Shown here: in pieces, positions 1-64,000 of the stretch
How the letters are laid out: the number at the start of each line of letters is the position of its first letter
Numbering within the stretch: the first letter of the stretch is position 1
Virus record (IMG/VR): IMGVR_UViG_3300028840_006907
Span: 192,001-256,000 of that record
Strand: one strand, 5' to 3'
Length of the DNA: 64,000 nt
Source of the DNA: a virus
Made by a program: the position numbers and the translations under genes
Notes under the pieces: generated by a model
Database searches by the model: none
Told to the model about the DNA's origin: nothing
What the model saw: only the letters and a program-made list of their open reading frames with translations

Positions 1-214
1 ACGGTGCTTCCATTGAAACAAATTTCACTTTCCACGTTCTTAATAGCAATCGTAGCCTTTCTCTTTGGGTAATTAACCGTTGTACCAATAGCCCGTCAAT
101 AGGTCTAGTTTGAAAAACACCTGCTTCCAGGACAGATCTTTTTCCTGTTTTATTTTCATCGAAAACAACCCAGCCTAAATGAGTTATTGATGGGTCTAAT
201 GATACTATGGCCAT
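1..214 (-). CDS. RuvC-like Holliday junction resolvase (partial; 3' end lies beyond window start)
   Basis: Minus-strand ORF from ATG at 214-212 running off the window edge; translation MAIVSLDPSITHLGWVVFDENKTGKRSVLEAGVFQT resembles the RuvC N-terminus (MAIILGIDPG...); AGAGAGG RBS upstream. Confidence 0.5.
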   Translation of the reverse strand, partial: MAIVSLDPSITHLGWVVFDENKTGKRSVLEAGVFQTRPIDGLLVQRLITQRERLRLLLRTWKVKFVSMEAP

Positions 215-269
215 ATAAATAAACCTCTCTGTGCCAATGTGAATTGGCACAGGGTGTTTTAAAAGATTA

Positions 270-899
270 TTAAACCTGATCCAGTACGTTATCCAGATCT
301 AATTTTTGAGTTGGATCACTACCCACAGTACTGGAAATACCAAGGAGGTCATTAATGTCTTCTTGTGATAGATTAGAAGCAATAGACTTTTTAATGAAAT
401 CCCATATGGGTTTCGCTTCATCAAGAATAGCCTGTTTAATATTATCTTTTGCTGTCCAAATAGATTCACTGCAAGGAGTAATATCTAGGTGTTGGTACTC
501 TTCATTTGAACAGGATACTTTGATGTCGTGGGTTGCCAAAGGAAATTCTCCGTTAACTGTTTTTAATTTCAAATAGGTTTGTTCACTGAAAAGCCATGGG
601 TACAATTCATACCCAAATGGCTTTTTGAGATTTCCCATTTTGTCGGTGTTATATTTCACGATAACAGCACCAACTCTCCATTTTGCAGGCCCTAATATCT
701 CACAACATTTTCCTTTTTTACAAAGGAAGAATCTGTCTTTAAAATGAATTTTAGATCCTGCAAACATTGCTTTAGGATCCATATAAACTATGGCCGAACG
801 GTGGACTTCACCTTTTTTGCCTTTGTATTTTTCATACATCCCACCTTTGATGTCCTCATTTTCAAATCCAAAGGTTTCAATTTGGTCACTCATTACCAA
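270..899 (-). CDS. hypothetical protein
   Basis: 209-aa ORF in track, co-oriented and tightly spaced with neighbours; no recognisable motif. Confidence 0.5.
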   Translation of the reverse strand: MVMSDQIETFGFENEDIKGGMYEKYKGKKGEVHRSAIVYMDPKAMFAGSKIHFKDRFFLCKKGKCCEILGPAKWRVGAVIVKYNTDKMGNLKKPFGYELYPWLFSEQTYLKLKTVNGEFPLATHDIKVSCSNEEYQHLDITPCSESIWTAKDNIKQAILDEAKPIWDFIKKSIASNLSQEDINDLLGISSTVGSDPTQKLDLDNVLDQV

Positions 900-920
900 T
901 CTCCTTTTACTCTTTAAAAT

Positions 921-1907
921 TTATGAATAGTTGTTTAGTAAATCATCAATATCGATTCCACTATCGTCGTCAATTTTAATTTTTGGATGGTCTTCTTTTT
1001 GGTTAACGACTTCATTTTTTAGATTTTTTGAAATTTTTTCAGTTTCTTTCTCATCTCCTTTTTGTGAGTCTATTTTACCTCCTTTTTTTTCAATATCTAT
1101 AACCTCATCTAGGTCAACTCCATTTTCTGTATCAGTCATTACACCTTTTTCTATTTCAAAAACTTTTTCTTTATCAATAGACCATTCTTCAACAGGAAGA
1201 TCTTCATCTTCAGTATTTTCATCAGGGCTGATATCGGGTACTGGATCAATTAAATTCTCATCTAAGCTCTCATCTTTTTTCTCTTCTTTTTCTTCAGAAA
1301 AGATATCTTCTACATTGACTGGAATGGAAGGATCTGCTATATCATCTGTTGATTCCTCGGCTAAAGCTTCTTTAAAAGAATCAGAATTTGCCATACTTCT
1401 ACCCATCTCTTCCATTAGACCTTTAGCTGCAGCACTTGTAGCATGACCACTTCCAAGTTTTACCTGTGCTTCCAATACTCTTAATTGCAATCTTATATCT
1501 GCATTAGCCCTAGTTAAATTTCTGATTTTCAAGGTGATTGCTTTCAAAAGATTATTAAGGTCGTTTAATTCATTTTGGTAGTTTTGGACTTTTTCACGAT
1601 CTGATCTTAAAAGAAGATTTGCTTGTGCCTCTCTATCCTTGATATTAGGTAGACTTTTAATAGGTTCTTGGGTTAAGAGAGTATCTTTTTTTAATTCAAA
1701 TTCAGCCGTAGAATTATTGAGAGCTTTCTGCATCACTGATAACTCTTTTTGTACTCGGATACTGAAATGCTCTACTTCCTCGATGTAAGCATGACATTCA
1801 CCGATCTTTTGATTAATCTCCGTAGGGTCGGGGATAGCACTGACGTCTATGTTGAATTTTATCTCAAGCAGACGGTCAAAAATTTTACCTTTATATTTCT
1901 CATCCAT
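921..1907 (-). CDS. hypothetical coiled-coil protein with acidic C-terminal region
   Basis: 328-aa ORF; heptad-like Leu/Asn/Gln-rich central part, D/E-rich tail. Confidence 0.5.
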   Translation of the reverse strand: MDEKYKGKIFDRLLEIKFNIDVSAIPDPTEINQKIGECHAYIEEVEHFSIRVQKELSVMQKALNNSTAEFELKKDTLLTQEPIKSLPNIKDREAQANLLLRSDREKVQNYQNELNDLNNLLKAITLKIRNLTRANADIRLQLRVLEAQVKLGSGHATSAAAKGLMEEMGRSMANSDSFKEALAEESTDDIADPSIPVNVEDIFSEEKEEKKDESLDENLIDPVPDISPDENTEDEDLPVEEWSIDKEKVFEIEKGVMTDTENGVDLDEVIDIEKKGGKIDSQKGDEKETEKISKNLKNEVVNQKEDHPKIKIDDDSGIDIDDLLNNYS

Positions 1908-1948
1908 TTTATGTAGTGCTCCTCTTGGATTTTAAAAGATTATTAATG

Positions 1949-2338
1949 TTATTTTTCTCCTAATTGAATCATCTCTAAAGGAATCGAATCATCTTTTAGA
2001 GAATTTACAAATTCTACTGTTTTCACATCCGTAACTTTTCCAAAGAAATACACAGATTTTATACCTACGGAAACTACTAGAATCATTTCATCGAGGTAAG
2101 GAAAATAAGTAGAGAAAAGGATAAAATTTGACATATCAGCATCTTTAGCACCAAATACAGCATCATGGATAGCCGAAACTTCCCATTTCTTATTTTTAAT
2201 TACCTTTTTATTAAATCCGTAAGACTGAATTTGTCTCCCATCCACTAAAACGGCACCTCTTTTGGGTTCACATATGGAGAGGACACTGGCTCCCCATGCG
2301 ATGTTGGCAAAGAATCTTTTCTCTTTTTTTGTAAGCAT
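1949..2338 (-). CDS. dCMP/cytidine deaminase-like protein, zinc-ligand cysteines replaced (possibly inactive)
   Basis: N-terminus ANIAWGASVLSICEPKRGAVLVDGRQIQSYGFN matches the dCMP deaminase N-terminal pattern; where PCxxC is expected the sequence is FPYLDEM; 94-nt overlap with the upstream helicase ORF. Confidence 0.4.
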   Translation of the reverse strand: MLTKKEKRFFANIAWGASVLSICEPKRGAVLVDGRQIQSYGFNKKVIKNKKWEVSAIHDAVFGAKDADMSNFILFSTYFPYLDEMILVVSVGIKSVYFFGKVTDVKTVEFVNSLKDDSIPLEMIQLGEK

Positions 2339-4524
2339 ATTTTTATGCGTTCTCCTAAATTTGTGTTTCTTCTGTGTACACTCGAATTATTTATGGCTTT
2401 TTCTATAGCAGAACCATGACCTATTACAATTACTTTTGTTTTGGCTCTGGTTATAGCTGTGTACAATAAATTTCGTTGTAGCATATTTCTACCAAATTGA
2501 TTTATGAAAGGAAGTATTATAAAGGGATATTCCTGCCCTTGTGCTCGATGAACGGTGAGAGAATAGGCAAGTCTGACTTTTTCTAGAGCCTCATCAACTC
2601 CAATATCTACGGTTTTTTCAATTAAATCAATGGTGAATTTACCACCTCCAACATGAATAACTTTTCCTACCTCACCATTAAATACAGCTAGTTCATAATC
2701 ATTTTTGATAATTATAACCCTATCTCCCCGTCGAATAATAAATTTACCTACAGTACACTCTGTTTCAGGTCCAGCAGGATTTAATACAGCTTGAAGGCCG
2801 TCATTTAATTCATTTACACTTAACGGCCCTTCGTTACGGGGAGTAATGATTTGAAATAATCTACGTTCGTCTTTAAATTTTTGAGCGATTCTTATTATAA
2901 AATTTTGAATTTTTTCTACATTGTTTTCTCTTATGAAAAAAACATCTGCTTTCGGATCAGGTTTGAATAAACTCAAATCAGTATCACCACTCTTAATTCG
3001 GTGTGCTACTTTGATGATATCGGATGCCTCATCTTGACGGAATATCTGTTCCAGTTTTATAATAGGGATTTGACCACAGTGTATAAGTTCTCTTAAAACA
3101 TTTCCAGCACCGACTGAAGGTAATTGATTATTATCTCCAACGAGGATAAGATGTACACGATTTCTTAGAGCTGATAGAAGTCTATAAAAAACTTCCTGAT
3201 CGATCATTGAACTTTCATCTAGAATTACAACATCTGTTTCATATTTATTATGCTCACCGAATAACCAATCATCACCTCGGAATCCCAACCGTCTATGTAT
3301 CGTATACGCCCTGTAATTAATTGTAGTCTCCATTTTCTTAGCTGAAATACCTGTAGGGGCCATACAGGTCAGGTCTAGTTTTAGGCGCTTTATGAGGCTT
3401 ACAACGGCCTTTAACACTGTAGTTTTTCCCGCACCGGGAAGTCCTGTAATAACAAAAACTTTTTTCTCTACAAAATAATAAAGTGCTTTCCTTTGCTCCT
3501 CACTTAATGTAAAGCCGTTTTCGTGTTCAAATTGAGTGATGTGTTCATCAACCGATTTTCGATTCAGAAAAATAAGATCTGATTCTTTTTTAATAATTTT
3601 ACATATTTTTGATGCTGACAAGACTTCAGACATATAACATGATTTTGAGTATAATGATCCTAAATCTTTTACAATTTTCTGATCATCAATAAGATGTTTA
3701 ATATGAATTAAAATATCTGTTACGGTTATGGTTTTCTTATCTATAAAGGTTGTGTTTGTCTCTCGACTGAATCTGTTGATAAGATCTACTGTGTCTTCAA
3801 TGGTAAGAAAAAGATGACCATTGGCAGGACAAAGGACATTTAATGAGTATAATATAAATGCTACTAATCTTGTTGGATCATTTTCTGGAATCCCTAATTG
3901 CCGTGCTATAAAATCAGCAGTACTAAAACCGAATCCTTCTATTTCTGTAAGAAGATACGGATTTTCTCTGATTCTTTCTTCAGCTTCGAGTCCACCTCCA
4001 AAATATCTGAGGATTTTTTTAACTCTTCTTTCTCTAATGCCAAGTGAATTTAAAAAGGCTCTTAAACTATAATCTTGACGCTCTTTCTTCCAGCGATTTC
4101 GGTTAGTTACCCAGGCTTCTGCCAGACTTTCAGCGGAAATTTTACCTATACCTTCAACTTCAATTAAACGAGCTGGTTCAGTATCGAGAACAGTGATAGT
4201 CTCACTGCCAAAATGTTTAACAATTGCCTGAGCCCTTTCGGGTCCTATATTAGGGGATATTGCACCTATAAATAATTCAATACTTTTTATTTCTTCAACA
4301 TTATGGGAAATCGTGAATGAAGTAACTTTGAAATTAGTTCCATACTTATGATGCTTTTTATAATCACCATGGAAATTAGCGACAGTACCACTAACTACTT
4401 CAGGGCCGAATTCACCGATAACAGTAATAACTGGTCCAGATGGTATCCTGACCTTCATTACTTTGAATCCGGATTCTTCATTTTGGAAGATAATTCTTTT
4501 TACTGTACCTTTAACTGTTTCCAA
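2245..4524 (-). CDS. RecD-like SF1 ATP-dependent DNA helicase
   Basis: 759 aa; Walker A GLPGAGKTT, Walker B VVILDESSMID, C-terminal TRAKTKVIVIG-type motif of RecD/TraA family. Confidence 0.8.
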   Translation of the reverse strand: METVKGTVKRIIFQNEESGFKVMKVRIPSGPVITVIGEFGPEVVSGTVANFHGDYKKHHKYGTNFKVTSFTISHNVEEIKSIELFIGAISPNIGPERAQAIVKHFGSETITVLDTEPARLIEVEGIGKISAESLAEAWVTNRNRWKKERQDYSLRAFLNSLGIRERRVKKILRYFGGGLEAEERIRENPYLLTEIEGFGFSTADFIARQLGIPENDPTRLVAFILYSLNVLCPANGHLFLTIEDTVDLINRFSRETNTTFIDKKTITVTDILIHIKHLIDDQKIVKDLGSLYSKSCYMSEVLSASKICKIIKKESDLIFLNRKSVDEHITQFEHENGFTLSEEQRKALYYFVEKKVFVITGLPGAGKTTVLKAVVSLIKRLKLDLTCMAPTGISAKKMETTINYRAYTIHRRLGFRGDDWLFGEHNKYETDVVILDESSMIDQEVFYRLLSALRNRVHLILVGDNNQLPSVGAGNVLRELIHCGQIPIIKLEQIFRQDEASDIIKVAHRIKSGDTDLSLFKPDPKADVFFIRENNVEKIQNFIIRIAQKFKDERRLFQIITPRNEGPLSVNELNDGLQAVLNPAGPETECTVGKFIIRRGDRVIIIKNDYELAVFNGEVGKVIHVGGGKFTIDLIEKTVDIGVDEALEKVRLAYSLTVHRAQGQEYPFIILPFINQFGRNMLQRNLLYTAITRAKTKVIVIGHGSAIEKAINNSSVHRRNTNLGERIKICLQKKRKDSLPTSHGEPVSSPYVNPKEVPF

Positions 4525-4526
4525 GC

Positions 4527-6488
4527 CTACTCTTCTTCGTCAAATAGTGAATAACTTTCGTATTTTATTTTTTTGTTCTCAACTTTAGTTGTTTCTGGTT
4601 CCGGTTTAGGAGTATCTCCAGTTATACCTAACATCTCAAGGAAAATTTTTTCATTAATTACCTGAACTCCGTATTTCTCAGCTTTCTGGGATTTGTTTGA
4701 ACCTTTATCTTCATTACAAACCAAATATGATAAATTTTTAACAACGGAATTCTTATTAGTACCACCATTTTCTTTCACTAATCCTTGGTAATGCCCACGT
4801 GGATGTTCCATTGATCCGGTAAAACAAAAAGACAGTCCGTCCAGAATACCTTTTTTCTCTTCTTCAACAGTAATGACTTTAAGTAATTCTGTGATCTCAG
4901 ATTTATATTTGATTAATCCCATGACTACATTATTTGCTGAAATGTCAGAAAATCCTTTTAAGGCTTTTATATCATCCACACTTTTTTCCATTAAATTCTC
5001 TATTGTACCAAATGCCTTTATTAATTCTTCTGAGGTTCCTTCAGATATCCCAGGGATTCCTAGAGCAGATAAAAACACAACAGGGGTAAGAGTATATGTT
5101 TTATCAATATTATTCATGACTTTTTGAGCAGATTTTTTACCCCATTTTTCAATTACAGCTATATCCTCTTCTTGAAGTCTGTATATATCGAAAATTTTAT
5201 TCAGTTTCCCAGCTTCACTTAATTTGTCAGCTAAGCTTTCACCAAATTCCTCTATTTTAGTAACTTTGATCCAATTTAAAATTCGGTAGAATATTTTTTT
5301 GGGACAATCATCATTTTCACATATGAGTTTGATACCATCATTAAGAAGCTTAGAATTACAGCTAGGGCACTCTGTTGGGATCTCAATAGGGTTACCCATA
5401 TGAGTAAGAACTTTGGTTATCTTTGGGATTATATCCCCGGCTTTAACTACCATTACAACATCACTACGACCTATACCAAGTCTCTTTATTTCGGCAATAT
5501 TATGCAAGGTTGCTTTTTTAACTTCTGACCCATCGATTATTACTGGTTCCAAGTGAGCCAGAGGTGTAACTACTCCTGTTCTCCCTACTTCCCATGTTTC
5601 TTCATTGAATATTGTAGCTGCACCAGGGGGTTCGAATTTCCAGGCTATTTGGGCTTTAGGTCTGTTTCTGGTAACACCCATTTTTTTCTGAACTTGGTAA
5701 GAGTTCACTTTTATGACAGCACCATCAATATCGAAAGGAAGTTTTTCTCGTTCTACAGCTATTTTTTCGAAAGCATCTACGATTTCCTCTTTTTTACCCA
5801 CTACAGTGAAAGGAATGTTAAACCCAAGTTCATCAAGTCGTTTTATTTTATCCTGTTCATCAAGAGGTTCTGTTAAATCATATGCCATTAAGAATAGGTA
5901 TTTACTGAATTTTCCATCCAGTCTTCTACTAATACCAGAAGCAGCATTTCGTGGATTACTATATTTATCATTTTCAGATAAAACTGTATTGATTTCTTTG
6001 AAATGAGTTTTACTTAATAATATTTCAGCTCTAACAGATCCGGTAAAGTCAGGCATTTCAGATCTTAATACTTTCATATGATCTACATTCTCTTTTATAT
6101 TTTCCCCAGTAGTACCATCACCTCTGGTAATAGCTTTGACCAGTTTCGATTCTTCGTGATCAAGAGAGAGGCTTAATCCATCTAATTTATACTGTAAGAT
6201 ATAAACAGTATCAGGTTTGAATTTCGATGCCCACTTGATAAATTCTTCTTTACTATGTACTTTTTCAAGGCTACCCATGAATATACCATGTTTAGCTTTT
6301 TCCCAATGGGAGGATGGCTCATGACCTACCTTTTCAAAGTAAGGGTGATTAGGAGCCTGTTTTTTAACAAGTGCTCTTAAAGTATCATACTCTTCATCAG
6401 TCATAATTGGATGACCAGAAGATTCATAGGCTTTATCTGCAGCAATAAGTTTATTTATGCTTAATTGTATATCTATCTGTTTTCCCAT
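4527..6488 (-). CDS. ligA: NAD-dependent DNA ligase
   Basis: 653 aa; adenylation motif YKLDGLS (KxDG), Cys4 zinc finger CPSCNS...CENDDCP, HhH region, C-terminal BRCT-like LDGLSFCFTG. Confidence 0.9.
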   Translation of the reverse strand: MGKQIDIQLSINKLIAADKAYESSGHPIMTDEEYDTLRALVKKQAPNHPYFEKVGHEPSSHWEKAKHGIFMGSLEKVHSKEEFIKWASKFKPDTVYILQYKLDGLSLSLDHEESKLVKAITRGDGTTGENIKENVDHMKVLRSEMPDFTGSVRAEILLSKTHFKEINTVLSENDKYSNPRNAASGISRRLDGKFSKYLFLMAYDLTEPLDEQDKIKRLDELGFNIPFTVVGKKEEIVDAFEKIAVEREKLPFDIDGAVIKVNSYQVQKKMGVTRNRPKAQIAWKFEPPGAATIFNEETWEVGRTGVVTPLAHLEPVIIDGSEVKKATLHNIAEIKRLGIGRSDVVMVVKAGDIIPKITKVLTHMGNPIEIPTECPSCNSKLLNDGIKLICENDDCPKKIFYRILNWIKVTKIEEFGESLADKLSEAGKLNKIFDIYRLQEEDIAVIEKWGKKSAQKVMNNIDKTYTLTPVVFLSALGIPGISEGTSEELIKAFGTIENLMEKSVDDIKALKGFSDISANNVVMGLIKYKSEITELLKVITVEEEKKGILDGLSFCFTGSMEHPRGHYQGLVKENGGTNKNSVVKNLSYLVCNEDKGSNKSQKAEKYGVQVINEKIFLEMLGITGDTPKPEPETTKVENKKIKYESYSLFDEEE

Positions 6489-6805
6489 TATTCTCCCTCG
6501 TCGTTATCGGTGTCATCATCATCTATATCAATTAAGATGTAACTGAATTGATCAAGTGTTTGTAAAGAGTGCCCAATTAATTTTGTTATATAATCTAAAA
6601 GTTTTTCCTTTAAAGGATCTTCCGATTTAAGAATGGTATAAGAATCTAGTGATTTACCAAATACATCGGATATAGATTTCAGTTTAAACTTCACAGCATC
6701 TAAAACCTGAAGTAAAGAATCGTTGTTCTGTTGGTCACTATTAAGTTTTTCCATATACTCCTTAAATTTATCATCCCCATATTCAGGGTCATTATTATTA
6801 CTCAT
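6488..6805 (-). CDS. hypothetical acidic protein
   Basis: 105-aa ORF ending in a D/E run; start overlaps ligase stop. Confidence 0.5.
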   Translation of the reverse strand: MSNNNDPEYGDDKFKEYMEKLNSDQQNNDSLLQVLDAVKFKLKSISDVFGKSLDSYTILKSEDPLKEKLLDYITKLIGHSLQTLDQFSYILIDIDDDDTDNDEGE

Positions 6806-7085
6806 TTTTGTCTATTCCTTTAAAATTGATAGAAGCTATCCTATATAATGATATGGAACTAACAAGGGTTTTCGATAAGTAAAAAATAAAAAAAGTTTTT
6901 AAGTCTAATGGTTTGAGTAAGTTACAAGAGGTAATTTTAGGTTTAAAAAAACCATGTTTTTTGATAAGAATATATAATATAGAGTATAAATAATCCTGTT
7001 TTTATGATTTACTAAAAAAGTAATTAATATAAATAGCTATATGAATATGTATATATGAATATAGTTATTTATTTTTTCCTGAATA

Positions 7086-7149
7086 AGGAAAAGTAAAATA
7101 AAAAAGAACAGAAAAATAGTAGTAGAAGAAGAGAGGAATGAGGATTAAA
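7086..7149. repeat. 64-bp direct repeat, copy 1
   Basis: AGGAAAAGTAAAATAAAAAAGAACAGAAAAATAGTAGTAGAAGAAGAGAGGAATGAGGATTAAA, identical to 8187-8250. Confidence 0.9.
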
Positions 7150-7395
7150 AAAGATATAGATGATATAAAAAGAACCAATATAATGAATTTAATAGTAAAA
7201 ATAAAAATTTAAGTCACCAATATAATGAATAAACTTATGAACAAAGTAAAAATATAACCTATAAAATCTTCAAAAAAAGTTAAATCATAACCTTATTTAT
7301 TCGAACCAGTTATAACAAAAAAAATAAAACCTTAAAAATTTTACTTATCACTTTACCTTTCTAACTTTGTATAAATAGTAGGAGGTAAATTTGAA

Positions 7396-7770
7396 ATGAA
7401 CACAATTTTTATCACAGGTTTGGATAAAATCTCTATTAAAAGATTCATCCAATTTATTCTAAAATACTTAAATGATTACCAAGTTGGTACACTTCATTAC
7501 TTAATGAGTGAAGAGAGCATAAACTATTACATCGAAGATTTTTCAAATAAATTTCAAAAAAGGATCTTCTCTTACTTCTTAAGGAAATCAGGAGATTCTA
7601 TACCCAATCTTCCTACTTCAATAACTGATAGTGCTGATCTTATCATATGGTTTGATTTATACAGTACTAAACCAATAGTTAAACAGAGTAAGACAGAACC
7701 GCATATTCTTAAAGGGGCTCTTATGGATTGGGCAAGACACATAGAGAAATTAGAGAAAGGGGGATTGTAG
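7396..7770 (+). CDS. hypothetical protein
   Basis: 124-aa ORF preceded by strong RBS TAGGAGGT 7-8 nt before ATG. Confidence 0.55.
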   Translation: MNTIFITGLDKISIKRFIQFILKYLNDYQVGTLHYLMSEESINYYIEDFSNKFQKRIFSYFLRKSGDSIPNLPTSITDSADLIIWFDLYSTKPIVKQSKTEPHILKGALMDWARHIEKLEKGGL

Positions 7771-8160
7771 AAAGCCAGTTTGAGGAGGATATTAGGGCTC
7801 AACCCTGTTTGAGGACCACCGGGGCACACGAGGCCGTTGTAACGATGTAAGTCGGTAGTGCCGTGTCATTTAGGAGTTCGATCCAGGGGGATAGATCGTG
7901 CCATGACTCCTGTCAGTATACCGTCATAGGTAAAACCGAGTTACTCAAGATATATTATACCGGTCTGAAGGGTTCATCAAACATGAGAAGTTTACATGGG
8001 TACAAGCCGTTTCTAAGAGTACCTCAAAATTGAATTTTAGCTGTTTTAGGAAACAAAGCCTTACTATGCATGTAGTAAGCGAAATGTCGCAGGCTCGTGC
8101 CTCGCTAGTGACCCAGCGGGGATGGTGAAGACAGAAAGGTGCATTAAAATTGAGTAATAG
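7771..8160 (+). ncRNA. candidate structured noncoding RNA (family unassigned; strand uncertain)
   Basis: ~390 nt noticeably GC-richer than surroundings, no convincing ORF, long-range complementarity (GGCACACGAGGC near 7820 with GCCTCGTGCC near 8090), local hairpins (AGGAGT...ACTCCT). Confidence 0.3.
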
Positions 8161-8186
8161 ATGTATCAATAAATAAAAAAATCAAT

Positions 8187-8250
8187 AGGAAAAGTAAAAT
8201 AAAAAAGAACAGAAAAATAGTAGTAGAAGAAGAGAGGAATGAGGATTAAA
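8187..8250. repeat. 64-bp direct repeat, copy 2
   Basis: Exact copy of 7086-7149, 1101 bp downstream. Confidence 0.9.
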
Positions 8251-8376
8251 TAGTGAATTAAATCAATGAGTTACAGTGAGTGCTACTGTGTAATTTAAAG
8301 CGGATTTAAATTTAAAATTAGTACTAAAAAATACAGTATAGTCTAAAAATAAAGGACTATTTATTAGGAATAAATT

Positions 8377-8559
8377 ATGTGTAATGGTTTATCTATTAAG
8401 GAAGATTTACCTAAAGTTGATATCCATGTTGAGTGTGACTGTGGAGAAGAATTAGACATCGATTTACATGGATGGAGTCTGTCTGTGTACGGTGGACTAG
8501 TATTTAAATGCCCTTCCTGTGAGTCAGAAATAAAGACCTATATGGTAGAGAGTGTGTGA
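8377..8559 (+). CDS. small zinc-ribbon protein
   Basis: 60 aa with CDCG...CPSC cysteine pairs. Confidence 0.45.
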   Translation: MCNGLSIKEDLPKVDIHVECDCGEELDIDLHGWSLSVYGGLVFKCPSCESEIKTYMVESV

Positions 8560-9367
8560 TACAGTTATGTGGAAACAAGATATAATACATGAGTTATTTA
8601 AAGAGACGATTAAAGTTAAAGGTGTTTTATACAAAATGGATATAGGAGAAGCTTATCCTCATGTCAAAGAGGGTCTCCCTATTTTAAAAGAATTCCTTCC
8701 AAAAACTGATTGTTATTACATGGGTACTCTTGATCTTACTGTGAAACTTATGGGTCAGTTTGAGAAGAATGCAGAACAAATGAAGTCAAATTATGATTAT
8801 GAAAACATACATTTTCCAAAGAAATATACTTTATGGGAATACTCTCTTCCTAAAGGAGGAAGGCATGGTATCAAAAAAGAGGCTCTGTATGTTTTAGATG
8901 AAGATAATAAAATATTCATTTGGCCGTTAATTTTTAGTCCAGAATTTAAAATATGGATTCCAGGTATGTATTGGGTATTTCTTTTTAAGAATCCTGCAGG
9001 TACGATGAAATTAGTGGGTCCAAATGATTTAAAAGAAGAAGAGATAGAGGATTTTGAAGAGACAGGACGGCGAGTTGTGTCTTATGTTCTAACCTTTTTG
9101 AAGATATTATCTTGTAAAAATGTAAAACAAGAAACCGTGACTTCTTATTTAACAAAACAGAAAAGGTACGGTAATAGACCTCTTTACCCTTATAAAATGG
9201 TGAGAGTTAAATCTATTAAATCGTATGAAGAGGATCCTGATTCTTCTGATTATGAAAACATTAGCTTCTGTCGTGGGCATTTTAAACAATATTTCCCAGA
9301 TAAACCGTTATTAGGAAAGTATACAGGTCTTTATTGGTGGGATCCTCATTTGCGGGAGGATGAGTAA
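8552..9367 (+). CDS. hypothetical protein
   Basis: 271-aa ORF, overlapping start with upstream stop. Confidence 0.5.
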   Translation: MCDTVMWKQDIIHELFKETIKVKGVLYKMDIGEAYPHVKEGLPILKEFLPKTDCYYMGTLDLTVKLMGQFEKNAEQMKSNYDYENIHFPKKYTLWEYSLPKGGRHGIKKEALYVLDEDNKIFIWPLIFSPEFKIWIPGMYWVFLFKNPAGTMKLVGPNDLKEEEIEDFEETGRRVVSYVLTFLKILSCKNVKQETVTSYLTKQKRYGNRPLYPYKMVRVKSIKSYEEDPDSSDYENISFCRGHFKQYFPDKPLLGKYTGLYWWDPHLREDE

Positions 9368-9372
9368 AGAAA

Positions 9373-10332
9373 ATGAAGTTACCTCAAGTAATTGGTCATG
9401 AAGAATTGAAAATCAGATTGATACCTCGTTTAGAAAAACATCCTGCAGGAGTCTTTCTCTTCTGTGGTCCAGCCAGTGTGGGGAAACGTACAACTGCTTT
9501 TGAAGTGGGTAAATCCATCTTATGCAAAAATAAATCAGAAAAGTGTAAGTGCGATTCATGTAAGAGATTTAATGAAGGTCATCCGGACTTTTTGTGTATT
9601 GGTACTGAAAGTAGAATAAAGGTAGCTGATGTTAATTCTATTATAGATTTTTGTACCACTGCTCCATTTTTATCAAATAGTAAAATTATTGTTATTGATA
9701 ATGCCCATGAAATAACTCTTGAGGCAGCTAACCGGTTATTGAAATTATTGGAAGAACCTCCTTTAAATTTTTCCTTTTTCTTAATTACGTCAAATCCGGA
9801 AGCAATAATACCTACTATTGTTTCCAGGTGTATTAGGTATGAATTTGGAAATTTATCCCGAGAGGAACTGACTATAATTATAAAGAAGAAATTGGGATTC
9901 AGTCCTAAAAAGGCTGAAACTCTGGGATGGCTTGCAGCAGGTTCTTCATTAGATATATTCGATAAGGCTGGAGAGTATTTAAAATATCGAAACATGGCTC
10001 TTGAATTGGTTTCGAATATGAAAAAAAGATATCTGGTAGATTCTATTGATTATATCGATAAGATCGAAAAAGGTGATTTATCTCTTTTTAATGATATGAT
10101 TGTTTTAGTATTAACAGATTTAATATTATTAAAAAATAATATTTCAGAGATTGCAAATATAGATAAGAAAGACAATCTTGTTAAAATAGCTGAGATTTAT
10201 AATGACCGAGCATTGATAGGAATTGTTGGGTTATTCAGTCAAGTAAAAAGATACTTGTATTTGAATATAAATCTGAATCTCTATTTAAAAAATGCTGTGA
10301 TAAAAACATATCCATTATTTAAGGCGGATTAA
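9373..10332 (+). CDS. holB: clamp-loader AAA+ subunit, DNA polymerase III delta-prime-like
   Basis: 319 aa; P-loop FCGPASVGKRTT, cysteine cluster CKNKSEKCKCDSCKRF typical of HolB/DnaX zinc module. Confidence 0.6.
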   Translation: MKLPQVIGHEELKIRLIPRLEKHPAGVFLFCGPASVGKRTTAFEVGKSILCKNKSEKCKCDSCKRFNEGHPDFLCIGTESRIKVADVNSIIDFCTTAPFLSNSKIIVIDNAHEITLEAANRLLKLLEEPPLNFSFFLITSNPEAIIPTIVSRCIRYEFGNLSREELTIIIKKKLGFSPKKAETLGWLAAGSSLDIFDKAGEYLKYRNMALELVSNMKKRYLVDSIDYIDKIEKGDLSLFNDMIVLVLTDLILLKNNISEIANIDKKDNLVKIAEIYNDRALIGIVGLFSQVKRYLYLNINLNLYLKNAVIKTYPLFKAD

Positions 10333-11297
10333 TGAAATATAGGGAAGCTTTAACTTCATTACGTTTTAAGAAGAATACAAAATTTGCTCTAGTTGGTAAA
10401 GAGAGTTATTTGAAAGAATATTTCATTAAAATAGCAAATAAAATCTATAATACTTATACAATAAAAACATTTTTCCCTGAGGACCAGTCAGAAGCTCTCA
10501 GTCTATTGAGATGCGATTCTTTATTTGAAGATAATTTTTTAGTTTTAAATAATTTTGATAAAATGAAGATTGACATTTTTCAGGATACTTTAAATACCTA
10601 TGATGGAGTAGTGGTTATTACTCTCTCAGAAAAAGCTAATATAAAATCGAGAGCTATCACAAAAATTTTTAGTGATTTAACTGTAGTTGAGTGTTCTAAA
10701 CTGCGTGAATACGGCAACGATTATCCTTTATGGATAAGAGGATTGATAACAGAAGCAGGTTTTAGTGCAGGTGATAATATTGACCAATTGCTTTTTTCTA
10801 GAGTTGGGCCGAATATGCATGTCCTTGCTCGGGAACTGGAAAAATTGTTTTTATTAAAATCAGAGGAAAAAGTGATTACTTCAGAGGATGTGAAAAAAGT
10901 CGTTGCAATATCAGCAGTAAGTACTGCATTTGAATTGTTTGAACATCTTTTAAGAAGGAATGTTAATAAAGCGTTGGCTTGTTTTTCCTCTTATTCGAGA
11001 AATAGTGATAATTTTTTCGAGATTGTGTCATTTATAGGTTCTTATCTTGAAAAGATGTATCGGATGATTCTTTTACGGGAGAGAAAATTTGATGTTAATG
11101 ATGTAGCTGATATAGTAGGTATACCTAAATTTCTTGTAAAAATGAAATATTTGCCGTGGGCCTTATCTTTTGGGAAAAATGGTCTCGCTAAAAAAATAGA
11201 TGCTATCTGTAATTTAAACATTCAGTTAAGGTTATTTAGGGGAAATAAAAAAATTCTCTTTGAGAGATTTATTTATAGTTTTTCAAAAGATTATTAA
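10332..11297 (+). CDS. putative clamp-loader delta-like subunit
   Basis: 321-aa ORF translationally coupled (TAATG) to the delta-prime-like gene; size and position fit HolA, sequence support weak. Confidence 0.35.
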   Translation: MKYREALTSLRFKKNTKFALVGKESYLKEYFIKIANKIYNTYTIKTFFPEDQSEALSLLRCDSLFEDNFLVLNNFDKMKIDIFQDTLNTYDGVVVITLSEKANIKSRAITKIFSDLTVVECSKLREYGNDYPLWIRGLITEAGFSAGDNIDQLLFSRVGPNMHVLARELEKLFLLKSEEKVITSEDVKKVVAISAVSTAFELFEHLLRRNVNKALACFSSYSRNSDNFFEIVSFIGSYLEKMYRMILLRERKFDVNDVADIVGIPKFLVKMKYLPWALSFGKNGLAKKIDAICNLNIQLRLFRGNKKILFERFIYSFSKDY

Positions 11298-11305
11298 TTT
11301 GTTGT

Positions 11306-11983
11306 TTGCATTTTTTTAAACACGTTGTAAGATTATATATGGTTTTAAATGATGTTGAAGGTGCGGTCCATCTCATTCATGAGCATGGTGAAAGATTCGA
11401 AGGTTGGTATTTTTCTAAAAATATTTTAGAGAAAAAAGACCTTACACTTAAATATAAAAAGATCCAGTTAACGTACAATTTTAATGTACTGGATTATAAT
11501 TTTCGTTTTGTTATGCCTTCCAGGATAGAGTTCATTGGGGGCCTAATTTCTTATTCAAATGGGGAACGGGAATTAGGGATATTTAGGTTTCCGCGTGATG
11601 CTGATGGTAAGTTTATAGCTCCTATATCTTTGGATAATAAAGAGATAAATGATTACATGAATTTATCAAAGGATGCAATAGATAAATTACTATCTTTAAA
11701 AGAACCTTTAATTTTTGAAGCCTTTAGAATACCTCAATATGGGTTTGAGTTGTTTGACCTAACTCCTGAAATTATTGAGGATATAAGAAAAGACACTGAT
11801 GATGAGTTTGTGGAGTATGTAAAGAGTGTTCCCGACCGCGTCATTAAAGAGAAAACAGCCGAAATCATAAATAAAATTAACTCTGGGATTAATTATCTTT
11901 TAATACTCAGAAATGTCTTGAATCGTCAATGGAAAGACCTAAATGAGGTATCCTTGGCGACAGATGGAATAATACATATATAA
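11306..11983 (+). CDS. hypothetical protein
   Basis: 225-aa ORF. Confidence 0.5.
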   Translation: MHFFKHVVRLYMVLNDVEGAVHLIHEHGERFEGWYFSKNILEKKDLTLKYKKIQLTYNFNVLDYNFRFVMPSRIEFIGGLISYSNGERELGIFRFPRDADGKFIAPISLDNKEINDYMNLSKDAIDKLLSLKEPLIFEAFRIPQYGFELFDLTPEIIEDIRKDTDDEFVEYVKSVPDRVIKEKTAEIINKINSGINYLLILRNVLNRQWKDLNEVSLATDGIIHI

Positions 11984-12002
11984 GTATAGGAAATCAAATA
12001 AG

Positions 12003-15000
12003 ATGGAGATCGAGATGCTATCACCTTTTGGGAAAATTGTCTGGGAAGATCGATACGCGCTGAAGGATGAATATGGGAAATTAATTGAAAAAAATATTTT
12101 AGAAACATTTCGTAGAGTTGCTACAGCTATTGCTTCTAAGGAAAAAGACTCTAAGTTTTGGGGTGACAAATTTTATAAGATTATGGCAGACCAATCTTTC
12201 TGTCCAGCCGGTAGAGTCCTAGCCCATTCAGGTACACATTATTCTCAACTTCTCAATTGTTTTGTTCTCCCATTCCAGGATGACAGTCTGGAAGAGATTA
12301 TGAACACTGGTAAAAACATGGCTATTGTTCAAAAATATGGTGGGGGCTGTATTGGAGGTGAGAGTAATATTCTTACTAATAAAGGTGTTGTACCATTAAA
12401 AGAAATTGTTGAAGGAAATGATAAAGATCTTAAAGTACTATCTTTTAATTCTGATAATAATGAGATGGAATACTGTGATATTTTAGAAAGACATACAAAT
12501 AATTTATCTGGGGATCGTGTATTCGAAATTGAGTTCGATAATACAAAAGGCGGTGTTGCATCAAGAATAAGAGCTAGCGATTGGCATCCCTTTTTTGTTT
12601 TTGATGGAGTAAAGATAATCCAAGTACGTGCTGATGAGTTAAAACCTGGGATGGCTGTAATAGGCTCAACTGATTTAGGGGTAAATTTAAAGTATGATTC
12701 TATGGGTTGGTTATTAGGTTATATTGCTGGTGACGGTTCGATTGATACTAATAATGGGGAAGATGTACGTGTTAGGGTAGTAGATGACAGTGAAGAGTGT
12801 GTTAAACGTGCAGCAGGAATATTTAATACATCTTATAAACCTTCTAGTGATAAACGTTATAAAGTAAAAATGTGGGCTTGTGAGGTTTATGGAGATGAAG
12901 CTGGGATGGTAAAGGATGAGTTTGGGGGGTATCAAACTAGTGGTACAAAACATGTCCCGAATTCTATCTGGGAAAGTTCTCCTGAAAGAAGACTTTCTTT
13001 TTTAGTTGGGCATATTGATGCAGATGGCTGGTTTAATAAAGAGAAAAAAAGATTTGAAGTTTTTACTGTTAGTAATGAATTGGCAAAAGAATTAATAGCC
13101 TTAGCTGGTGGTCTTGGTATTCGGGCTTCACTACGTTTTAGAAAATCACGTAAAGAAAATGAGCAAGATGGTTGGGAAGTTAGGTATAGTAGCTCTCAAT
13201 TTTCGATTGATTTAATTGTTAATATTAGTGCAAAACATAACCCACTCAATGCTGGATGGGTTATGGGTACTATAAATTTATCTCATGAATGGAAAGATCA
13301 TTTAAAAAGCGTAGGTATTAATGTTTATACAAATAAAGCATGGAGAAAGTCAATTGAAATTGATGGTGTAAAAAGATCATTAGTTTATTGGTTACAGCAT
13401 GGTAAAGCTTCAAGAGAAACTGCTGCTTCTATTCTTAGAGTGTGTGGTGAAGAAAAGATAGCAAGTGCTGTTTTATCTAGCCAAATAGTACTCTCTTCAA
13501 AGGCTACAGGAATTTCAGAAACATTATATGATCTCACTATTGCAAAAAATCAAACATATATGGCATCAGACCCAACTACAGGGGCTTATGTTGTTGTGCA
13601 TAATACAGGATTTAATTTCAGTAGGCTCAGACCATCAGGTTCATATATAAAAGGTGTCAATGGTCGTAGTAGTGGACCCATCGGATTTATTAGCATGATG
13701 TCAACTATCTCAGAAATAATTGAACAAGGCGGGACCCGCAGGGGCGCGTCAATAGGGCTTCTTGAGGCATGGCACCCTGATTTATGGGAGTTTGTTTCTT
13801 ATAAAACTGAACATAATTGGGAATGTCTTCGAGAATTTATTGATGTGAATGATTACGATAAATGGGAATCATTTAAATATGAAAATTTATATAAATGGCA
13901 AATGTTCAATGTCTCTGTAGGAATTACTGATGATTTCTTAGAATCTGTTAAAAACAATAAGGAATGGGTATTTAATTGGAAAGGGGAAGAGTGGGAACTT
14001 TATACCGTTATTTTTAAGAAATATATAAGTGAAGGTAATTACAAAGAATTAACATTTGAAGTTACAGCTAACAATGATCCTACTGCTATATGGAAAGTAA
14101 GAAAGAAAATACCTTATCCTACTGGTAGTGATATATTTGAAGTTACATCAAAAAGAAAAGTAAAAGCTTCCGAGATCTGGGATAGACTGTGTTATAATGC
14201 CTGGGCTGATGGATGTCCGGGCATTATCAATTTAAGTACTGCTCGTAGGATGCATAATTTAGAATATGCCTTCCCTATAGAAGCTACTAATCCTTGTTTT
14301 ACTGGAGATTGTAAATTGGATACTATCAATGGTCCTATGACTTTTGAAAGTCTTGAGGATAAAGAAATTGATCTTAAAACTCCATATGGTTCTATTGAAA
14401 AAGGTAGAATTTGGAAAACAGGGGTAAAATCTACTATCAGATTAAAATTTAATGATGGTAGTTCAATAACGGTTACTCCCGATCAACTATTTTTGTGTCA
14501 TAAAGGAAAAGAGATACGGGCTAAGGATTGTTTAAATAAATGTTTAAATACTTCGGATATACCGTTAAGTGTAGTTTCAATAGAGGATAATGGTGAACAA
14601 GAGGTCTATGATTTTTCAATCCCATGTAATTGGGGTATAGTTAATGGAATAGTGGCTCATAATTGTGGGGAGCAACCTTTAGGGGGATTTAGTTCTTGCA
14701 ATTTGTCAAGCATACTCCTTCCTAATTTTGTTATAGAGGATACCAAATCAGTTGATTGGGATAAACTTAAAGAGGTTGTTCATACTGCTGTCAGATTTTC
14801 GGATAATGTTGTAGATAATTGTGAATTTCCGATTCCGGAAATTAAAGATAAAGCATATCAGGAAAGACGTGTCGGACTAGGTACTATGGGAGTTCATGAC
14901 ATGTTAATCAAAATGGGACTAGATTATGATAGTGATGTGGGTCGTGATGCTGTGGAAGAGGTATTAAGATTTATTCGGGATGAAGCTTATAAAGCATCAA

Positions 15001-16085
15001 TTAAAATTGCGGAAGAGAAGGGGTCTTTTCCAGCCTTTAAAAAGAAAGAAATTTTAAAGAGTGGGTTTATAAAAACACTTCCACCAGAGATCGTAAAATT
15101 GATTGGGAAAAATGGTATTAGAAATAGTGCCCTTTTATCCCAGGCACCCACAGGATCGATCTCAGCGTTAAATAACGTTTCATCTGGGTGTGAACCATGG
15201 TATTCATTATCCTTCCAAAGAAACACTCGTTTGGGTTCCTATGAAGATGGTTGTCCAACTTATATTGAATGGAAGAAAAATAACCCCGAAGCTCCCATAC
15301 CATCCTATTTTAAAACAGCTCCAGAAATAAGCCCTACAGATCACGTAAAAATGCTTATTCTTTTTAGTAAATACATTGATTCAGCGGTGAGTAAGACAGT
15401 TAATCTCCCAAATCATACAACAGTAGATACAGTTAAAGAGACATTTATTTATGCTATGGAAAATGGTGTAAAAGGTCTGACTGTTTTTCGGGATGGTTCT
15501 AAAGAAGGTGTTTTAGTAAATAAACAAAACAAGAAAAAAATTGAAGAAATAATTCCATATACAGATAAAGAAGATTGTTATGAAAATGTAATGTCTCCTA
15601 AAAAGCGGGGAGATAAAACAACTGGTTCAACATATCGTATTCATATGCAAAGTCATAATTTATATGTTACAGTTAATCGAAATAGAGATGGTGATTTAGT
15701 AGAGCTTTTTACTACAGTTGGAGAGAGTAAAAAACCTAATGCACATCATACTAGTGGTGTTGAAGATTCCTGGGCAGAGGGTCTTGGTAAAATAATTAGT
15801 CTAGCTCTGCGTGCAGGAGTGAAACCTAGTTCAATAATTCGGAATTTAAAAAATATTCCATCAGATAAACCAGTATTTGTTACTATCGGTGATAATGAAA
15901 ATTCTGAGCATATACCTTCTCCACCTCATGCTATTGCTAGGGTAATAGAAGATGAGATGAGTAATGGTGAAGAAGAAATTAATATTCAAGGAGGTTATTG
16001 CTCAGAATGTGGCTCAACAAATACTAAAAAGAAGAGTCCCACTTGTTACGAGTGTTTTGACTGTGGCTACGTAGCTTGTGGTTAA
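12003..16085 (+). CDS. nrdJ: ribonucleotide reductase, class II (adenosylcobalamin type), containing two inteins
   Basis: Extein motifs GGG/TGFNFSRLRPSG and TNP/CGEQPL restored after removing two in-frame insertions; C-terminal Cys-rich tail. Confidence 0.8.
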   Translation: MEIEMLSPFGKIVWEDRYALKDEYGKLIEKNILETFRRVATAIASKEKDSKFWGDKFYKIMADQSFCPAGRVLAHSGTHYSQLLNCFVLPFQDDSLEEIMNTGKNMAIVQKYGGGCIGGESNILTNKGVVPLKEIVEGNDKDLKVLSFNSDNNEMEYCDILERHTNNLSGDRVFEIEFDNTKGGVASRIRASDWHPFFVFDGVKIIQVRADELKPGMAVIGSTDLGVNLKYDSMGWLLGYIAGDGSIDTNNGEDVRVRVVDDSEECVKRAAGIFNTSYKPSSDKRYKVKMWACEVYGDEAGMVKDEFGGYQTSGTKHVPNSIWESSPERRLSFLVGHIDADGWFNKEKKRFEVFTVSNELAKELIALAGGLGIRASLRFRKSRKENEQDGWEVRYSSSQFSIDLIVNISAKHNPLNAGWVMGTINLSHEWKDHLKSVGINVYTNKAWRKSIEIDGVKRSLVYWLQHGKASRETAASILRVCGEEKIASAVLSSQIVLSSKATGISETLYDLTIAKNQTYMASDPTTGAYVVVHNTGFNFSRLRPSGSYIKGVNGRSSGPIGFISMMSTISEIIEQGGTRRGASIGLLEAWHPDLWEFVSYKTEHNWECLREFIDVNDYDKWESFKYENLYKWQMFNVSVGITDDFLESVKNNKEWVFNWKGEEWELYTVIFKKYISEGNYKELTFEVTANNDPTAIWKVRKKIPYPTGSDIFEVTSKRKVKASEIWDRLCYNAWADGCPGIINLSTARRMHNLEYAFPIEATNPCFTGDCKLDTINGPMTFESLEDKEIDLKTPYGSIEKGRIWKTGVKSTIRLKFNDGSSITVTPDQLFLCHKGKEIRAKDCLNKCLNTSDIPLSVVSIEDNGEQEVYDFSIPCNWGIVNGIVAHNCGEQPLGGFSSCNLSSILLPNFVIEDTKSVDWDKLKEVVHTAVRFSDNVVDNCEFPIPEIKDKAYQERRVGLGTMGVHDMLIKMGLDYDSDVGRDAVEEVLRFIRDEAYKASIKIAEEKGSFPAFKKKEILKSGFIKTLPPEIVKLIGKNGIRNSALLSQAPTGSISALNNVSSGCEPWYSLSFQRNTRLGSYEDGCPTYIEWKKNNPEAPIPSYFKTAPEISPTDHVKMLILFSKYIDSAVSKTVNLPNHTTVDTVKETFIYAMENGVKGLTVFRDGSKEGVLVNKQNKKKIEEIIPYTDKEDCYENVMSPKKRGDKTTGSTYRIHMQSHNLYVTVNRNRDGDLVELFTTVGESKKPNAHHTSGVEDSWAEGLGKIISLALRAGVKPSSIIRNLKNIPSDKPVFVTIGDNENSEHIPSPPHAIARVIEDEMSNGEEEINIQGGYCSECGSTNTKKKSPTCYECFDCGYVACG
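12348..13604 (+). mobile_element. intein 1 with LAGLIDADG homing-endonuclease domain (419 aa)
   Basis: Starts Cys (CIGGESNIL), ends VVVHN followed by Thr; two LAGLIDADG-type blocks LLGYIAGDGSID and FLVGHIDADGWF; splits the RNR GGGxGxxxSRLRP motif. Confidence 0.8.
14295..14663 (+). mobile_element. mini-intein 2 (123 aa, no endonuclease domain)
   Basis: Starts CFTGDCKLDTING, ends NGIVAHN followed by Cys; splits the RNR NPCGE active-site motif. Confidence 0.75.
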
Positions 16086-16123
16086 TATATAAACAAAAGG
16101 TAATTTTTAAAGGAGATCGATCT

Positions 16124-16429
16124 ATGATTACAGAGATCCAAGGTAATTGTATTTCAAAAGAAGGTAATGTAATAGTGGATTTTTATACAAGTACATGTAG
16201 TCCTTGTAAAGCTTTGAACCCTATTTTAGAGGAAATTTCTGAAATTGAAGGGTTAGTAGTTCAAAAAGTTGATGTTACGAAGAATCCTGAATTATCTCAA
16301 CAATTTGGGGTGATGAGTGTCCCTACTGTGGTATTCATGAAAAATAATCAAGTGAAGAATACGGTACGGGGTTTAAAATCCAAAAATGATTTGCTATCGA
16401 TGGCAAGGAAATGCTTTAGTGGACGATGA
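16124..16429 (+). CDS. thioredoxin-like protein
   Basis: CSPC active-site motif (YTSTCSPCKAL); AGGAG RBS 8 nt before ATG at 16124; directly downstream of RNR. Confidence 0.7.
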   Translation: MITEIQGNCISKEGNVIVDFYTSTCSPCKALNPILEEISEIEGLVVQKVDVTKNPELSQQFGVMSVPTVVFMKNNQVKNTVRGLKSKNDLLSMARKCFSGR

Positions 16430-16733
16430 AAAGTATAAAATAGAATTAGATCTGGATAGGAATAGAATAAAATCTGTATTATTGGAAACATATAAAACTT
16501 GTATGAATGTACTTGAAGTTGATTTCAATATAACTGCAGATGAATTTGTCTCAAAAGTAAATAAATTTCTTGAGAGTAATCGGGTGGCATCGGTGCCTAT
16601 TTCTTTGAATTTACCATCTAAGAAATACCCTGAATTGAAGATAGATGTAAATTTTCAAAAAAAGAGTGTCATTGCCAGGATGCTTAATAAAAAGAAACGT
16701 ATACTTTTAAATAGGTATCTAACTAAATTATGA
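16386..16733 (+). CDS. hypothetical protein
   Basis: 115-aa ORF; start uncertain (overlaps thioredoxin end). Confidence 0.4.
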   Translation: MICYRWQGNALVDDEKYKIELDLDRNRIKSVLLETYKTCMNVLEVDFNITADEFVSKVNKFLESNRVASVPISLNLPSKKYPELKIDVNFQKKSVIARMLNKKKRILLNRYLTKL

Positions 16734-16927
16734 AAGAAAAAATAAAAGTTACAGGTAAAGTTAAGTCAACCTCTGATCCATTTTTAATGGATAGAACAAG
16801 TTATCATTTAATTACAGTTGAAACTGACCGAGGTTTATTTAGCCTGCCTGTTGAGAGACCAGATTCATATAAACTTTTTGAAGAGGTAGAAATTTCTGTA
16901 GTTATTAAAAGTAAAGATAAAAAATAA
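16730..16927 (+). CDS. hypothetical small protein
   Basis: 65-aa ORF, ATGA start/stop overlap. Confidence 0.4.
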   Translation: MKEKIKVTGKVKSTSDPFLMDRTSYHLITVETDRGLFSLPVERPDSYKLFEEVEISVVIKSKDKK

Positions 16928-16928
16928 T

Positions 16929-17414
16929 ATGTCTATTAATCCTTTGTTTTTAAAATTTCTAAATCGTGAAGCTCCTGTACTTGAAATGTTGAGTTCATTT
17001 TCACGGTCTAAAGATCCTTATACTTCTGAGGCTGCTAATGAATTAATGGAAAATCCTCCTGACTTGGAGGAGTTCCGGAAAGAATTTATCGATGCTGTAA
17101 GAGATATTATTAAAGAAGGACCAGGTAAGGAATTTTCTGCTTTTGTTGACCATTATATGGCACCTTCTTTAGAAGAGGATGTAAAAACTGTTAAGGGTCA
17201 ACGGGGTGAAAACATACATCGTACAGCTAGAGTAAAAGACAAAAATGAACCTTGGGTGCAAGCTTTAATTTGTTATAATCTCTGTCTTTATATCAGAGCT
17301 TTTGGTTTAGAAGCTTTAAAAACATGTAAGGTTTGCGGTAGATTTTTTGCTCATAAGGGAAAATGGGCCGTATACTGCAGTGACGTATGTAAATCAAATA
17401 AAAATAAGAAATAG
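16929..17414 (+). CDS. hypothetical protein with C-terminal zinc ribbon
   Basis: 161 aa; CKVCGRF...CSDVCK. Confidence 0.5.
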   Translation: MSINPLFLKFLNREAPVLEMLSSFSRSKDPYTSEAANELMENPPDLEEFRKEFIDAVRDIIKEGPGKEFSAFVDHYMAPSLEEDVKTVKGQRGENIHRTARVKDKNEPWVQALICYNLCLYIRAFGLEALKTCKVCGRFFAHKGKWAVYCSDVCKSNKNKK

Positions 17415-17421
17415 AGATAAT

Positions 17422-18177
17422 ATGATAAAGATTGGTGCTGTTTATTGCGTCTATGATGCCTCTACATTTTTATATGAGTCTGTTCATAGAATTTATCCTT
17501 TAATGGATAAAATTGTTTTCATTATAAATACAAAACCATGGTATGGTGAACCTGTACAAGATGAACCTTTTAATACCTATAAAAAGATTCTGTCTATAGA
17601 AGATCCTCAGAATAAATCTCTCATTTTAACAGGTACTTGGAATAATGAAGCTTCTCAAAGAAATGATGGCTTAAAATTATTAAAAGGTCTTGATATTGAT
17701 TGGTGTCTTATAGTAGATGATGATGAACTTTATAATCGCTCTGAATTGCTCTCTATTATAGGTATGCTTCAGAATGCTGAGCATGCTGCTTATTTAATTT
17801 ACCATCAAATTTATTGGAAAAACAGAAATACTATTATTGAAGGTAAATTTGGTTCTTTTCCTACTTTTACTAGAACTAATGGAACTGTGCATTTTAATGA
17901 GGATAGAATGATACTTGTTAGTGAACCTCATACTTGGTTTACAATATCTTCAAATAATATAATGTGTCATCATATGTCTTATATACGTTCAGATTCTGAA
18001 ATGTTGAGAAAAATCAAAAATTTTTCTCATGCTGATGGAGTACCTGAAAATTGGTATAAGGAAAAATGGTTGAATTGGAATAAGGATACAGTTAATTTAC
18101 ATCCTTCACCTAATAATGCTTTTAAGAGAGCAATCTCAGTTTCAGAATCAAAATATAATCTTGATCCAATTTTTTAG
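17422..18177 (+). CDS. hypothetical protein, possible nucleotide-sugar transferase fold
   Basis: ATG at 17422 just after upstream stop; acidic DDDE (DxD-like) motif; assignment weak. Confidence 0.3.
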   Translation: MIKIGAVYCVYDASTFLYESVHRIYPLMDKIVFIINTKPWYGEPVQDEPFNTYKKILSIEDPQNKSLILTGTWNNEASQRNDGLKLLKGLDIDWCLIVDDDELYNRSELLSIIGMLQNAEHAAYLIYHQIYWKNRNTIIEGKFGSFPTFTRTNGTVHFNEDRMILVSEPHTWFTISSNNIMCHHMSYIRSDSEMLRKIKNFSHADGVPENWYKEKWLNWNKDTVNLHPSPNNAFKRAISVSESKYNLDPIF

Positions 18178-18191
18178 TTATCGAAAACTCT

Positions 18192-18208
18192 CCTTCGTGT
18201 CGTATAAT
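18192..18208 (+). promoter_or_regulatory. phage promoter-like motif CCTTCGTGTCGTATAAT
   Basis: One of four copies of TCGTGTCGTATAAT-like elements; -10 hexamer ends 4 nt before the UDG ATG. Confidence 0.45.
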
Positions 18209-18212
18209 AAGT

Positions 18213-18812
18213 ATGGGAAAAACAGAAAGATTAAAAAAACTTGAAGAAATTGCAGAGAAGTGTTATAACTGTGAATTAGGTAAAACACGTAATAGGTTAG
18301 TCTTTGGTGAAGGTAGTGCTAACTCAACTTTTATGATAATAGGTGAAGGTCCTGGGGAAACAGAGGATAAAGAAGGTCGTCCTTTTGTGGGGAGATCAGG
18401 TCAATTATTACGAAAGATGTTAACAGCCATTGATCTTAATCCTGAAAAAGACGTTTTTATTGCTAACATAGTAAAATGTCGCCCTCCGAAAAATCGGGAT
18501 CCTAAAAAGAATGAAATTACAACATGTATAAAATTTTTGAGAAAACAGATAGAGATTATTGAACCGAAATTAATAATTCTTTTAGGTAAGTCTGCAGTAA
18601 AAGGCATTTGCCCTGATTTAGCGAAAGAGAGTGTTGAAAGATTACGTATTATATCAAAAAATCTCGGTATGTTAATTTACAATGATATTCCAGTTGTTGT
18701 TACTTATCATCCTAGTGCTTTACTAAGAACTCAATGGAGAAGAGTAGGTGCCAAGGAAGATTTTGAATTTCTTCAGAATGTTTATAAGGAATTCAAGAAT
18801 GATGAGCGATAA
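18213..18812 (+). CDS. uracil-DNA glycosylase, family 4
   Basis: GEGPGETEDKEGRPFVGRSGQLL and HPSALLR motifs typical of family-4 UDG; N-terminal CxxC pair. Confidence 0.8.
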   Translation: MGKTERLKKLEEIAEKCYNCELGKTRNRLVFGEGSANSTFMIIGEGPGETEDKEGRPFVGRSGQLLRKMLTAIDLNPEKDVFIANIVKCRPPKNRDPKKNEITTCIKFLRKQIEIIEPKLIILLGKSAVKGICPDLAKESVERLRIISKNLGMLIYNDIPVVVTYHPSALLRTQWRRVGAKEDFEFLQNVYKEFKNDER

Positions 18813-19413
18813 AAATAGGAGTTTTTGGGAAAAAATGCATAAAGATAATAGTAGATTGTGGTTAACCGATTCTGATCCGAATTATGTCTATGAGTTACAC
18901 AGTTTGACAAAAGATTTAATTAGATCTAAATATAATATTCTGGAAGTTGGTGTCGGCACAGGTAGATCTATTATTCGGTTAAGTGACATGCATTCTGTCT
19001 ATGCCGTAGATATAGCGGAAGAGGCATTAAAGAAGGTTAGGTTATTTGCTACTACTATTCAGGTTTATGATGAAGAGAATTGGCCTAAAGATAAAATTGA
19101 TATAGCTCTTTGTCATTTAGTATTTCAACACTGTAATGATAATAATTTCAGGTATTTAATTAGGCAAATATTAGAGAGTTTAACTCCTAAAGGTTATTTT
19201 ACTTTTCAAAGTGCTGATGCAGAGAAAAAGAATTTAAATAAAAATTATAAAAAATATGTAAAAGAGAACCACATGTATTTTAGGTCAAAAGATGATGTGA
19301 CAAGAACCGTTGAAAAGATGGGGGGAAGAGTTTTATCTATTTCTGATGATATTGTTCATATCAATGAATGTTATATAGTTTGGAATATTTTCAGAGTAAA
19401 AAGGTCCTTTTAA
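18799..19413 (+). CDS. class I SAM-dependent methyltransferase
   Basis: Motif I ILEVGVGTGRS; start taken at ATG 18799 (track ORF begins 18748 inside UDG). Confidence 0.6.
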   Translation: MMSDKNRSFWEKMHKDNSRLWLTDSDPNYVYELHSLTKDLIRSKYNILEVGVGTGRSIIRLSDMHSVYAVDIAEEALKKVRLFATTIQVYDEENWPKDKIDIALCHLVFQHCNDNNFRYLIRQILESLTPKGYFTFQSADAEKKNLNKNYKKYVKENHMYFRSKDDVTRTVEKMGGRVLSISDDIVHINECYIVWNIFRVKRSF

Positions 19414-19417
19414 ATAA

Positions 19418-20098
19418 ATGGTAATTCTTGAATCCGGTGTTGGTTATAGAATACAAGAGAATTATGTATTTGATAACGAGGTGATTCAATTTGGAGCTGC
19501 TAGAAGTGGCACTACCTTAATGTGGAATATACTAGCACGATTATTTAGAAAAGTTTGGAAATCTCATCAATATATACCAAAATCGATGGTTGAGAAAGAT
19601 ACGAAAGTATTTATAACAATAAGACATCCAAGAGATATGGTCCTGTCTTTAATGAGGGTGGAAGAAGATATTGATGATTTATCTTCAATTACTAAAGAAA
19701 AATTAGAAGCTTATATAACATGGATTGAGAGTTATCAGAAATTTTATGAAACTTTTTATAATGAATACGATCATTTTGATTTCAGGTTTGAGAATTATAA
19801 TATTAATACAGTATTTAATGTAATTGAAAATAATTATGGGGAGATACCTGAAAATCTTAAAGAAAAAATTAAAAAAGATGTAAGTAAAGAACAGGTATTA
19901 AAGGATGTATCTCATAAAGGAAAAAGGCAATTAATAAAAAATGGTTATAGTGCTTATTTTCTTAATAGGAATAGTAAACATATATCAGATAAAGAACCAG
20001 ATGAATATTTTAATATGTTATCTTTAAATTTACAGAAGAAATTAAATAAAAGTCTTGGCGAGTTTAAAATTTTTCTAGGATATAGTGCAGGAATTTAA
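19418..20098 (+). CDS. sulfotransferase-family protein
   Basis: P-loop-like FGAARSGTT (5'-PSB-like) and RHPRD (3'-PB-like) motifs. Confidence 0.5.
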   Translation: MVILESGVGYRIQENYVFDNEVIQFGAARSGTTLMWNILARLFRKVWKSHQYIPKSMVEKDTKVFITIRHPRDMVLSLMRVEEDIDDLSSITKEKLEAYITWIESYQKFYETFYNEYDHFDFRFENYNINTVFNVIENNYGEIPENLKEKIKKDVSKEQVLKDVSHKGKRQLIKNGYSAYFLNRNSKHISDKEPDEYFNMLSLNLQKKLNKSLGEFKIFLGYSAGI

Positions 20099-20141
20099 AA
20101 GAAAGATAGTTCTTTTATAAAACTAATAATCTTTCAATATT

Positions 20142-20663
20142 TTGGCTATATGTATGGATGTATTGCTAGTAATGAATCCTCAAAATAGCTTTCTTTCTGA
20201 GACCGGAAGCGTTTATATGGGAGAAAGAGCTGAGGTTTTAAAAATCCGGTTAATTGATTATTTTTCAAGATTTACTAAAAAGATAATATTTTTCCGAGAG
20301 AAACACGCTCTAGAAGATGAATTTTTTGTAACAGATAAAACTCATTCAATTACAAATACAGAAGATTTTTTAATTTGTGATTCATTGAAGAAGTTTGCTA
20401 ATACTATAATAGACAAAACAAGGTACAATGCCTTTTTTCGGACTCCGCTTGAAGAGACATTAATGCGATTAAAGGCAAAACATATAGGTATTGTAGGAAT
20501 TGAAACACATTCTTCAGTTCTGTTTACTGCTGAAGAATTACGAAATAGATTATATGAAGTAACAGTAATAGAGCCATGTGTGATGTCAAGAGATGATTAT
20601 TTACATGGTTATGCTATTACATTAATGTGTCATCTTTTAGGAGTGAGGATAGCCAATGGATAA
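20142..20663 (+). CDS. isochorismatase/cysteine-hydrolase-like protein
   Basis: N-terminal DVLLVMNPQNSF and central GIVGIETHSSV resemble isochorismatase-family core; catalytic Cys not evident. Confidence 0.4.
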   Translation: MAICMDVLLVMNPQNSFLSETGSVYMGERAEVLKIRLIDYFSRFTKKIIFFREKHALEDEFFVTDKTHSITNTEDFLICDSLKKFANTIIDKTRYNAFFRTPLEETLMRLKAKHIGIVGIETHSSVLFTAEELRNRLYEVTVIEPCVMSRDDYLHGYAITLMCHLLGVRIANG

Positions 20664-20997
20664 AACAACTTATTTTAAGCTTGAGTGTCCAAGATGTCAT
20701 TCCCCAGCTCGTGCCAAAGTGAACAAGAAAGTGTATAAATTTTTAATCTATCGATGCCCTTTTTGTGATAGTAATGTTGTTTATTATGAAGACACTGTAG
20801 ATATTTTGTCTGATGAATTTATGAAAACATTGATGAAAGATAAACATCTTACTTTTTGTGGCGATGCTGTATTTCCAAAAGTCTCTCCATCAAACGAAAG
20901 TATTATAAAGGAAGAAATCACACTTGATCGAATTAGAGATTTTGTGATTACTCTTAATACAGAAAAGGATTTTCAGACATTCCTTAAAAAAATTTAA
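20656..20997 (+). CDS. zinc-ribbon protein
   Basis: CPRCHS...CPFCDS near N-terminus. Confidence 0.45.
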   Translation: MDKTTYFKLECPRCHSPARAKVNKKVYKFLIYRCPFCDSNVVYYEDTVDILSDEFMKTLMKDKHLTFCGDAVFPKVSPSNESIIKEEITLDRIRDFVITLNTEKDFQTFLKKI

Positions 20998-21023
20998 TTT
21001 TTCTTCTGAACATTTCTCTGTCT

Positions 21024-21036
21024 CACTTCGTATAAT
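21024..21036 (+). promoter_or_regulatory. promoter-like motif CACTTCGTATAAT
   Basis: Partial copy of the recurrent TCGTGTCGTATAAT element; TATAAT ends 4 nt before ATG at 21041. Confidence 0.35.
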
Positions 21037-21040
21037 ATGT

Positions 21041-21451
21041 ATGGAAGAAAACATTAAAGCTGGCGATTTGTTGTTTTTAACTGAGTCTTTTCATAAATAT
21101 ATTAGTAAAAAGTTCCCAGACTCAAAAATTATTCTGACAAATAGGATAGCAAAGTTAGAAGAAATTATTGATTGGGAAAGTGTTAAAGGTAAATCTATAA
21201 AAGCAGCTCGGTTAAAAAGCGGTAAGTGGAAAAACCTACCCATTGAAGAGAATAAGTACATAGTCTCTATCTATTACCATGATTTAACTGGTCGAAAGGG
21301 CCAAAAGGGTGTTGCTGAACGGGCTGTGCCTATGTTTCGGTATCACCCCAAGTCTGGTAAACCCTTCTTTGTTAAAATCCCTGATTGGATATATAAAGAA
21401 ATAAATAAGAAATGTGAACATTTTCGTGTGGAATTGGAGGAAGAAGAATGA
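21041..21451 (+). CDS. hypothetical protein
   Basis: 136-aa ORF. Confidence 0.5.
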   Translation: MEENIKAGDLLFLTESFHKYISKKFPDSKIILTNRIAKLEEIIDWESVKGKSIKAARLKSGKWKNLPIEENKYIVSIYYHDLTGRKGQKGVAERAVPMFRYHPKSGKPFFVKIPDWIYKEINKKCEHFRVELEEEE

Positions 21452-21804
21452 ATGGTAGTACCTCAGATAAATTCCTTTATGCTGTAAGAAATAAAAAGGG
21501 CTTATGGTTTAAGAACGGTAGAAGATATGAAGACGATAATTGGGTGGAAGATTTTCAGAAAGCTCGTATTTATAGCAGAATAGGAGATGCTCGAAGGACT
21601 ATTACTTGCTTTATGGATGATGATGACATTGCTAATGTCGTTGTATTTAAAGTAACTGAAGTTAGAAGTATTGATGATACGGAACGTCAAGAAGTACGCA
21701 TCGATAGGGAAGAGAAGAAAGAAAAAAGAAAACAATTAAAAAAAGCCAAAATAAAAATGGAAGAAGCTCAACGAGAATACCAAAAACAATTAAGTGGGGT
21801 CTAA
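21448..21804 (+). CDS. hypothetical basic/acidic protein
   Basis: 118-aa ORF, ATGA overlap with upstream gene. Confidence 0.45.
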   Translation: MNGSTSDKFLYAVRNKKGLWFKNGRRYEDDNWVEDFQKARIYSRIGDARRTITCFMDDDDIANVVVFKVTEVRSIDDTERQEVRIDREEKKEKRKQLKKAKIKMEEAQREYQKQLSGV

Positions 21805-22348
21805 AGTGAGGATAGTTACTACTTCATGCACTAAGGGTAGGTCAACTGCCATCACTATAGAAGCTGATAAAGAAGAAGATTTAACTGTTCTTAAGGGAAT
21901 GTTAAATTCTCATGTATGGGTTCGTATGAATAAATATAATGAACTCGAATCAGCCCCAGCCCATCGGGATCCTCCACTAGTATATGATGATAGAATTGAT
22001 CCTATATGGGATGGTAAACCTGCTATGACCAAAAAACTTCGTGATTTTGAAAAAGAAGATAACTTGGGAAAAGATCGTTCTATTTATGTGCAGTCTATTG
22101 AAGGTTATGATGGTGATAGAGATACAAAGGCTCAGAAATTAACATTTAATGGATTTGTATCTTTGCGAAGTAGAAAAGGTATGAGAGATGGTAAGTGCTG
22201 GGAAATATGGTATTTACCAGGACCCTGGGCAGCAGAAGGAGAATTAAGAGGGAAAAATATTGAATATATAATAGATTGGTTATGTAGGGAAATAAGACCG
22301 GGAACTATTGAACTTGGTGGTCGCCGTTATGGATTGGTTTTGGATTAA
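21794..22348 (+). CDS. hypothetical protein
   Basis: 184-aa ORF. Confidence 0.5.
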   Translation: MGSKVRIVTTSCTKGRSTAITIEADKEEDLTVLKGMLNSHVWVRMNKYNELESAPAHRDPPLVYDDRIDPIWDGKPAMTKKLRDFEKEDNLGKDRSIYVQSIEGYDGDRDTKAQKLTFNGFVSLRSRKGMRDGKCWEIWYLPGPWAAEGELRGKNIEYIIDWLCREIRPGTIELGGRRYGLVLD

Positions 22349-22350
22349 TT

Positions 22351-23034
22351 ATGTTTCTTGATATTTTAATAAAAAATCTTCATAGATCGATACATCGTTA
22401 TCCTGAGGTAATACGTTATTTACATTCTCGGTATGTTACAGATGAAGATATAAAAAAATATGAGATAGGTTATAATAAAATAGTATCTATACCTGAAGAT
22501 CCTGGTACTGATAGACAGAGAATGATGGAAGAGTGTTATAAAGGGAGAAAATTAGAAGGGAAGATTATTTTTCCAATAAAGGATAATATGGGTAATATTG
22601 TGGGTTTGACAAGTAGATCCATTGAGAATAAGGAATTTAAAATATTCGTTACTGAAATTGCCCGGTATACTGGATTTTTCTTTGGGTTACCAGAAGCTTT
22701 ACCGTTTGCTTATAAAGAAAATAGAATTTATGTAGTTGAGGGTCAGTTCGATTTCTTTGCTCTTGTTAAAGTTTTTCCGAATACTGTAGCAACATTGACA
22801 TCATATTTATCAGAAGCTCAGTATAATTTTTTACGCTTTTTTTGTGACACAATTGTTACTGTTTTTGATCATGATGAAGCCGGGATACGTGGTCGGGAAA
22901 ACGCAGAGAATTTTAAAGGAGTTATTCAGATGGATTTAGGTGTTCATAAAGATCCTGCGAGATGTTTAGAAAAACGTTCTTTTCAAGATTTTAAAAAATA
23001 TGTTTTACGTAAATCTCCTGCAAATATTTCATAG
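22351..23034 (+). CDS. Toprim-domain protein (primase-like)
   Basis: YVVEGQFDF ... VFDHDEAGIRG matches Toprim E...DxD signature; no clear DnaG zinc finger. Confidence 0.5.
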   Translation: MFLDILIKNLHRSIHRYPEVIRYLHSRYVTDEDIKKYEIGYNKIVSIPEDPGTDRQRMMEECYKGRKLEGKIIFPIKDNMGNIVGLTSRSIENKEFKIFVTEIARYTGFFFGLPEALPFAYKENRIYVVEGQFDFFALVKVFPNTVATLTSYLSEAQYNFLRFFCDTIVTVFDHDEAGIRGRENAENFKGVIQMDLGVHKDPARCLEKRSFQDFKKYVLRKSPANIS

Positions 23035-23076
23035 AACTATATATAGGAGAACTATTTGTGAAGAGGATGTATATCT

Positions 23077-23454
23077 ATGAGTGAAAAGAGCCCTTTTAAA
23101 AAGACTCGATTGGAAGAATATAGAGAGAAATTGTATAAAAAGATTACTTGGATTATTTATATAGTAAGGTGTGCTGATGATACTTATTTCGGAGGAATGA
23201 CAAGAAATTTAAAAGAAGATTTAGAGTTAATTAATGTTCATAGAAGGGGAAAATATTTCAGTAAGAATCCAGAAAGGTTACCAGTAGAGCTTGTTTACCA
23301 TGAATATGTTCCTTTTAAAGAAGCTATGGCTAAATTCAATTATTTGAAAAAGATGAATAAAAGATTGAAGTTAAAGTTGATTAGAACTAAAGTATGGCCA
23401 TATGGTGGGGCTTGGAAGGAATTTGCTGAAAATAATCCTGAATATTTAGTGTAG
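23077..23454 (+). CDS. GIY-YIG nuclease-domain protein
   Basis: IIYIVRC ... YFGGMTRNLKEDLELINVHRRGK resembles the GIY-YIG core with Arg and Glu. Confidence 0.55.
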   Translation: MSEKSPFKKTRLEEYREKLYKKITWIIYIVRCADDTYFGGMTRNLKEDLELINVHRRGKYFSKNPERLPVELVYHEYVPFKEAMAKFNYLKKMNKRLKLKLIRTKVWPYGGAWKEFAENNPEYLV

Positions 23455-23460
23455 GAAGTT

Positions 23461-23489
23461 GTTGACAAGTATTCGCCTTATATTTATTA
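23461..23489 (+). promoter_or_regulatory. sigma70-like promoter candidate upstream of dnaX
   Basis: TTGACA, 17-nt spacer, TATTAT; a second extended -10 (TGTATAAT) at 23522-23529. Confidence 0.4.
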
Positions 23490-23601
23490 TTTAAAATAAG
23501 TTTAATTTAAGTAATAAATAATGTATAATGAGTATTTATCTACGGATAAGTCAAAAATGTAAGGGAGAACTCAAATTAAACTAGCTATAAAATACAGACC
23601 A

Positions 23602-24954
23602 TTGACATTTGATGACGTGGTAGGCCAAGAAGGGACTGTTCTAGTCTTAAAAAAAGCTGTAAGCAATGATAATTATGGTTCAGCCTATCTATTCTCTGGG
23701 CCTTCAGGTGTTGGGAAAACTACAATAGGTAGAATCTTTTCAAATACGATCCTTTGTGAATCACCTATAAATAATAGCCCATGTCTTAAATGTGAATCTT
23801 GTTTATTATTTAGAAAAGAGCAACATTTTAGTTATAGAGAATTAGATTCTGCCTCTTTTGGTGGTAAAGAAGATATGGTAAAATTACGTGATGATGCCTC
23901 TTCTCTGGGAGTATCAAAGAAAAAGATCATTCTTCTTGATGAGAGCCATGATATCAGTAAAGCTGGTCAGGATTCCTTATTAAAACAAATAGAACAGTGT
24001 CCTGAGCATTTAATTTATTTGTTCTGTACGACTGATCCTGATAAAATGAATGAAACTTTACGAAACAGATGTACTCCATTTCATTTTACCCGTATAGAAC
24101 CACCTCTTATAAAACAAAGATTAAAAGTAATTTGTGAAAAAGAAGGCTTTACATATCAGGAAGAAGTATTGGATATTATATCGGAGAGATCTGAAGGTCA
24201 CGTACGCAATGCCATAAATCTATTGGAGTTAGTCGCTTATCTTGGTGAAATTACTATTGAGAATTTAGACAAGATCTCCAAAGATTTTGAAGAAGATATC
24301 TTTACTATTTTATCTAATTTAGGTATTGATCTTAATAAAGTTATCAGTACTTATAGAAAGATTTCTTCCTATTTATCGGTATTTGAATTCTATAACTCAT
24401 TTCTATCTTTAGTAAATGATTCGGTAAAATTATTATACGGCTATGAAGATTTTCTTGAAAAAAGAAAAAAATTATTAATGAAATTGAAAACCATTCATGG
24501 TCAGAGTCTCCCTGAGTTCCTGAATTACCTTATTACACGGGATAAATATGTGGAAAAGGTTGGAATTGAGAGTGATTTGTTAATTTTACATTACAAATAT
24601 AGTGCTGATAGTTTTGTACCTCGGATACAACAAAAACCCTTAAAAAACCCACAAATAACTAATCCTAAAAATAAAGATGAAGAACTTAAACCTCCGTCTT
24701 TCACTGTGGATGAACTCACAAAAATGGGCGTTGAAAAACGTAGTGAGTTTCTTCGTAATCAGCGAAAAAATCATAAATTGGAGGATAAGGAAGAATCATT
24801 AGTTGTGCCAGCAGAATGGCCCTTACCAAAAGAAGAGAGACCGGGGAATACTGACAATGGGGAGGTTGAGTTAACACCTCACGAATTCTCTTTGAGATTG
24901 GTAGGAGGACGAGGTGGCAAAAAGCAACAAATGGCTGATTCTCGAACTGAATGA
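23602..24954 (+). CDS. dnaX: DNA polymerase III tau/gamma-like clamp-loader ATPase
   Basis: GPSGVGKTT P-loop, zinc module CLKCESC, SRC-type region; conserved N-terminal YRP.TFDDVVGQE begins in-frame upstream of 23602, so true start may be ATT at 23575 after RBS AAGGGAG. Confidence 0.8.
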   Translation: MTFDDVVGQEGTVLVLKKAVSNDNYGSAYLFSGPSGVGKTTIGRIFSNTILCESPINNSPCLKCESCLLFRKEQHFSYRELDSASFGGKEDMVKLRDDASSLGVSKKKIILLDESHDISKAGQDSLLKQIEQCPEHLIYLFCTTDPDKMNETLRNRCTPFHFTRIEPPLIKQRLKVICEKEGFTYQEEVLDIISERSEGHVRNAINLLELVAYLGEITIENLDKISKDFEEDIFTILSNLGIDLNKVISTYRKISSYLSVFEFYNSFLSLVNDSVKLLYGYEDFLEKRKKLLMKLKTIHGQSLPEFLNYLITRDKYVEKVGIESDLLILHYKYSADSFVPRIQQKPLKNPQITNPKNKDEELKPPSFTVDELTKMGVEKRSEFLRNQRKNHKLEDKEESLVVPAEWPLPKEERPGNTDNGEVELTPHEFSLRLVGGRGGKKQQMADSRTE

Positions 24955-25426
24955 AATCGAGGATATTAATTATCATGAAATAGAATCGACAATTATCAAC
25001 ATTTTTGGAGATAAGGTTGATTATTTCATACCAATCCATCATGAGCGGATGGGTTCGTATATTAGCACAAGTGTTTTAATTGATGGCTATGTTTTTGTAA
25101 GAGATTGTTTAGAAGTTCGTGAAAATTTGAACAATCTACAAGAAACAAGAGTTTTTTCAGGAGCTTTGTTTCTTTCAGGTAAATACCAAACAGTGAATTC
25201 GGATGAAATAGGATCATTAAAGAAAAAATTAAAGAATTCATTAAAAAGAAAATTCATTGTTGGTATGAGAGTGATAGTACTTGATGGAGTTTTTAAAAAT
25301 TTGAAAGGTGAAGTGATTAGTATAGAAGATAGTGGGAAAAAAGTTATGATTAAGATTAAGCGCTTGACCCGTGAAATTATAGCACCCATACCTTCGACAC
25401 TTTTGGAGTATTATAAAGACAATTAA
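24914..25426 (+). CDS. NusG-like transcription factor (NGN plus KOW)
   Basis: KOW-like GMRVIVLDGVFKNLKGEVISI; N-terminal KWLILEL segment. Confidence 0.5.
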   Translation: MAKSNKWLILELNEIEDINYHEIESTIINIFGDKVDYFIPIHHERMGSYISTSVLIDGYVFVRDCLEVRENLNNLQETRVFSGALFLSGKYQTVNSDEIGSLKKKLKNSLKRKFIVGMRVIVLDGVFKNLKGEVISIEDSGKKVMIKIKRLTREIIAPIPSTLLEYYKDN

Positions 25427-25458
25427 TAATCTTTTGAAACTTTTCTTGAGATAGAGAT

Positions 25459-26373
25459 ATGGATAATTTAATAGTAGATGGTTTTGGTATAGTTTATAAG
25501 TCACATTATGCTTTTAATACCCTATTAACTTCTACAGGGATATTATCTGGAAGTGTTTATGGTTTTTTGATTAGTATGAGAACTATTAAAAATAGTTATC
25601 CTCATTGTCATCTGACGATTGCTTGGGATAATGATGCTACAAGAAGAAAAGAAGCCTTTAGCAGTTATAAAAGTAATCGTAAAAAAATAGGTCTCTTTGA
25701 ACAAATAGAAGATCTCAAAGAAATTTTTTCAAATTTAAATGTCTCTCAGGCCGAATATGCGGGAGAAGAAGCTGATGATGTTATAGCATCTCTGACAAAG
25801 AAATACACTGAAAATTTAGTCTATATTTACAGTTCAGATAAAGATATGTTTCAATTGGTTGAAAATGGGAAAGTTATTGCCATAAGACCTAAAAAAGGCA
25901 AAAATCCTGAGAGATATTATGATGAAGAGAAAGTCAAAGAAGAATTTGAGGTCAGTCCGAAAAATTTTGCTTGTTTTCAATGTTTTCGAGGGGATTCTGT
26001 CGATGGCATCCCAGGAGTCCCACGTGTGAAATCTTCTTTACTTGCTTACCTTTCAGAAAAATACGAAACTCCAGAAAGAATCTACCAACATCTCGATGAA
26101 GAAAAATTAACTCCTTATCAAAGAAAAGCTCTTTTAGAATTTAAGGAACAAATAACAGTTAATATGCAGTTAGTGACATTACGTACAGATTTAGTATTAA
26201 ATGTGATTGATGGTGAACCTAAACCTTCTGCATTATTACCTTTTTTAGATAAGTATGAAATACGTTCAATTAACCCAGATACATATGCAAGAGTCTTTGC
26301 AGATATCCCTTCTTTTAATGCAAGAAAAGCTCCTAGTTTTGAGAGCTATTCTTTATTTGATGATGAGGAGTAA
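25459..26373 (+). CDS. 5'-3' exonuclease / flap endonuclease (PIN-like)
   Basis: N-terminal LIVDGFGIVYKSHYAF and acidic clusters typical of Pol I-type 5' nuclease; helix-hairpin-helix-like DGIPGV. Confidence 0.7.
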   Translation: MDNLIVDGFGIVYKSHYAFNTLLTSTGILSGSVYGFLISMRTIKNSYPHCHLTIAWDNDATRRKEAFSSYKSNRKKIGLFEQIEDLKEIFSNLNVSQAEYAGEEADDVIASLTKKYTENLVYIYSSDKDMFQLVENGKVIAIRPKKGKNPERYYDEEKVKEEFEVSPKNFACFQCFRGDSVDGIPGVPRVKSSLLAYLSEKYETPERIYQHLDEEKLTPYQRKALLEFKEQITVNMQLVTLRTDLVLNVIDGEPKPSALLPFLDKYEIRSINPDTYARVFADIPSFNARKAPSFESYSLFDDEE

Positions 26374-26377
26374 AGTT

Positions 26378-27016
26378 ATGAAAAATAGTTCTTTTTTAAG
26401 ACGGATGGATTGTGTTGAGATGGATGCTCGTTTTTCTAATGAGAATGCCATTAAATACAGTGAACTGAAAAGTTCTTTAATAACTTACGAAGAAATCAGA
26501 CCTTTTTTATATCGTTTACCTCCTCGGGAAATAGATCTCATAGAGCTTTATTATAATGAACGTAAAAATCAAAAGGATATTGCAAAGATATTCGGTGTTA
26601 CTCAAGGAGCTATTTCTAGCCGGTTGACTCGGGCAAAGAAACGATTGAGATTTTTAAAGGATCTTCCTAAAATTAGTGACGAGGAAATTGATGGTTGTTT
26701 GTGTAAATATTTTGACCGATTAGAGTTAGAGATAATTAAATTTATGATGTTGACTACTTGTCAGAGTAAAACAGCTCAATTGATAAATAAAAAGTTCAAT
26801 CTTGTTGATGCAAAGAAAAAAATGACACAGGTCAAAGTCCGTCACAGATTCGAAAAATGTTTATGCAGATTAAAAGAAGAGATGAAAAAAGATCCTGAGA
26901 TAAAGAAGTACCATAAGTTGCTCGAATATATAAAGAAGAACCTTTATAAATTGCATGAAGTGAAGTTACCTCATTTTGATCGGGGTACTCATGCGGTTTT
27001 TTCAATTATTGTGTAA
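26378..27016 (+). CDS. sigma-70-family-like factor (region 4 HTH)
   Basis: QKDIAKIFGVTQGAISSRLTRAKKRLR resembles sigma region 4.2; start chosen at ATG 26378 after FEN stop. Confidence 0.5.
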   Translation: MKNSSFLRRMDCVEMDARFSNENAIKYSELKSSLITYEEIRPFLYRLPPREIDLIELYYNERKNQKDIAKIFGVTQGAISSRLTRAKKRLRFLKDLPKISDEEIDGCLCKYFDRLELEIIKFMMLTTCQSKTAQLINKKFNLVDAKKKMTQVKVRHRFEKCLCRLKEEMKKDPEIKKYHKLLEYIKKNLYKLHEVKLPHFDRGTHAVFSIIV

Positions 27017-27130
27017 AAAATAAAAATTTTACTTGCTCTTTCTGGTTTTTTAATTTATTTACTTTAAATGACCGAGCATGCAGGTCTAAGCGCATGTGTG
27101 GGTGGGCCGCCAATCGAGATGCCCAAAATA

Positions 27131-27150
27131 AGTAACTGTTACAGGTTACT
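27131..27150. promoter_or_regulatory. inverted repeat AGTAAC-N8-GTTACT abutting start of downstream gene
   Basis: AGTAACTGTTACAGGTTACT directly before ATG 27151; preceded by GC-rich hairpin CATGC...GCATG. Confidence 0.3.
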
Positions 27151-27168
27151 ATGAAAAAGGAGACATTT

Positions 27169-28128
27169 ATGTCTAACGAATTAACTCCCCGTATTGAAAA
27201 AGCATCCGAACTCCTGGGTGTAGAAACCAATTCCCTTACAAAACATCTTGATGAAAATGGAATTTCCAATGATTCCACTGGTGTGACCGTTTTGGGAGCA
27301 AAAACTACTACGATTGATGATCTTGTAGAAATTCTTGGTAGTCTTGAAACTAAAGCTCCTAAACTTAAAATCAAGACTGCTGCAGGTTTTCTGAAGAATG
27401 GTTTAGAAGAAAAGCCGGAGCCTACCCCTGAACTTGTTCCTTCCTCTCCAAGTTTTTCTATTGCACGAGAGCTAAAAATGGCTCGTCCTATTGAGCAATG
27501 GTCTGATGATGATCTTCTAGCCAGATATATCAAGGATCGTGAAGTAGATGTCGAATTAGAGCTTCATAAACGGGCTAAACAGGATCGTTTTATTGTTTTA
27601 GAACCGTCTGATAAAGGTTATGAGCCGGGTAAGGAAGTAATAGATTTTGTTAAGAGTATAGAACTTCTTAAAAGTGCTCGTAAAGGTAAAATGAAAAATC
27701 CTTCAACACTCCCCGTGATTGGTGGAGTCAGACCTGTTTATTTTATCACTGAGTTCAATATTAATGATCGAATGACTGAATTATGCCCTATCTGTGGACA
27801 GGGTTTATATAACAGTTATTGTGATCGTTGCATCATTGATTTTACTGGGATTGATGATGATTCTCGTGCTTATATGAATCTTGTAGCAAAGATGGAAACA
27901 TTTAATACCAGTAGTGCGAGTGATCGTAAGGCTCTATTTGCTAGCGCTAAAAACGGTATCACTGGTTTGAAATCAGAATGGCCAGCTTTGGCACAGACAT
28001 TCGATGAACTTAAAGCTACACAGCAATTACCTCAGATTAGGGTAATTACATCACGTCCTTCGAAACAGGGTAAAGAAGATCCTTTTTTCCAAGATGGTAA
28101 TCGTTCCGTTGGAAATAAGAAATTTTAA
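27169..28128 (+). CDS. hypothetical protein (possible structural protein)
   Basis: Strong RBS AAAAGGAG before ATG 27169 (alternative ATG at 27151); Cys4 cluster CPICGQ...CDRC. Confidence 0.5.
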   Translation: MSNELTPRIEKASELLGVETNSLTKHLDENGISNDSTGVTVLGAKTTTIDDLVEILGSLETKAPKLKIKTAAGFLKNGLEEKPEPTPELVPSSPSFSIARELKMARPIEQWSDDDLLARYIKDREVDVELELHKRAKQDRFIVLEPSDKGYEPGKEVIDFVKSIELLKSARKGKMKNPSTLPVIGGVRPVYFITEFNINDRMTELCPICGQGLYNSYCDRCIIDFTGIDDDSRAYMNLVAKMETFNTSSASDRKALFASAKNGITGLKSEWPALAQTFDELKATQQLPQIRVITSRPSKQGKEDPFFQDGNRSVGNKKF

Positions 28129-28144
28129 TTAATTGGTTTTAACA

Positions 28145-28168
28145 CATAGTCCTCTTATGAGGACTATG
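28145..28168. promoter_or_regulatory. perfect 10-bp stem hairpin (CATAGTCCTC-TTAT-GAGGACTATG)
   Basis: Intergenic if the downstream gene starts at 28193; no trailing T-run. Confidence 0.4.
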
Positions 28169-28192
28169 AAAATAGATAGGGAGAATAAAAAT

Positions 28193-29332
28193 ATGTCTAT
28201 AAATAGGCTCACAATGGAATATAAGGGTTTTAAAGCCCAGATCATGGAAGCTAGGCGTCTTACAGGTAAGGGTGTGCATGGGCTACCTCAAGGAACACCT
28301 ATTCCTGTTTATTATTCTGATGAATTTCTGAAATTACCTGAAAATTGGATGAGGGGTCCTGGTGTCTTCGTTATTCCGGTGAGACCTGAGAAAGGTCTCT
28401 GGTTTAATTGGCGGGATAATGATGAACTAAATACTGCGGTTATTCCAACCGTTAAAGGGGCTAATCCGATTACAGGTCTTCAAACTTCTGGTTTTCATCT
28501 GGAGCAATATGATACAAAATGCCCAAAACATGGCTGTGATTTTCTAGCAGATCGATTTTGCCAAAAATGTAATCATAAATGGGAGAATCGTAATTATTGC
28601 AGTATGAGTCCTTTGTGGTGGGATGGGTTCAGAGCTGATGACGGTACCGTACGTCAGTTTTTCTTTACTGAGGATTCTATGAGAGATGTAGCAACAGCTC
28701 TTATTGGGAAAGAACAGACTGTTCCGGCTTTTGGTTTTGCTTTTTATTCAACTAAAGTAAAACGTGAGATTAAAAGAGTAGAGAGAAGATCTGGTTATGA
28801 ACAACAGATTTTATTCAATAATGCCACTCTTGATTCGCTTGATTTCCCTGTAATGAAAGAATTTAGTTCTAAGAAATCTTTTAATCCTTCTAAAACTATT
28901 GGTTCTTTTAATAAGGGTCATACCGATACTTCTTATAGTACTGAAAGTAGTTTTTTAGGTAGTCCTGAGCTATGTGGAGCTACACTAGGATCTACGACAG
29001 GTGGAGATGATAATTCAAAATATAAGAAAAGTGCTTCTCATAGAGGTATTTTAAGACAAAAACTTGAAATCCAACATGATCCTGACACAAGAGGTGTTGA
29101 TATTCCTGAGCAGAAACCAGTAATTAAAGATGTTTCAATAGGTGCTGGAGCTAAGATTCGACAAAAGTTAAATGATGATAATTACTCTTTGGAGAATTGG
29201 AATGATTCTCCTGATGCAGTAATGACTATATATTTTGTGTTCCATGATAAGTTCGAAGAAATTAAAGCTGGTGGAATGCGAGATTTAAGTGGAAAATCTG
29301 AGGGTATGTTAAATGGCATTCCAGTAGGTTAA
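28193..29332 (+). CDS. hypothetical protein
   Basis: RBS AGGGAG before ATG 28193; 380 aa. Confidence 0.5.
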   Translation: MSINRLTMEYKGFKAQIMEARRLTGKGVHGLPQGTPIPVYYSDEFLKLPENWMRGPGVFVIPVRPEKGLWFNWRDNDELNTAVIPTVKGANPITGLQTSGFHLEQYDTKCPKHGCDFLADRFCQKCNHKWENRNYCSMSPLWWDGFRADDGTVRQFFFTEDSMRDVATALIGKEQTVPAFGFAFYSTKVKREIKRVERRSGYEQQILFNNATLDSLDFPVMKEFSSKKSFNPSKTIGSFNKGHTDTSYSTESSFLGSPELCGATLGSTTGGDDNSKYKKSASHRGILRQKLEIQHDPDTRGVDIPEQKPVIKDVSIGAGAKIRQKLNDDNYSLENWNDSPDAVMTIYFVFHDKFEEIKAGGMRDLSGKSEGMLNGIPVG

Positions 29333-29452
29333 AATAATAAATATAAATAACAAATAAGATATTCCTCGGATCTTACCGGGGTTGGCCCACAGTGTGAACG
29401 GATCTAAATTTATCTAGGTTATATCCCTTACATTAGCGGGGTTATTTAAAGG

Positions 29453-29487
29453 GAATTTGATCAGTAGGTCAAATTCTCTTTTTTTAT
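29453..29487 (+). terminator. rho-independent terminator candidate
   Basis: Stem GAATTTGA / TCAAATTC with 8-nt loop followed by TCTTTTTTTATTT. Confidence 0.55.
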
Positions 29488-29570
29488 TTAATTCTCCTTT
29501 TTTTTCCTTCCTAAATGGCTGTAATAATGTATTAATATGAAAGCCCTAACATAATAATAATGTTCTGTAT

Positions 29571-30155
29571 ATGTTAGGGGGCAATCTCTTGAATAATAAG
29601 CATTCCGACTATGTTTTCCACGAACCCGGTGGAAGTTCACTTCCTGGTTCACCTGATGCGAATCCCTATGTCTTTTACCCACCGGATGAGATTCGACGAT
29701 TATTAGAATCAGAGAAAGATCCTGATGAATTGGCTAAAATGAAGAGTGCCTTACGACAATGGGAACGGATTTATGTCTATCCTGGTTACCCATATAGGTT
29801 GGCAAAAGCATTAAGATTTATAGCAGCCAAGCTTCAGAAGATAGCTGAACGAACTCCAGTCCCACAGAACAAACCTTATTACAATGATAGTCAAGTTCCA
29901 GAAGGTTTTGAAGAGATTATGGATTCTCTTCGCAGTCCTCACGATAACCAGAATCAGATCTGGGATGATTATCACAGACAAGGCGAACGACCTAAAGTTG
30001 ATATAGATACAGGAAAAGGTGACTTTCTATCTCCATCGGAACCACCTATTGGTGATACCGTAAAGGAAAGAGGAGATGGTCCAGATCCGGAAGGAATGGA
30101 GATTCCTCAACCGGGTACTGGTGGTGATCCTGATTCATGGTTTCAAGGAATTTAA
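29571..30155 (+). CDS. hypothetical Pro/Asp-rich protein
   Basis: 194-aa ORF; start uncertain. Confidence 0.4.
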   Translation: MLGGNLLNNKHSDYVFHEPGGSSLPGSPDANPYVFYPPDEIRRLLESEKDPDELAKMKSALRQWERIYVYPGYPYRLAKALRFIAAKLQKIAERTPVPQNKPYYNDSQVPEGFEEIMDSLRSPHDNQNQIWDDYHRQGERPKVDIDTGKGDFLSPSEPPIGDTVKERGDGPDPEGMEIPQPGTGGDPDSWFQGI

Positions 30156-30168
30156 TGGGAGGATATAT

Positions 30169-30459
30169 ATGGATGATATTTATAAAGAGCTAATTAAAAA
30201 TGTAGGTTCTTTAAAAAATGCTGATGAAGTTGATGTATGCGGTATGGACGATTTTATTGAGCCTAAGAAAGCCGAATCTCGATTACCTGACAAGGTAAAA
30301 GTGGCCTCACTAGGTGACCTTTCAGAATTTTTCCGAATTGCTAACAACACTTTAGTCCATAAAGCTGAAAAGGATTTATGGCGTATCAGTGAAGATGAGA
30401 ATGGTTGTGTCATTGAGAGACTTTTTAATCCTGATACTAAAGAACCTATTAGAGTATAA
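30169..30459 (+). CDS. hypothetical protein
   Basis: RBS GGGAGG before ATG 30169 (track ORF starts earlier at 30076). Confidence 0.45.
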   Translation: MDDIYKELIKNVGSLKNADEVDVCGMDDFIEPKKAESRLPDKVKVASLGDLSEFFRIANNTLVHKAEKDLWRISEDENGCVIERLFNPDTKEPIRV

Positions 30460-30468
30460 AGGAGTCAA

Positions 30469-31014
30469 GTGATGAGAAAACGGCTTACTGATGATGCGGG
30501 AAGATTTAAATCGGCTGGTATGAGAAGAGAAATACCAGAGGATTTTAAATATAACCCTAAGAAGTTGAAACATTTAAAACACATTCTTCATAATGTTACG
30601 ATAGCTCTAGGCACTTTAACATCCTCTTTAAATGAGTTTTCTAAATTAAAGGGGCCTGAAGTAAGTCCCGATGGACTTCTTGGAGGAATAGGTTATATCA
30701 TTCCCTTAAAAGACATAAAAGAGACCATTAATTCTACGATTCGCGGTTTAAGTGATGTAGCAGATTGTCTAGCTGATGAGTTGACAAATCCTAAATGGAA
30801 TTCGAAAGAAGACAAAGAGGTAAAAGAACTCATCAAGGAAAAAGAGGAAGTTCAGGAAAAAGTTGATGAAGAGGTAAATCCTGAGGATCTGGTAACCGTT
30901 GAAGAGTTAGAAGAAGATATAGATAAAAAAGAAACAGTTGATAAACAGGCTAATACCACTGTTTTGGAATCGGCTGTTAAAAATTCCCTCGTAAAATTTT
31001 TTGAAACAGCATAA
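30469..31014 (+). CDS. hypothetical protein with acidic C-terminal half
   Basis: RBS AAGGAG upstream; 181 aa. Confidence 0.5.
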   Translation: MMRKRLTDDAGRFKSAGMRREIPEDFKYNPKKLKHLKHILHNVTIALGTLTSSLNEFSKLKGPEVSPDGLLGGIGYIIPLKDIKETINSTIRGLSDVADCLADELTNPKWNSKEDKEVKELIKEKEEVQEKVDEEVNPEDLVTVEELEEDIDKKETVDKQANTTVLESAVKNSLVKFFETA

Positions 31015-31026
31015 AGGAGATCTAAT

Positions 31027-32595
31027 ATGTTAGGTGAACTTAATCAAGATATAATGGGTTGTGAAATTGGAACAAACCCAAAGTATCCTCCGATTAATAA
31101 TCTCGATTACTTAACGGTGGATACAAGAACTTATGATAATTATCCTTCTGATAATAATCCAGTACGGATACAGCCTAAACTCGCTGATTTATGGAATCAC
31201 AATAAAAACAATTGTGGTATAAATTTGATCCCCAATCAGACGGTTCAGTCTTTGGGTTTAAGAAGTGCCGATGAAAATATGAGTGAAGCAGTAGCTAATT
31301 TTTGCTGTGAGACCAAAAAAGCAATGATGATGGGTTACACAGGGAAAGAATTAGCAAAATATCTTCGTGCACGTTTTGATAAAGAAACTATTGAAGCCGC
31401 GAAAGAGGAAATGGTTAAACTTTCTGAAGAGCAAGGTTTAATGGGAAATGTTTATATTGATGCATCCGCTTTTATTTCTGCAAAAGAAGCCGAGCAATTT
31501 TTAACAATGCATCGAAATCGTCTTGCCCAGGACATTGTTATAGAAGGAGCTACCGTAGATCCGAATGTAGTGGCTTATTTGGCTAATAAGTTTCATAAAA
31601 ATGTAGTTGAAAAAATTTCATATGATGAAAAACTTTACAGAAAATATAAAGCTTATCTCGTGGATGCAAATAAAATTCCTGTTGATTTTGTAATAGATTC
31701 TAAAGAATCTCTTAGATCGGCTTTTTTATCTGAACCTGTAGAAGAAGTTGTAAAGAAAGCTAAAGCTGAAAAATCGGAACCTTTATCTAAGGAAAAAGTT
31801 GCAGAAGAATTAGTAAATAGAGGTGATAAGAATGATACAGCTCATAAACTTGCAACTGCTGATATTACTTTTCGTGAAGTTCGTCCTATCATAGAATTTA
31901 CCAGAGAACAACTCTCAAAAGGAAAAACAGGAAATAATTTAAAGGAGATATTACGTGGAAAGTATGCTTCAGTAGATTTGAACAAAGCAGCCAAATATAT
32001 AGCTGTTGTAATTTCCAGTGATATTACCTCAGAGCGTATCGATAAATTAGTGGAATCAGAAAAGATCTCTAAAAAAGTTGCTAGTGCATTAAAAGAAATT
32101 ATAAAAACTTACCCATTAAAAGTTGAAGCTTATAAAGAAGACAAATCTGAAAAACAGATTGGTGTTCCAGGTCATTTCCATTCTTTAAATAATTTGAGAC
32201 AGGATTCACATTTATCGGAATATCATCAGGCTTCAGTAGAATCTCTTCGTAAAGGTAAAAGCCATGAAGATGTTAAGGAAGAACTTCTTAAAAAGTTGTC
32301 AAATGACGAAGCTGATAAAGTCCTTTTGGATGCTGTAAAGGCATTTAATGAATCTCCCGCTGGAACCAAAGCGAATGCTCCAGTGATTCCTGAAAAGAAA
32401 AAATTGGTTGCCGATATTGAACCTCCAAAAGTATTACCAGACAAAGAAACGATCATTCCACAGACTCAGGAGTTTATGGATTTTTATAAAGGTTCAAATG
32501 AGCTTATAGTCGATATCGATGGTAAATCTGCCAACTCAAATTTATTGGAGATAGAGAATCTGGATAGTAAGTCCGGTATTGATAATGCATTCTAG
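31027..32595 (+). CDS. hypothetical protein (522 aa; possible virion/packaging-module protein)
   Basis: RBS AAGGAG before ATG; position in packaging module. Confidence 0.5.
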   Translation: MLGELNQDIMGCEIGTNPKYPPINNLDYLTVDTRTYDNYPSDNNPVRIQPKLADLWNHNKNNCGINLIPNQTVQSLGLRSADENMSEAVANFCCETKKAMMMGYTGKELAKYLRARFDKETIEAAKEEMVKLSEEQGLMGNVYIDASAFISAKEAEQFLTMHRNRLAQDIVIEGATVDPNVVAYLANKFHKNVVEKISYDEKLYRKYKAYLVDANKIPVDFVIDSKESLRSAFLSEPVEEVVKKAKAEKSEPLSKEKVAEELVNRGDKNDTAHKLATADITFREVRPIIEFTREQLSKGKTGNNLKEILRGKYASVDLNKAAKYIAVVISSDITSERIDKLVESEKISKKVASALKEIIKTYPLKVEAYKEDKSEKQIGVPGHFHSLNNLRQDSHLSEYHQASVESLRKGKSHEDVKEELLKKLSNDEADKVLLDAVKAFNESPAGTKANAPVIPEKKKLVADIEPPKVLPDKETIIPQTQEFMDFYKGSNELIVDIDGKSANSNLLEIENLDSKSGIDNAF

Positions 32596-32604
32596 GAGCT
32601 GTCT

Positions 32605-33141
32605 ATGGCTGATACTGAGAGGAAATTAGAGAATCTTGATTTGGATTCTGCAATTAAGAATCCTTCTCAACCTATTTCTGCAAATTTAGTGGAAGTAACT
32701 GTTGCTCAACCTGAGGAATTAGCTGATGATGAAATTTGTCTTGCGATTAAAGAAGATGAATTGCCTGACACTGTTTTAAAAGCCGTTATTTTAGGTCTTG
32801 CTGAAGAGCAGTCTTCATTAAAGACTTTACGTCAAAAGAAACAGAATGAAGGTAAGGATTCTTCTTATATCTCAATGAAACGTGGTATGTTGTTGAAATA
32901 CATGTCTGAGACATTAATTCAACGGCAATCTTTAACTGGGTATACAGGAGAATTGGATTTAAGAGGTCCAAGATTCCGTGAAGTATTCAAAATGCTTTTG
33001 AATATTATTTCCGATACTTTTGATGAAATAAAAGTACCTCCAGAATATAAAGAGATGTTTTTTCATGCGTTATCACGAAATTTGGAGGGTTGGGAAGAGA
33101 GAGCTGAGAAGCTAGTAAAGAAGATGACACCTAAGGTATAA
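32605..33141 (+). CDS. hypothetical protein (position suggests small terminase subunit)
   Basis: 178-aa ORF immediately upstream of large terminase; no motif support. Confidence 0.35.
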   Translation: MADTERKLENLDLDSAIKNPSQPISANLVEVTVAQPEELADDEICLAIKEDELPDTVLKAVILGLAEEQSSLKTLRQKKQNEGKDSSYISMKRGMLLKYMSETLIQRQSLTGYTGELDLRGPRFREVFKMLLNIISDTFDEIKVPPEYKEMFFHALSRNLEGWEERAEKLVKKMTPKV

Positions 33142-33143
33142 GA

Positions 33144-35036
33144 ATGAGTCTTTCTGAACTTTGTACAAATTATATAGGTTCTAATAGGTTAAAAGATGAG
33201 ACTGAGCGAAATATCATAGAATTTGCTGAGGCTCAATGGGGCCTAGGTATGGGTACTATGCCTGGTATCCCGCCTTTATTTCCTGTACAAAAGTTCATTT
33301 TTAAGACTTATTATAATATTCCTCTTGATAACGGTGATGACCGAATAATAATTGTTAAAGACAAGTTTAATGAGAAGGTCAGATACCGATTTAATGAGAA
33401 AGAATATTTAAATTTCTTGTTCAATGAAGGTCGTATAAATATCAAGGAGGTCACTGGAGACCCTAAAGATTCCAGAACTGACCTGGTATTAGTCATAGGA
33501 AGAAGAGGTCTAAAAACAAGTAGTATAGCGGTTTTAGTAAGTTTTGAAACTTACAAACTTCTTAAAAAAGTAAGTCCTCATGAGTATTATGGTATTATGC
33601 CTGATGATGAGATTCGGGTATCATGTGTTGCTACCAATAAAGAACAGGCTGGTGAACTCTTTCGAAGAATCAGTGGCCATCTAGAGCGTTCTGAATATTT
33701 TAAAAAATACCGTGAAAAACCCACATTGAGTTACATGAAATTAAGTACTCAACGTGATATTGAGGAGTACGGTCCTGGTAATAGATCCTCACTTCGTATT
33801 GTTGCCTCTCCCTGTACCGGTAGAGGACTTAGAAGTTATAATAATATCATAGCTGTTTTAGATGAGATGGCTCATTTCTTTGAGTCTGATACATCCACAG
33901 ATAAGTCAGATAAAGTGATTTATGATTCTGTTACTCCTTCTGTTGCAAAATTTGTCACTCCTGAAGGTGATCTTCATGGGAGAGTTATAAGTATATCATC
34001 TCCAAATGATCGATCAGGTAAATTCTATGAACTCTATGAGCGTTCCATGGAAGCTGATTGTGACAATATATTAATGATTCAGGCTCCTACCTGGGAAGTA
34101 GACTATACTCTTTCACCTAAATACCTAAGAGCGAAATATCTAGAAAATGCTGTTTCATATATGAGCGAGTTTGGTGCTGAGTTCTCTGATAGAGTGTCTG
34201 CTTGGATAGATAATGAGCAAATGTTAAGGATTAACATTATTCCAGGTTTGAAGTTAAAAAAGATAAGCTATGAGCGTACGCCTCATTTTATGGGTATTGA
34301 CGTTGGTCTTAAACAGGATGGAACTGCTATTGCAATTTGTCATATAGTAAAAGAAATGATTGGTGATATTGAAAGAAATTTGATTGAATTGGACTGCATA
34401 GATGCACGTTATGCAAAAGATGAGGATAAAGAATATTTCCATCCGGATGAAATAGCGGATTGGATAGCTACTTATAATGAGAAGTTTTACATTGTAAAAG
34501 GTATTATGGACCAATATTATGGTTTAGCTATGATACCTAAACTTCATGAAAAAGGTATAAAACAGATTAATGCAGCCCATTTCAGTCGGGATTTTAATTC
34601 AAAAGTATATCAAAATTTAATGTCGAAAATGCTCGATGTCTCATTAAGAATTCCAGAAGGTGATGAACATTTAGTTGATGGTAAAAAAACAAAGGATCTT
34701 GATTTAGTTACAGAAATGTTAAAGTTACGGGCTGTTACTCATTCAAAATATTTAATTACAGTAAAGGCTCCAGATGTAAAGAATGCTCATGATGATAGAT
34801 CTGATGCTTTTGCTCGTGCAGTCTATTTGGCTACTGAATATATGGCTTCTGGAGGTGGTATAGTAAAAAATAATCGTATTGAGAGTACTGGTAAAAACGC
34901 TTCTTATCGCCAGTATTATATGAAACAAAAAAGAAATGCGATGTATACAATGCGGCCTTCATCTGCCCTTCAAATGGAGATTTCAAGAAACAGACATTTT
35001 AATTCATTAATGAGCCAGCTCGGAACGAGGAGGTAA
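33144..35036 (+). CDS. terminase large subunit
   Basis: ATPase Walker A-like VIGRRGLKTS, Walker B IIAVLDEMAHF; C-terminal RNase-H-like nuclease motifs GIDVGLKQDGTAIA and AHDDRSDAFARA. Confidence 0.7.
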   Translation: MSLSELCTNYIGSNRLKDETERNIIEFAEAQWGLGMGTMPGIPPLFPVQKFIFKTYYNIPLDNGDDRIIIVKDKFNEKVRYRFNEKEYLNFLFNEGRINIKEVTGDPKDSRTDLVLVIGRRGLKTSSIAVLVSFETYKLLKKVSPHEYYGIMPDDEIRVSCVATNKEQAGELFRRISGHLERSEYFKKYREKPTLSYMKLSTQRDIEEYGPGNRSSLRIVASPCTGRGLRSYNNIIAVLDEMAHFFESDTSTDKSDKVIYDSVTPSVAKFVTPEGDLHGRVISISSPNDRSGKFYELYERSMEADCDNILMIQAPTWEVDYTLSPKYLRAKYLENAVSYMSEFGAEFSDRVSAWIDNEQMLRINIIPGLKLKKISYERTPHFMGIDVGLKQDGTAIAICHIVKEMIGDIERNLIELDCIDARYAKDEDKEYFHPDEIADWIATYNEKFYIVKGIMDQYYGLAMIPKLHEKGIKQINAAHFSRDFNSKVYQNLMSKMLDVSLRIPEGDEHLVDGKKTKDLDLVTEMLKLRAVTHSKYLITVKAPDVKNAHDDRSDAFARAVYLATEYMASGGGIVKNNRIESTGKNASYRQYYMKQKRNAMYTMRPSSALQMEISRNRHFNSLMSQLGTRR

Positions 35037-35039
35037 AAA

Positions 35040-38000
35040 GTGTCGGAAGTTTATCAGGGTGATTATGCCCCTAATTTATATAATGAGGAAAAGCGTTATT
35101 ACTTATTTCAAGCACAACAGTTGACAAATCTAACTGATGCTGAACTTCGTGATTTACATAATATATCGAACACGTATGTCCGTCGTACAGTGCAAGCTCA
35201 AATTGGTGATTGTGCAATACAAGATGGTTATAAAATTGCTGAGAATACTTCGGATAAGTCTAACAATTTTCTTATAACAGGAGGAAGTGGTACTCTTGAT
35301 GATCCAGGGATGTATTATCTTAAAGGATATCGATTATTCCTTTTAGGTGATATAGCCTATAAAGATCAAACAGATACAGGTACTATTACCGATGACGGTT
35401 ATACTAAAACTATATTACCTGCTCTGACAACGCCTACTGGGGTCACCTCCACTTTAAATAGCCTTTCTTTAAGTAATCCCACTCTTATCTGTTGTGGTGA
35501 TACGAGTGCTATTGCTAACTCTTCTGATTGGGGTCGAAATTGGGTTGATAGAAATGCTATGACATCCCAAAATCTAAATGGTTCTTCTTTAGGAGACGCC
35601 TCAGTCGGTTATGCAGTTGGTAATGTGGGAGCTGTTCTTCGTACAACTGATAGTGGAAATAGTTGGATAAATATCCGAACAAGTTTACCAACTCTACCAA
35701 CAAATTATCAAAATGTTAATTTCTTTGATGCTTATTTTGTGAACTCTTCTATCGGATGGATCACGGGTCAAAGTGGTGCCATATTAAAAACAATAAATGA
35801 TGGGACTAGTTGGACTGTACAGGGATCTGGTGTCACTACTTCAGATTTAAGTGGTGTTCATGGGACTGGATTAACTGATGTGTGGGCTGTCGGTAGTAGT
35901 GGTATGGTGGTAAAAACGACTGATGGTACAACCTGGTCTCAACAAGCTAGTGGAACTCTTTTTAATTTATCAAGAGTACATGCTATTAATACATTGGTCG
36001 CTTATGCTGTTGGTAATAGCGGTACTATAATAAAAACAACGAATGGTGGTACATCTTGGTCTGCACTTACTTCTGATACTACAGAAAATCTTCGTGATGT
36101 TCATTTCACGGATTTAAATAATGGTTGGGCTGTTGGTGATAATGGTACGATTACCCGAACAGATGATGCAGGTTCAACCTGGGATTCTTCTACTATTGCC
36201 AGTGTCGATTTAAGAGCTGTTACTTTTTATGATACCACAGGATTTACTGCTGGTGGAAGTGGTGAGATTTACAGAACTCTTGATAATACAAATTGGGTGA
36301 AATATCGTACTGATTATGTTTACATTGATTTCCATCTAGCTGAGGTTTCAGGTGATGCCACCTCAGGTAGTGAATACATAGATACAAGTTTAGTGGATGC
36401 GACTGTAGGTTATCCAAGTGCCAATAGATTGAGGGTGGTCTCTGATGTAAAAGTGTCTGAAGGGTGGCCAGCTCCAGCCGATTACACCAATACTGATGCT
36501 ACCCTTCAGCATTATATCGCTCCTCTTGCGTCAATAGAGCGTTCGGTGGGTACAAGTGATATAACTTCAGCTAACATCACAGATTTAAGAACTGTTGTTC
36601 GTACTATTGGTGAGATTGATGCTGCCCTTAAAGACGGAAGTATTGGTACTTCTGCAATAGCTGATGGAGCTATTACCCCTGATAAACTTGATAGTACTGG
36701 CGATTATACAATGGGATCACTCAGTATCTTGGGAGATTCTTCTATTGCTGGTGATTTAACTATAGGCGGTATATTAGTTGTTAGTGATTATAGAACTAGC
36801 ACTATCATGGATAATCTTGTGGTACGGGGATCTGCTCAATTAGGTGATTCAACAGCTCCATATGAGGATAGTGTTAATATTTATGGTAATATTACTCAAG
36901 TATTAGATTCAACTAAAATCGCTTATGATATACAAACATCTTCAACAACTGATGCTTCTCCAATAATTAAAATTGTTTCTGATAGTACAGGTAGTGTATG
37001 GCATGTAGAAAGTAAATCTCAAACGACATCGAGTCTTTTTGATGCTACTACACAGAATATGGGGTATGATTTCCATTTAAATCATTTAGGATATGAAGGT
37101 GGCTTATTTAAATTAAGGGATGATGCAAGTAACCATACCATTACTATATCTAAGACAGCTCCAGGATTTAGAGGGTCTGTTTTAGATGTTACAAGTAATA
37201 GCAATGACCCAACAATAAATATCGTAAACAGAGCTTTATCTGATTCAACAAGTTTAAGTATTGACCAGACTCATGGGACCATGATTACTTTGAATACGTT
37301 GGGTGATGCTTCTGGTATCGATATTTATTCACAAGGCTCTGGAAGAGACCTACATATAGATCATTCAGGTACTTTAGGAATAGCTGTAGATATTACTAGT
37401 TCCAGTGCACAGGTTGCAATGAATCTTGTAAATCAGATGGGACCTGCTGTAGTAATAACTCAGAATGGTGATGATGAAGCTCTGTTGGTTTTAAATAAAG
37501 ATTCTACAACCTTAGGAAGAGCTTTAGAGATTAACCATAGAGGTAGTGATGTTGGATTAGGTGTTTATAATACTGGTACTGGAATGGGTCAGCTAATTTC
37601 ACATGTAGGTGATTCTACTCATCCTGCATTAGATATTTATGTAGCAGGGAATGAAAAAGGTCCAGCTCTTCGTATAAATAAGGCAAATGATGAAACTGGT
37701 GAAGGTATAAGAGTATGGAATCAAGGTTTTAGCGAATCCTTAAGATTAATTCAGGATAGAACCGATTCCTCAGCTACAGTACTTTTAATTGAAAGCCAGA
37801 GTATTGGTTATGATGTTAGCTCTAGTAATTGGAATATAGATAGCTCAGGTAATATTTATACCGCTGGAAGTATTACTTCTGATTCTACTGCTACTGTAAC
37901 AAGTTCTAAATTTGCTTTTGATAGTACTTATTATATGACTTCTACAGGGATGTATCTTGATAACAGTGGCTATGATTCCTCTAATCCTGCTGTAGCTGGT

Positions 38001-41000
38001 AGGGCGTTTATAGAATCAGGTTTTTTAAGAGTCAGTGACGGTACTACAGCTTCTCCAATACCTTCATGGGGTGCTACTGGTGCCACAGGAAATACTGGGG
38101 CTACAGGATCCACAGGGGCTACAGGATCAGGGACTCAAGGAACAACAGGAGTTCAAGGATCTGCCGGGGCTACTGGAGCTACTGGACCGGCTGGAACTGG
38201 TTCTACAGGAGTCCAAGGTGTCCAGGGTGAAACCGGTATTCAGGGTCTCCAAGGTGATACGGGTGTTAGTTTAGGAGCAACAGGCTTGCAAGGTATCACA
38301 GGTCTCAGGGGATTCACGGGACTGCAGGGTCAAACCGGTGTTGCTGGGGAAACCGGAGTTCAGGGAGTGCAGGGACAAACCGGAGCTTTTGGTGGCCCTC
38401 CAGGAGAAACTGGCGTGCAAGGTGTCCAAGGAAACACTGGAGTACAAGGAACTACTGGAGTTCAAGGATCAACCGGAGTTCAAGGAATTCAAGGTCAGAC
38501 CGGAATTCAGGGAATCCAAGGAAATACTGGAGTACAAGGAATTCAAGGTAATACTGGAGTACAAGGTCAAACCGGAGTAAGTGGAGAAACTGGAGTACAA
38601 GGAACTACTGGAGTTCAGGGTATTCAAGGTCAAACTGGTATAGCAGGTCAGACAGGTATAGCAGGTCAAACCGGAGTTCAAGGAATCCAGGGAATTCAAG
38701 GTCAAACAGGTGCCCAGGGTTTAACAGGAGTAGCAGGTGAGACTGGAGTCCAAGGATCTCAGGGAAATACCGGAGTTCAAGGTATCCAAGGGCATACGGG
38801 AGCTGGGATACAAGGTACTACTGGTGTTCAAGGTTTACAAGGTCAGACTGGCTCTCAAGGTACTACTGGAATTCAGGGAGAAACTGGTGTAGGTATCCAA
38901 GGTCAGACGGGTGTTGCCGGTGTTGATGGCCAAACCGGAATTCAAGGAATCCAAGGAACCACAGGAGTTCAAGGTGAAACAGGAACTCAAGGAATTCAAG
39001 GAAATACCGGAATTCAAGGAACTCAAGGAAGCACAGGAGTTCAAGGAGAAACTGGAGTTGGTGCTCAAGGAACTACTGGAGTGCAAGGAATACAAGGAAA
39101 TACTGGAGTTCAGGGAACAACCGGAGTTCAGGGAATTCAAGGTCAAACCGGTGTTCAGGGAACACAAGGAGAAACAGGTTATATAGATTCTTCCAGTGTT
39201 AATCATAACGCTCTTCTTAATTTAACTGTTGGTGATGACCATACTCAGTATGCTTTTTTAGCTGGTCGTACTGGTGGGCAAACTATAAATGGTGGTGATG
39301 CTGCTTCAGACGTTTTAACTCTTCAAAGTACTACTGATACTACAAAAGGGAACATCATTCTTAATCCTATTAGTGGGGATGTCCCTGGTAAAGTTGGTAT
39401 AGGAGTAACATCTCCGATTTATCAATTACATGTTGGAGAGATTTTAGATGGCGGTACTGTAGGTATATGTATAAATAACCAGTATACTGCAAATGGATCA
39501 GTTGATGAAACTGCTAGTTTAATATATAGATTTGGTAGGCCACTCAGTCCTCAATATAGAGTAGCAGGTCAAGTATTAGTAGGTAAGGAACAGGATTGGT
39601 GGGATTATAATAGTACTGACGCTTATATGGCTTTTCATACTACTCGTGATACAATTTCACGTGAACAGATGAGAATTAATGCTCAAGGTTATGTTGGAAT
39701 AGGTACAACAAATCCCCAAGCTAAGCTTCATGTAACGACATTTGCTCAATTTGATGAAGGCTTTTCAACTAATATCGGTATAGGTGTTACCGCTCCTCAG
39801 GCACAGTTACATGTCGGAGAGAGTGTAACTGATGGAGATGTTTCAATAATTGTGAATAACTGGTCTTGGACTGGAGGGTCTGTAGATGAGACAGCTAGTT
39901 TACAATTCCGTTTTGGGCCTCCTCCAAGTAATTATTCTGCTGGTAAAATTTCTGCTCATAAAACTTTAGATTATATGAGTTTCGATAATAGAGACTCTTA
40001 TATGACTTTTAGTGTTGTAAATAATCAATCTGAAGTTGAGCGTATGAGGATTTTAAATGATGGAAAGGTAGGTATTGGTACAACTGATCCTCAAGAAAGA
40101 CTGCATGTAATTGATAGGGGTCAATTTGATATGGGGCTACAACAACCTATTGGTATAGGTGTAACGGCTCCATTAGCTGAATTACATGTTGGTAATAGTA
40201 CTAATGGTGGTGATGTAGGCATTATTATTAATAACCAATACAATACTACTGGATCAGTTGATGAAACAGCAAGTTTAATTTATAGATTCGGTACAGTAGG
40301 AAGTGCAAATTATCGAGTAGCTGCCAGAATTTGTGCTCATAAAGAATTAGACTGGCAATCTTTTGATAATGTCGATTCAGCTTTAGCTTTTAGGACTACT
40401 CGAAATCAATCTGAAAATGAAAGAATGAGAATAACTAGTGAAGGTGATGTAGGAATTGGTACTGTCACACCTTCAGAAAAATTACATGTAGAAGGTAATA
40501 TTTATACTACTAATGGTTTTCTTGCTGGTGGGAACATCCAAATTGAAGGGGACTTTTTAGGAGGGACTGATGGTAATTCTAATTTAGGCTCTACTTCAAG
40601 AAGATTTAATAACCTTTATATGGCTTCTTCGATAAATTATAATTCTGATCTAACCTTTGATTGTACGGGTACCCATGTAACCCTTACAACTGGTGGTAAC
40701 GTAGGTATAGGAACTACAAATCCCCAAGGATTATTTCATGTTTCTGATGATACCAATGGTGGTGATGTAGGTATTGTTGTTAGTAATCGCTATATTGGTG
40801 GTGGGTCAGTTGATGAAACAGCTAGTATGATTTATCGTTTTGGCCATCCGTTAGGAGTAGCTAATAAAGTTGCAGCCAGAATAAGTGCCCATAAAGAATT
40901 AGATTGGGCAAACTCTAATAATACTGATGCTGCTTTGATTTTCTGGACTACTCGTGATGCTGTTGAACGACAACAGATGAGAATTGATAGCAATGGTTAC

Positions 41001-42053
41001 TTAGGAATCGGTATAACTAATCCTCAGGAAATATTACATGTAGATGGTAATATCGTAGGATCATCTGGTTCTAATTTAGGGTCTGCTGCATTAAGATTTT
41101 CTAATCTTTATTTGGCTTCTTCTATAAACTATAATTCTGATCTTAATTTTGATTCAACAGGAACACATGTCACTTTTACAACAGGTGGTAATGTAGGTAT
41201 AGGTACTACAGATCCGCAAGCATTATTACATGTCTTTGATAGTACTAACGGTGGTGATGTTGAAGTTATAATTACTAATGACTATTATAGTGTTAGTTCG
41301 TTGGATGAAACTACCAGTATAACTTTTCAAAATAGAGGTCACGATGGTAATAGGTATACTGCAAGTAGAATTCTTTGTGGAAAAGAAGGAGATTTTAGTA
41401 TCTCTGATAGAAAAGGTTATCTAGCTTTCCATACAGTTAATCAAAGTTCATTTGAAAGAATGCGAATTACTTATGATGGTAATGTCGGTATAGATACTAC
41501 GGCACCTTTAGATAAGCTTTCTGTCGAAGGTCAAATGTCTGTGACTCTTGCAGGTGATCGAAAATTTAAAGTAGATAGTACAGGACAAATTTATTCCGAT
41601 GCAGGTACATCAATATTTACTCCTGCTGACCTTGCTGAATGGTCAAAGGTAGAGGGGTATCTGGAAGAATATGAGTTAGGTATGGTAGTACAACAATCCT
41701 GTGTAGATTTAACCGTTAAGCTAGCTGATAGCCCTTCTGAGAGAGTATATGGTGTGGTTACAAACCGTGCCACATTTTTGGGAAGTCTTACTGGTATTGA
41801 TAAGAAAATATTAAAAGAATTAACGGATAGTGAGATAGAAGATGAGTTCAATGCCAAAAAAATAGCAATGGTAGGGCATGTTCAAGTTCTGGTAAAGGGT
41901 ACCGTTAATATAGGTCAGTCATTGACTCTTTCTGATAAGAAAGGAATAGCACGGGGAGCTACAACTTTTGAAGAAAAAGCTCTGGCTCTTGGTATTGCAA
42001 GAGAAAGTTATGATTCAACCGATATAGGACTTATTGAGGCGAGATTATTATAA
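35040..42053 (+). CDS. giant fiber-like protein (2337 aa): BNR/Asp-box propeller, collagen-like tract, tandem ~105-aa repeats
   Basis: GTG start after RBS GGAGG; repeated SxDxGxTW-like boxes (TDSGNSW, NDGTSW, TDGTTW, NGGTSW); Gly-X-Y tract about 38065-39180; six repeats containing GSVDETASLIYRFG. Confidence 0.8.
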   Translation: MSEVYQGDYAPNLYNEEKRYYLFQAQQLTNLTDAELRDLHNISNTYVRRTVQAQIGDCAIQDGYKIAENTSDKSNNFLITGGSGTLDDPGMYYLKGYRLFLLGDIAYKDQTDTGTITDDGYTKTILPALTTPTGVTSTLNSLSLSNPTLICCGDTSAIANSSDWGRNWVDRNAMTSQNLNGSSLGDASVGYAVGNVGAVLRTTDSGNSWINIRTSLPTLPTNYQNVNFFDAYFVNSSIGWITGQSGAILKTINDGTSWTVQGSGVTTSDLSGVHGTGLTDVWAVGSSGMVVKTTDGTTWSQQASGTLFNLSRVHAINTLVAYAVGNSGTIIKTTNGGTSWSALTSDTTENLRDVHFTDLNNGWAVGDNGTITRTDDAGSTWDSSTIASVDLRAVTFYDTTGFTAGGSGEIYRTLDNTNWVKYRTDYVYIDFHLAEVSGDATSGSEYIDTSLVDATVGYPSANRLRVVSDVKVSEGWPAPADYTNTDATLQHYIAPLASIERSVGTSDITSANITDLRTVVRTIGEIDAALKDGSIGTSAIADGAITPDKLDSTGDYTMGSLSILGDSSIAGDLTIGGILVVSDYRTSTIMDNLVVRGSAQLGDSTAPYEDSVNIYGNITQVLDSTKIAYDIQTSSTTDASPIIKIVSDSTGSVWHVESKSQTTSSLFDATTQNMGYDFHLNHLGYEGGLFKLRDDASNHTITISKTAPGFRGSVLDVTSNSNDPTINIVNRALSDSTSLSIDQTHGTMITLNTLGDASGIDIYSQGSGRDLHIDHSGTLGIAVDITSSSAQVAMNLVNQMGPAVVITQNGDDEALLVLNKDSTTLGRALEINHRGSDVGLGVYNTGTGMGQLISHVGDSTHPALDIYVAGNEKGPALRINKANDETGEGIRVWNQGFSESLRLIQDRTDSSATVLLIESQSIGYDVSSSNWNIDSSGNIYTAGSITSDSTATVTSSKFAFDSTYYMTSTGMYLDNSGYDSSNPAVAGRAFIESGFLRVSDGTTASPIPSWGATGATGNTGATGSTGATGSGTQGTTGVQGSAGATGATGPAGTGSTGVQGVQGETGIQGLQGDTGVSLGATGLQGITGLRGFTGLQGQTGVAGETGVQGVQGQTGAFGGPPGETGVQGVQGNTGVQGTTGVQGSTGVQGIQGQTGIQGIQGNTGVQGIQGNTGVQGQTGVSGETGVQGTTGVQGIQGQTGIAGQTGIAGQTGVQGIQGIQGQTGAQGLTGVAGETGVQGSQGNTGVQGIQGHTGAGIQGTTGVQGLQGQTGSQGTTGIQGETGVGIQGQTGVAGVDGQTGIQGIQGTTGVQGETGTQGIQGNTGIQGTQGSTGVQGETGVGAQGTTGVQGIQGNTGVQGTTGVQGIQGQTGVQGTQGETGYIDSSSVNHNALLNLTVGDDHTQYAFLAGRTGGQTINGGDAASDVLTLQSTTDTTKGNIILNPISGDVPGKVGIGVTSPIYQLHVGEILDGGTVGICINNQYTANGSVDETASLIYRFGRPLSPQYRVAGQVLVGKEQDWWDYNSTDAYMAFHTTRDTISREQMRINAQGYVGIGTTNPQAKLHVTTFAQFDEGFSTNIGIGVTAPQAQLHVGESVTDGDVSIIVNNWSWTGGSVDETASLQFRFGPPPSNYSAGKISAHKTLDYMSFDNRDSYMTFSVVNNQSEVERMRILNDGKVGIGTTDPQERLHVIDRGQFDMGLQQPIGIGVTAPLAELHVGNSTNGGDVGIIINNQYNTTGSVDETASLIYRFGTVGSANYRVAARICAHKELDWQSFDNVDSALAFRTTRNQSENERMRITSEGDVGIGTVTPSEKLHVEGNIYTTNGFLAGGNIQIEGDFLGGTDGNSNLGSTSRRFNNLYMASSINYNSDLTFDCTGTHVTLTTGGNVGIGTTNPQGLFHVSDDTNGGDVGIVVSNRYIGGGSVDETASMIYRFGHPLGVANKVAARISAHKELDWANSNNTDAALIFWTTRDAVERQQMRIDSNGYLGIGITNPQEILHVDGNIVGSSGSNLGSAALRFSNLYLASSINYNSDLNFDSTGTHVTFTTGGNVGIGTTDPQALLHVFDSTNGGDVEVIITNDYYSVSSLDETTSITFQNRGHDGNRYTASRILCGKEGDFSISDRKGYLAFHTVNQSSFERMRITYDGNVGIDTTAPLDKLSVEGQMSVTLAGDRKFKVDSTGQIYSDAGTSIFTPADLAEWSKVEGYLEEYELGMVVQQSCVDLTVKLADSPSERVYGVVTNRATFLGSLTGIDKKILKELTDSEIEDEFNAKKIAMVGHVQVLVKGTVNIGQSLTLSDKKGIARGATTFEEKALALGIARESYDSTDIGLIEARLL
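38065..39180 (+). repeat. collagen-like GXY triplet-repeat tract (9/18-bp periodic DNA repeat)
   Basis: Continuous GxQ/GxT triplets without proline, e.g. GVQGETGIQGQTG. Confidence 0.85.
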
Positions 42054-42269
42054 TAACTTTTCAATCCTGTTGAGAATGGTGACCAGTTCACTTCGGCATT
42101 TTTCAATTTCATTGAATCTGCCGAAGAATTGGTTACTATGCATTAAATTAGCATCTGTTTTTACTTTTCTTAAATCAGAAGCTTGTTGACCTAATCTTCC
42201 TCTACGTTTTAACCATCTCTTTACAAGTTTTCTCAGATTTTCAACTTCAGTTTTTATCTCATCTTTCAT
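42048..42269 (-). CDS. hypothetical small basic protein
   Basis: 73-aa ORF convergent with fiber gene. Confidence 0.4.
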   Translation of the reverse strand: MKDEIKTEVENLRKLVKRWLKRRGRLGQQASDLRKVKTDANLMHSNQFFGRFNEIEKCRSELVTILNRIEKLL

Positions 42270-42275
42270 AATATT

Positions 42276-44027
42276 TTATGCCTTGTGAAATCGAAAACTA
42301 TTATTAAATAAATAACTAGGTTTTGACTCAACTGATCTTCCCATGTATGTTCTGGTTTTTGAGTAGCTTATATTTAAACATTTCTGAGCCCTTGTGCATG
42401 CTACGTAAAATAATCTCTCTTCCTCTTTTTTATCTACAGCAAAACTATGAGGCCATACTCCTTCTTCTACACCTACAACTAGGACTGTATTAAATTCAAG
42501 ACCTTTACTGGCATGAGCCGTTAATAACTTAACCCCATGTCCGGTATCTTCTTCCAGAAATGTACTTGCTAAAACCAGGTCCTCTATGGTTCTAAATTCT
42601 CTGATGATTTCTAAAAATGAAGTCAGCATTGTACGGTCACTATCTTTTTTAATAGTAGTTCTATAATCTGTTTTATATAAGATAGTCTCAACAGCCTCTG
42701 AAGGAGTCATGCCCTTTATTTCATTTAAGATATTTATAAGTCCTCTTATACGGGGCATTTCATAAGCCATAGTTTCTAGATAAGACCAGCCTTCTCGAAG
42801 TAAAATTTCTTTTTTCTTTGCTCCGAATCCACGAGGGGGTACATTTACGATTCGGTTTAAACTTTCTAAATCATCTCTATTCGTACTGGCTTTGAGAAAA
42901 CTCATTAAATCTTTGGGAACTCTACGCTTATAATAAGGAAGGGCACCAACAACTTTATATGGTATGTGTTTACTTGCAAAAGCTCTTTCAAAGAATAAGG
43001 ATCTTGCATTTACGCGAAACAGTATTGCGGTATTTTCGTAATCGTTGGCTCTTATAAGGGCATTGGATATTTTCTCTGCCTCGTCTTCCTGACTATTAAA
43101 TCCGGTGAAAGATATTGATCCTTGGAAAGGGTTTTTAGCAACCATCTGATTACCGTATTGAATGTATTGATTGGCATGTTTTATGATCTCTGGAGAACAT
43201 CTGTAGTTGAAACTTAAGTGACATACAGTCGGTTTATGTAATTCTATAAAATGTTTTATGTTCTCAGGATGGGCACCCCTAAATTGGTAAATGGACTGAT
43301 TAAAATCAGCCACTACAAACAATGTCTTTGAATTTTTTGTGTATAGTTTATTTATAATGTCATATTGAATTAAAGATGTATCTTGAAATTCGTCTACTAA
43401 TAGATGAGGCCATTTTTTTGAGTAAAAATCAGCGCAATCTTTATGTCCTAAACAGTCATTGGCATAAATGAGTAGGTCATCGAAATCACATGCATTATTT
43501 TTTAGAAGAATCTCTTGGTAAGTTTTATATACAAGTAAAAAATTTCCTTCATTCAGTTCTGATGTAAACTGCGAAAGTCTGAATGATTTCCTGACATTAT
43601 CGGACCCCATTGATTTGATATGGCTAATAGCCAAGACATATGTTTTGGGTTCTCCGGGCAATTCCCGAGATTTAATGATTGTTTTTACAATTGATAACTG
43701 ATCACCGTCATCATATATACTAAAATTAGGTTTTATTGGTAAATGCCGTGTAAAATTTCTGATTATCCCTACACATAAACTGTGAATTGTGCTGACTTGC
43801 ATTTTTCCAATAGAGTCACAATGTAACTTTAATCGCTCTTTCATTTCATTGGCTGCTTTATTCGTAAAAGTAATAGCACATATATTATCTGGAGAAATAC
43901 CTTGTTCCATAAGCCTTAAAATCTTGGCTATAAGACATCGGGTTTTTCCTGATCCTGCCGAGGCATTAACCATTGTAGGTGATGCAGCTTCAACGGCTCT
44001 GGTTTGTTCTGTATCTAATGATATCAT
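42276..44027 (-). CDS. UvrD/Rep/PcrA-like SF1 DNA helicase
   Basis: Motif I SAGSGKTR, motif II VDEFQDTS, motif VI TAHASKGLEFNTVLV. Confidence 0.85.
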   Translation of the reverse strand: MISLDTEQTRAVEAASPTMVNASAGSGKTRCLIAKILRLMEQGISPDNICAITFTNKAANEMKERLKLHCDSIGKMQVSTIHSLCVGIIRNFTRHLPIKPNFSIYDDGDQLSIVKTIIKSRELPGEPKTYVLAISHIKSMGSDNVRKSFRLSQFTSELNEGNFLLVYKTYQEILLKNNACDFDDLLIYANDCLGHKDCADFYSKKWPHLLVDEFQDTSLIQYDIINKLYTKNSKTLFVVADFNQSIYQFRGAHPENIKHFIELHKPTVCHLSFNYRCSPEIIKHANQYIQYGNQMVAKNPFQGSISFTGFNSQEDEAEKISNALIRANDYENTAILFRVNARSLFFERAFASKHIPYKVVGALPYYKRRVPKDLMSFLKASTNRDDLESLNRIVNVPPRGFGAKKKEILLREGWSYLETMAYEMPRIRGLINILNEIKGMTPSEAVETILYKTDYRTTIKKDSDRTMLTSFLEIIREFRTIEDLVLASTFLEEDTGHGVKLLTAHASKGLEFNTVLVVGVEEGVWPHSFAVDKKEEERLFYVACTRAQKCLNISYSKTRTYMGRSVESKPSYLFNNSFRFHKA

Positions 44028-44338
44028 TAATTATAATTCCAAAATCTTGTTTTCATACTTATAACTGAAGCACCCGCTACAATGTTAACGAGTAATCCAT
44101 AATTATAAGTATGGTTAATGTTATGTTTCTTTTTTACATCGTAAAGTTTTTTTAATGTTAATACTATTTCAGCTACTTCTAATAATAATGGAACTTCTTT
44201 TATTTCCTCTGAAGACTTGACTACTGGTTTATATAAATCGCTAAAAATCTTTTTAAAATAAACTTCTACCTCTCCTTTATCCGTCTTGAAAAAAATTCGA
44301 TACCTCCCCTTACCATTCTTTTTTAGTACCTCCATCAT
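44027..44338 (-). CDS. hypothetical protein
   Basis: 103-aa ORF coupled to helicase start. Confidence 0.4.
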   Translation of the reverse strand: MMEVLKKNGKGRYRIFFKTDKGEVEVYFKKIFSDLYKPVVKSSEEIKEVPLLLEVAEIVLTLKKLYDVKKKHNINHTYNYGLLVNIVAGASVISMKTRFWNYN

Positions 44339-44416
44339 AAGTCACTGCTAGTTTGGCTTTAATTAGCATTTTACCTAAATCTTTTCCGTCAACAAAGAAA
44401 TAAGTCATGAATTTAG

Positions 44417-44638
44417 TCATGTTTTATTCTTATTTTTTGAATTGCTCTTTTCATCGATTATATATTTTTTAATAGTATATACCTTTATTATTCCGAGTTT
44501 TTTAAATATATAATCTTGAAATTCTTTTTCTAATTTATCGAAATCATAACTTACTAATTCTAAAGCCCATTTTACCCTGAAATCTTTTTCAGCTAATTGA
44601 ATCAATTTTATTTGAAATTCTGTTTGTGTTAATTCCAT
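44417..44638 (-). CDS. hypothetical protein
   Basis: 73-aa ORF. Confidence 0.35.
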   Translation of the reverse strand: MELTQTEFQIKLIQLAEKDFRVKWALELVSYDFDKLEKEFQDYIFKKLGIIKVYTIKKYIIDEKSNSKNKNKT

Positions 44639-44658
44639 AAATTTTAAGAAAAGTCCTT

Positions 44659-44934
44659 CTATATTTTAGTTAATGGCTCGTCGTATTTTTCAAGAGTTTC
44701 ATCTCTTTTAACCAATTTGCAGTTTACAAATTCAGGCATTCTCGGGTCTTTATTAAATGTATCCACTAATTCCTGAGCATCATCTTTAAATAGACAACAT
44801 GCTTCGTGTGGGTCTTTCACGAAATGTGTCCATGAGTCATTCTCTGAACTGCGAATTTTTTTCATAGCATAAAAAGTACCATTCGGGTGTTGGATTAAAT
44901 AATCCTGGCTAGTATCTGTGTAAAAATCGTTCAT
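44659..44934 (-). CDS. hypothetical protein
   Basis: 91-aa ORF. Confidence 0.4.
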   Translation of the reverse strand: MNDFYTDTSQDYLIQHPNGTFYAMKKIRSSENDSWTHFVKDPHEACCLFKDDAQELVDTFNKDPRMPEFVNCKLVKRDETLEKYDEPLTKI

Positions 44935-45089
44935 AATATACCGCCTTTTGAATGAGTGTGAATAAGTTAATAGTGAGTCCTTTATAAATATTATACCAGT
45001 CTACCCTTGAAACTCTCCCAAAAAAATTTTAATAAAAAATGTGATGGTTTGTAATTCGTTGAGAAGTATAAAATTATAAAACAAAAAAA

Positions 45090-45428
45090 TTAGTCTAAAA
45101 ACTTCTCAATATTTTCTATTGAATTAATGATTTTACCATTTTCTTGTATGAAATAAAATCTTTTTCCACATTTTATACAACTTATTACAGCCATGTTGGG
45201 AACAACTTCTTTAAAATGAAATTGATTATTGATTTGATCTATTACTGATTGCATATTTGAGAAGATGGTATTTCTTTGATATAATGTGAAGACATATTTA
45301 CAGTGAGGGCAGATAATTCGATGAGGATCAACAATTTTTTCCTTATGTTTTTTTATAAGTTCTATGATAAAACTTATAATAATGTAAATACTGAGAAAAG
45401 TCATGGGAAAAATTAATAATTCTTTCAT
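45090..45428 (-). CDS. hypothetical membrane-anchored zinc-ribbon protein
   Basis: N-terminal hydrophobic helix, CPHC ... CIKCGKRF. Confidence 0.45.
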   Translation of the reverse strand: MKELLIFPMTFLSIYIIISFIIELIKKHKEKIVDPHRIICPHCKYVFTLYQRNTIFSNMQSVIDQINNQFHFKEVVPNMAVISCIKCGKRFYFIQENGKIINSIENIEKFLD

Positions 45429-45429
45429 T

Positions 45430-45813
45430 CTAAAGATAATCCTCTATTCGTTTAGCCTTTTCATTCAGATATAATAGGACTTTTTCATCATCTTTGATTT
45501 TACCTTTATCATCGATATATGAAGTCATCTCAATAGATTTGATAGGTTTAACAGTCCCATGATTGATTTCAATTTTTCTATGTACTCCTTTTACTAACAA
45601 GTCAATTTCTTCTTTCTCATCTGAGTCCCAGTGGTACTCTGGGAATAAATAATTAATCTGATTCTTACCATAACCTTTAAATCGACTCAGGATGAAACTG
45701 TTATCAAATTTGTTAAATATGCCTAAAGTCGAATTTCTTGCCATTATAAGATACAGGCAATTGTGTATACATTTATTTAATGGGACATATGATTTAAATT
45801 TCTCTATGCTCAT
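45430..45813 (-). CDS. hypothetical protein
   Basis: 127-aa ORF tightly coupled to E1-like gene. Confidence 0.45.
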   Translation of the reverse strand: MSIEKFKSYVPLNKCIHNCLYLIMARNSTLGIFNKFDNSFILSRFKGYGKNQINYLFPEYHWDSDEKEEIDLLVKGVHRKIEINHGTVKPIKSIEMTSYIDDKGKIKDDEKVLLYLNEKAKRIEDYL

Positions 45814-45828
45814 TGAGTAATATATTTT

Positions 45829-46470
45829 TTATCTATCAAATTCTGAAATTTTCATATCTTTTAAAGTGATTATATAATTCTTTTTAACACCACTCTCAAT
45901 GAATTTGATTAATGACTCCGATGCTACTGCCACTGCCAGAAGTATAATATTCCTGGCCAATGGGTACTCGCATACATCAGGAGCTATCGTGTCTTTTGGG
46001 ACGGTATAAGATTCGTTCCATATTATTTCCGCGTAATCCTGAGACAGCCCGACATGTAAACAGCTCAAACCATTATCCTTACAATATTGATAAACTAATT
46101 TTCGGCTAATATTATTATCAAAAGAATCGATGATAATATTTGGTTTTTTCAAATATTTACTCACAGTAGTTTTATTAAGTTCTTTACTATTGGCATTCAA
46201 AACAGTTTTGGTTGAAGCATATGCTCTCATTTTCATAGTCGCTACTTTGTAGGTACCTTTTTCATTTTGGTTCCAGATCTGGGTACCATTATTGTGAGGT
46301 TCAATTCTGTCTTTATCGATAATTGTAATTTCTTTGAATCCCTGTCGAACTAAATTATCACAAAGATTTGACCCTATTGCTCCGACACCACAGAGTGTAA
46401 TTGGGGTTGTTGATAATTTACCAACTACTTCTTCAGATCGATACATTCTTTCATGTATTAATAAATCCAT
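45829..46470 (-). CDS. ThiF/MoeB-family E1-like adenylyltransferase
   Basis: Rossmann GxGxxG (LCGVGAIGSNL) followed by IIDKDRIEPHN (DxDx-IE-xxN) signature of E1-like enzymes. Confidence 0.7.
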   Translation of the reverse strand: MDLLIHERMYRSEEVVGKLSTTPITLCGVGAIGSNLCDNLVRQGFKEITIIDKDRIEPHNNGTQIWNQNEKGTYKVATMKMRAYASTKTVLNANSKELNKTTVSKYLKKPNIIIDSFDNNISRKLVYQYCKDNGLSCLHVGLSQDYAEIIWNESYTVPKDTIAPDVCEYPLARNIILLAVAVASESLIKFIESGVKKNYIITLKDMKISEFDR

Positions 46471-46474
46471 AATA

Positions 46475-46999
46475 TCATCCTATCCTAGCTATAATGCGAT
46501 CTTTTAACAAGACAAAGGGAATTTCAATACAACCTACAATCCGGTCTTTGTCTCTTTTATATAAATAAAATCTTTGTACTTCTGATTTGATTCCACATAA
46601 TAACGGTTTACCCAAAGCTTTGACCCAACCAGTCATAGTTTTATCATCTAAGGATGAAGGTTCCATTATATTACTTGGATGAGTATGATTAAAACCTACT
46701 ATTTTATTTCTGTCTCTGATTACTTTTTCCCAGTCAAAATCAACTGAACCAGGACCACCAGTGGATTCATAGATTAGTCTACCATAAATCCATTTGCAGT
46801 ATTTTTTACCATATATGATCCAACAATTTTCGTTAATTGTTTGTACTACTTCAATAGCTTCTATTGTTAATTTATTTTTATTGTAAATACCTTTATATGT
46901 TCGACCACATTCTGGGCATGGCATTCTTTGTGTTTCATTTTCTGTAATCCAGCATATATATTTTCCGCACTTACATGTAAATTCACTGCTTTCGGGCAT
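46475..46999 (-). CDS. JAMM/MPN+ metalloprotease with N-terminal zinc ribbons
   Basis: HTH-PSNIMEP-S-SL-D fits JAMM motif HxHx7Sx2D; two CxxC pairs at N-terminus. Confidence 0.7.
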   Translation of the reverse strand: MPESSEFTCKCGKYICWITENETQRMPCPECGRTYKGIYNKNKLTIEAIEVVQTINENCWIIYGKKYCKWIYGRLIYESTGGPGSVDFDWEKVIRDRNKIVGFNHTHPSNIMEPSSLDDKTMTGWVKALGKPLLCGIKSEVQRFYLYKRDKDRIVGCIEIPFVLLKDRIIARIG

Positions 47000-47025
47000 A
47001 GGGATATATCCTTATTTTAGATTTT

Positions 47026-47925
47026 CTAATACAACGTTCTACTTATTTGATGAGTGCGTTGACCCTCTTTTATTACAGAAATTAATGCTTTTAAATCATA
47101 GTCTTTATCACCAACATGACCTGTTTCATGGTCGGTTAAACAGATGCCTGCAGTAATAACGTGGTGACTTTGATCTTTAGTAACAATAGTATTAAATTTC
47201 TCTCCATCGATTTCATATGTTACATAAATATGATCCGATTTTTCATCACTGCTCAGGTATTTACCTCCGGCAAATTCTATATCACGTTGAATCTTTGTTT
47301 TTTTCTTTTCTTCAAGTGCTCGTTCACGTTCTTCTTTGATTTTTAAATCGATTTTGTATTTTATGTTAAAAGCAATTTTCTCCTCCAATGTCAGACCAGA
47401 GAATTTTAATTTAGATGGGTCTCTGAATTCTTTCAGGGACTCATTAAGATAATCTGTAATCATCGGATCGGCTGACATATCCATTGAATCAAACCAGATA
47501 TTAGCTCCGTCAAATCGGCATAGACATTTAGAAAATGTTGTAACCATATCATCGAAAAGAAGAACTGGGTATAATTCTGATACTTTTAATCCCAGATGAT
47601 TACTCTTTATCGGGATCCCAAGATAAAAATCTTTCTTTTTATGTACTAAAACCATTCTTATCTTTGGTAAATATTTAAGATAAGATTGAATCTCATCTAT
47701 TTCCGCTAAATCTATTGCTTCAGCCCGTTTATTATCAAGTGCTTTGAATTTGTACCATCCCGGTTCTGTTTTCGGGATGTTTAAGTAATGAATAATTCCT
47801 TGAATACGGATAATGATTCGGTCATTATAATACACAGGAGAAATGATAGTCTTTTCAGTCATCATTTCTTCCTGTTTCCCTATTTTATCAATAAGGTTTA
47901 AAATATTATCTTTTCTTACGGTCAA
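47026..47925 (-). CDS. hypothetical protein
   Basis: 299-aa ORF between JAMM and Ro60-like genes. Confidence 0.5.
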   Translation of the reverse strand: MTVRKDNILNLIDKIGKQEEMMTEKTIISPVYYNDRIIIRIQGIIHYLNIPKTEPGWYKFKALDNKRAEAIDLAEIDEIQSYLKYLPKIRMVLVHKKKDFYLGIPIKSNHLGLKVSELYPVLLFDDMVTTFSKCLCRFDGANIWFDSMDMSADPMITDYLNESLKEFRDPSKLKFSGLTLEEKIAFNIKYKIDLKIKEERERALEEKKKTKIQRDIEFAGGKYLSSDEKSDHIYVTYEIDGEKFNTIVTKDQSHHVITAGICLTDHETGHVGDKDYDLKALISVIKEGQRTHQISRTLY

Positions 47926-49462
47926 AAGATTTCCTCACGGGTAAAGGTGTATCCATGATCTCATATAGAAGATCGAGTTTTGATTTTCTGGATAGCAATG
48001 GAATTAATCCAGGCAATCCATAGTAATCGCTACCTTCAGGTTCATAGTAATCGAAAGGTATTCTAGCTTGTTTTAAATACATGCTGAATTCTTTACGACT
48101 CCATGAACTTGGAATGTAAATAATAGTAATAGTAGGAGTCACATTAAATTTTTTAACATAATTATCCCATATCTCAACGAAAAATGGATTATTATTTTCA
48201 CCTTCATCAGTGACCACTATTATCTGTTCTACATAATAGTTTTTTCTAATAAGGTAATCTAATGCTATACCTATGGAAGTCCCACCATTACTTTTTACAG
48301 GTCTGAAAGCCCTTTCCCAGGCAGACATATTCGGTTCATTAGCTGTGATCTCTCTGGCCATTGTATCAAAAGTAATAGCATAGAGAGGAGCTTCTGTAGC
48401 ACCTGAAATAAGAGCCGCAACATTTTTTCCGACTTCGATGGCTTGAGTCATAGAACCTGATTTATCGATAAAGACTGCAGTAGGTACTTTTATAACACCT
48501 TTCTTTTTAATTTGCTGATCTGCAATTTCATCGAGGATCTTTTGAGATTCCTCATTTTTGATCCGACCTGTTTTCTTTGCTTCTTTGGATTTTAAAGCTG
48601 ATACATTTTTAGCTTTTTTAGCTTTTTCCAATTTAGCCGTAATCAATGTTTTTGTATCCTCATTGTCCATGGCACCACGTTCTTCTAGGGAAGCATAGTT
48701 ATTAATAACTTCCTGTGGAGACATAGCATTGATTAGAGCAATCAGAATTGTAGGAGTGATTTGATCAACCAAACCTACAGCCACCGTATAAGGTACTTTA
48801 TGTTCTATAATCAGCTTTGCCACTTCAGTCGGATTATCAGCTTGTGCTATTTTTTCGAAAACATTTAATTTACTGTCCGTAGGACGTTCATTTCCGAAAA
48901 GAATCTTCTGAGCACGTTCACTAGGTGCTATACGAAGAGTAGCATATAATCCTTTAAGATCTTTTGGACTTTTTAGGGCAATAGCATCAAAAAGATCGTT
49001 GTTGGTTTCAATATATTGAAGAAATTTCTCAACATCCCTTTTAAAGGCAGTAGGAATATTTTTGTAAAGACCTACATTTTTTTCTTCAATTTTTACTTCA
49101 TCGATCATTTTTTTCTTCATTTTTATTTTTTTGCCCGTTTTATTTCTGATCTTTATTTTTTTACCTTTAATAAAACCGACCACACGTCTTTTAAGATATA
49201 CAGGTATTTCCCTGAAGAGGGCTAGCCCAACTTCACGGTTGTCAAGAAATTCATCAACAATAAGTGAACCGATGAATACTTCTTTATGATCCCGAATATC
49301 TCCATTCTTGTAGTACCAGCTTCCAAGGTGGGCATAAAACAGCGGATCTGCTTTTTGTAATTCAAGATGGGTATTTTTTAATTTATCTAGGTCCCGGTGA
49401 GGGCAACTCAGAAATGAGTTAAGCATGTTAACTCTGATATCATTTTCGTTAGCTTGGTTCAT
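47906..49462 (-). CDS. rsr: Ro60/Rsr-like RNA-binding protein (TROVE-like N-terminal region plus vWA domain)
   Basis: C-terminal vWA with MIDAS residues FIDKSGSM, NGGTSIG, VVTDEGEN (same arrangement as Ro60 DVSASM / AGGTD / FTDNE as recalled); N-terminal ~320 aa with ILIAL helix; next to tRNA-mimic RNAs. Confidence 0.6.
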   Translation of the reverse strand: MNQANENDIRVNMLNSFLSCPHRDLDKLKNTHLELQKADPLFYAHLGSWYYKNGDIRDHKEVFIGSLIVDEFLDNREVGLALFREIPVYLKRRVVGFIKGKKIKIRNKTGKKIKMKKKMIDEVKIEEKNVGLYKNIPTAFKRDVEKFLQYIETNNDLFDAIALKSPKDLKGLYATLRIAPSERAQKILFGNERPTDSKLNVFEKIAQADNPTEVAKLIIEHKVPYTVAVGLVDQITPTILIALINAMSPQEVINNYASLEERGAMDNEDTKTLITAKLEKAKKAKNVSALKSKEAKKTGRIKNEESQKILDEIADQQIKKKGVIKVPTAVFIDKSGSMTQAIEVGKNVAALISGATEAPLYAITFDTMAREITANEPNMSAWERAFRPVKSNGGTSIGIALDYLIRKNYYVEQIIVVTDEGENNNPFFVEIWDNYVKKFNVTPTITIIYIPSSWSRKEFSMYLKQARIPFDYYEPEGSDYYGLPGLIPLLSRKSKLDLLYEIMDTPLPVRKSFDRKKR

Positions 49463-49483
49463 AATATCTCATCCTCCTTATGT

Positions 49484-49750
49484 TCAGGTTTCAATTTTTC
49501 CGAAAGTAGCATTTGGTCTAACTGTAATGTTACCATTTTTATGGTGTTCAACAACTAATTCAGCAAATTCTGATGCTGGTCTATCATAATGATCTACTAA
49601 AGCCAATTTAATTTGTTCACCAGTTATATTATCCGATGTGATCTCGGTTCCTGGTTCAATCCCGAGTTGTTCCCATCTGTCTTCTGGGAAAAGATCTTTG
49701 AGATTAATATCTTCAGTTTGACCATCATACATTATATGGACTTCACTCAT
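49484..49750 (-). CDS. hypothetical small protein (first gene of the Ro60-like operon)
   Basis: ATG at 49750 with RBS AAGGAGG; promoter-like motif upstream; 88 aa. Confidence 0.5.
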   Translation of the reverse strand: MSEVHIMYDGQTEDINLKDLFPEDRWEQLGIEPGTEITSDNITGEQIKLALVDHYDRPASEFAELVVEHHKNGNITVRPNATFGKIET

Positions 49751-49790
49751 ATGAGCCTCCTTGTAATAAGTTAAAAAAAGAGTCCCGTAT

Positions 49791-49806
49791 ATTATACGAC
49801 ACGAGA
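49791..49806 (-). promoter_or_regulatory. promoter-like motif TCTCGTGTCGTATAAT (minus strand)
   Basis: Copy of recurrent element ~35 nt upstream of the minus-strand operon RBS. Confidence 0.45.
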
Positions 49807-49888
49807 TTAACATTTCATTAAGTAAAAAATTGGGTAGAATATAAATTCTTGTGTGTCATCATGGTAAATAACTTTTTTAAAAAAATTA

Positions 49889-49917
49889 TTGACACACTTA
49901 AAATTTATGGTTATATT
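49889..49917 (+). promoter_or_regulatory. sigma70-like promoter candidate for the tRNA / structured RNA locus
   Basis: TTGACA, 17-nt spacer, TATATT, ~40 nt upstream of tRNA. Confidence 0.4.
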
Positions 49918-49955
49918 ATTGACAGTTCTGCACTCTAACTTTTGATGCTTACATA

Positions 49956-50032
49956 GAGAAAATAGCTCAGTTGGTCAGAGCGCGAGATTTAGGTTCTTGA
50001 AGTCTTCGGTTCAATTCCGAATTTTCTTACCA
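49956..50032 (+). tRNA. tRNA, predicted anticodon UAG (Leu-type) with short variable loop and encoded CCA
   Basis: Cloverleaf: acceptor GAGAAAA/TTTTCTT, D arm GCTC-AGTTGGTCA-GAGC, anticodon arm CGAGA-TTTAGGT-TCTTG, 5-nt variable loop, T arm TTCGG-TTCAATT-CCGAA, A73, CCA. Confidence 0.75.
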
Positions 50033-50249
50033 TAAAATTAGCACCTTCAACTTGTGCAGAACTACTTAAACCAAGAAATAAAAGTCAGACATTCTAATTA
50101 TTAGGGCGTACATGGCGTTAAAACCATGCTTCCTGCAGAAATCAGGAAGCAATCTCTGGGCCAAGGCTCAGGGGCGCACTGATGACTTATGTCTGACTTA
50201 ATATAGATTGTAAAGTGTTGTAAAATAAATTTGATCTTTGAAAATTATA

Positions 50250-50429
50250 GGATAATGCCTTCTAACCTGTTGGGCTTACAAATTTTACTGGTTCGACTCC
50301 AGGTTCCGCCTCTCGGTCCTTTTGTAAAGATTGTAAAGGATCAGGAGGCGGAACAAGCCGGGTGGTCTGGCGATTGAATGCAAATCAATTTATTTGAAAT
50401 TAACGCTCTTTTAACTTGGGCATTTATCC
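50250..50429 (+). ncRNA. tRNA-mimic structured RNA unit 1 (Y RNA / YrlA-like candidate)
   Basis: Outer stem GGATAATGCC/GGCATTTATCC then T-run; T-arm-like GGTTCGACTCC; long hairpin GTTCCGCCTC...GAGGCGGAAC; D-arm-like GCCGGGTGGTCTGGC; hairpin ATTGA-ATGCAAA-TCAAT. Confidence 0.55.
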
Positions 50430-50477
50430 TTTTTTATAGTAATTTATAATTTTATATAAAGTGATCTTTGAAAATAT

Positions 50478-50660
50478 GAGGTAAGTGCCTCCTAACATAA
50501 CGGGCTTACAAATTAATAGGGTTCAACTCCCTGTTCCCCCGCCTAAGTCTTTGTCATATAATGATTAAGATTTGGGCGGGGGAACGAGCTGGGTGGTTCA
50601 GCAATCAACGTTTAATTGATGAAAAACATTTTTACGCTCTTTTAACTTAGGCACTTACTC
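50478..50660 (+). ncRNA. tRNA-mimic structured RNA unit 2 (Y RNA / YrlA-like candidate)
   Basis: Outer stem GAGGTAAGTGCC/GGCACTTACTC then T-run; T-arm-like GGGTTCAACTCCC; long hairpin GTTCCCCCGCC...GGCGGGGGAAC; D-arm-like GCTGGGTGGTTCAGC; hairpin ATCAA-CGTTTAA-TTGAT. Confidence 0.55.
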
Positions 50661-50683
50661 TTTTTATTAAATTGAAATTACAA

Positions 50684-50855
50684 GGAGCACCTTCTAACCT
50701 GTTGGGCTTACAAGTTATTCGGGGTTCAAATCCCTGTCCCGGCACTAGGTTGATTCCCTAAAAGTCAACCCAGTGCCGGGATAGCCAAATTGGTAAAGGC
50801 GACTATATTGAACATAGTAAACAAAACTATCTACGCTCTTTTAACTTGGGTGCTC
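50684..50855 (+). ncRNA. tRNA-mimic structured RNA unit 3 (Y RNA / YrlA-like candidate)
   Basis: Outer stem GGAGCACC/GGTGCTC; T-arm-like GGGGTTCAAATCCC; long hairpin TCCCGGCACT...AGTGCCGGGA; D-arm-like GCCAAATTGGTAAAGGC; hairpin ACTAT-ATTGAAC-ATAGT. Confidence 0.55.
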
Positions 50856-50899
50856 TTTATATATTTCTCGCAAAAGGAATACAGGGTGAAACAGGAGTA

Positions 50900-50940
50900 T
50901 AGGGATTAAGAAGAAATTTTTGATCCCTATTTTATTTTTT
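50900..50940 (+). terminator. terminator candidate after RNA locus
   Basis: TAGGGAT ... ATCCCTA stem with 16-nt loop followed by TTTTATTTTTT. Confidence 0.35.
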
Positions 50941-50955
50941 CCCGGATTTTCCCTA

Positions 50956-50972
50956 CCTTCATGTCGTATAAT
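50956..50972 (+). promoter_or_regulatory. promoter-like motif CCTTCATGTCGTATAAT
   Basis: 16/17 identical to the element at 18192-18208; ~45 nt upstream of ATG 51016. Confidence 0.45.
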
Positions 50973-51015
50973 TATTAGATAAAGATTTTCTAAACATTTT
51001 ATTAGGTAATTAATT

Positions 51016-53643
51016 ATGACATGTAAAATTTGTAAGAGTAATCTTTCTTATACTTTTGATAAATTTCCAGCTTATAAGTTCTGTCCTTGTTGTAACCTTT
51101 ATTTTCAAGAAGAATTTCCACCAAAGATATTTGAAGGTCCTGATGAGAATAACGGGCATGGTCCCGGTACAGGTCATTTAATGTCTGAGGATGAAAAGGA
51201 AATAAATAAAAATTTCGCTAATGTTCTCTATGATATGTTTATTCCTCGAACTCTTCTAGATATAGGTTGTAAATACCCCTATTTTATTAGTGTGTTAAAA
51301 GATAAAATAGATGTATTAGGAATTGATCCTATTTCAGAGATCTTGAAATATGGAGAAGAATTGGGTGTCTCTGTAATTCGTGATGATTTTGAAGATATGA
51401 ATATTACTCCTTTAAAAAATAAATTCGATTTAATAACTTTGATACATACTTTCGAACATTTTTATAGCCCAATAGAGACCATGAAAAAGATAATCGAATG
51501 TCTTACTCATAGAGGAGTGCTTTTAATAAGAATTCCAAACATAGATATTGAAGGTATAGAAAGAGATTTTACTGATCATCATGTTCAAATCCATCCCTTT
51601 ATATATTCAACACAAGCAATGTATCGAATCGCTCAAAAATTTGATTGTGAAATTTTTAGGGTCGATGATATTATTGGATATGGCCAGAGCGATTTTTATT
51701 TAAGGAAGAAAAGGGACCATCTTTCTTTATCGGTTTGTATGATTGTAAAAGATGAGGAAAAGAATGTTTCTGATTGTTTGGAGAGTATAAAAGATGTAGC
51801 TGATGAAATCATAGTTGTGGATACCGGATCTATAGATAATACCAAAGAAATAGTATCCAAATATACAACAAAGATATATGACTTTAAATGGATTGATGAC
51901 TTTTCTGCTGCTAGAAATCACTCTTTAAGTAAGGCAACGGGTGACTTTATTTTATGGCTTGATGCTGATGATATTGTAGAAAATCCAGAAAAGATTAATG
52001 AAATATTAAAAAATGATGATGCTAAGATATTTAATTTTAATATTAAATATGGAAATGATGTCTTTAGTCAGGCTAGACTATTTAGGAATTTTTATAATAT
52101 AAAATTTTCTGGTAGAGTTCATGAATATCCTGTAATCGATAATTTATATATAAAAGATACTGAAGTTAATGTAATTCATAAAACCGAAAAACATTCAACA
52201 GAAAACCGTTCTGATAGAAATCTCCGTCTCCTTAAAAAAGAATACGAAGATAATCCGAACAATTCCCGGACACTTTTTTACCTGGCAAGTGCTTATAAAG
52301 AACTTACTCGTTGGGATGAAGCTATAGATTTTTATCGAAAATATTTAACTATTTCTATCTGGAAAGATGAGAGATGGATGGCTCAAAAGAATATTGGATG
52401 TATTCTTTCCTGGAATAGAAAATATGAAGAAGCCATTGAAGAATTGAAGAAGGCTATTGAAATAGATGATCGATGGGCTGAGTCATATTATTATATAGCT
52501 GAGTGTTATTTCTATTTAAAAAACCCTCAAGAATGTATAAACTGGTCTTTAAAAGCTATTGAGAAAAAGATGCCCGAATCACCTCTTTGGAAAGAGATCC
52601 CAATTTATAATGACGCACCATACCGTTATCTCTTTGCTTCTTATGGTTCTTTAGGTGATTTTGAGAAAGCATTGCATTATTGTAAGATAGCATCAGAAAA
52701 AGTTCCTGAGGATGAATGGCTTAAGGAAAGAGTCACTTATTTTGAGAATGCTACAAAAGGAGTTCCTGTTGTAGTCGAATGTAATCGGTGGGGGGCTTTG
52801 GGTGATTGTTTAATGACAACTGCATCTTTACGTGCCATTAAGCATAAGATTCCGGGTTGTTTTATAAGATATGTCACCCATCCTAGTATGTTCCCGATCC
52901 TTGAAGGGAATAAGTTTATAGATGAACTTGTATCAGAATCTAAATCTGAGAACTCAGAAAAGGTTTATTTCTCATATCCTGACAGTAAATCTCCTATTAA
53001 AGATGAAGGTTATCCTAATAAGCCTTTGAATCGCCATTTAGTACGTATATTCGCAGAATGTGCTGGTTTAAAAGAATTTGATAATCTAAAGATGGAGTGT
53101 ACTCTTACAAAAGATGAGGAGAAATCAGGTCAGTCATTGAGATCTCGATTTAAGAAATATGTGACTCTTCATATCCATTCGGGTTGGTCTGAGTATAAGG
53201 ATTGGTATAATGATCGTTGGGAGACTGTTGTAGATGAGTTATTTAAAAGAGGTTACGTGGTTGTTCAGCTAGGCCATAAAGATGAGGGTCTCTTAGTTGG
53301 TACTGTGGATTATAGAGGCCATACTATAAAAGAAGCTATCTCTGCAATAAAATATGCTGATATTCATTTAGGAGTGGATTCATTTACAAACCATGCCTCG
53401 GCTACTGTGGGGACTCCTGCAGTTATTTTATTTGGGTCTACTTCTCCAACCGGTTCCGGGTATGATCAGAATATAAACCTTTATAAAGATTTGAAATGTC
53501 AGCCTTGTTATAAAGAATATGCATGGTCTAAGGATAATAAAGGAAAATGTCCTTATAATAAACTATGTATGGATCAGATCCTGGTTCAGGAAGTATTAGA
53601 CGGTTTTATGAGATTAGAAAAAAAATTATTTATTGATGGATAA
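51016..53643 (+). CDS. multidomain glycosyltransferase (Zn-ribbon, methyltransferase-like, GT2, TPR, GT9-like)
   Basis: N-terminal CxxC pairs; LLDIGC methyltransferase-like motif; GT2 core SVCMIVKDEE...EIIVVDTGSIDNT...LWLDADD; TPR-like helices; C-terminal GT9-type LGVDSFTNHASATVGTPAVILFG. Confidence 0.7.
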   Translation: MTCKICKSNLSYTFDKFPAYKFCPCCNLYFQEEFPPKIFEGPDENNGHGPGTGHLMSEDEKEINKNFANVLYDMFIPRTLLDIGCKYPYFISVLKDKIDVLGIDPISEILKYGEELGVSVIRDDFEDMNITPLKNKFDLITLIHTFEHFYSPIETMKKIIECLTHRGVLLIRIPNIDIEGIERDFTDHHVQIHPFIYSTQAMYRIAQKFDCEIFRVDDIIGYGQSDFYLRKKRDHLSLSVCMIVKDEEKNVSDCLESIKDVADEIIVVDTGSIDNTKEIVSKYTTKIYDFKWIDDFSAARNHSLSKATGDFILWLDADDIVENPEKINEILKNDDAKIFNFNIKYGNDVFSQARLFRNFYNIKFSGRVHEYPVIDNLYIKDTEVNVIHKTEKHSTENRSDRNLRLLKKEYEDNPNNSRTLFYLASAYKELTRWDEAIDFYRKYLTISIWKDERWMAQKNIGCILSWNRKYEEAIEELKKAIEIDDRWAESYYYIAECYFYLKNPQECINWSLKAIEKKMPESPLWKEIPIYNDAPYRYLFASYGSLGDFEKALHYCKIASEKVPEDEWLKERVTYFENATKGVPVVVECNRWGALGDCLMTTASLRAIKHKIPGCFIRYVTHPSMFPILEGNKFIDELVSESKSENSEKVYFSYPDSKSPIKDEGYPNKPLNRHLVRIFAECAGLKEFDNLKMECTLTKDEEKSGQSLRSRFKKYVTLHIHSGWSEYKDWYNDRWETVVDELFKRGYVVVQLGHKDEGLLVGTVDYRGHTIKEAISAIKYADIHLGVDSFTNHASATVGTPAVILFGSTSPTGSGYDQNINLYKDLKCQPCYKEYAWSKDNKGKCPYNKLCMDQILVQEVLDGFMRLEKKLFIDG

Positions 53644-53940
53644 ACGCCATGTAGCAATTATTCCTTTTGGGTTCTCTATAGATACGTTTGTAGTAAATTG
53701 AGAAAGGAGTTCAAAAGGAGTGGTACAAATTACTTCTTTAAGTTCATGCTTATCTATAAGGACTGGTCCATAAGCTACGAAAAAGCAATTAATTATCAAT
53801 TCTATTAGATCAGTTGAGTTAAATTCCTCGATCCATTCTCTCATAAAATCACACCAGGCTTGAGGTGTTGGGGTATCGTCATGTTTTTCAAAGAGTTTTG
53901 CTAATTCCGTATAATCTTGATTTGTGTAAGTGATGCTCAT
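53626..53940 (-). CDS. hypothetical protein
   Basis: 104-aa minus-strand ORF convergent with glycosyltransferase. Confidence 0.35.
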   Translation of the reverse strand: MSITYTNQDYTELAKLFEKHDDTPTPQAWCDFMREWIEEFNSTDLIELIINCFFVAYGPVLIDKHELKEVICTTPFELLSQFTTNVSIENPKGIIATWRLSINK

Positions 53941-54250
53941 CTGGTATTCCTTTCTTTACGTCTTCAATTCTAACCTCTATAAATATTATACCAGGAATTG
54001 GGTGAAAAACTGCCAAAATAATTTCGGCCTTTTTGTAACCTCATAGATATCAATAGATTACCACAGATAAAAATTTATCCTATTATTTATATCTTATTAT
54101 CCATTTTAATAATGTTTTAATACTATCTAGCTCCAATAAAATCTTCTATTCTAATAAATGTTCTTAGTGGGACATATCCGAGGATCAGAATTTACTTTAA
54201 GTGCTACCTTAGGTAAGATGATCTAACCGGCAAAAAGCTAAGGAGTTACG

Positions 54251-57200
54251 ATGGCCAAGACAAAAAGGAAATGGATTGAGCTGGATTGGTACAATCCCAA
54301 TGCCTTACGTGCACAAGACATACCTTACGATCAAACCGAAAGTGTAAAAGATGCTATAGATAGAGCTGCCTCTGGAGTTCTCGGTCCGACGGGGACCACG
54401 GGTTCGACCGGTTCAACAGGTTCGACGGGTCCAACGGGTCCGACGGGAGCCACGGGTGCGACGGGAGCAGGAATCCAGGGTGAAACCGGAGTCGCTGGAG
54501 TTCAAGGAGCTACCGGAACCGGTGGTGGTGGAGATACTGGTGTCCAGGGTGAGACCGGTTTACCCGGAGCCACAGGAATCCAAGGTACAACCGGTATCCA
54601 GGGAACTACAGGAATCCAAGGTGAAACTGGAATCCAGGGACATACAGGTACAGTTGGAACAACGGGTGTTCAAGGAGAAACCGGTTCTCAGGGTACTACT
54701 GGAATCCAGGGAGAAACTGGAGTAAAAGGTGAAACTGGTATTCAAGGTCAAACCGGTATAGCTGGTGGAGCAGGATTTCCAGGAGCAACTGGAGTCCAGG
54801 GCGAAACCGGAGTCCAAGGAACTACTGGGGTTCAAGGGGAAACCGGGGTTCAAGGAACCACAGGAGTAGCCGGAGCAACCGGAGTCCAGGGAACTACTGG
54901 CGTCCAGGGAACTACTGGCATCCAAGGTGAAACGGGTGTCCAGGGAGATACTGGAGTTGGTGCCACTGGAATCCAAGGAACCACAGGTATCCAGGGTCAA
55001 ACCGGTGTTCAAGGTATCACCGGAGCTTATGGTGGTCCTCCTGGAGAAACTGGTGTCAAGGGAGAAACCGGAGTACAGGGGGCTACTGGAATCCAAGGTC
55101 TTCAAGGATTGCAGGGAACCAAAGGTGAGACCGGAACACAAGGTATTCAAGGCCAGACCGGAGTTCAGGGAGAAACTGGAGTTCAAGGGCAGACTGGTAC
55201 AGGTGCTCCAGGAGCCACTGGAGTTCAAGGGCAGACTGGTATCCAGGGAACCACTGGAATAGGTTTAGGTTCAACAGGAGTAGCGGGAGCAACTGGAATT
55301 CAAGGTACTACCGGAGTTCAAGGTAGGACTGGAGTCCAAGGATTTACCGGAGCTGCTGGTTTAGGTGAAACTGGTATCCAAGGAGCTACCGGAGTCCAGG
55401 GTGCCACAGGTATTCAAGGGACTACTGGTGCAGGAATCCAAGGAGCCACAGGTATTAGTGGTGACACGGGAGTTCAAGGAGCCACAGGAATTAGAGGTAC
55501 TACTGGTGCAGGAATCCAAGGAGCCACGGGGGTTCAGGGCATTCAAGGTCAAACTGGAGCCCAGGGCGAAACCGGAGTCCAGGGTGAAACCGGAATAGAA
55601 GGTTCTCAATTTGCAGGATTTAATTATAAAGCAAAAACAGACAATCAATCTGATACAGATCCTGGTATAGGAAATTTAAAGTGGAGTGCTGTAGCTCAAG
55701 TCACATCTAGTGAGCTTTATGTGGATGATGCTGACGTTAATTCTACGGATCTCAGTAATTTTTACCTCACTTTAAAAGCTGCCGACTCTTTACGTATTGT
55801 TCGTATGGAAGATCCTTCTCAGTATCAGATTTTTAATATAACAAACGTTACTGATAGAACCGGATGGTTCCGTTTATCTGTTACACCTGTTGTTTCAGGT
55901 GGTTCGACTTTTAGTTTAAATGATAATATCATACTGATATTTAGTATATCAGGTCCTAGAGGTCAGACCGGAGTAAAAGGTGAGACTGGAATTCAAGGAA
56001 CTACAGGTGTTGCCGGAGCCACAGGAGTCCAAGGTCAAACTGGAATTCAGGGTCAAACTGGAATCCAGGGCATACAGGGCCAGACTGGAATTCAAGGACA
56101 AACTGGTATTCAAGGTCAAACAGGAATCCAAGGTCAGACAGGTGTTGGCGCTCAGGGTGCTACTGGTGTAGCTGGTCAAACCGGGGTCCAGGGAGAAACT
56201 GGGATACAAGGTCAGACTGGTGCAGGAATCCAGGGAACTACTGGTGTTCAAGGCGTTCAAGGATTAACAGGTGTGCAAGGCCAGACAGGTGCCGGAATCC
56301 AAGGTGAAACCGGAGTCCAGGGTACTCAAGGTTTAACCGGTATACAGGGTCAGACAGGTGCTGGAATCCAAGGAGAGACTGGTGTTCAGGGAAACACTGG
56401 GGCTTTTGGTGGTCCTCCCGGAGAAACTGGTGTTCAGGGAGAAACTGGTGCACAAGGTTTAACTGGAGTCCAAGGTCAAACCGGAGCAGGTATTCAGGGA
56501 GCCACTGGTATTCAAGGAGTTACTGGAGTTCAAGGCCAAACCGGTGCTGGTATTCAAGGAGTCACTGGAATCCAAGGACAAACTGGTATACAGGGTCAGA
56601 CAGGAGTAGCAGGTCAGACCGGAGTCCAAGGAATACAAGGCCAGACAGGAGTAGCAGGTCAGACCGGAGTTCAAGGAATTCAAGGACAAACCGGAATAGC
56701 AGGTCAGACCGGAGTTCAGGGTATACAAGGTCAAACTGGAATTCAAGGGCAGACTGGTGCTGGAATCCAAGGTACAACTGGAGTAGCCGGAGCTACAGGA
56801 GTTCAGGGAATTCAAGGTCAAACAGGAGCTGGAATCCAAGGTACAACTGGAGTCCAGGGAACTACAGGAGTTCAAGGTGAAACTGGTACTGGTATTCAGG
56901 GAGAAACTGGTACGCAAGGTATTCAGGGTCAAACCGGAATTCAGGGACAGACTGGGATTCAAGGTAATACTGGTGTAAAAGGTGAAACCGGAGTTCAGGG
57001 TTTTCCAGGTCCTCAGGGTACGAAAGGTGATACTGGTGCTCAAGGTATTCAAGGTGAGACAGGAACTCAAGGAATTCAGGGCCAAACTGGAGTAGCTGGA
57101 GAAACTGGAGTTCAGGGTCAAACGGGTACTCAAGGAATTCAGGGTCAGACTGGTGTAGCTGGTGCAACTGGTGCGGGAATTCAAGGTCAAACTGGTGTTC

Positions 57201-60200
57201 AAGGAATCCAAGGTCAGACTGGAATCCAGGGGCAAACTGGAGTCCAGGGTGAAACAGGTATAGAAGGATCTTTATGGGCTGGATTTAGTTATAATGCCAA
57301 GACTGATGATCAGTCAGATACAGATCCTGGTACAGGGAATCTTAAATGGAGTACTGTTGCTCAGGTAAATGCGGGTGAACTTTATGTAGATGATACTGAT
57401 CAATATTCCATAGATTTAAGTAATTTTTATCTTACGTTAAAGGCTGGTGATTCTCTTCGAATAATTCGTCAGGAAGACCCTTCTCAATATCAAATTTATA
57501 ATATAACAAATGTTACAGATAGAACAGGTTGGTTCCGTCTTAGTGTGACCTATGTTACTTCAGGTGGATCTACTTTCAGTCTTAATGATAATATTATTCT
57601 TGTTTTTGTTAAAGCTGGAATTCAAGGTCAGACAGGTGCCCAAGGTATTCAAGGTCAAACAGGAGTCCAAGGAATTCAAGGACAGACTGGAGTTCAAGGA
57701 GCCACAGGTACCCAAGGAATTCAGGGGCCACAAGGCCAGATAGGTCTTCAAGGTACTACTGGGGTCCAAGGTGAAACCGGAGTCCAGGGCACACAAGGTC
57801 AGACGGGTATCCAGGGTACAACAGGTGCCGGGATTCAGGGTCAAACCGGAGTCCAGGGAATTCAGGGTCAAACCGGTATTCAAGGTCAAACAGGAGCAGG
57901 TATTCAGGGAGCTACTGGTATTGCTGGTATAGATGGTCAGACTGGAATCCAGGGTGAAACCGGAATTCAGGGCCAAACTGGAGCTGGTATTCAGGGAGCT
58001 ACTGGTATTGCTGGTATAGATGGTCAGACTGGAATCCAGGGTGAAACCGGAATTCAGGGCCAAACTGGAGCTGGAATCCAAGGTGAAACCGGTATCCAAG
58101 GAATTCAAGGATTAACAGGTATTCAAGGTACAACTGGTGCTGGCATTCAGGGAGAAACTGGAGTACAGGGTACACAAGGTCAAACAGGTGTTCAAGGTCA
58201 AACAGGTGCCGGAATTCAGGGTGAAACCGGAGTCCAGGGCACACAAGGTCAAACCGGTATTCAGGGTCAAACTGGCGCTGGTATCCAAGGTGTGACAGGA
58301 ATTCAAGGAATACAAGGACAAACTGGTATCCAGGGTCAAACGGGTGCCGGAATCCAAGGAGAAACCGGAGTCCAGGGAGAAACAGGAATACAAGGTCAGA
58401 CTGGTGCAGGAATCCAGGGAACTACTGGTGTTCAAGGCGTCCAAGGATTAACAGGTGTCCAGGGTCAAACTGGTGCTGGTATTCAAGGTGAAACCGGAGT
58501 CCAGGGTACTCAAGGTTTAACTGGTATACAGGGTCAGACAGGTGCTGGCATTCAGGGAGAAACCGGGGTCCAGGGAGAAACTGGAATACAAGGTCAGACT
58601 GGTGCAGGGATTCAGGGTGTGACAGGAATTCAAGGTCAAACTGGAGTTCAGGGAACTACAGGAATCCAGGGTCAAACAGGTGTTGGGATCCAGGGTGTGA
58701 CTGGAGTTCAAGGAATTCAAGGTCAAACCGGTATTCAAGGTCAAACCGGTATTCAAGGTGAAACCGGAGTGTCTGGAGCTACAGGTATTCAGGGAATTCA
58801 AGGTCAAACCGGAATCCAGGGTCAGACCGGAGTCCAAGGAGAAACAGGTGTACAAGGTTCTACAGGTGTATTAGGTGATCCTAATTGGATAGATTTTGTA
58901 CCTCAAGCATCTGCTCCTAGTCATCAGGAAGCTCGCCTTTTTTATGATTCAACAGACCATTCATTGAGTTATTACAATGAAGAATCTGATGTTACCCTGA
59001 ATTTAGGTCGTGAATTATATATCAGAGTGTATAATGCAACAGTTTCAACAATAACTAACGGTCAAGTAGTTTATGTCACAGGTGTTGCTGCAGGATACCC
59101 CACAATAGATTTAGCAGATGGTAGTGATTTAACTAAGACTAATAATATAGGAGTGGCTACTCATAATATAGAAGCCTCAACATTTGGTTATATCACATTA
59201 TTTGGATTAGTAAGAGATATTAATACTAATGCTTTCAGTGCTGGTGATGAAGTTTGGTTAAGTGAAAGTACTCCAGGTGGTTACCAGTCTTTTGCAGGTA
59301 CATATGCCGTTAAAATAGGTTATGTTGTTGTTTCAGATACATTAAATGGTTCAATAATGGTAGCTATGGGTGATACGGAAGCTACTATAGCTGGATTGAA
59401 TGATGTAAATCTTACTAGTATCTCTGATGGTCAGTATTTACAATGGGACTCGGATTCTACTAAATGGGTTAATGTTTCTGAAAGTCCTCAAGGTGATACA
59501 GGTATCCAAGGAGCAACTGGAGTTCAAGGAATTCAAGGAACTACAGGAGTTCAAGGAGCAACTGGAGTTCAAGGTATTCAAGGAACCACAGGAATTCAAG
59601 GACAGACCGGAGTTCAGGGTGAAACCGGAATTCAAGGAACTACAGGAGTCCAGGGAGAAACTGGTACTGCAGGAATAGACGGTCAGACAGGAGTTCAGGG
59701 TGAAACCGGTATTGCAGGAATAGATGGTCAGACAGGAGTTCAAGGTACTACCGGAGTTCAGGGAATTCAAGGAACTACAGGAATTCAGGGAGAAACCGGT
59801 ACTGCAGGAATAGACGGTCAGACAGGAGTTCAAGGTGAAACTGGAACTGCAGGAATAGACGGTCAGACAGGAGTTCAAGGTACTACCGGAGTTCAAGGAA
59901 CCACTGGAATTCAAGGTACTACCGGAATTCAGGGAACTACTGGAATTCAGGGAGAAACCGGTACTGCAGGAATAGACGGTCAGACAGGAGTCCAAGGTAC
60001 TACTGGGATTCAGGGGGAAACCGGAGTCCAAGGTACCACAGGGATTCAGGGAGAAACCGGAGTCCAAGGTACTACTGGAATTCAGGGAGAAACTGGTGTT
60101 TTTGGGATTGTCAATTATATCGATTATGAACCTCAAGATACAGTTCCTTCTCATTTAGAAGGTCGTACCTTTTATGACAGTACAGATCATTCTTTAAGTT

Positions 60201-63200
60201 ATTATTTAGATTCAACCGATGTGACTCTTAATATAGGGCAAGAATTTCTTATTCGAGTTGAGAATAAATCGGGTGGAGCAATAGTAGATGGTCAAGCAGT
60301 CTACGTCACTGGTTCTAATGAAGATGTCCCTGAAGTAAATCTAGCAAAAGCAGATTCTTCAAATACTTCTGAGGTTTTAGGTATTGCTACTCAGGTAATT
60401 GAAAATGATACGCAAGGTTATGTTACTTGTGCTGGAAAAATACGTAACTTAAATACTAGTGATTGGACTTCAGGAGATTTACTTTATTTATCTGATAAAA
60501 CTGCTGGTGCATTGACCAATGTTCAACCTTCAGGTAATAGTAATATATTTAGTGTTCATATAGGTCTTGTTATAAGATCACATGCTAGCGATGGTGTTAT
60601 TTTTGCTCACCGTCATATTCCTCATTACCGTCCAGAACAGTTAAGAGATACCACTGCATCTTCTTTAACTGATGGTCAGGTTTTATCTTATGAAAGTAGT
60701 ACAGATAGATGGATAAATAGCACTTTACCTTCAATTACACAATCTATAGATAGAAATGAACCTGGTGGTTTTGTCAACAGAACAGACAGTACAGTAGGTT
60801 TTACTGAATCTACTCGTACTTTGCAAGTTACAACCGCGAGTTCTTATGATATCTATCAGGCTGGTACTAAATATACAATTAATGCAACCGATTCTACTCA
60901 AATTCCTGATACAAATGGTTTGCACTATATTTATTTCGATACCACTAATATGACTGTACAAACGAATCCAGCACTTCAGAATATTCTAGATATCATATAT
61001 GAAAAATCTCTTATTGCTGCGATATATTGGAACTCTTCCGATGATAGAGCTATTATAACCAATGATGAACGTCATGGTATTGTGATGGATGGTAGGACCC
61101 ATTCTTATCTTCATACTACTAGAGGAACTCAATATACATCACCAGGCTTAACTCCTGGAGATTTTGATATTGATGGAGCTGGAAGTAATGACAGTGCCAG
61201 TCAAATGAGTATTTCTGATGGGCAAATACAAGATGAAGATATTTGGTTTGAAATTCAAGATGGTAATCCTCAAATATTAGATCCTATAGCTGAAATTCCT
61301 GTTATTTATAAAGATGGTGCAGGAGCTGAATGGAAAATAAAATATTGGACAGCTTCATGGGCATCTGCAACCTCTTATCCTACTGGTACTATAATAAGAG
61401 AGAGTAATTCTTATTTTAGATCTAGTGGAGGAACTTCAGGTGGTGCTCTTCCTGCTTTTTCTGCAAATCGTGAACCAGGTGATACTATTGTTGATAATAC
61501 AATTACGTGGACAAATGTTGGTTCTCCATTGTCTCCTGTGATTAATTTTGTGGGAGGTAATTATAGATTAGCATATAATCAGTTTACTGGTGGGGCATGG
61601 CAACAAACCGAAGTAACAAATGGTAATTATGTTCTTACTCATATATTTGCTACGACTGATATTTTTCATCCTATTATGGCTATTCAAGGTGAGAATGAGT
61701 ATGGTAATGTTGCTGCAGCTAGAGCAGGAGCTTTAACAGAACTAGATAGTATTGTATTGTCTGGATTGGATTTTCCTGAATCAATATTTCTTGCTACAGT
61801 TATTTTTCAGACTAATAATACTTATACTAATCAAGTAAAAGCTCGAACTATCTCAACTGATACAGGTGATGATTTTATAGATTGGAGATTTTCTCAAATC
61901 AATGCAGCCTCAACAGGTGATCAAGGTCCTCAAGGAGAAACTGGTGTTCAAGGGGTACAGGGTGAAACCGGAGTACAGGGTGAAACCGGAGTAGCAGGAG
62001 CAACTGGTGTTCAAGGAATACAAGGCCAGACTGGAATCCAGGGAGAAACTGGAATTCAAGGAGCCACAGGTGTTGCCGGAGCAACTGGTGTTCAAGGGAT
62101 CCAAGGTCAGACTGGAATCCAAGGAGAAACTGGAATTCAAGGAACTACGGGAGTAGCAGGAGCAACTGGTGTCCAAGGAATCCAAGGAGAAACCGGAATT
62201 CAAGGAGAAACCGGAATTCAAGGAGCAACTGGTGTTCAAGGTATTCAAGGAACAACCGGAGTTCAAGGAATTCAGGGAACCACAGGAGTTCAGGGTGAAA
62301 CCGGAGTCCAAGGAATTCAAGGAACCACAGGAATTCAAGGAATTCAAGGAACCACAGGAGTTCAGGGTGAAACCGGAGTCCAAGGAATTCAAGGAACCAC
62401 AGGAATTCAGGGTGAAACCGGAATTCAAGGAATTCAAGGAACCACAGGAGTTCAGGGAACCACAGGAGTTCAAGGAATACAAGGAACCACAGGAGTTCAG
62501 GGTGAAACCGGAGTCCAAGGAATTCAAGGAACCACAGGAGTTCAGGGAGAAACTGGAGTTCAGGGGATCCAGGGTCAGACTGGAATTCAGGGAGAAACTG
62601 GAGTAGCCGGAGCAACTGGAGTACAGGGCCAAACAGGAGTTCAAGGAATCCAAGGTCAAACTGGTATACAGGGAGAAACCGGAGTAGCCGGAGCAACCGG
62701 AGTACAGGGTCAAACAGGAGTTCAAGGAATCCAAGGACAAACTGGTGTTCAAGGAGCAACCGGAGTAGCCGGAGCTACTGGAGTTCAGGGAGAAACAGGA
62801 ATTCAAGGAATCCAAGGACAAACTGGTATACAGGGAGAAACCGGGGTAGCCGGAGCAACCGGAGTACAGGGCCAAACAGGAGTTCAAGGAATTCAAGGAA
62901 ATACTGGTGTTCAAGGAGCAACCGGAGTTCAAGGAACTCAAGGAGATACTGGAGTTCAAGGAACAACTGGTGTTCAAGGTGAAACCGGTTTAGAAGCAGC
63001 TTATCATTTCTTTGCGGATCAGTTGGATAGTCCTAATAATGCTGATTGGGCTGTTAATGCTCTTGCTCCAGCTTCTGCTGATACTACAAATAATGCTCTT
63101 GTTGTACGTCGGTTTGATGATACGGATGAAGAAGGTGTAGGATTTATGGTAAATATTCCAACAGGAAGGACAAATATAGTATTTGGATTTAAGAGTAGGG

Positions 63201-63487
63201 CTGAAACAGCTCCTGGATCGGCGCATAATGTAAAACCAAAGGTATATGTCAGGGAAATACCTGATAATACTACTGTGGAAAGTTGGTCTTCTGGTTATGA
63301 TTTAAATGCTTTAAGTATGCCAACAAATACCTATTTTCAATATGATTCTCAATCTGTAGCTTTTACCGCTCTTGATATTACAGGTGGGAGATTGGCTCAA
63401 TTTGAAGTAACAAGAGATCATACGGGTGTAACTCCTGATTTAACTGGTGACTGGGACTTGCTAGAGCTTAATGTTTCATTTACCTAG
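54251..63487 (+). CDS. giant collagen-like fiber protein (3078 aa) with duplicated globular modules
   Basis: RBS AAGGAG before ATG 54251; six proline-free GXY tracts separated by two pairs of duplicated non-collagen modules and unique C-terminal domains. Confidence 0.85.
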   Translation: MAKTKRKWIELDWYNPNALRAQDIPYDQTESVKDAIDRAASGVLGPTGTTGSTGSTGSTGPTGPTGATGATGAGIQGETGVAGVQGATGTGGGGDTGVQGETGLPGATGIQGTTGIQGTTGIQGETGIQGHTGTVGTTGVQGETGSQGTTGIQGETGVKGETGIQGQTGIAGGAGFPGATGVQGETGVQGTTGVQGETGVQGTTGVAGATGVQGTTGVQGTTGIQGETGVQGDTGVGATGIQGTTGIQGQTGVQGITGAYGGPPGETGVKGETGVQGATGIQGLQGLQGTKGETGTQGIQGQTGVQGETGVQGQTGTGAPGATGVQGQTGIQGTTGIGLGSTGVAGATGIQGTTGVQGRTGVQGFTGAAGLGETGIQGATGVQGATGIQGTTGAGIQGATGISGDTGVQGATGIRGTTGAGIQGATGVQGIQGQTGAQGETGVQGETGIEGSQFAGFNYKAKTDNQSDTDPGIGNLKWSAVAQVTSSELYVDDADVNSTDLSNFYLTLKAADSLRIVRMEDPSQYQIFNITNVTDRTGWFRLSVTPVVSGGSTFSLNDNIILIFSISGPRGQTGVKGETGIQGTTGVAGATGVQGQTGIQGQTGIQGIQGQTGIQGQTGIQGQTGIQGQTGVGAQGATGVAGQTGVQGETGIQGQTGAGIQGTTGVQGVQGLTGVQGQTGAGIQGETGVQGTQGLTGIQGQTGAGIQGETGVQGNTGAFGGPPGETGVQGETGAQGLTGVQGQTGAGIQGATGIQGVTGVQGQTGAGIQGVTGIQGQTGIQGQTGVAGQTGVQGIQGQTGVAGQTGVQGIQGQTGIAGQTGVQGIQGQTGIQGQTGAGIQGTTGVAGATGVQGIQGQTGAGIQGTTGVQGTTGVQGETGTGIQGETGTQGIQGQTGIQGQTGIQGNTGVKGETGVQGFPGPQGTKGDTGAQGIQGETGTQGIQGQTGVAGETGVQGQTGTQGIQGQTGVAGATGAGIQGQTGVQGIQGQTGIQGQTGVQGETGIEGSLWAGFSYNAKTDDQSDTDPGTGNLKWSTVAQVNAGELYVDDTDQYSIDLSNFYLTLKAGDSLRIIRQEDPSQYQIYNITNVTDRTGWFRLSVTYVTSGGSTFSLNDNIILVFVKAGIQGQTGAQGIQGQTGVQGIQGQTGVQGATGTQGIQGPQGQIGLQGTTGVQGETGVQGTQGQTGIQGTTGAGIQGQTGVQGIQGQTGIQGQTGAGIQGATGIAGIDGQTGIQGETGIQGQTGAGIQGATGIAGIDGQTGIQGETGIQGQTGAGIQGETGIQGIQGLTGIQGTTGAGIQGETGVQGTQGQTGVQGQTGAGIQGETGVQGTQGQTGIQGQTGAGIQGVTGIQGIQGQTGIQGQTGAGIQGETGVQGETGIQGQTGAGIQGTTGVQGVQGLTGVQGQTGAGIQGETGVQGTQGLTGIQGQTGAGIQGETGVQGETGIQGQTGAGIQGVTGIQGQTGVQGTTGIQGQTGVGIQGVTGVQGIQGQTGIQGQTGIQGETGVSGATGIQGIQGQTGIQGQTGVQGETGVQGSTGVLGDPNWIDFVPQASAPSHQEARLFYDSTDHSLSYYNEESDVTLNLGRELYIRVYNATVSTITNGQVVYVTGVAAGYPTIDLADGSDLTKTNNIGVATHNIEASTFGYITLFGLVRDINTNAFSAGDEVWLSESTPGGYQSFAGTYAVKIGYVVVSDTLNGSIMVAMGDTEATIAGLNDVNLTSISDGQYLQWDSDSTKWVNVSESPQGDTGIQGATGVQGIQGTTGVQGATGVQGIQGTTGIQGQTGVQGETGIQGTTGVQGETGTAGIDGQTGVQGETGIAGIDGQTGVQGTTGVQGIQGTTGIQGETGTAGIDGQTGVQGETGTAGIDGQTGVQGTTGVQGTTGIQGTTGIQGTTGIQGETGTAGIDGQTGVQGTTGIQGETGVQGTTGIQGETGVQGTTGIQGETGVFGIVNYIDYEPQDTVPSHLEGRTFYDSTDHSLSYYLDSTDVTLNIGQEFLIRVENKSGGAIVDGQAVYVTGSNEDVPEVNLAKADSSNTSEVLGIATQVIENDTQGYVTCAGKIRNLNTSDWTSGDLLYLSDKTAGALTNVQPSGNSNIFSVHIGLVIRSHASDGVIFAHRHIPHYRPEQLRDTTASSLTDGQVLSYESSTDRWINSTLPSITQSIDRNEPGGFVNRTDSTVGFTESTRTLQVTTASSYDIYQAGTKYTINATDSTQIPDTNGLHYIYFDTTNMTVQTNPALQNILDIIYEKSLIAAIYWNSSDDRAIITNDERHGIVMDGRTHSYLHTTRGTQYTSPGLTPGDFDIDGAGSNDSASQMSISDGQIQDEDIWFEIQDGNPQILDPIAEIPVIYKDGAGAEWKIKYWTASWASATSYPTGTIIRESNSYFRSSGGTSGGALPAFSANREPGDTIVDNTITWTNVGSPLSPVINFVGGNYRLAYNQFTGGAWQQTEVTNGNYVLTHIFATTDIFHPIMAIQGENEYGNVAAARAGALTELDSIVLSGLDFPESIFLATVIFQTNNTYTNQVKARTISTDTGDDFIDWRFSQINAASTGDQGPQGETGVQGVQGETGVQGETGVAGATGVQGIQGQTGIQGETGIQGATGVAGATGVQGIQGQTGIQGETGIQGTTGVAGATGVQGIQGETGIQGETGIQGATGVQGIQGTTGVQGIQGTTGVQGETGVQGIQGTTGIQGIQGTTGVQGETGVQGIQGTTGIQGETGIQGIQGTTGVQGTTGVQGIQGTTGVQGETGVQGIQGTTGVQGETGVQGIQGQTGIQGETGVAGATGVQGQTGVQGIQGQTGIQGETGVAGATGVQGQTGVQGIQGQTGVQGATGVAGATGVQGETGIQGIQGQTGIQGETGVAGATGVQGQTGVQGIQGNTGVQGATGVQGTQGDTGVQGTTGVQGETGLEAAYHFFADQLDSPNNADWAVNALAPASADTTNNALVVRRFDDTDEEGVGFMVNIPTGRTNIVFGFKSRAETAPGSAHNVKPKVYVREIPDNTTVESWSSGYDLNALSMPTNTYFQYDSQSVAFTALDITGGRLAQFEVTRDHTGVTPDLTGDWDLLELNVSFT
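54385..55595 (+). repeat. collagen-like GXY triplet tract (first of six in this gene)
   Basis: Uninterrupted Gly every third codon (GPTGTTGSTG...GETGIEG); further tracts about 55961-57260, 57614-58875, 59491-60100, 61921-62990. Confidence 0.85.
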
Positions 63488-63498
63488 AAGGAGTATTA

Positions 63499-64000
63499 AT
63501 GCCCGAATGGGGAATAGATACCGCAGGTACTACAACAACGACGCCGAATTGGTGTCGTGCTATGGGTGGAACCTCTCCCAATATAGACAATATGCTTTTA
63601 AAAAGTGTGTCTATATATGTAGGTTCTACTCATACTCAACAAATCCGATTAGCAGTTTATTCTGGTGGTAATTTAACGACAGGTCCTGATGGTGCAACTC
63701 TCGTTTATGATGCTGGGGTGACTTCTGGCACGGCTTTAAACACATGGTTAACTATAAATATTCCTACTGAAGTAATTCTTCCTAAAAATGCTGTGACATG
63801 GGTAGCATTTAGAAATAATGGTGGTTATATAATCCATTATTATGGTACCAGTCCAGCCGGAAATGATTTTCAAACTGCTCGTGGTAGATATAGCTCTACT
63901 GTTCTTGATGGAGATGAAACTTCAGCTTTTCCTTCTACATGGCCTTCTGATGGTGGAGCTTTTGCTGCTTTTTGGTATTCTACATATATTATTTATCAAA
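63499..64000 (+). CDS. hypothetical protein (partial; continues past window end)
   Basis: Open frame from ATG 63499 after RBS GAAGGAG with no stop to window end; Gly/Thr/Ser-rich. Confidence 0.45.
   Translation, partial: MPEWGIDTAGTTTTTPNWCRAMGGTSPNIDNMLLKSVSIYVGSTHTQQIRLAVYSGGNLTTGPDGATLVYDAGVTSGTALNTWLTINIPTEVILPKNAVTWVAFRNNGGYIIHYYGTSPAGNDFQTARGRYSSTVLDGDETSAFPSTWPSDGGAFAAFWYSTYIIYQ

Follow-up and report, generated by a model that had tools for sequence, protein, structure and literature searches.

Lineage-specific direct repeats bracket a conserved protein gene and a structured RNA among the replication genes of huge phage-like genomes

What could keep two identical 64-nt direct repeats in place about 1.1 kb apart in a phage-like genome, and what do they enclose? 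The question concerns a 64,000-nt stretch, referred to here as the window, of the ~390-kb genome recorded as IMGVR_UViG_3300028840_006907, in which a first-pass annotation had described purine-rich 64-mers on either side of a small ORF and a GC-richer non-coding stretch, inside an AT-rich strand-switch region. As explanations it had offered a recent duplication, a bounded cassette that had inserted, or strong constraint on a repeated leader or promoter. The description was sound: the two copies, R1 and R2 (Table 1), are 100% identical, with a composition of 86% purine and 27% GC and a start-to-start spacing of 1101 nt, and they lie in a locus of 19-20% GC, with short repeats present, that has minus-strand genes to its left and plus-strand genes to its right. 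The edges of both copies are sharp, identity dropping at once to random outside them. Allowing up to three mismatches on either strand, R occurs twice in the window, where shuffled sequences lead one to expect no copy, and this count covers 64 kb of the genome; no partial copies turned up elsewhere in the window with blastn-short or in 20-mer scans. A generic repeat found at many promoters, which the annotation had also considered, is thereby rejected. No other family of short exact non-coding repeats was found in the window, the remaining repeats being collagen-like coding sequence.

Table 1. Features of the repeat-bracketed cassette and its flanks (window coordinates)
Feature	Position	Strand	Remarks
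Left flank	4527-6805	-	NAD-dependent DNA ligase 4527-6488 and 105-aa ORF 6488-6805; also in L018, L019
Strong promoter-like site	6820-6849	+	TTAAAA-N18-TATAAT; left of R1
R1, left direct repeat, 64 nt	7086-7149	+	A/purine-rich, unstructured; identical to R2
Two exact 15-nt direct repeats (ACCAATATAATGAAT)	7174-7230	+	42 nt apart; just inside R1; iteron-like
Upstream motif TTTACTTAT ... GTATAAATAG, then AGGAGG RBS	7340-7385	+	Conserved in the window, L006 and L011-L015 (by eye)
Gene for conserved 124-aa protein	7396-7770	+	AGGAGG RBS at 7380-7385
Structured RNA, ~395 nt, 15 helices; candidate new class	7774-8167	+	Starts 4 nt past the ORF stop
A-rich spacer from last RNA hairpin to R2	8168-8186	+	A-rich spacer here in all close relatives
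R2, right direct repeat, 64 nt	8187-8250	+	Orthologous to the post-RNA spacer of L011 and L014 (AGAAAAGAAGTAGTAGAAGAAG in common)
AAATCAAT box and two hairpins right of R2	8260-8311	+	Conserved in the window, L006, L011, L012, L015; 8271-8293 nearly invariant, 8293-8311 a covarying stem; beyond the cassette and before the next gene
Right flank	8377-11297	+	60-aa Cys-rich ORF, 266/271-aa ORF, clamp-loader delta' 9373-10332, delta 10332-11297; also in L006, L011, L018, L019, L022

The repeats themselves gave no promoter, hairpin or DnaA-box signal. A sigma-70 scan found no promoter-like site within either copy, and folding of the window copies and of those in relatives revealed no stem-loop terminator in R; the minimum free energy was 0 kcal/mol in the window and 0 to -4.8 kcal/mol in the relatives, not better than for shuffled sequence. 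Across the region, promoter-like matches numbered 7 against 12.2 expected from shuffles, and thus were not enriched, while the span 6400-8700, which covers both repeats, contained no intrinsic terminator-like site. DnaA boxes were likewise not enriched in the window (30 vs 23.8 expected), and the intergenic DNA has none; a run in R, TAGTAGTAGAAGAAG, that could be read as a DnaA-trio was dropped on these grounds and because the motif is missing in other lineages. Base-pairing between R and the cassette was also rejected, the best complement being 9 nt, which is at chance level and inconsistent across lineages.

Between the repeats, the order of elements is an AT-rich leader, a gene for a protein of ~124 aa and a GC-rich non-coding stretch, and the whole cassette measures 0.85-1.16 kb across lineages. 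The ORF, which had been proposed as RBS-bearing, is a genuine gene: it is preceded by AGGAGG, its homologues are 52-66% identical (27% for the cassette protein of the most distant relatives), and its variable sites are codon-periodic (56/42/86%). Searches of Pfam, PHROGs and the PDB sequences returned no match to the protein. The hallmarks of P-loop NTPases are a Walker A motif, GxxxxGK[ST], and a Walker B motif, hhhhD/E, on an alpha/beta core. The predicted fold is alpha/beta and P-loop-NTPase-like, with a Walker-B-like IIWFD and without a canonical Walker A motif, and nothing more specific than generic P-loop cores came out of fold searches; the likeness to the RapZ N-terminal domain is weak, not significant, and serves as a lead only. 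As this is the sole ORF, the cassette holds no integrase, transposase or recombinase gene, and neither it nor the neighbouring genes contain a reverse transcriptase or toxin domain.

The GC-rich stretch stands out at 48-49% GC against 19-30% in its surroundings, and the earlier view of it as non-coding held: a coding reading is ruled out by flat periodicity (53/56/58%), by stop codons in every frame and by indels whose lengths are not divisible by three. It begins 0-60 nt past the stop codon across lineages, and its consensus fold comprises 86 pairs, with 96.6% of cells paired. Compensatory changes were seen in 35 pairs, compared with 14.8 ± 2.5 in shuffles; the observed values were reached by 0 of 500 shuffles, and slid controls gave 2-6 compensatory pairs. 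Since many of the pairs are G-U, the RNA can be assigned to the plus strand. It was found in L018 and L019 by both nhmmer and a covariance model, and a covariance model of its 3' domain recovered the held-out relatives L019 and L013. On this comparative evidence, the stretch is a conserved structured RNA and a candidate for a new RNA class. Against Rfam 15, cmscan of the window region and five relatives, at the gathering threshold and at E<=10, found no match to the RNA, the hits at E<=10 being chance hits that all lay outside it. Covariance models of RNase P, tmRNA, group I/II introns, GOLLD, ROOL, OLE, HEARO and self-cleaving ribozymes did not match, ARAGORN detected no tmRNA, and no tandem repeats were found inside the RNA. 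By eye, GAGGAUAU.AGGGCU recalls CR-I and ACAGAA recalls CR-V of RNase P; the covariance models were unsupportive and this assignment was dropped.

With GOLLD and ROOL, which are phage-associated, and with OLE and HEARO, this RNA shares a length of several hundred nucleotides, many helices and strong covariation, here in a phage-like genome; besides failing to match their models, it differs from them in its fixed site after a small protein gene and within a replication module. The pairing of a small protein gene with an RNA gene of 350-400 nt is reminiscent of smpB-ssrA (tmRNA) and of RnpA with RNase P RNA, and by analogy suggests a ribonucleoprotein, although the RNA matches neither tmRNA nor RNase P and the predicted protein fold is P-loop-like rather than that of SmpB or RnpA. 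Retrons are defined by an adjacent reverse transcriptase, and ToxIN by tandem RNA repeats of ~36 nt upstream of the toxin. The cassette differs from retrons and from type III toxin-antitoxin systems in having no reverse transcriptase, toxin domain or tandem RNA repeats. The literature on huge phages yielded nothing relevant on such an RNA or on such an origin. To our knowledge, large structured RNAs without a known function are seldom found, and all those described so far have turned out to be biologically interesting; the present candidate combines strong covariation with a conserved partner protein and a fixed spot heading replication genes.

The cassette marks the point at which two sets of replication genes diverge, with the RecD2 helicase and ligase running leftward and the clamp loader and ribonucleotide reductase rightward. 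All the relatives recovered, which form a clade of uncultivated huge phage-like genomes, carry the same cassette at the same locus; all were recovered through the cassette protein, so that genomes lacking the cassette fall outside the sampling. The ranking of lineages by cassette-protein identity agrees with that by delta', and these matching rankings point to vertical inheritance. Conservation of the segment 7150-8186 in relatives, which the first-pass annotation had proposed to check, was thus seen in all those found. The annotation had paired such conservation with recurrence of the 64-mer at many promoters as the marks of a generic repeat, and here the two part company, the former being observed and the latter not. 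Its bounded cassette survives; a recent origin and an insertion do not, given the shared locus and the concordant rankings. Searches through the flanking genes, the GenBank phage collection, IMG/VR and a metagenome scan added no further relatives, and a delta' scan of genome contigs returned bacterial holB genes only, with the RNA at none of those loci.

These comparisons bear directly on whether the cassette could be a recent mobile-element insertion with a long target-site duplication, or an assembly artefact in which a small circle was mis-threaded. Perfect identity and sharp edges do resemble a fresh insertion, and the cassette forms a loop in the assembly graph. However, every relative carries the cassette at this locus, cassette and flanking gene have concordant phylogenies, and no transposase or integrase accompanies the cassette. 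Nor is the layout a product of assembly, since it recurs across independent assemblers and samples, L019, L020 and L021 being identical across three samples assembled independently, and since L006 has, within one contig, two copies with a one-base difference. The comparative sequence data therefore effectively refute this reading, which we consider scarcely credible. Logan, a set of assemblies of public sequencing runs, contains unit-length contigs that break in the repeats (1097 nt in L002, 1099 nt in L014, and 1066 nt with identical 30-nt ends in L016); these are not evidence of circles, because any k=31 assembly graph yields such contigs at repeats.

Bracketing direct repeats were present in every lineage in which both sides could be read on one contig: besides the 64/64 pair of the window, we found pairs matching at 63/64 positions in L006 (spacing 1158), 30/30 in L016, 48/49 in L018 (spacing 847), 49/49 in L019-L021 (spacing 887) and 27/27 in L022 (spacing 939). 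A pair in L014 was inferred from a wrap-around contig, and the L012 pair has decayed to ~80% identity over ~37 nt (p~0.014), showing that perfect identity is not obligatory. Left repeats equivalent to R1 occur in L006, L016, L018, L019 and L022. The sequence of the repeats is lineage-specific although the R2 regions are orthologous, and this combination of (near-)identity within genomes and difference between them indicates concerted evolution. Of the constraint on a repeated leader or promoter proposed earlier, the part that stands is that identity is maintained rather than accidental; the promoter was not found in R. Two points had been overlooked in the first-pass annotation, namely that the GC-rich stretch is a conserved structured RNA and that the bracketing repeats are a conserved feature with a lineage-specific sequence.

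The reading that we consider best, with a probability of roughly 0.38, is that the repeats are recombination bookends that permit the cassette to pop out or to change in copy number. R1 and R2 would recombine either by homology over their 27-64 bp or with the help of a recombinase supplied in trans. Within one molecule this would release a circle of ~1.1 kb bearing the cassette and one repeat, whereas unequal exchange between sister genomes would leave 0, 1, 2 or more tandem copies; a circle re-entering at the copy left behind would rebuild the order repeat-cassette-repeat, and each cycle would reset both copies to identity. Such cyclic resetting would account at once for the perfect identity, the sharp edges and the lineage-specific sequence. 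The bracketing in all readable lineages, the finding of only two copies in the DNA covered and the synteny are also consistent with bookends, as is the lack in R of any promoter, hairpin or DnaA-box signal that would suggest another role. The payload would probably be an early-expressed, replication-linked RNA-protein pair. The concerted evolution of the repeats suggests that the copy number or physical form of the cassette (integrated, circular or amplified) may be part of how it works, and the bookend model, if true, would be a new mechanism in huge-phage biology. A bolder version, which we regard as improbable, holds that the cassette, with an origin-like leader ahead of its gene and RNA, is a self-contained device that deliberately cycles through a ~1.1-kb DNA mini-circle or mini-replicon, or through a unit-length and possibly circular RNA, and that the RNA and its partner protein form a ribonucleoprotein that starts or controls replication of the giant genome.

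Several observations count against bookends. Neither an excised circle nor a tandem array nor an empty site (flank-R-flank) was seen in the window or in its relatives, the latter all selected by the cassette protein; the cassette has no recombinase gene of its own; the L012 pair has decayed; and loss by pop-out should be costly, because the cassette appears to be core and vertically inherited. Moreover, gene conversion alone could hold any nearby repeat pair identical, whatever its function. This leads to a neutral account, in which R is a functionless leftover of an ancient dispersed duplication or of an equally ancient single-crossover integration of a circle, kept by gene conversion that outruns mutation. 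Phages proficient in recombination should show conversion between close repeats, and the observed states of decay (one mismatch in L006 and in L018, ~80% identity in L012) fit drift and renewal. We nevertheless hold the neutral account to be unlikely, in view of the persistence of the repeats in at least 6-7 lineages, down to 27% protein identity, though they necessarily cause deletions of a conserved cassette, and of the fixed position of the right edge of R2 beside the conserved AAATCAAT/hairpin element.

Two known arrangements come close to recombination bookends. In T4-type phages, recombination between the flanking repeats of PeSL (promoter-early stem-loop) cassettes, without a dedicated recombinase, gives rise to mini-circles that carry the ORF and one repeat (Arbiol et al. 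2010, PMC2839356). As with PeSLs, a large phage genome here has a small ORF between short direct repeats; PeSLs are, however, multi-copy and bring with them a sigma-70 promoter as well as a terminator hairpin, whereas R has two copies in 64 kb and neither signal, and PeSLs flank variable orphan ORFs in hyperplastic regions, whereas the present cassette is a conserved, syntenic protein-plus-RNA module. The attL/attR sites of Campbell-type integration are likewise identical, sharp-edged direct repeats around a discrete segment, with length and sequence varying among lineages. They differ from R in that here there is no integrase, inheritance is apparently vertical, the segment is only ~1 kb, and no empty site was seen among the relatives, all cassette-protein-selected.

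The repeats might instead act at the RNA level, as punctuation: in a transcript running from left of R1 through R2, the same nuclease or ribozyme would cut both copies at an equivalent position and yield a ~1.1-kb unit-length RNA comprising the mRNA and the structured RNA, which might be ligated into a circle. The greater-than-unit-length templates of viroid-like RNAs offer a precedent, and such processing would need just this geometry, one unit with a short duplication at its ends. It is consistent with this reading that R is predicted to be single-stranded if transcribed, that the promoter-like TTAAAA-N18-TATAAT site lies left of R1, and that the ORF, the RNA and R2 follow one another with no intervening intrinsic terminator. 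The RNA, on the other hand, matches no known family of self-cleaving ribozymes or introns, and processing sites have no need of perfect identity over 27-64 nt. The motif ahead of the RBS is conserved and promoter-like, although it lacks canonical sigma-70 spacing and was not called by the sigma-70 scan, and its position right of R1 means that R1 may fall outside the main transcript. We therefore think RNA-level punctuation quite unlikely.

A duplicated cis-acting control site that gene conversion keeps uniform is a tentative alternative, nearly as likely as recombination bookends. R would bind a regulator, a polymerase accessory factor or an initiator, with one copy preceding the ORF-RNA unit and the other the clamp-loader operon; function would reside in a short core alone, and the long identity would be a by-product of conversion between nearby homologous tracts. 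In agreement with this, the start of the next rightward gene follows each copy in every case at a distance of 60-250 nt, and a weak core, RACAKGAW..AAG followed by AAATAGT, is visible by eye in the repeats of several lineages; the decayed L012 pair would fit the importance of the core alone. However, the distances from R to the downstream gene vary both between the two copies and between lineages, the core is weak and missing from L022, and the lack of a sigma-70 promoter in R and of promoter or DnaA-box enrichment noted above also counts against the control site.

The control site could equally take the form of an iteron-like bracket around an initiator or origin, P1 incC-repA-incA being an example. 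The very AT-rich setting between divergent replication genes and the short iteron-like repeats adjoining R1 would suit such an origin. GC skew was dropped as independent evidence for one, since it mirrors gene orientation: it tracks the gene strand and turns negative again at 42-50 kb, where the genes are on the minus strand. The 124-aa protein, too, lacks the DNA-binding fold typical of initiators. In P1 and F, many imperfect iteron units of 17-22 bp stand in arrays and are bound by a winged-helix initiator. The resemblance to these replicons lies in a small gene within a replication-control region, flanked by direct repeats in the same orientation, with AT-rich DNA adjoining; unlike them, the cassette has a single long, perfect unit at either end, a P-loop-like protein and a large structured RNA. 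The short repeats just inside R1 have counterparts in relatives, where repeats of 26-44 nt occupy the same relative position (330-404 in L006 and 52-115 in L016).

The locus contains a vertically inherited cassette of a protein gene and an RNA gene, with two recombining direct repeats as its boundaries, and is of interest on two counts: a candidate RNA with a partner protein, and a conserved direct-repeat pair that evolves in concert. The two repeats of the window (R1 on the left, R2 on the right, R for either) carry one identical 64-mer, AGGAAAAGTAAAATAAAAAAGAACAGAAAAATAGTAGTAGAAGAAGAGAGGAATGAGGATTAAA, and between them lie DNA of 19-24% GC, an ORF for a 124-aa protein and a stretch of 48-49% GC without a long ORF. 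The first-pass annotation had described an RBS-bearing ORF and a GC-richer non-coding stretch in a strand-switch setting, all three of which we confirmed in the window, and its observation of two identical 64-mers was borne out by comparison of both copies. Leftward from the strand switch run a 105-aa ORF, an NAD-dependent ligase and a RecD2 helicase, and rightward a 60-aa Cys-rich ORF, a 266/271-aa ORF, the clamp-loader subunits delta' and delta, and an intein-bearing ribonucleotide reductase. The large subunit of this reductase (12003-16085) has an intein with a LAGLIDADG homing endonuclease, and inteins are also present in the orthologues of two relatives, L018 (two) and L019.

The window lies within JGI contig Ga0180437_10000019 (388,651 bp), and a 469,617-bp contig encodes the same 124-aa protein. 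Bacterial-type replication genes in the window comprise delta, delta', a gamma/tau-like subunit, a 5'-3' exonuclease and UvrD; no close relative was found among GenBank phages and no capsid gene was seen within the 64 kb. We call the source a huge phage-like genome.

Features of the cassette and its bracketing repeats (pairs from relatives in coordinates of their own contigs)
Feature	Coordinates	Strand	Identity	Spacing (nt)	Remark
ORF	7396-7770	+			AGGAGG ahead of start
Structured RNA, ~395 nt (candidate)	7774-8167	+			begins 4 nt past ORF stop codon
Window pair	7086-7149 / 8187-8250		64/64	1101	
L006 pair	258-321 / 1416-1479		63/64	1158	
L016 pair	both contig ends		30/30		same 30-mer; unit 1036
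L018 pair	4865-4913 / 5712-5760		48/49	847	
L019-L021 pair	4854-4902 / 5741-5789		49/49	887	
L022 pair	4799-4825 / 5738-5764		27/27	939	+9 beyond one mismatch

Homologues of the 124-aa protein on short metagenomic contigs show 52-66% identity, and an exhaustive profile search returned 76 cluster representatives, nearly all of 67-162 aa and most of about 120-130 aa, including two much larger proteins in which the match is confined to short stretches. Wherever enough DNA is available, RecD2, the ligase and a small ORF all point leftward, and the cassette gene, a gap of 350-530 nt, small ORFs and delta'/delta follow rightward. This context was seen in L006, L011 and L015, in the distant L018 (39% identity, 143-kb contig) and L019 (40%, 52.6-kb contig), and, without the ligase on the left flank, in the most distant relative, L022 (27%, 54-kb contig), which has IS605-type OrfB/TnpB fragments (PF07282, PF12323) between RecD2 and the strand switch (1992-3106). 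Identity of the cassette protein to that of the window falls from L011 through L006 to L018 and L019, which are about equal, and then L022, and delta' follows the same order (83%, 75%, 58%, 58% and 28%). Since the two proteins rank the lineages alike, the cassette was inherited vertically together with its flanks. A recent insertion, one of the readings first offered for the exact repeats, is thus wrong for these relatives, all of which were recovered via the cassette protein, so that cassette-free genomes fall outside the sampling; the reading as a bounded cassette under constraint was right. No additional clade members emerged when flanking genes served as queries. Among cellular genes, those nearest to the phage delta' are holB from metagenome-assembled genomes (MAGs) of Dehalococcoidia/Chloroflexota and Nitrospinota (25-31% identity; L024-L103). 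A relative of the cassette protein, RKY79490.1, is deposited at NCBI under 'candidate division KSB1 bacterium' and probably stems from a phage contig that was assigned to a MAG in binning.

Window 7120-8216 reappears as a 1097-nt contig in an independent Logan assembly of the public run SRR6963591; this contig breaks within both R copies, and a second one begins at 8221. Such breaks are normal for a k=31 assembly graph at a repeat, so circles or tandem copies are neither proven nor excluded by them. The linear arrangement itself is real, since L019, L020 and L021, from three samples and assemblers, are identical across both repeats, and a single contig of L006 holds both copies, differing by one base. 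We regard an artefact, like a recent insertion, as very improbable.

The key result of the comparison between lineages is that the repeat pair is a conserved feature whose own sequence is lineage-specific. One copy always precedes the ORF by 87-246 nt, and its partner follows the stop codon at a distance of 348-481 nt, immediately beyond the RNA; all the repeats have sharp edges, and the available DNA contains no third copy. In L015, the same phage as L016 from another run, the right copy continues into downstream genes, and the end and start of the 1099-nt contig L014 join collinearly over the post-RNA spacer of L011, indicating that L014 breaks in a repeat as the Logan counterpart of the window does. 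L012 has only a decayed pair (~80% identity over ~37 nt, reached by 7/500 shuffles), and L011 and L013 are too short at the locus for a pair to be judged. Despite orthologous R2 regions, in which AGAAAAGAAGTAGTAGAAGAAG is common to the window and L011, the repeats of different lineages differ in sequence. Identity within genomes and divergence between them amount to concerted evolution, and hence some recombination between the two copies must act. A functionless pair sustained by gene conversion is an alternative that we consider unlikely. Around the left repeat of L006 (1-210 and 330-404), and at the starts of L007, L009 and L010, there are 34-nt and 44-nt tandem repeats, whose copy number varies among samples of otherwise the same phage (99.6-100% identical) and which are iteron-like or may have been collapsed in assembly.

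Within the window, R occurs twice, against 0 expected in shuffles (up to 3 mismatches, both strands), and neither sensitive blastn-short nor scanning with 20-mers turned up partial copies. It is 86% purine and 27% GC, and the match falls to random from the first outside base of both copies. The first-pass annotation had set two outcomes against its reading: conservation of the segment in relatives, which is what we found, and use of the 64-mer as a genome-wide promoter element, which is ruled out by the two-copy count within the 64-kb window. An origin in a cassette-borne transposase or integrase was also rejected, as the cassette encodes neither.

We tentatively favour, with a probability of roughly 0.38, repeats that serve as recombination bookends. 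Intramolecular exchange between the R copies would yield a ~1.1-kb circle carrying one repeat, replicating genomes that exchange unequally would end up with 0, 1, 2 or more cassette copies, and re-entry at a remaining R copy would restore the repeat-cassette-repeat order. Each such event would return both copies to identity, and this resetting would account for the perfect match, for the sharp edges and for a repeat length and sequence peculiar to each lineage. A precedent exists in T4-type phages, where PeSL repeats around small ORFs yield mini-circles without a dedicated recombinase (PMC2839356); like R, they flank a small ORF in a phage genome, but they differ from it in being multi-copy promoter-terminator units around variable genes.

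The main rival, only somewhat less likely than this reading, holds that R is a cis-acting site present in duplicate, with one copy in front of each of two consecutive rightward transcription units, or else that the pair brackets an origin as iterons do, with gene conversion between the copies as a by-product. The positions of the copies, ahead of the ORF and beyond the RNA, are consistent with it; no sigma-70 promoter or terminator-like site was found inside R, and DnaA boxes near R are without enrichment. GC skew flips sign at the locus and again at every gene-strand change, and since it follows gene strand it gives no independent support for an origin there. No hairpin was found in R or in the relatives' repeats, all of which are unstructured. 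We think a role as RNA-level punctuation of a longer-than-unit transcript improbable. The DNA just outside R2 (8260-8311) contains a conserved AAATCAAT box and two hairpins, one nearly invariant (TTACAGTG...CTGTAA) and one with a covarying stem, with orthologous sites in L006, L011, L012 and L015; together they probably serve to control the clamp-loader operon downstream. Read by eye, the AAATCAAT 8-mer stands both directly before R2 (8179-8186) and 9 nt past it (8260-8267), a recurrence that was not seen in L006 and may be chance in AT-rich DNA.

Directly after the ORF, all relatives have a block of 40-54% GC, and these blocks align well. RNAalifold on seven sequences gave 15 helices with 86 pairs, with standard pairs in 96.6% of cells; 35 pairs were changed on both sides, compared with 14.8 ± 2.5 in shuffles (observed value reached in 0/500), and just 2-6 were left when partners were slid by 1-3 columns as a control. 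As judged from this covariation, the GC-rich stretch is a conserved structured RNA, assigned to the + strand because of many conserved G-U pairs. A coding role was rejected, since variable sites are spread evenly over the phases (53/56/58%, versus 56/42/86% in the ORF), stops occur in every frame except one non-conserved reverse frame in L014, and indel sizes are not multiples of three. A sequence profile detects the RNA in L018 (E 3e-29) and L019 (E 8e-10), and a covariance model of its 3' domain recovers the held-out L019 (E 6e-5) and L013, with a single copy in the window; L022 has a GC-rich block of equal size, diverged beyond scoring. Rfam 15 gave no match for the window and five relatives, at the gathering threshold or at E<=10, and ARAGORN found no tmRNA. 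The RNA is thus a candidate new structured RNA without a known family, in giant phage-like genomes.

The 124-aa protein has no match in Pfam, PHROGs or PDB sequences. Its family retains a Walker-B-like hhhWFD, and SPDK(I/L)S occupies the Walker A position. Its constant adjacency to the RNA suggests that the two may form a ribonucleoprotein.

Elsewhere in the window, a 79-nt direct repeat (50232-50310 / 50462-50540, 75% identical) ends in a tRNA T-arm-like GGTTCGACTCCAGG just downstream of the sole called tRNA, tRNA-Leu (49956-50032); its units may represent tRNA genes, degenerate or of unusual form, that escaped ARAGORN and Rfam. Two giant ORFs (35040-42053, 2337 aa; 54251-63487, 3078 aa) are full of collagen-like GGN-NNN-NNN repeats with a 9/18-nt period and repeat families common to both, and their regions form GC-rich islands of 44-48% GC.

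Follow-up and report, generated by a model that had tools for sequence, protein, structure and literature searches.

To our knowledge, few natural RNAs are at once large and rich in helices, pseudoknots and invariant junction nucleotides. Nearly all of those that are understood are ribozymes, cores of ribonucleoproteins (RNPs) or, recently, self-assembling RNA particles, which makes any further example a direct lead to novel RNA biochemistry. Among phage-borne RNAs, GOLLD and ROOL (~580–800 nt) typically lie near tRNA genes. ColE1 RNA II and the T4 oriF and oriG transcripts are structured or R-loop primer RNAs. The antitermination RNAs lambda nut and HK022 put act as folded nascent RNA and are found just past the gene that opens a long early operon. 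STAB-SD is a Shine-Dalgarno sequence, GAAAGGAGG, located on the 5′ side of an RNA and lacking a start codon. This 5′ stabilizer is credited to Agaisse and Lereclus (1996) in a passage of PMC3997798. PeSLs combine a sigma-70-like early promoter with a terminator stem-loop, occur in many copies in hyperplastic regions and surround variable ORFans that are not essential; their recombination in T4-type phages yields small circles (PMC2839356; PMC4122927).

Here, we describe an RNA gene in a 64-kb stretch of viral DNA, referred to as the window. Identical proteins on contigs of 388,651 and 469,617 bp, together with terminase, clamp-loader and ribonucleotide reductase (RNR) genes in the window, identify this DNA as that of a huge phage. 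Comparative analysis of homologous loci clearly points to a gene at positions 7774–8167 of the + strand for a stable, intricately folded non-coding RNA of ~395 nt, which represents a new, previously undescribed family of large RNAs. Like GOLLD and ROOL, it is a large, intricate phage-borne non-coding RNA with loop-loop pairing (pseudoknots or kissing loops in those RNAs) and no assigned biochemical function. It is, however, shorter, matches neither RF01998-type nor ROOL/GOLLD models, and is tied to a small protein gene and to replication genes in a repeat-flanked cassette.

The first-pass annotation had placed a G+C-rich, structured non-coding region of no known family at 7771–8160. These coordinates were nearly exact, since the alignment of homologues sets the boundaries of the conserved element at 7774–8167. 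The element does exceed the window mean in G+C content (45.6 vs 35.7%), and in 200-nt windows it reaches 43–49% against 19–33% in the flanks, but other parts of the window are richer: ~9.5% of its 390-nt stretches equal or exceed the element, and its G+C-richest 400-nt bins (up to 0.555) fall within two giant ORFs. As annotated, there is no credible ORF, with stops in all frames of the element and no ORF of at least 20 aa common to the 10 homologues, and local hairpins are present. The proposed non-coding structure also stands by virtue of covariation, although the features first cited for it do not prove structure. In this regard, single-sequence folding gives no thermodynamic signal (MFE z-scores of +0.08 for the + strand and −1.67 for the − strand); the proof of structure is the covariation. 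A long-range pairing put forward initially has to be abandoned: one of its strands, GCCTCGTGCC, is absent, and the sequence actually found at 8092, GGCTCGTGCC, forms with GGCACACGAGGC at 7823 only an interrupted match of 5 + 3 bp, which a repeat search of the window does not report and which is not kept across homologues. In the conserved fold, 7823–7827 pairs locally with 7863–7867, and 8100–8108 lies within a local hairpin.

Homologues were found and aligned with nhmmer and MAFFT, giving nine distinct sequences besides that of the window. These 10 sequences, all from metagenomic phage contigs, support ~17 helices; the source datasets include JGI 3300017963 and, for L006–L014, SRR6963591 and further runs. 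In an alignment of eight sequences (A2), 102 pairs are 95.7% paired, compared with 37–44% when partners are slid, and double changes occur in 40 pairs vs 4–7 in controls, a result equalled by none of 500 shuffles. When two distant sequences are included (A7, 10 sequences), 93.8% of the cells of 72 pairs remain paired vs 35–43% in slid controls, and compensatory double changes are found in 43 of the 72 pairs vs 8–12 in controls (0 of 500 shuffles); with only 10 distinct sequences, several of these changes may be single inherited events. In addition, G-U is the most frequent pair type in several helices of A7, which indicates that the RNA is the + strand.

The covariation strongly supports a fold in which two long-range helices close a 5′ domain that bears a pair of arms, five hairpins make up a 3′ domain, and a loop-loop pseudoknot together with a short terminal helix locks the two domains to each other. 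Closing helix H2 (7778–7785 with 8022–8029) shows double changes in seven of its eight pairs, and H3 (7792–7795 with 8013–8016) is 100% paired with two covarying pairs. The 5′ strands of both helices are separated by an invariant AGGATAT junction (7786–7792), and their partner strands flank an invariant AGAGTAC. The first arm (7803–7888) contains H4 (7803–7806/7885–7888) and H5 (7814–7820/7873–7878), both 100% paired with compensatory changes, and is capped by a hairpin of variable length (7823–7867), the cap being 57 nt in the window and relatives having one of ~30 nt whose loop is cUACGg. This whole arm is missing in one lineage, L028. The second arm (H6–H12, 7898–8003), also defined by covariation, is built on a long stack, H6–H9 (7898–7916/7965–8003), ending in a three-way junction with H10 and H11. 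All four pairs of H10 (7919–7931) covary, and its conserved GUCRUR loop is kept in L027 and L028 as well; H11 is a hairpin at 7935–7964 and H12 a variable hairpin at 7986–7997.

The 3′ domain (8040–8167) comprises the hairpins H13 (8040–8057), H14 (8059–8078), H15 (8079–8090), H16 (8100–8121) and H17 (8138–8167), along with a conserved single strand, GGTGAAGACAGAAAGGT, at 8124–8140. Lineage-specific compensation supports a loop-loop pseudoknot, PK1, between TACTCAA in the H11 loop (7942–7948) and TGAGTA in the H17 loop (8151–8156): the pairs UACUC/GAGUA, UGCUC/GAGCA, UGCC/GGCA and UGCUUC/GAAGCA replace one another among lineages, and the window holds a perfect 8-nt complement, whose single-sequence significance is weak. 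Cryo-EM has led to a reinterpretation of the long-range loop contacts of GOLLD and ROOL as intermolecular (10.1101/2024.12.08.627333), and PK1 could likewise be intra- or intermolecular. A second pseudoknot, GCUUAA/UUAAGC (7799–7802/8036–8039 in the window), is tentatively proposed from one covarying position, with two exceptions. Moreover, the strong conservation of unpaired junctions suggests that the RNA may have a macromolecular partner or an active core.

Across homologues, the RNA measures 375–430 nt and occupies the equivalent syntenic place in every relative. Its 3′ domain is nearly invariant in most of them; in L028, ~60 nt of this domain are nearly invariant relative to the main clade, and the adjoining protein is only 39% identical. 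BLAST of the element and the surrounding 10 kb against 50,697 phage records gave zero matches, both flanking proteins failed to recover relatives from IMG/VR, and a ligase-based search recovered only 30%-identical ligases on unrelated contigs from which the RNA is absent. A 5′ DNA pattern fitting the eight close homologues matched nothing in IMG/VR or GTDB genomes and a single, already known contig in JGI metagenomes. The 3′ core pattern gave one viral hit and 20 genome hits, all attributed to chance by nhmmer (with ~17 expected by estimate), and a mid-element pattern had no match in IMG/VR.

A scan with all 4227 models of Rfam 15, at the gathering threshold and at E ≤ 10, yielded nothing on the element at the looser cutoff, neither in the window nor at six loci of homologues, in line with its annotation as a region of no known family; the sole gathering-level match in the window is a tRNA at 49956. 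No covariance-model match at E ≤ 10 was obtained for GOLLD, ROOL, OLE, HEARO/omega RNA, raiA, SRP or 6S RNA, nor for known riboswitch aptamers, cobalamin included. A tmRNA is reported neither by ARAGORN, in the window and the six loci, nor by Rfam. RNase P RNA (bacterial A/B, archaeal and other models) has no match at E ≤ 10 in the same loci; a CR-I-like GAGGAUAUC pairs with CUGA ~220 nt downstream, as part of H3, and the segment ACAGAAAGG has no P4-type partner. The by-eye likenesses to RNase P, tmRNA, SRP and cobalamin RNAs are thus supported neither by Rfam nor by helix topology. Mimicry of rRNA (ACACUGAAAAUUGAG compared with ACACUGAACAUUGAG of 23S) was rejected: the match is limited to L003 and L006 (E 0.43), and E. 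coli gave no hit. Among the identities first suggested, that of a phage-associated large non-coding RNA gains support from the huge-phage setting and the heavy covariation.

The RNA has a constant partner gene upstream, ORF124 (7396–7770, + strand), which encodes 124 aa. It always lies 3′ of ORF124 and upstream of clamp-loader genes, and at all ORF124-family loci examined the gene is followed immediately by non-coding DNA rich in G+C. In L029 and L030, the gap at the equivalent place is G+C-rich and has no detectable similarity to the RNA, so that ORF124 may be paired with an RNA rather than with this one specifically. The predicted fold of ORF124 is degenerate, P-loop-like and generic, with best Foldseek fold matches at E > 1e-3 and no RNA-binding domain; PADLOC, NCBIfam and Pfam gave no match for ORF124 or its neighbours.

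Two motifs at the 5′ edge of the RNA are kept in 10 of 10 sequences: a purine-rich, Shine-Dalgarno-like GAAAGGGGG (7755–7763, + strand) and TTGTAGA (7765–7771, + strand), which is TTATAAG in relatives. They are conserved as nucleotides and their frames differ, with EKGGL-stop in the window and QERSL-stop in L011. ORF124 terminates at variable stops, before or within this flank, and in L007, L008, L027 and L028 the motifs fall after its stop codon. The arrangement recalls STAB-SD, given that the motif stands 8–14 nt before the RNA whatever the reading frame; in L027 it is further upstream, with an extra hairpin between. This comparison covers the 5′ flank and not the RNA body. The flank motif and TTATAAG could instead be part of a promoter or of a processing site.

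Together, ORF124 and the RNA make up a cassette of two genes, on each side of which stands one copy of a near-identical direct repeat. In the window, a 64-nt repeat occurs in exactly two copies, at 7086–7149 and 8187–8250, which are 100% identical, the second starting 20 nt past the last RNA helix. Equivalent pairs are present in L003, L008, L027, L028 and L029, so that repeats bracket ORF124 and the RNA in all six lineages that could be checked, even where protein identity has dropped to 26%. These repeats are 48–64 nt long, 95–100% identical within a genome and unrelated between genomes, and what lies between them is precisely the iterons, ORF124 and the RNA. The iteron- or promoter-like sequence ACCAATATAATGAAT occurs twice just after the first copy (7174–7188 and 7216–7230, + strand), and tandem repeats are found at the equivalent position in L003, L008 and L027. 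Each copy of the direct repeat is a purine-rich tract with no obvious promoter or stem-loop. PeSLs resemble this arrangement in that near-identical short direct repeats situated in intergenic regulatory DNA bracket one or a few phage genes, and the flanking repeats of the window are indeed identical over 64 nt. In contrast to those many-copy promoter-plus-terminator elements, however, the huge-phage repeats come in two copies per 64-kb window, lack a stem-loop and enclose conserved content, namely a gene and an RNA.

The cassette is located at a point of divergence, with ligase and RecD2 helicase genes leftward and clamp-loader and RNR genes rightward. ORF124 is the first gene of a ~35-kb block of + strand ORFs (7396–42053). 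In the distant relatives L027 and L029, the clamp-loader gene is the next gene after the RNA, and a single 99-aa ORF intervenes in L028; in other lineages, one to three unrelated small ORFs, the direct repeat and hairpins stand between them. A search of 6700–8700 found no terminator-like site. Two conserved hairpins identified by alignment follow the second repeat copy (8271–8311, + strand). The first, TTACAGT..ACTGT (~8271–8293), is kept in L027 as UUACAG..CUGUAA, and the second, AATTTAAA..TTTAAATT (~8293–8311), covaries, with variants AUUUAAA/UUUAAAU, ACUUGAA/UUCAAGU and AUUAUAA/UUAUAAU and G-U pairs in L007 and L011. These hairpins may be a terminator or a processing site.

What the analysis establishes is confined to the existence, strand, fold and genomic anatomy of the RNA, and several explanations of these features were weighed. 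That the structure is a by-product of a small-protein gene or of compositional noise is scarcely credible. A 21-codon ORF, MSHAFTGSEVPGTDGEDRKVH, is preceded by AGGAGGTGA in L003 and L008, and a related peptide occurs in L027; against this, the recurrent ORF loses its AUG in L006, L007, L014 and L011 and its frame, through 2-nt indels, in the window and L028, that is, in six of the 10 sequences. Its Shine-Dalgarno-like bases are the 3′ strand of H14, a helix that covaries on A2, and the substitutions are pairwise compensatory rather than codon-patterned. The initial suggestion of a self-splicing intron remnant fares hardly better, and a self-splicing intron or another mobile or self-cleaving ribozyme is very unlikely as a whole. 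Size and complexity are within the ribozyme range, direct repeats flank the cassette, and selfish elements do exist in this phage, whose RNR gene contains an intein with a LAGLIDADG endonuclease. Nevertheless, group I, group II and small ribozymes have no match at E ≤ 10 in seven loci, the Intron_gpI, Intron_gpII and D1D4 models included. The helix order lacks the P3-[P4-P6]-P7-P3′-P8-P7′ topology, with its P3–P7 pseudoknot, of group I introns. It also lacks the six domains and 34-nt domain V of group II; the candidate fifth hairpin is 22–24 nt long, contains a 1 × 1 internal loop and lacks both the AGC triad and the 2-nt bulge, and the 5′ end is RAGCC instead of GUGYG. Furthermore, no gene is split, as ORF124 ends at differing stops and nothing coding resumes after 8167. 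No homing endonuclease or reverse transcriptase lies near the element, whose presence is universal and syntenic, never sporadic.

More weight is due to a leader acting in cis on the rightward replication operon, even if we consider it unlikely. Such a leader would control read-through by processive antitermination, or the translation or stability of the clamp-loader and further downstream genes, and might sense a ligand or a protein. In agreement with this idea, the RNA has a fixed position after the first gene of the + strand block, immediately precedes the clamp-loader gene in L027 and L029 (with a small ORF between them in L028), is followed by conserved hairpins and is separated from the downstream genes by no intrinsic terminator. 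Lambda nut and HK022 put likewise follow the first gene of a long operon, but they are hairpins of 20–75 nt, to which no similarity was found; the present RNA is 5–20 times larger and has conserved multi-helix junctions. Indeed, with 375–430 nt, ~17 helices and a pseudoknot it far exceeds known antiterminators and riboswitches, and no riboswitch model matches it. Also against a leader, the elements intervening before the clamp loader vary by lineage, so that a close tie to one given downstream start is not a conserved feature; the repeats, moreover, enclose the RNA with ORF124 and exclude the downstream genes. A doubtful possibility is an origin-associated pre-primer or R-loop RNA whose purine-rich 3′ extension into the second repeat copy would prime or license replication, the cassette of iterons, ORF124 and RNA then being the origin module of the phage. 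The region is AT-rich and iteron-bearing, and we infer its origin-like nature from composition, strand switch and repeats only. The surrounding DNA has 19–24% G+C (7.5–20% in L003), iteron-like tandem repeats occur in four lineages, replication genes flank the cassette on both sides, and the second repeat copy places a purine-rich A tract immediately 3′ of the RNA. A requirement for one and the same RNA-DNA hybrid at both sites might explain why two identical repeats are kept. The cassette is also situated at the strand switch and at a local minimum of cumulative G+C skew, which is not independent evidence because the minimum coincides with the change in gene orientation. ColE1 RNA II and the T4 transcripts are similar insofar as a folded transcript of several hundred nt is adjacent to AT-rich, origin-like DNA and precedes a tract with the potential to hybridize to DNA. 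They differ in having no sequence relation and in being less constrained at the tertiary level; known primer RNAs need no such complexity or invariant junctions, and here the origin, the hybrid and any link between a site of DNA initiation and the 3′ end of the RNA are hypothetical.

Our preferred reading, to which we give a little less than an even chance, is that of a trans-acting RNA, working as a folded molecule or as an RNP partnered by ORF124 in an early or replication-linked step of infection; simple regulation in cis is probably not its role. On the 5′ side of the RNA, the Shine-Dalgarno-like GAAAGGRGG and TTATAAG would serve as signals for expression, processing or stabilization. Co-inheritance is the one argument for an RNP, since the fold of ORF124 is generic and has no RNA-binding domain. 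A point against action in trans is that the location directly upstream of the clamp loader in L027 and L029, and one ORF away from it in L028, fits a cis leader equally well. An improbable extension is that iterons, ORF124 and RNA make up a self-contained, excisable or amplifiable origin module of a deep huge-phage clade. The RNA would then be an essential catalytic or architectural component that primes or licenses replication with the degenerate P-loop protein or, alternatively, assembles into a higher-order RNA or RNP particle, and the repeats would stay identical as the mechanism requires them. If true, such a module would bring a further functional class to the large RNAs and a novel organization of phage origins; were the RNA only a leader, it would still surpass all known cis-acting phage RNAs in size and elaboration.

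At ~395 nt, the RNA is short enough for chemical probing and cryo-EM, and its study is favoured by a candidate 124-aa partner protein, by a natural variant without a whole arm (L028) and by its place in the replication module of uncultivated huge phages. The direct repeats, which evolve in concert, pose a second, independent puzzle. In the preferred trans-acting reading, they would permit recombinational looping-out or homogenization of the cassette; the PeSL mini-circles of T4-type phages (PMC2839356) set a precedent for looping-out of this kind. In this regard, the short Logan contigs L017 and L012 are graph segments between repeats, as an integrated copy of the cassette likewise predicts.

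Our comparative results place on the + strand of the window, at 7774-8167, a non-coding RNA of about 395 nt with a conserved and complex fold. The first-pass annotation had flagged 7771-8160 from the sequence alone, and this stretch proved to be real and well placed, with abundant compensatory changes in the alignments of its homologues. The window sequence by itself would argue only weakly for structure, and the minimum free energy fold showed no excess stability over shuffles (z = +0.08 on the + strand and -1.67 on the - strand). The long-range pairing originally quoted could not be retained: GCCTCGTGCC is absent, the sequence at 8092 being GGCTCGTGCC instead, which makes only an interrupted 5+3 bp match with GGCACACGAGGC (7823), and the two segments fall in separate local helices of the conserved fold.

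Every contig bearing one of the seven close protein clusters of ORF124, the 124-aa gene directly upstream of the RNA (7396-7770, +), has an un-annotated gap right after that gene. In the syntenic contig L003, reached through the downstream 271-aa protein, the gap is about 75% identical to the window element, with conserved blocks, stems of variable length and obvious compensatory changes. An alignment of eight distinct sequences was extended to ten with two distant phage loci, L027 and L028, whose ORF124 proteins are 36% and 39% identical and whose RNAs are recognisable homologues (nhmmer E 2e-21 and 9e-29, respectively). On the eight sequences, RNAalifold predicted 86 pairs, 35 of them with compensatory changes; together with an added capping hairpin and two pseudoknots this makes 102 pairs, in which 95.7% of the cells are paired and 40 pairs carry double changes, against 37-44% and 4-7 in slid controls. 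None of 500 shuffles reached the observed values (one of 500 for pair types). Over the ten sequences 72 pairs were evaluated, with 93.8% of cells paired (35-43% in slid controls) and double changes in 43 pairs (8-12 in slid controls), values again reached by 0 of 500 shuffles. The commonest pair at several positions is G-U, which identifies the + strand as the transcript; this is also the strand of the neighbouring genes.

The RNA family rests on these ten distinct sequences, with one copy of the element in the window and one in each locus. No further members emerged when IMG/VR, JGI metagenomes and GTDB genomes were scanned with exact patterns, indicating that the family is rare in these collections. 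In the most distant relatives, L029 and L030 (ORF124 26% identical), a non-coding gap of 413 nt and 47% G+C lies between ORF124 and the clamp loader, inside direct repeats (4367-4779 and 3893-4305, respectively); no similarity between it and the RNA family could be detected, and it holds either a homologue that has diverged very far or another RNA that took its place.

Regarding the anatomy of the RNA, all of it on the + strand, a 3-bp helix, H1 (7774-7776/8124-8126), connects the 5' end with the 3' domain, and two long-range helices, H2 (7778-7785/8022-8029) and H3 (7792-7795/8013-8016), close the 5' domain, with the invariant strands AGGATAT and AGAGTAC between them. The first of the two arms of this domain is formed by H4 (7803-7806/7885-7888) and H5 (7814-7820/7873-7878), is capped by a variable hairpin (7823-7867) and is wholly absent from L028; the second is the long H6-H9 stack (7898-7916/7965-8003), ending in hairpins H10 (7919-7931), with a conserved GUCRUR loop, and H11 (7935-7964). 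The 3' domain comprises hairpins H13-H16 (8040-8121), the conserved strand GGTGAAGACAGAAAGGT (8124-8140) and hairpin H17 (8138-8167), and about 60 nt of it hardly differ between the main clade and L028, although the proteins are 39% identical. A pseudoknot pairs the loops of H11 (7942-7948) and H17 (8151-8156), whose paired segments covary from lineage to lineage (UACUC/GAGUA, UGCUC/GAGCA, UGCC/GGCA, UGCUUC/GAAGCA); by our reading this amounts to roughly three independent compensatory events, while the match seen in any one sequence does not exceed what chance would give in loops so rich in A/U.

The RNA and ORF124 are paired genomically inside a repeat-bounded cassette of the replication module. 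Direct repeats enclose exactly the iteron-like repeats, ORF124 and the RNA, and every locus with enough flank has an equivalent pair. In the window the two copies (7086-7149 and 8187-8250) are 64 nt long, 100% identical and the only ones in the 64 kb; the other pairs lie in L003 (3955-4048/5290-5383, core of about 63 nt with 2 mismatches), L008 (258-321/1416-1479, 64 nt, 98%), L027 (2658-2705/3773-3820, 48 nt, 100%), L028 (3865-3913/4712-4760, 49 nt, 98%) and L029 (3879-3940/4673-4734, 62 nt, 95%). The iteron-like repeats stand just inside copy 1, and copy 2 begins at most about 20 nt past the last RNA helix. The two copies are 95-100% identical within a genome but differ between phages, so the repeats have evolved in concert across deep divergence; this may reflect looping-out by recombination, amplification, or a functional requirement that the copies be identical. 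Several short Logan contigs correspond exactly to the assembly-graph segments between repeats, which confirms the repeats, though not circles, in other samples. In this regard, the nearest precedent is found in T4-type phages, whose PeSL-flanked cassettes loop out as mini-circles (PMC2839356); PeSLs, however, are multi-copy promoter-terminator motifs around variable ORFans, which sets the ORF124-RNA cassette outside that class. Downstream of copy 2, at 8271-8311, stand two conserved hairpins, the first being TTACAGT(GAGTGCT)ACTGT with a conserved 7-nt loop, found also in L027 (about 3830-3856), and the second AT-rich and covarying; possible roles are those of a terminator, a processing site or a binding site for a protein.

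Gene order around the cassette is stable. Leftward, RecD2 helicase and, in most loci, a ligase are kept in all loci long enough; rightward, all such loci show ORF124, the RNA, 0-3 small variable ORFs and clamp loader delta'/delta. The intervening DNA is very AT-rich, and lies at a strand switch and a local minimum of cumulative G+C skew. Iteron-like tandem repeats occur in the AT-rich divergent intergenic region of four lineages, with G+C as low as 7.5% in L003: window 6840-7230 (ACCAATATAATGAAT, two to three copies), L027 2717-2780 ((GAGTACT)x9), L003 4076-4330, and L008 2-207 and 330-404. We infer that this region may serve as a replication origin or as an array of promoters.

A profile of ORF124 searched against 1.84 billion representatives recovered 76 clusters (50% identity); with few exceptions, these proteins stand alone and measure about 120-130 aa. 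The protein has no Walker A motif and no match in Pfam, PADLOC or NCBIfam; its family shows a degenerate P-loop-like fold, with SPDKxS conserved at the Walker A place and D10 and W112 invariant. Upstream of the RNA, all ten sequences carry the purine-rich, Shine-Dalgarno-like GAAAGGRGG and a TTATAAG-like motif, which are nucleic-acid signals, since their reading frame varies or they follow the stop codon. Many ORF124 proteins end in Gly-Gly because the purine-rich motif overlaps their last codons. The Shine-Dalgarno-like motif may act as a STAB-SD-type stabiliser (reference in PMC3997798); alternatively, it may belong to a putative promoter or processing site.

A conserved short peptide gene, raised by the first-pass annotation as another account of the region, was looked for in the ten homologous sequences, and no ORF of at least 20 codons is common to them. 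Some of them have, within the 3' domain, an ORF of 21 codons preceded by AGGAGGTGA; L006, L007, L014 and L011 lack its AUG, the window and L028 carry 2-nt indels that disrupt its frame, and its apparent Shine-Dalgarno bases are the 3' strand of H14, a helix covarying on the eight-sequence alignment. That the element is a peptide gene or noise is, with these losses, scarcely credible. An intron or mobile ribozyme seems very improbable, given a helix order unlike group I or II and the lack of any Rfam match at E<=10 to the element in the window and six homologue loci. At gathering level, the 4227 models of Rfam 15 matched the window only at 49956 (a tRNA), and ARAGORN found no tmRNA. RNase P, like group I and group II, does not fit the helix order; likenesses by eye to RNase P CR-I/CR-V, SRP helix 8 and the B12 box are backed by no model, nor is one to a 23S segment, which is limited to two sequences.

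With a confidence slightly short of even, we favour a folded RNA that acts in trans, by itself or as an RNP whose simplest partner would be ORF124, and that would serve an early or replication-linked step. The tertiary complexity and invariant unpaired junctions point toward such a role, as does the joint inheritance of RNA and ORF124 within the repeats, which persists even in loci whose RNA sequence seems to have been replaced. The fixed position of the RNA would also suit a cis-acting leader or antiterminator of the rightward + strand ORF block (about 35 kb), an unlikely though still appreciable possibility, against which stand the RNA's size and the variable insertions ahead of the clamp loader. 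The origin-like setting and the purine tract directly following the RNA are in turn consistent with an origin pre-primer or R-loop RNA, which we consider rather doubtful. Together with the intron and peptide readings, these explanations share the great majority of the probability that we assign, and the remainder goes to unlisted ones. As no described family or mechanism accommodates the RNA, we regard it as representing a new class among large phage RNAs; if it were shown to act as a leader or primer, it would instead be a novel form of an already known type.

The source of the window is a huge phage; among the proteins encoded are the terminase large subunit, clamp loader (delta' and delta), NAD-dependent ligase, RecD2-type helicase and a class II RNR containing an intein. 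Contigs of 388,651 and 469,617 bp carry proteins identical to those flanking the element, and neither the element nor the 10 kb around it matched any of 50,697 deposited phage genomes. The RNR (B12-type, 12003-16085) has a TSCPD domain, and its intein a LAGLIDADG homing endonuclease; the L028 homologue appears to hold two inteins. The tRNA gene, the only one, is a tRNA-Leu with anticodon UAG (49956-50032). As for base composition, the first-pass annotation rightly saw 7771-8160 as richer in G+C than the window (45.6% against 35.7%) and free of credible ORFs, all six frames being closed and the ORFs listed there short and overlapping. In 200-nt windows the element has 43-49% G+C against 19-33% in flanking intergenic DNA; it is not the richest part, since about 9.5% of 390-nt windows have as much G+C or more. 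The richest 400-nt bins lie within two giant ORFs, 35040-42053 (2337 aa) and 54251-63487 (3078 aa), in which segments of 48-55% G+C, strongly purine-skewed and interspersed with stretches of about 37% G+C, look like repeated low-complexity or collagen-like modules.

Follow-up and report, generated by a model that had tools for sequence, protein, structure and literature searches.

A class II ribonucleotide reductase gene of an uncultured phage with two inteins, one of them a mini-intein without the block B histidine

The open reading frame at positions 12003-16085 (plus strand, as for every feature below) of the window, the 64,000-nucleotide stretch of viral DNA that was analysed, very probably encodes the precursor of a class II (B12-dependent) ribonucleotide reductase (RNR), NrdJ, of an uncultured huge phage, interrupted by two class 1 inteins that would be spliced out. 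Since the 1990s inteins have been known from both of these exact sites in RNRs, which makes the finding an added example, not a principle. The one unusual detail is a small intein without the histidine that almost all inteins use in the first splicing step. Annotation pipelines present the gene as a 1356-aa RNR with the inteins unmarked; for any phylogeny or structural model of huge-phage RNRs it is important to work from the true 818-aa product.

The frame runs uninterrupted through 1360 aa plus the stop codon. With the base composition of the window, 7.5% of codons should be stops, which gives an open frame a chance probability of 5e-47 for 1360 codons, 5e-15 for 419 and 6e-5 for 123. An identical protein (P0001), on JGI contig Ga0180437_10000019, is called from the ATG at 12015; the N-termini of relatives, MEIGM/MGIDM, favour a start at 12003. 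Excision of aa 116-534 and aa 765-887 leaves an 818-aa spliced extein that matches TIGR02504 (NrdJ_Z) in a single stretch, residues 13-628 to model positions 4-604 of 606, at 550 bits (cutoff 399.95), which bears out the class II assignment made in a first-pass annotation of this DNA. With the unspliced precursor the same match is broken into three pieces, and the class I model TIGR02506 gives the spliced extein 280 bits, under its cutoff of 341. Short antisense ORFs within nrdJ (60-79 aa) have no support and are taken as chance, and no RNR small subunit was seen among the subset of window ORFs scanned.

Alignment of the spliced extein to T. maritima NrdJ (1xje), a check that the first-pass annotation had named, is contiguous across both insertion sites. 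Precursor residues 73-116 and 535-616 align with chain residues 121-163 and 163-244 across site 1, and residues 715-765 and 886-1084 with 272-322 and 320-522 across site 2; between these, at aa 616-715, the extein has a lineage-specific insertion of about 70 aa relative to T. maritima NrdJ. The N-extein (aa 1-115, 12003-12347), which ends in QKYGGG, contains the RNR all-alpha domain (Pfam Ribonuc_red_lgN) and LNCFVLP (12252-12272). The middle extein (aa 535-764, 13605-14294) runs from TGFNFSRLRP to EATNP. The C-extein (aa 888-1360, 14664-16085), assigned by Pfam and the 1xje alignment, begins with CGEQ and contains SSCNLSS (14685-14711), a TSCPD domain and a Cys-rich tail, CSEC...CYEC..C...C (15999-16082). 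The cysteines of LNCFV and SSCNL align with the corresponding cysteines of 1xje and are presumably the redox pair. The stretch N763-P-C888-G-E890 aligns with T. maritima N320-P-C322-G-E324, in which we take C322 to be the thiyl-radical cysteine; Cys888 thus doubles as that residue and as the +1 nucleophile of intein 2. The T. maritima residues N320 and E324 are the Asn/Glu ribose ligands (PMC4728125).

Intein 1 (419 aa, aa 116-534, 12348-13604) is a class 1 intein with a nested LAGLIDADG homing endonuclease. Its junctions, QKYGGG/CIGGES and VVVHN/TGFNFSRLRP, are in frame, and its removal yields exactly GGGTGFNFSRLRP. Block A (CIGGES, 12348-12386), block B (SDWH with His194, 12564-12599), block F (LYDLT, 13518-13568) and block G (VVVHN, 13581-13604) are followed by the +1 Thr at 13605, so that the class 1 residues C116, His194, the block F Asp, H533-N534 and T535 are all present. 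Pfam Intein_splicing scores it at 41.6-55.7 (cutoff 35.8), TIGR01445 scores 37.2 in the precursor (cutoff 24.5), and a single alignment stretch to NF006207, a model of intein-containing archaeal NrdJ, covers N-extein, intein 1 and C-extein. The endonuclease said at first pass to be retained is recovered by LAGLIDADG_3 (47 bits, cutoff 22.5), Hom_end (36.6, cutoff 21.1) and homology to PI-PfuI (1dq3, E=7e-17). Its two motifs are GYIAGDG (12708-12743) and VGHIDADG (12996-13034), whose acidic GDG/ADG residues are kept in 17 full-length allelic inteins. Relative to P0002, dN/dS is 0.19 in the endonuclease core and 0.05 and 0.12 in the splicing parts. The value for the core lends indirect support to the prediction that the endonuclease cuts the intein-less allele site-specifically. 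In T. maritima NrdJ terms, site 1 (GGG/TG) falls in a conserved strand flanked by two effector-phosphate ligands, K158 and R171. The view that both inteins sit at catalytic motifs needs refining, as site 2 alone, at the thiyl-radical cysteine, is strictly at a catalytic residue.

Intein 2 (aa 765-887, 14295-14663) is a 123-aa mini-intein consisting of the HINT domain only, which places it among the smallest contiguous inteins. Its junctions, EATNP/CFTGDC and IVAHN/CGEQPL, are again in frame, and its excision gives exactly TNPCGEQPL. Both elements had been placed, and their restored motifs predicted, in the first-pass annotation, and its coordinates and motifs proved exact. Block A (CFTGDC, 14295-14333), block F (VYDF, 14598-14642) and block G (IVAHN, 14643-14663) supply C765, the block F Asp and H886-N887, followed by the +1 C888. 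With both curated models it scores just under the cutoff, TIGR01445 giving 24.3 (cutoff 24.5) and Pfam PF14890 29.6 bits (cutoff 35.8). An AF2 model nevertheless adopts the HINT fold (pLDDT 94.8, pTM 0.86), and the top 50 Foldseek matches in the PDB are all intein/HINT-family autoprocessing domains (intein-like, Hedgehog), at probability 1.00. An exhaustive HMMER search found at least 323 cluster representatives related to intein 2 at E<=1e-3; of 150 that were inspected, most occupy the same site, xNP/C. This position, directly before the thiyl-radical cysteine, is the commonest RNR intein site (Dassa et al. 2009, PMC2677866).

The relatives of the gene display the stages of a homing cycle. 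Among 67 homologues (extein identity at least 58%) on syntenic metagenomic contigs, 0-4 inteins occur at five sites; 23 of them, 812-846 aa long, have neither insertion and are intein-free, and the others carry 1-4, frequencies that are biased upward because the sample was collected with an intein-containing query. Versions of intein 1 without the endonuclease (154-229 aa) are found in P0005, P0006, P0015 and P0018, and the closest relatives of the host gene carry such a version. Conversely, P0017 has at the site of intein 2 a 314-aa, LAGLIDADG-bearing relative, in keeping with the earlier claim that intein 2 has lost its endonuclease. These empty, endonuclease-less and endonuclease-bearing alleles support the reading of the two inteins as being at different evolutionary stages. 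How similar the inteins are does not follow how similar the exteins are: the splicing domain shares 80% identity with that of P0002, 68% with that of P0005 and 63% with that of P0068, whereas the corresponding extein identities are 67%, 80% and 40%. Together with 66 close syntenic relatives, this nrdJ forms an unusually complete natural homing-cycle series for a single gene in a single phage lineage, in which one site may hold a full-length, a partly deleted or a minimal intein.

Base composition gives no sign of recent arrival, with a GC content of 0.344 in intein 1, 0.317 in intein 2 and 0.359 in the extein. When 78 extracted inteins were compared by phmmer with all 122 six-frame ORFs of at least 80 aa in the window, the nrdJ ORF alone matched. 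Downstream of nrdJ by 38 bp is a thioredoxin gene (16124-16429; Pfam Thioredoxin, E=4e-20), found at the same position in loci L001-L005 and likely to encode the reductant partner of NrdJ; the syntenic order in the relatives' loci is delta', delta, hypothetical, nrdJ, trx. A megablast search of GenBank phages with the gene gave no match, a scan of IMG/VR with peptide patterns taken from the protein found no relative, and in tblastn the best hits of the extein, class II RNRs of Geobacillus and roseobacter phages, were no more than 31% identical. The lineage of this NrdJ phage is so far one of metagenomes only.

Both inteins would have to leave the precursor by protein splicing before the RNR could be active. 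In each, Cys1 would attack the preceding peptide bond in an N-S acyl shift, the N-extein would pass to the +1 residue, Thr535 for intein 1 and Cys888 for intein 2, and the terminal Asn would cyclise with the assistance of the penultimate His, so that the exteins join and GGGTGFNF and TNPCGEQ are restored. That both inteins do splice is our inference. The intein 1 endonuclease would cut intein-less nrdJ alleles, and repair would copy the intein into them; co-infecting phages are the presumed setting for this spread. Intein 2 would be an endonuclease-less survivor of a large NP/C intein family, now inherited only vertically, and we propose that it has been kept because anything but a precise deletion would ruin the active site.

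How might a mini-intein splice without the block B histidine? In block B of intein 2 (ITVTPDQ), the position of this histidine (B:10) is taken by Gln64 (codon CAA, 14484-14486), whereas in the alignment Npu DnaB, Ssp DnaB and Npu DnaE all have His here; the first-pass annotation had missed the absence of the histidine. The position is His in 38 of 42 same-site inteins, and in the wider intein 2 family it is His in 136 of 147 representatives and Gln in 7. Four inteins, mutually 41-64% identical and one of them with an endonuclease, share the Gln, and the nearest neighbours of the Gln-bearing family representatives mostly have His, a distribution which suggests that His has been replaced by Gln repeatedly and that the change is tolerated. 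Cys6 and Gln64 coincide perfectly in the 42 same-site inteins. A functional co-variation of the two was considered and dropped, since the wider family has Cys6 together with His (P0206, P0266) and Gln together with Glu or Met at position 6; their link is probably one of shared ancestry. The literature describes the block B His as the most highly conserved residue of inteins, many of which cannot do without it (PMC4031507, PMC6333167). It is not strictly defining, because Tko CDC21-1 is accepted as an intein without it, and compensation for its absence has been documented in both natural and engineered inteins (PMC6333167).

In intein 2 the -1 residue is Pro, and Asn stands in for the block F His. 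These are two further departures from the norm, and together with Gln64 they could make the intein splice poorly or conditionally. It could even be that intein 2 or the whole gene is decaying, the loss of the block B His having crippled N-terminal splicing and left a nrdJ copy that functions barely or not at all. The three departures would fit such decay, as would the rarity of His-less inteins, of which a 2014 review (PMC4031507) knew only two, one being a pseudogene. We consider it unlikely, as the frame is open throughout, blocks A, F and G and the +1 Cys of intein 2 are intact, the Gln is kept in diverged inteins and recurs among His-bearing neighbours, and loss of the His can be compensated. 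Moreover, comparison with two relatives that share the Gln gives dN/dS of 0.07-0.17 for the extein and 0.24-0.42 for intein 2, values that, like those for intein 1, are rough because dS was near or above 1 in every comparison made. Purifying selection and the position in the active site suggest that intein 2 still splices. More tentatively, it is possible, if rather less than probable, that intein 2, like its three closest relatives, is functional and achieves the N-S acyl shift without a block B His, through Gln64 or another residue, with Pro at -1 and on a scaffold of 123 aa, and that His changed to Gln several times in the NP/C family. If so, nature would have solved His-less splicing a second time, Tko CDC21-1 being the first case, and engineers would gain a very small Cys1/Cys+1 intein. 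Since intein 2 naturally does without the block B His, it offers a cheap experimental test of that residue's dispensability.

Redox-dependent inteins exist, and intein 2 could be viewed as a conditional (e.g. redox-gated) splicing switch that holds the phage RNR inactive until conditions suit, and not as a purely selfish remnant. It has six cysteines in 123 aa (positions 1, 6, 68, 79, 83 and 111), its +1 residue is the catalytic Cys, a thioredoxin gene follows nrdJ directly, and a weakened N-terminal catalytic set could make splicing rate-limiting. Such a role is nonetheless very unlikely: only Cys1, Cys6 and Cys79 recur in P0013 as well as P0005, the two mini-intein relatives, Cys68, Cys83 and Cys111 not being conserved, position 6 is usually Met in the wider family and its Cys is also seen alongside His, and intein-free alleles in sister genomes indicate that the enzyme needs no switch of this kind. 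The notion of two non-intein insertions, either lineage-specific RNR domains or HINT-like modules of the bacterial intein-like kind, that are retained in the mature enzyme could draw on the sub-cutoff scores of intein 2 and on the real lineage-specific insertion in the extein, but it is extremely improbable, given that both elements start with Cys and end in His-Asn followed by Thr or Cys, that the 23 intein-free homologues are close and otherwise colinear, that a 123-aa domain kept at NP/C would be incompatible with the 1xje active site, that intein 1 is homologous to PI-PfuI and the structural matches of intein 2 are exclusively to the intein/HINT family, and that, to our knowledge, essential enzymes do not carry bacterial intein-like domains at their conserved sites.

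As inteins of a NrdJ precursor, both elements have known counterparts. PI-PfuI (Pfu RIR1-1) interrupts the same enzyme, the class II RNR of Pyrococcus furiosus, apparently at the same site as intein 1, judging from the single-stretch NF006207 alignment. The two have in common a block B S-x-W-H-P-F-F-V, two LAGLIDADG motifs and an extra region between endonuclease and block F. Their match (64.7 bits over 338 aa) covers the endonuclease, post-endonuclease and block F regions and indicates homology, not close relationship. They differ in length (419 aa against 454 aa for PI-PfuI), in the second catalytic acid, which is Asp (IDADG) in intein 1 and Glu (FDAEG) in PI-PfuI, and in host, a phage for the former and a hyperthermophilic archaeon for the latter.

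Intein 2 shares its site and +1 Cys with the NP/C RNR inteins (PMC2677866), whose family signature is CFTGDM...CTPDH...VHN/C. With its 123 aa it lies at the lower end of that family's size range, and it departs from the signature in having Gln in place of the block B His, Val where the family typically has the preceding Cys, and Cys instead of Met at position 6. Tko CDC21-1 and its orthologues likewise naturally lack the block B His and reside in an essential replication-related host protein (PMC4031507, PMC6333167), although host and insertion site are different. In Tko CDC21-1, Lys58, outside the conserved blocks, compensates (PMC4031507), whereas in intein 2 Gln64 or another residue is the candidate; the -1 residue is Leu in the former (PMC6333167) and Pro in the latter. 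Structurally, the intein 2 model comes closest to the minimal and split inteins gp41-1, NrdJ-1, Npu DnaB, Ssp DnaB and Npu DnaE (TM 0.8-0.9), which are similar in size (~125-140 aa) and 17-24% identical in sequence; unlike intein 2, gp41-1 and NrdJ-1 are split, and the NrdJ-1 site lies one residue further downstream (PMC2677866).

What remains of the nrdJ precursor once its two insertions are taken out? The gene is a single uninterrupted ORF on the + strand (12003..16085, 1360 codons), and translating it and cutting at the coordinates proposed in the first-pass annotation bore out the position and frame of both inteins. Intein 1 (12348-13604, + strand, aa 116-534, 419 aa) lies in frame between the flanks QKYGGG|CIGGES…VVVHN|TGFNFSRLRP, and intein 2 (14295-14663, + strand, aa 765-887, 123 aa) in frame between EATNP|CFTGDC…IVAHN|CGEQPL. 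At the base composition of the window, frames of 419 and 123 codons would stay open by chance with probabilities of ~5e-15 and ~6e-5, respectively, and antisense ORFs within the gene reach only 60-79 aa. Joining the three extein pieces yields an 818-aa protein in which GGGTGFNFSRLRP and TNPCGEQPL become contiguous, exactly the restored motifs that had been claimed. Over model positions 4-604 of 606, this spliced extein follows the NCBIfam equivalog TIGR02504 (NrdJ_Z) without a break (550 bits, cutoff 400), the unspliced precursor matches it in three broken pieces, and the class I RNR model scores the extein under its own cutoff. The best PDB match, Thermotoga maritima NrdJ (1xje), aligns continuously across both insertion points: at site 1, query 73-116 and 535-616 pair with chain 121-163 and 163-244, and at site 2, query 715-765 and 886-1084 pair with chain 272-322 and 320-522. 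The alignment of the spliced extein to NrdJ, proposed earlier as a check, came out in favor of inteins; the presence of two inteins is confirmed, and their interpretation as inteins of a class II ribonucleotide reductase is supported. The extein C-terminus holds a TSCPD domain together with a tail rich in Cys. Compared with T. maritima NrdJ, the extein also has an extra segment of ~70 aa (precursor aa 616-715, window ~13848-14147), which is kept throughout the clade and has no intein features, and so is a genuine lineage-specific part of the RNR.

The two insertion sites differ in how close they are to catalysis. The first residue past intein 2, Cys888, is aligned with the thiyl-radical cysteine of the T. 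maritima enzyme, C322. N763 and E890 align with T. maritima N320 and E324, which are ribose 3'-OH ligands (PMC4728125). Site 1 (GGG|TG) falls between the positions of T. maritima K158 and R171, both of which bind the specificity-effector phosphates (PMC4728125), and by hand alignment it adjoins the backbone of Escherichia coli A252, a contact of the substrate base. Because of these neighbors, site 1 counts as a conserved functional strand, although it is catalytic in a looser sense than site 2; the description of both inteins as sitting at catalytic motifs holds strictly for site 2, where the radical Cys888 follows.

PI-PfuI, an intein and homing endonuclease of the Pyrococcus furiosus RNR, is the nearest solved structure to intein 1 (E=7e-17). 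From block B (SDWHPFFV in intein 1, SPWHPFFV in PI-PfuI) the alignment takes in the two LAGLIDADG motifs and the region after them, and extends to block F. Pfam Intein_splicing, LAGLIDADG_3 and Hom_end each score above their curated cutoffs, as does TIGR01445 for intein 1 within the precursor, in agreement with the 419-aa LAGLIDADG intein first described. Precursor aa 55-658 align in a single stretch with the intein-containing archaeal NrdJ model NF006207, which indicates that the insertion site is probably shared with that model. The class 1 residues are complete (Cys1, block B His, block F Asp, His-Asn and +1 Thr), and the acidic residues of both LAGLIDADG motifs (GDG, ADG) are kept in 17 full-length inteins that share this site. 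Compared with its closest full-length relative, in the homologue P0002, intein 1 has a dN/dS of ~0.19 in the endonuclease core and of 0.05 and 0.12 in the N- and C-terminal splicing parts, values that are rough because dS is saturated. Rough as they are, these ratios speak for constraint and against decay.

Intein 2 scores slightly below the cutoffs of the sequence models (Pfam 29.6 bits, cutoff 35.8; TIGR01445 24.3, cutoff 24.5), so that the suggested search with intein profiles succeeded for intein 1 and narrowly missed for intein 2. Because of these scores its fold was tested. An alignment of nine sequences gave an all-beta AF2 model with a mean pLDDT of 94.8, and each of its best 50 PDB matches is an intein or an autoprocessing domain of the HINT family, including gp41-1, Npu and Ssp DnaB, Npu DnaE, NrdJ-1 and Mtu RecA (TM 0.8-0.9). 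Together with its Cys1…HN|C ends, this upholds the assignment as a 123-aa mini-intein. When 1.8 billion cluster representatives were searched exhaustively with HMMER, 323 relatives came up at E<=1e-3; of the 150 examined, most occupy an xNP|C site with the signature CFTGDM…CTPDH…HN|C. Since about half are mini-inteins of 124-135 aa and the remainder contain an inserted endonuclease, intein 2 is at the bottom of the size range in a very common family. In eight representatives (P0125, P0137, P0140, P0146, P0210, P0222, P0239 and P0181) the intein is shifted downstream by one residue (NPC|C…), to where the split NrdJ-1 intein is reported to lie.

The window source points to an uncultured huge phage, given its gene content and the contigs concerned: a protein identical to the precursor is encoded on JGI contig Ga0180437_10000019 (388 kb) and on a second contig of 469 kb. 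The window contains a terminase-large-subunit-like ORF (33144-35036, +) with weak but significant similarity (PHROG E=1e-12), a RecD2-like helicase, a UvrD helicase, an NAD-dependent ligase, a primase fragment, a sigma region-4 protein and one tRNA. The clamp-loader delta' and delta genes (9373-11297, +) lie just upstream of nrdJ and, with a third clamp-loader-like gene, a gamma/tau-like AAA+ gene (23602-24954, +), point to a phage-encoded bacterial-type replisome. Two giant ORFs may encode fiber or surface proteins, one of 2337 aa (35040-42053, +) with collagen triple-helix and BNR/YCF48-like repeats and one of 3078 aa (54251-63487, +) with collagen triple-helix repeats in 21 stretches. A thioredoxin gene (16124-16429, +) starts 38 bp past the nrdJ stop, and since this position is kept in 4/4 fetched relatives, thioredoxin is likely the dedicated reductant of the Cys-rich NrdJ tail. 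No further inteins were detected in the window beyond the two in nrdJ; its UDG gene (18213-18812, 199 aa) lacks one, and the UDG gene of a related genome (L004:10311-10818) has an intein with a LAGLIDADG_2 endonuclease. GenBank phage records gave no DNA match to nrdJ and a best protein identity of 31%.

Searching with the whole precursor recovered, besides the identical protein, 66 homologues with 58-81% extein identity. These are the same gene in related genomes, because five fetched loci have one gene arrangement in common (delta', delta, hypothetical, nrdJ, thioredoxin). Inteins are absent from 23 of the 67, and the others have one to four over five sites (GGG|T, QGG|S/T, NP|C, PTG|S/T and SK|T), intein-bearing genes being over-represented in this set because the query itself contained inteins. 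The sites QGG|S/T, PTG|S/T and SK|T, empty in the window gene, are occupied in sister genomes (P0015, P0007, P0014), with a maximum of four inteins in the 2078-aa P0015. At GGG|T, 11 of 15 inteins are ~399-423 aa long and four (P0005, P0006, P0015, P0018) are 154-229 aa, with the endonuclease cleanly deleted internally; P0013 has no intein there (ATGGCTGTAGTTCAGAAGCTAGGTGGAGGT|ACTGGGTTTAATTTCAGTAAGTTACGTCCT). At NP|C, the nearest relatives of intein 2 are the mini-inteins of P0013 (64% identity) and P0005 (46%), and the 314-aa intein of P0017 (41%) has a LAGLIDADG domain at precisely the point of a short loop in intein 2, consistent with the endonuclease loss that had been proposed. Allele comparisons, and not just the lengths of the two inteins, thus back the idea that they stand at different evolutionary stages. 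Another intein type of ~490 aa with a C-terminal Gln (…NNLQ|C) occupies NP|C in P0004, P0014, P0024, P0025, P0035 and P0052, and in its mini versions (150-180 aa) the last residue is Asn (…NGKN|C). For the splicing domain of intein 1, identity is 80% with P0002 (extein 67%), 68% with P0005 (extein 80%) and 63% with P0068 (extein only 40%). Because intein and extein identities disagree, the pattern fits horizontal movement of intein 1 between alleles, although faster evolution of mini-inteins could contribute to the mismatch.

Is intein 2 still active? Its block B reads ITVTPDQ, and in alignments Gln64 (codon CAA, 14484-14486) stands where solved DnaB and DnaE inteins have the block B His; among the 42 inteins that the first search gave for this site, 38 have His there. 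Sequencing error can be dismissed, since Gln64 also occurs in the inteins of P0013, P0005 and P0017, and the residue is evidently real. Gln replaces the block B His in 7 of 147 wider NP|C-family representatives, three of which have His-bearing nearest neighbors, and this suggests that the replacement occurred repeatedly, apparently several independent times. Cys6, considered as a mechanistic partner of Gln64 because of apparent co-variation, was dropped, as it also accompanies His elsewhere in the family. With dN/dS of 0.24-0.42 against 0.07-0.17 for the exteins, intein 2 appears to evolve faster than its host yet to remain constrained, and without splicing it would part N763/P764 from the radical Cys. 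On both grounds we predict that intein 2 probably still splices.

How does this gene compare with known systems? RNR inteins of the PI-PfuI and NP|C types are known already, and here they occur in a phage class II RNR. The additional interest is modest, and lies in the rich allelic series among relatives and in a natural 123-aa mini-intein that lacks the block B His. A 2014 review ranks this His as the most conserved residue in inteins and counts just two that lack it, a pseudogene and Tko CDC21-1 (PMC4031507). Intein 2 resembles Tko CDC21-1 in being a natural intein without the block B His, which in Tko CDC21-1 is compensated by a lysine (PMC4031507; see also PMC6333167).
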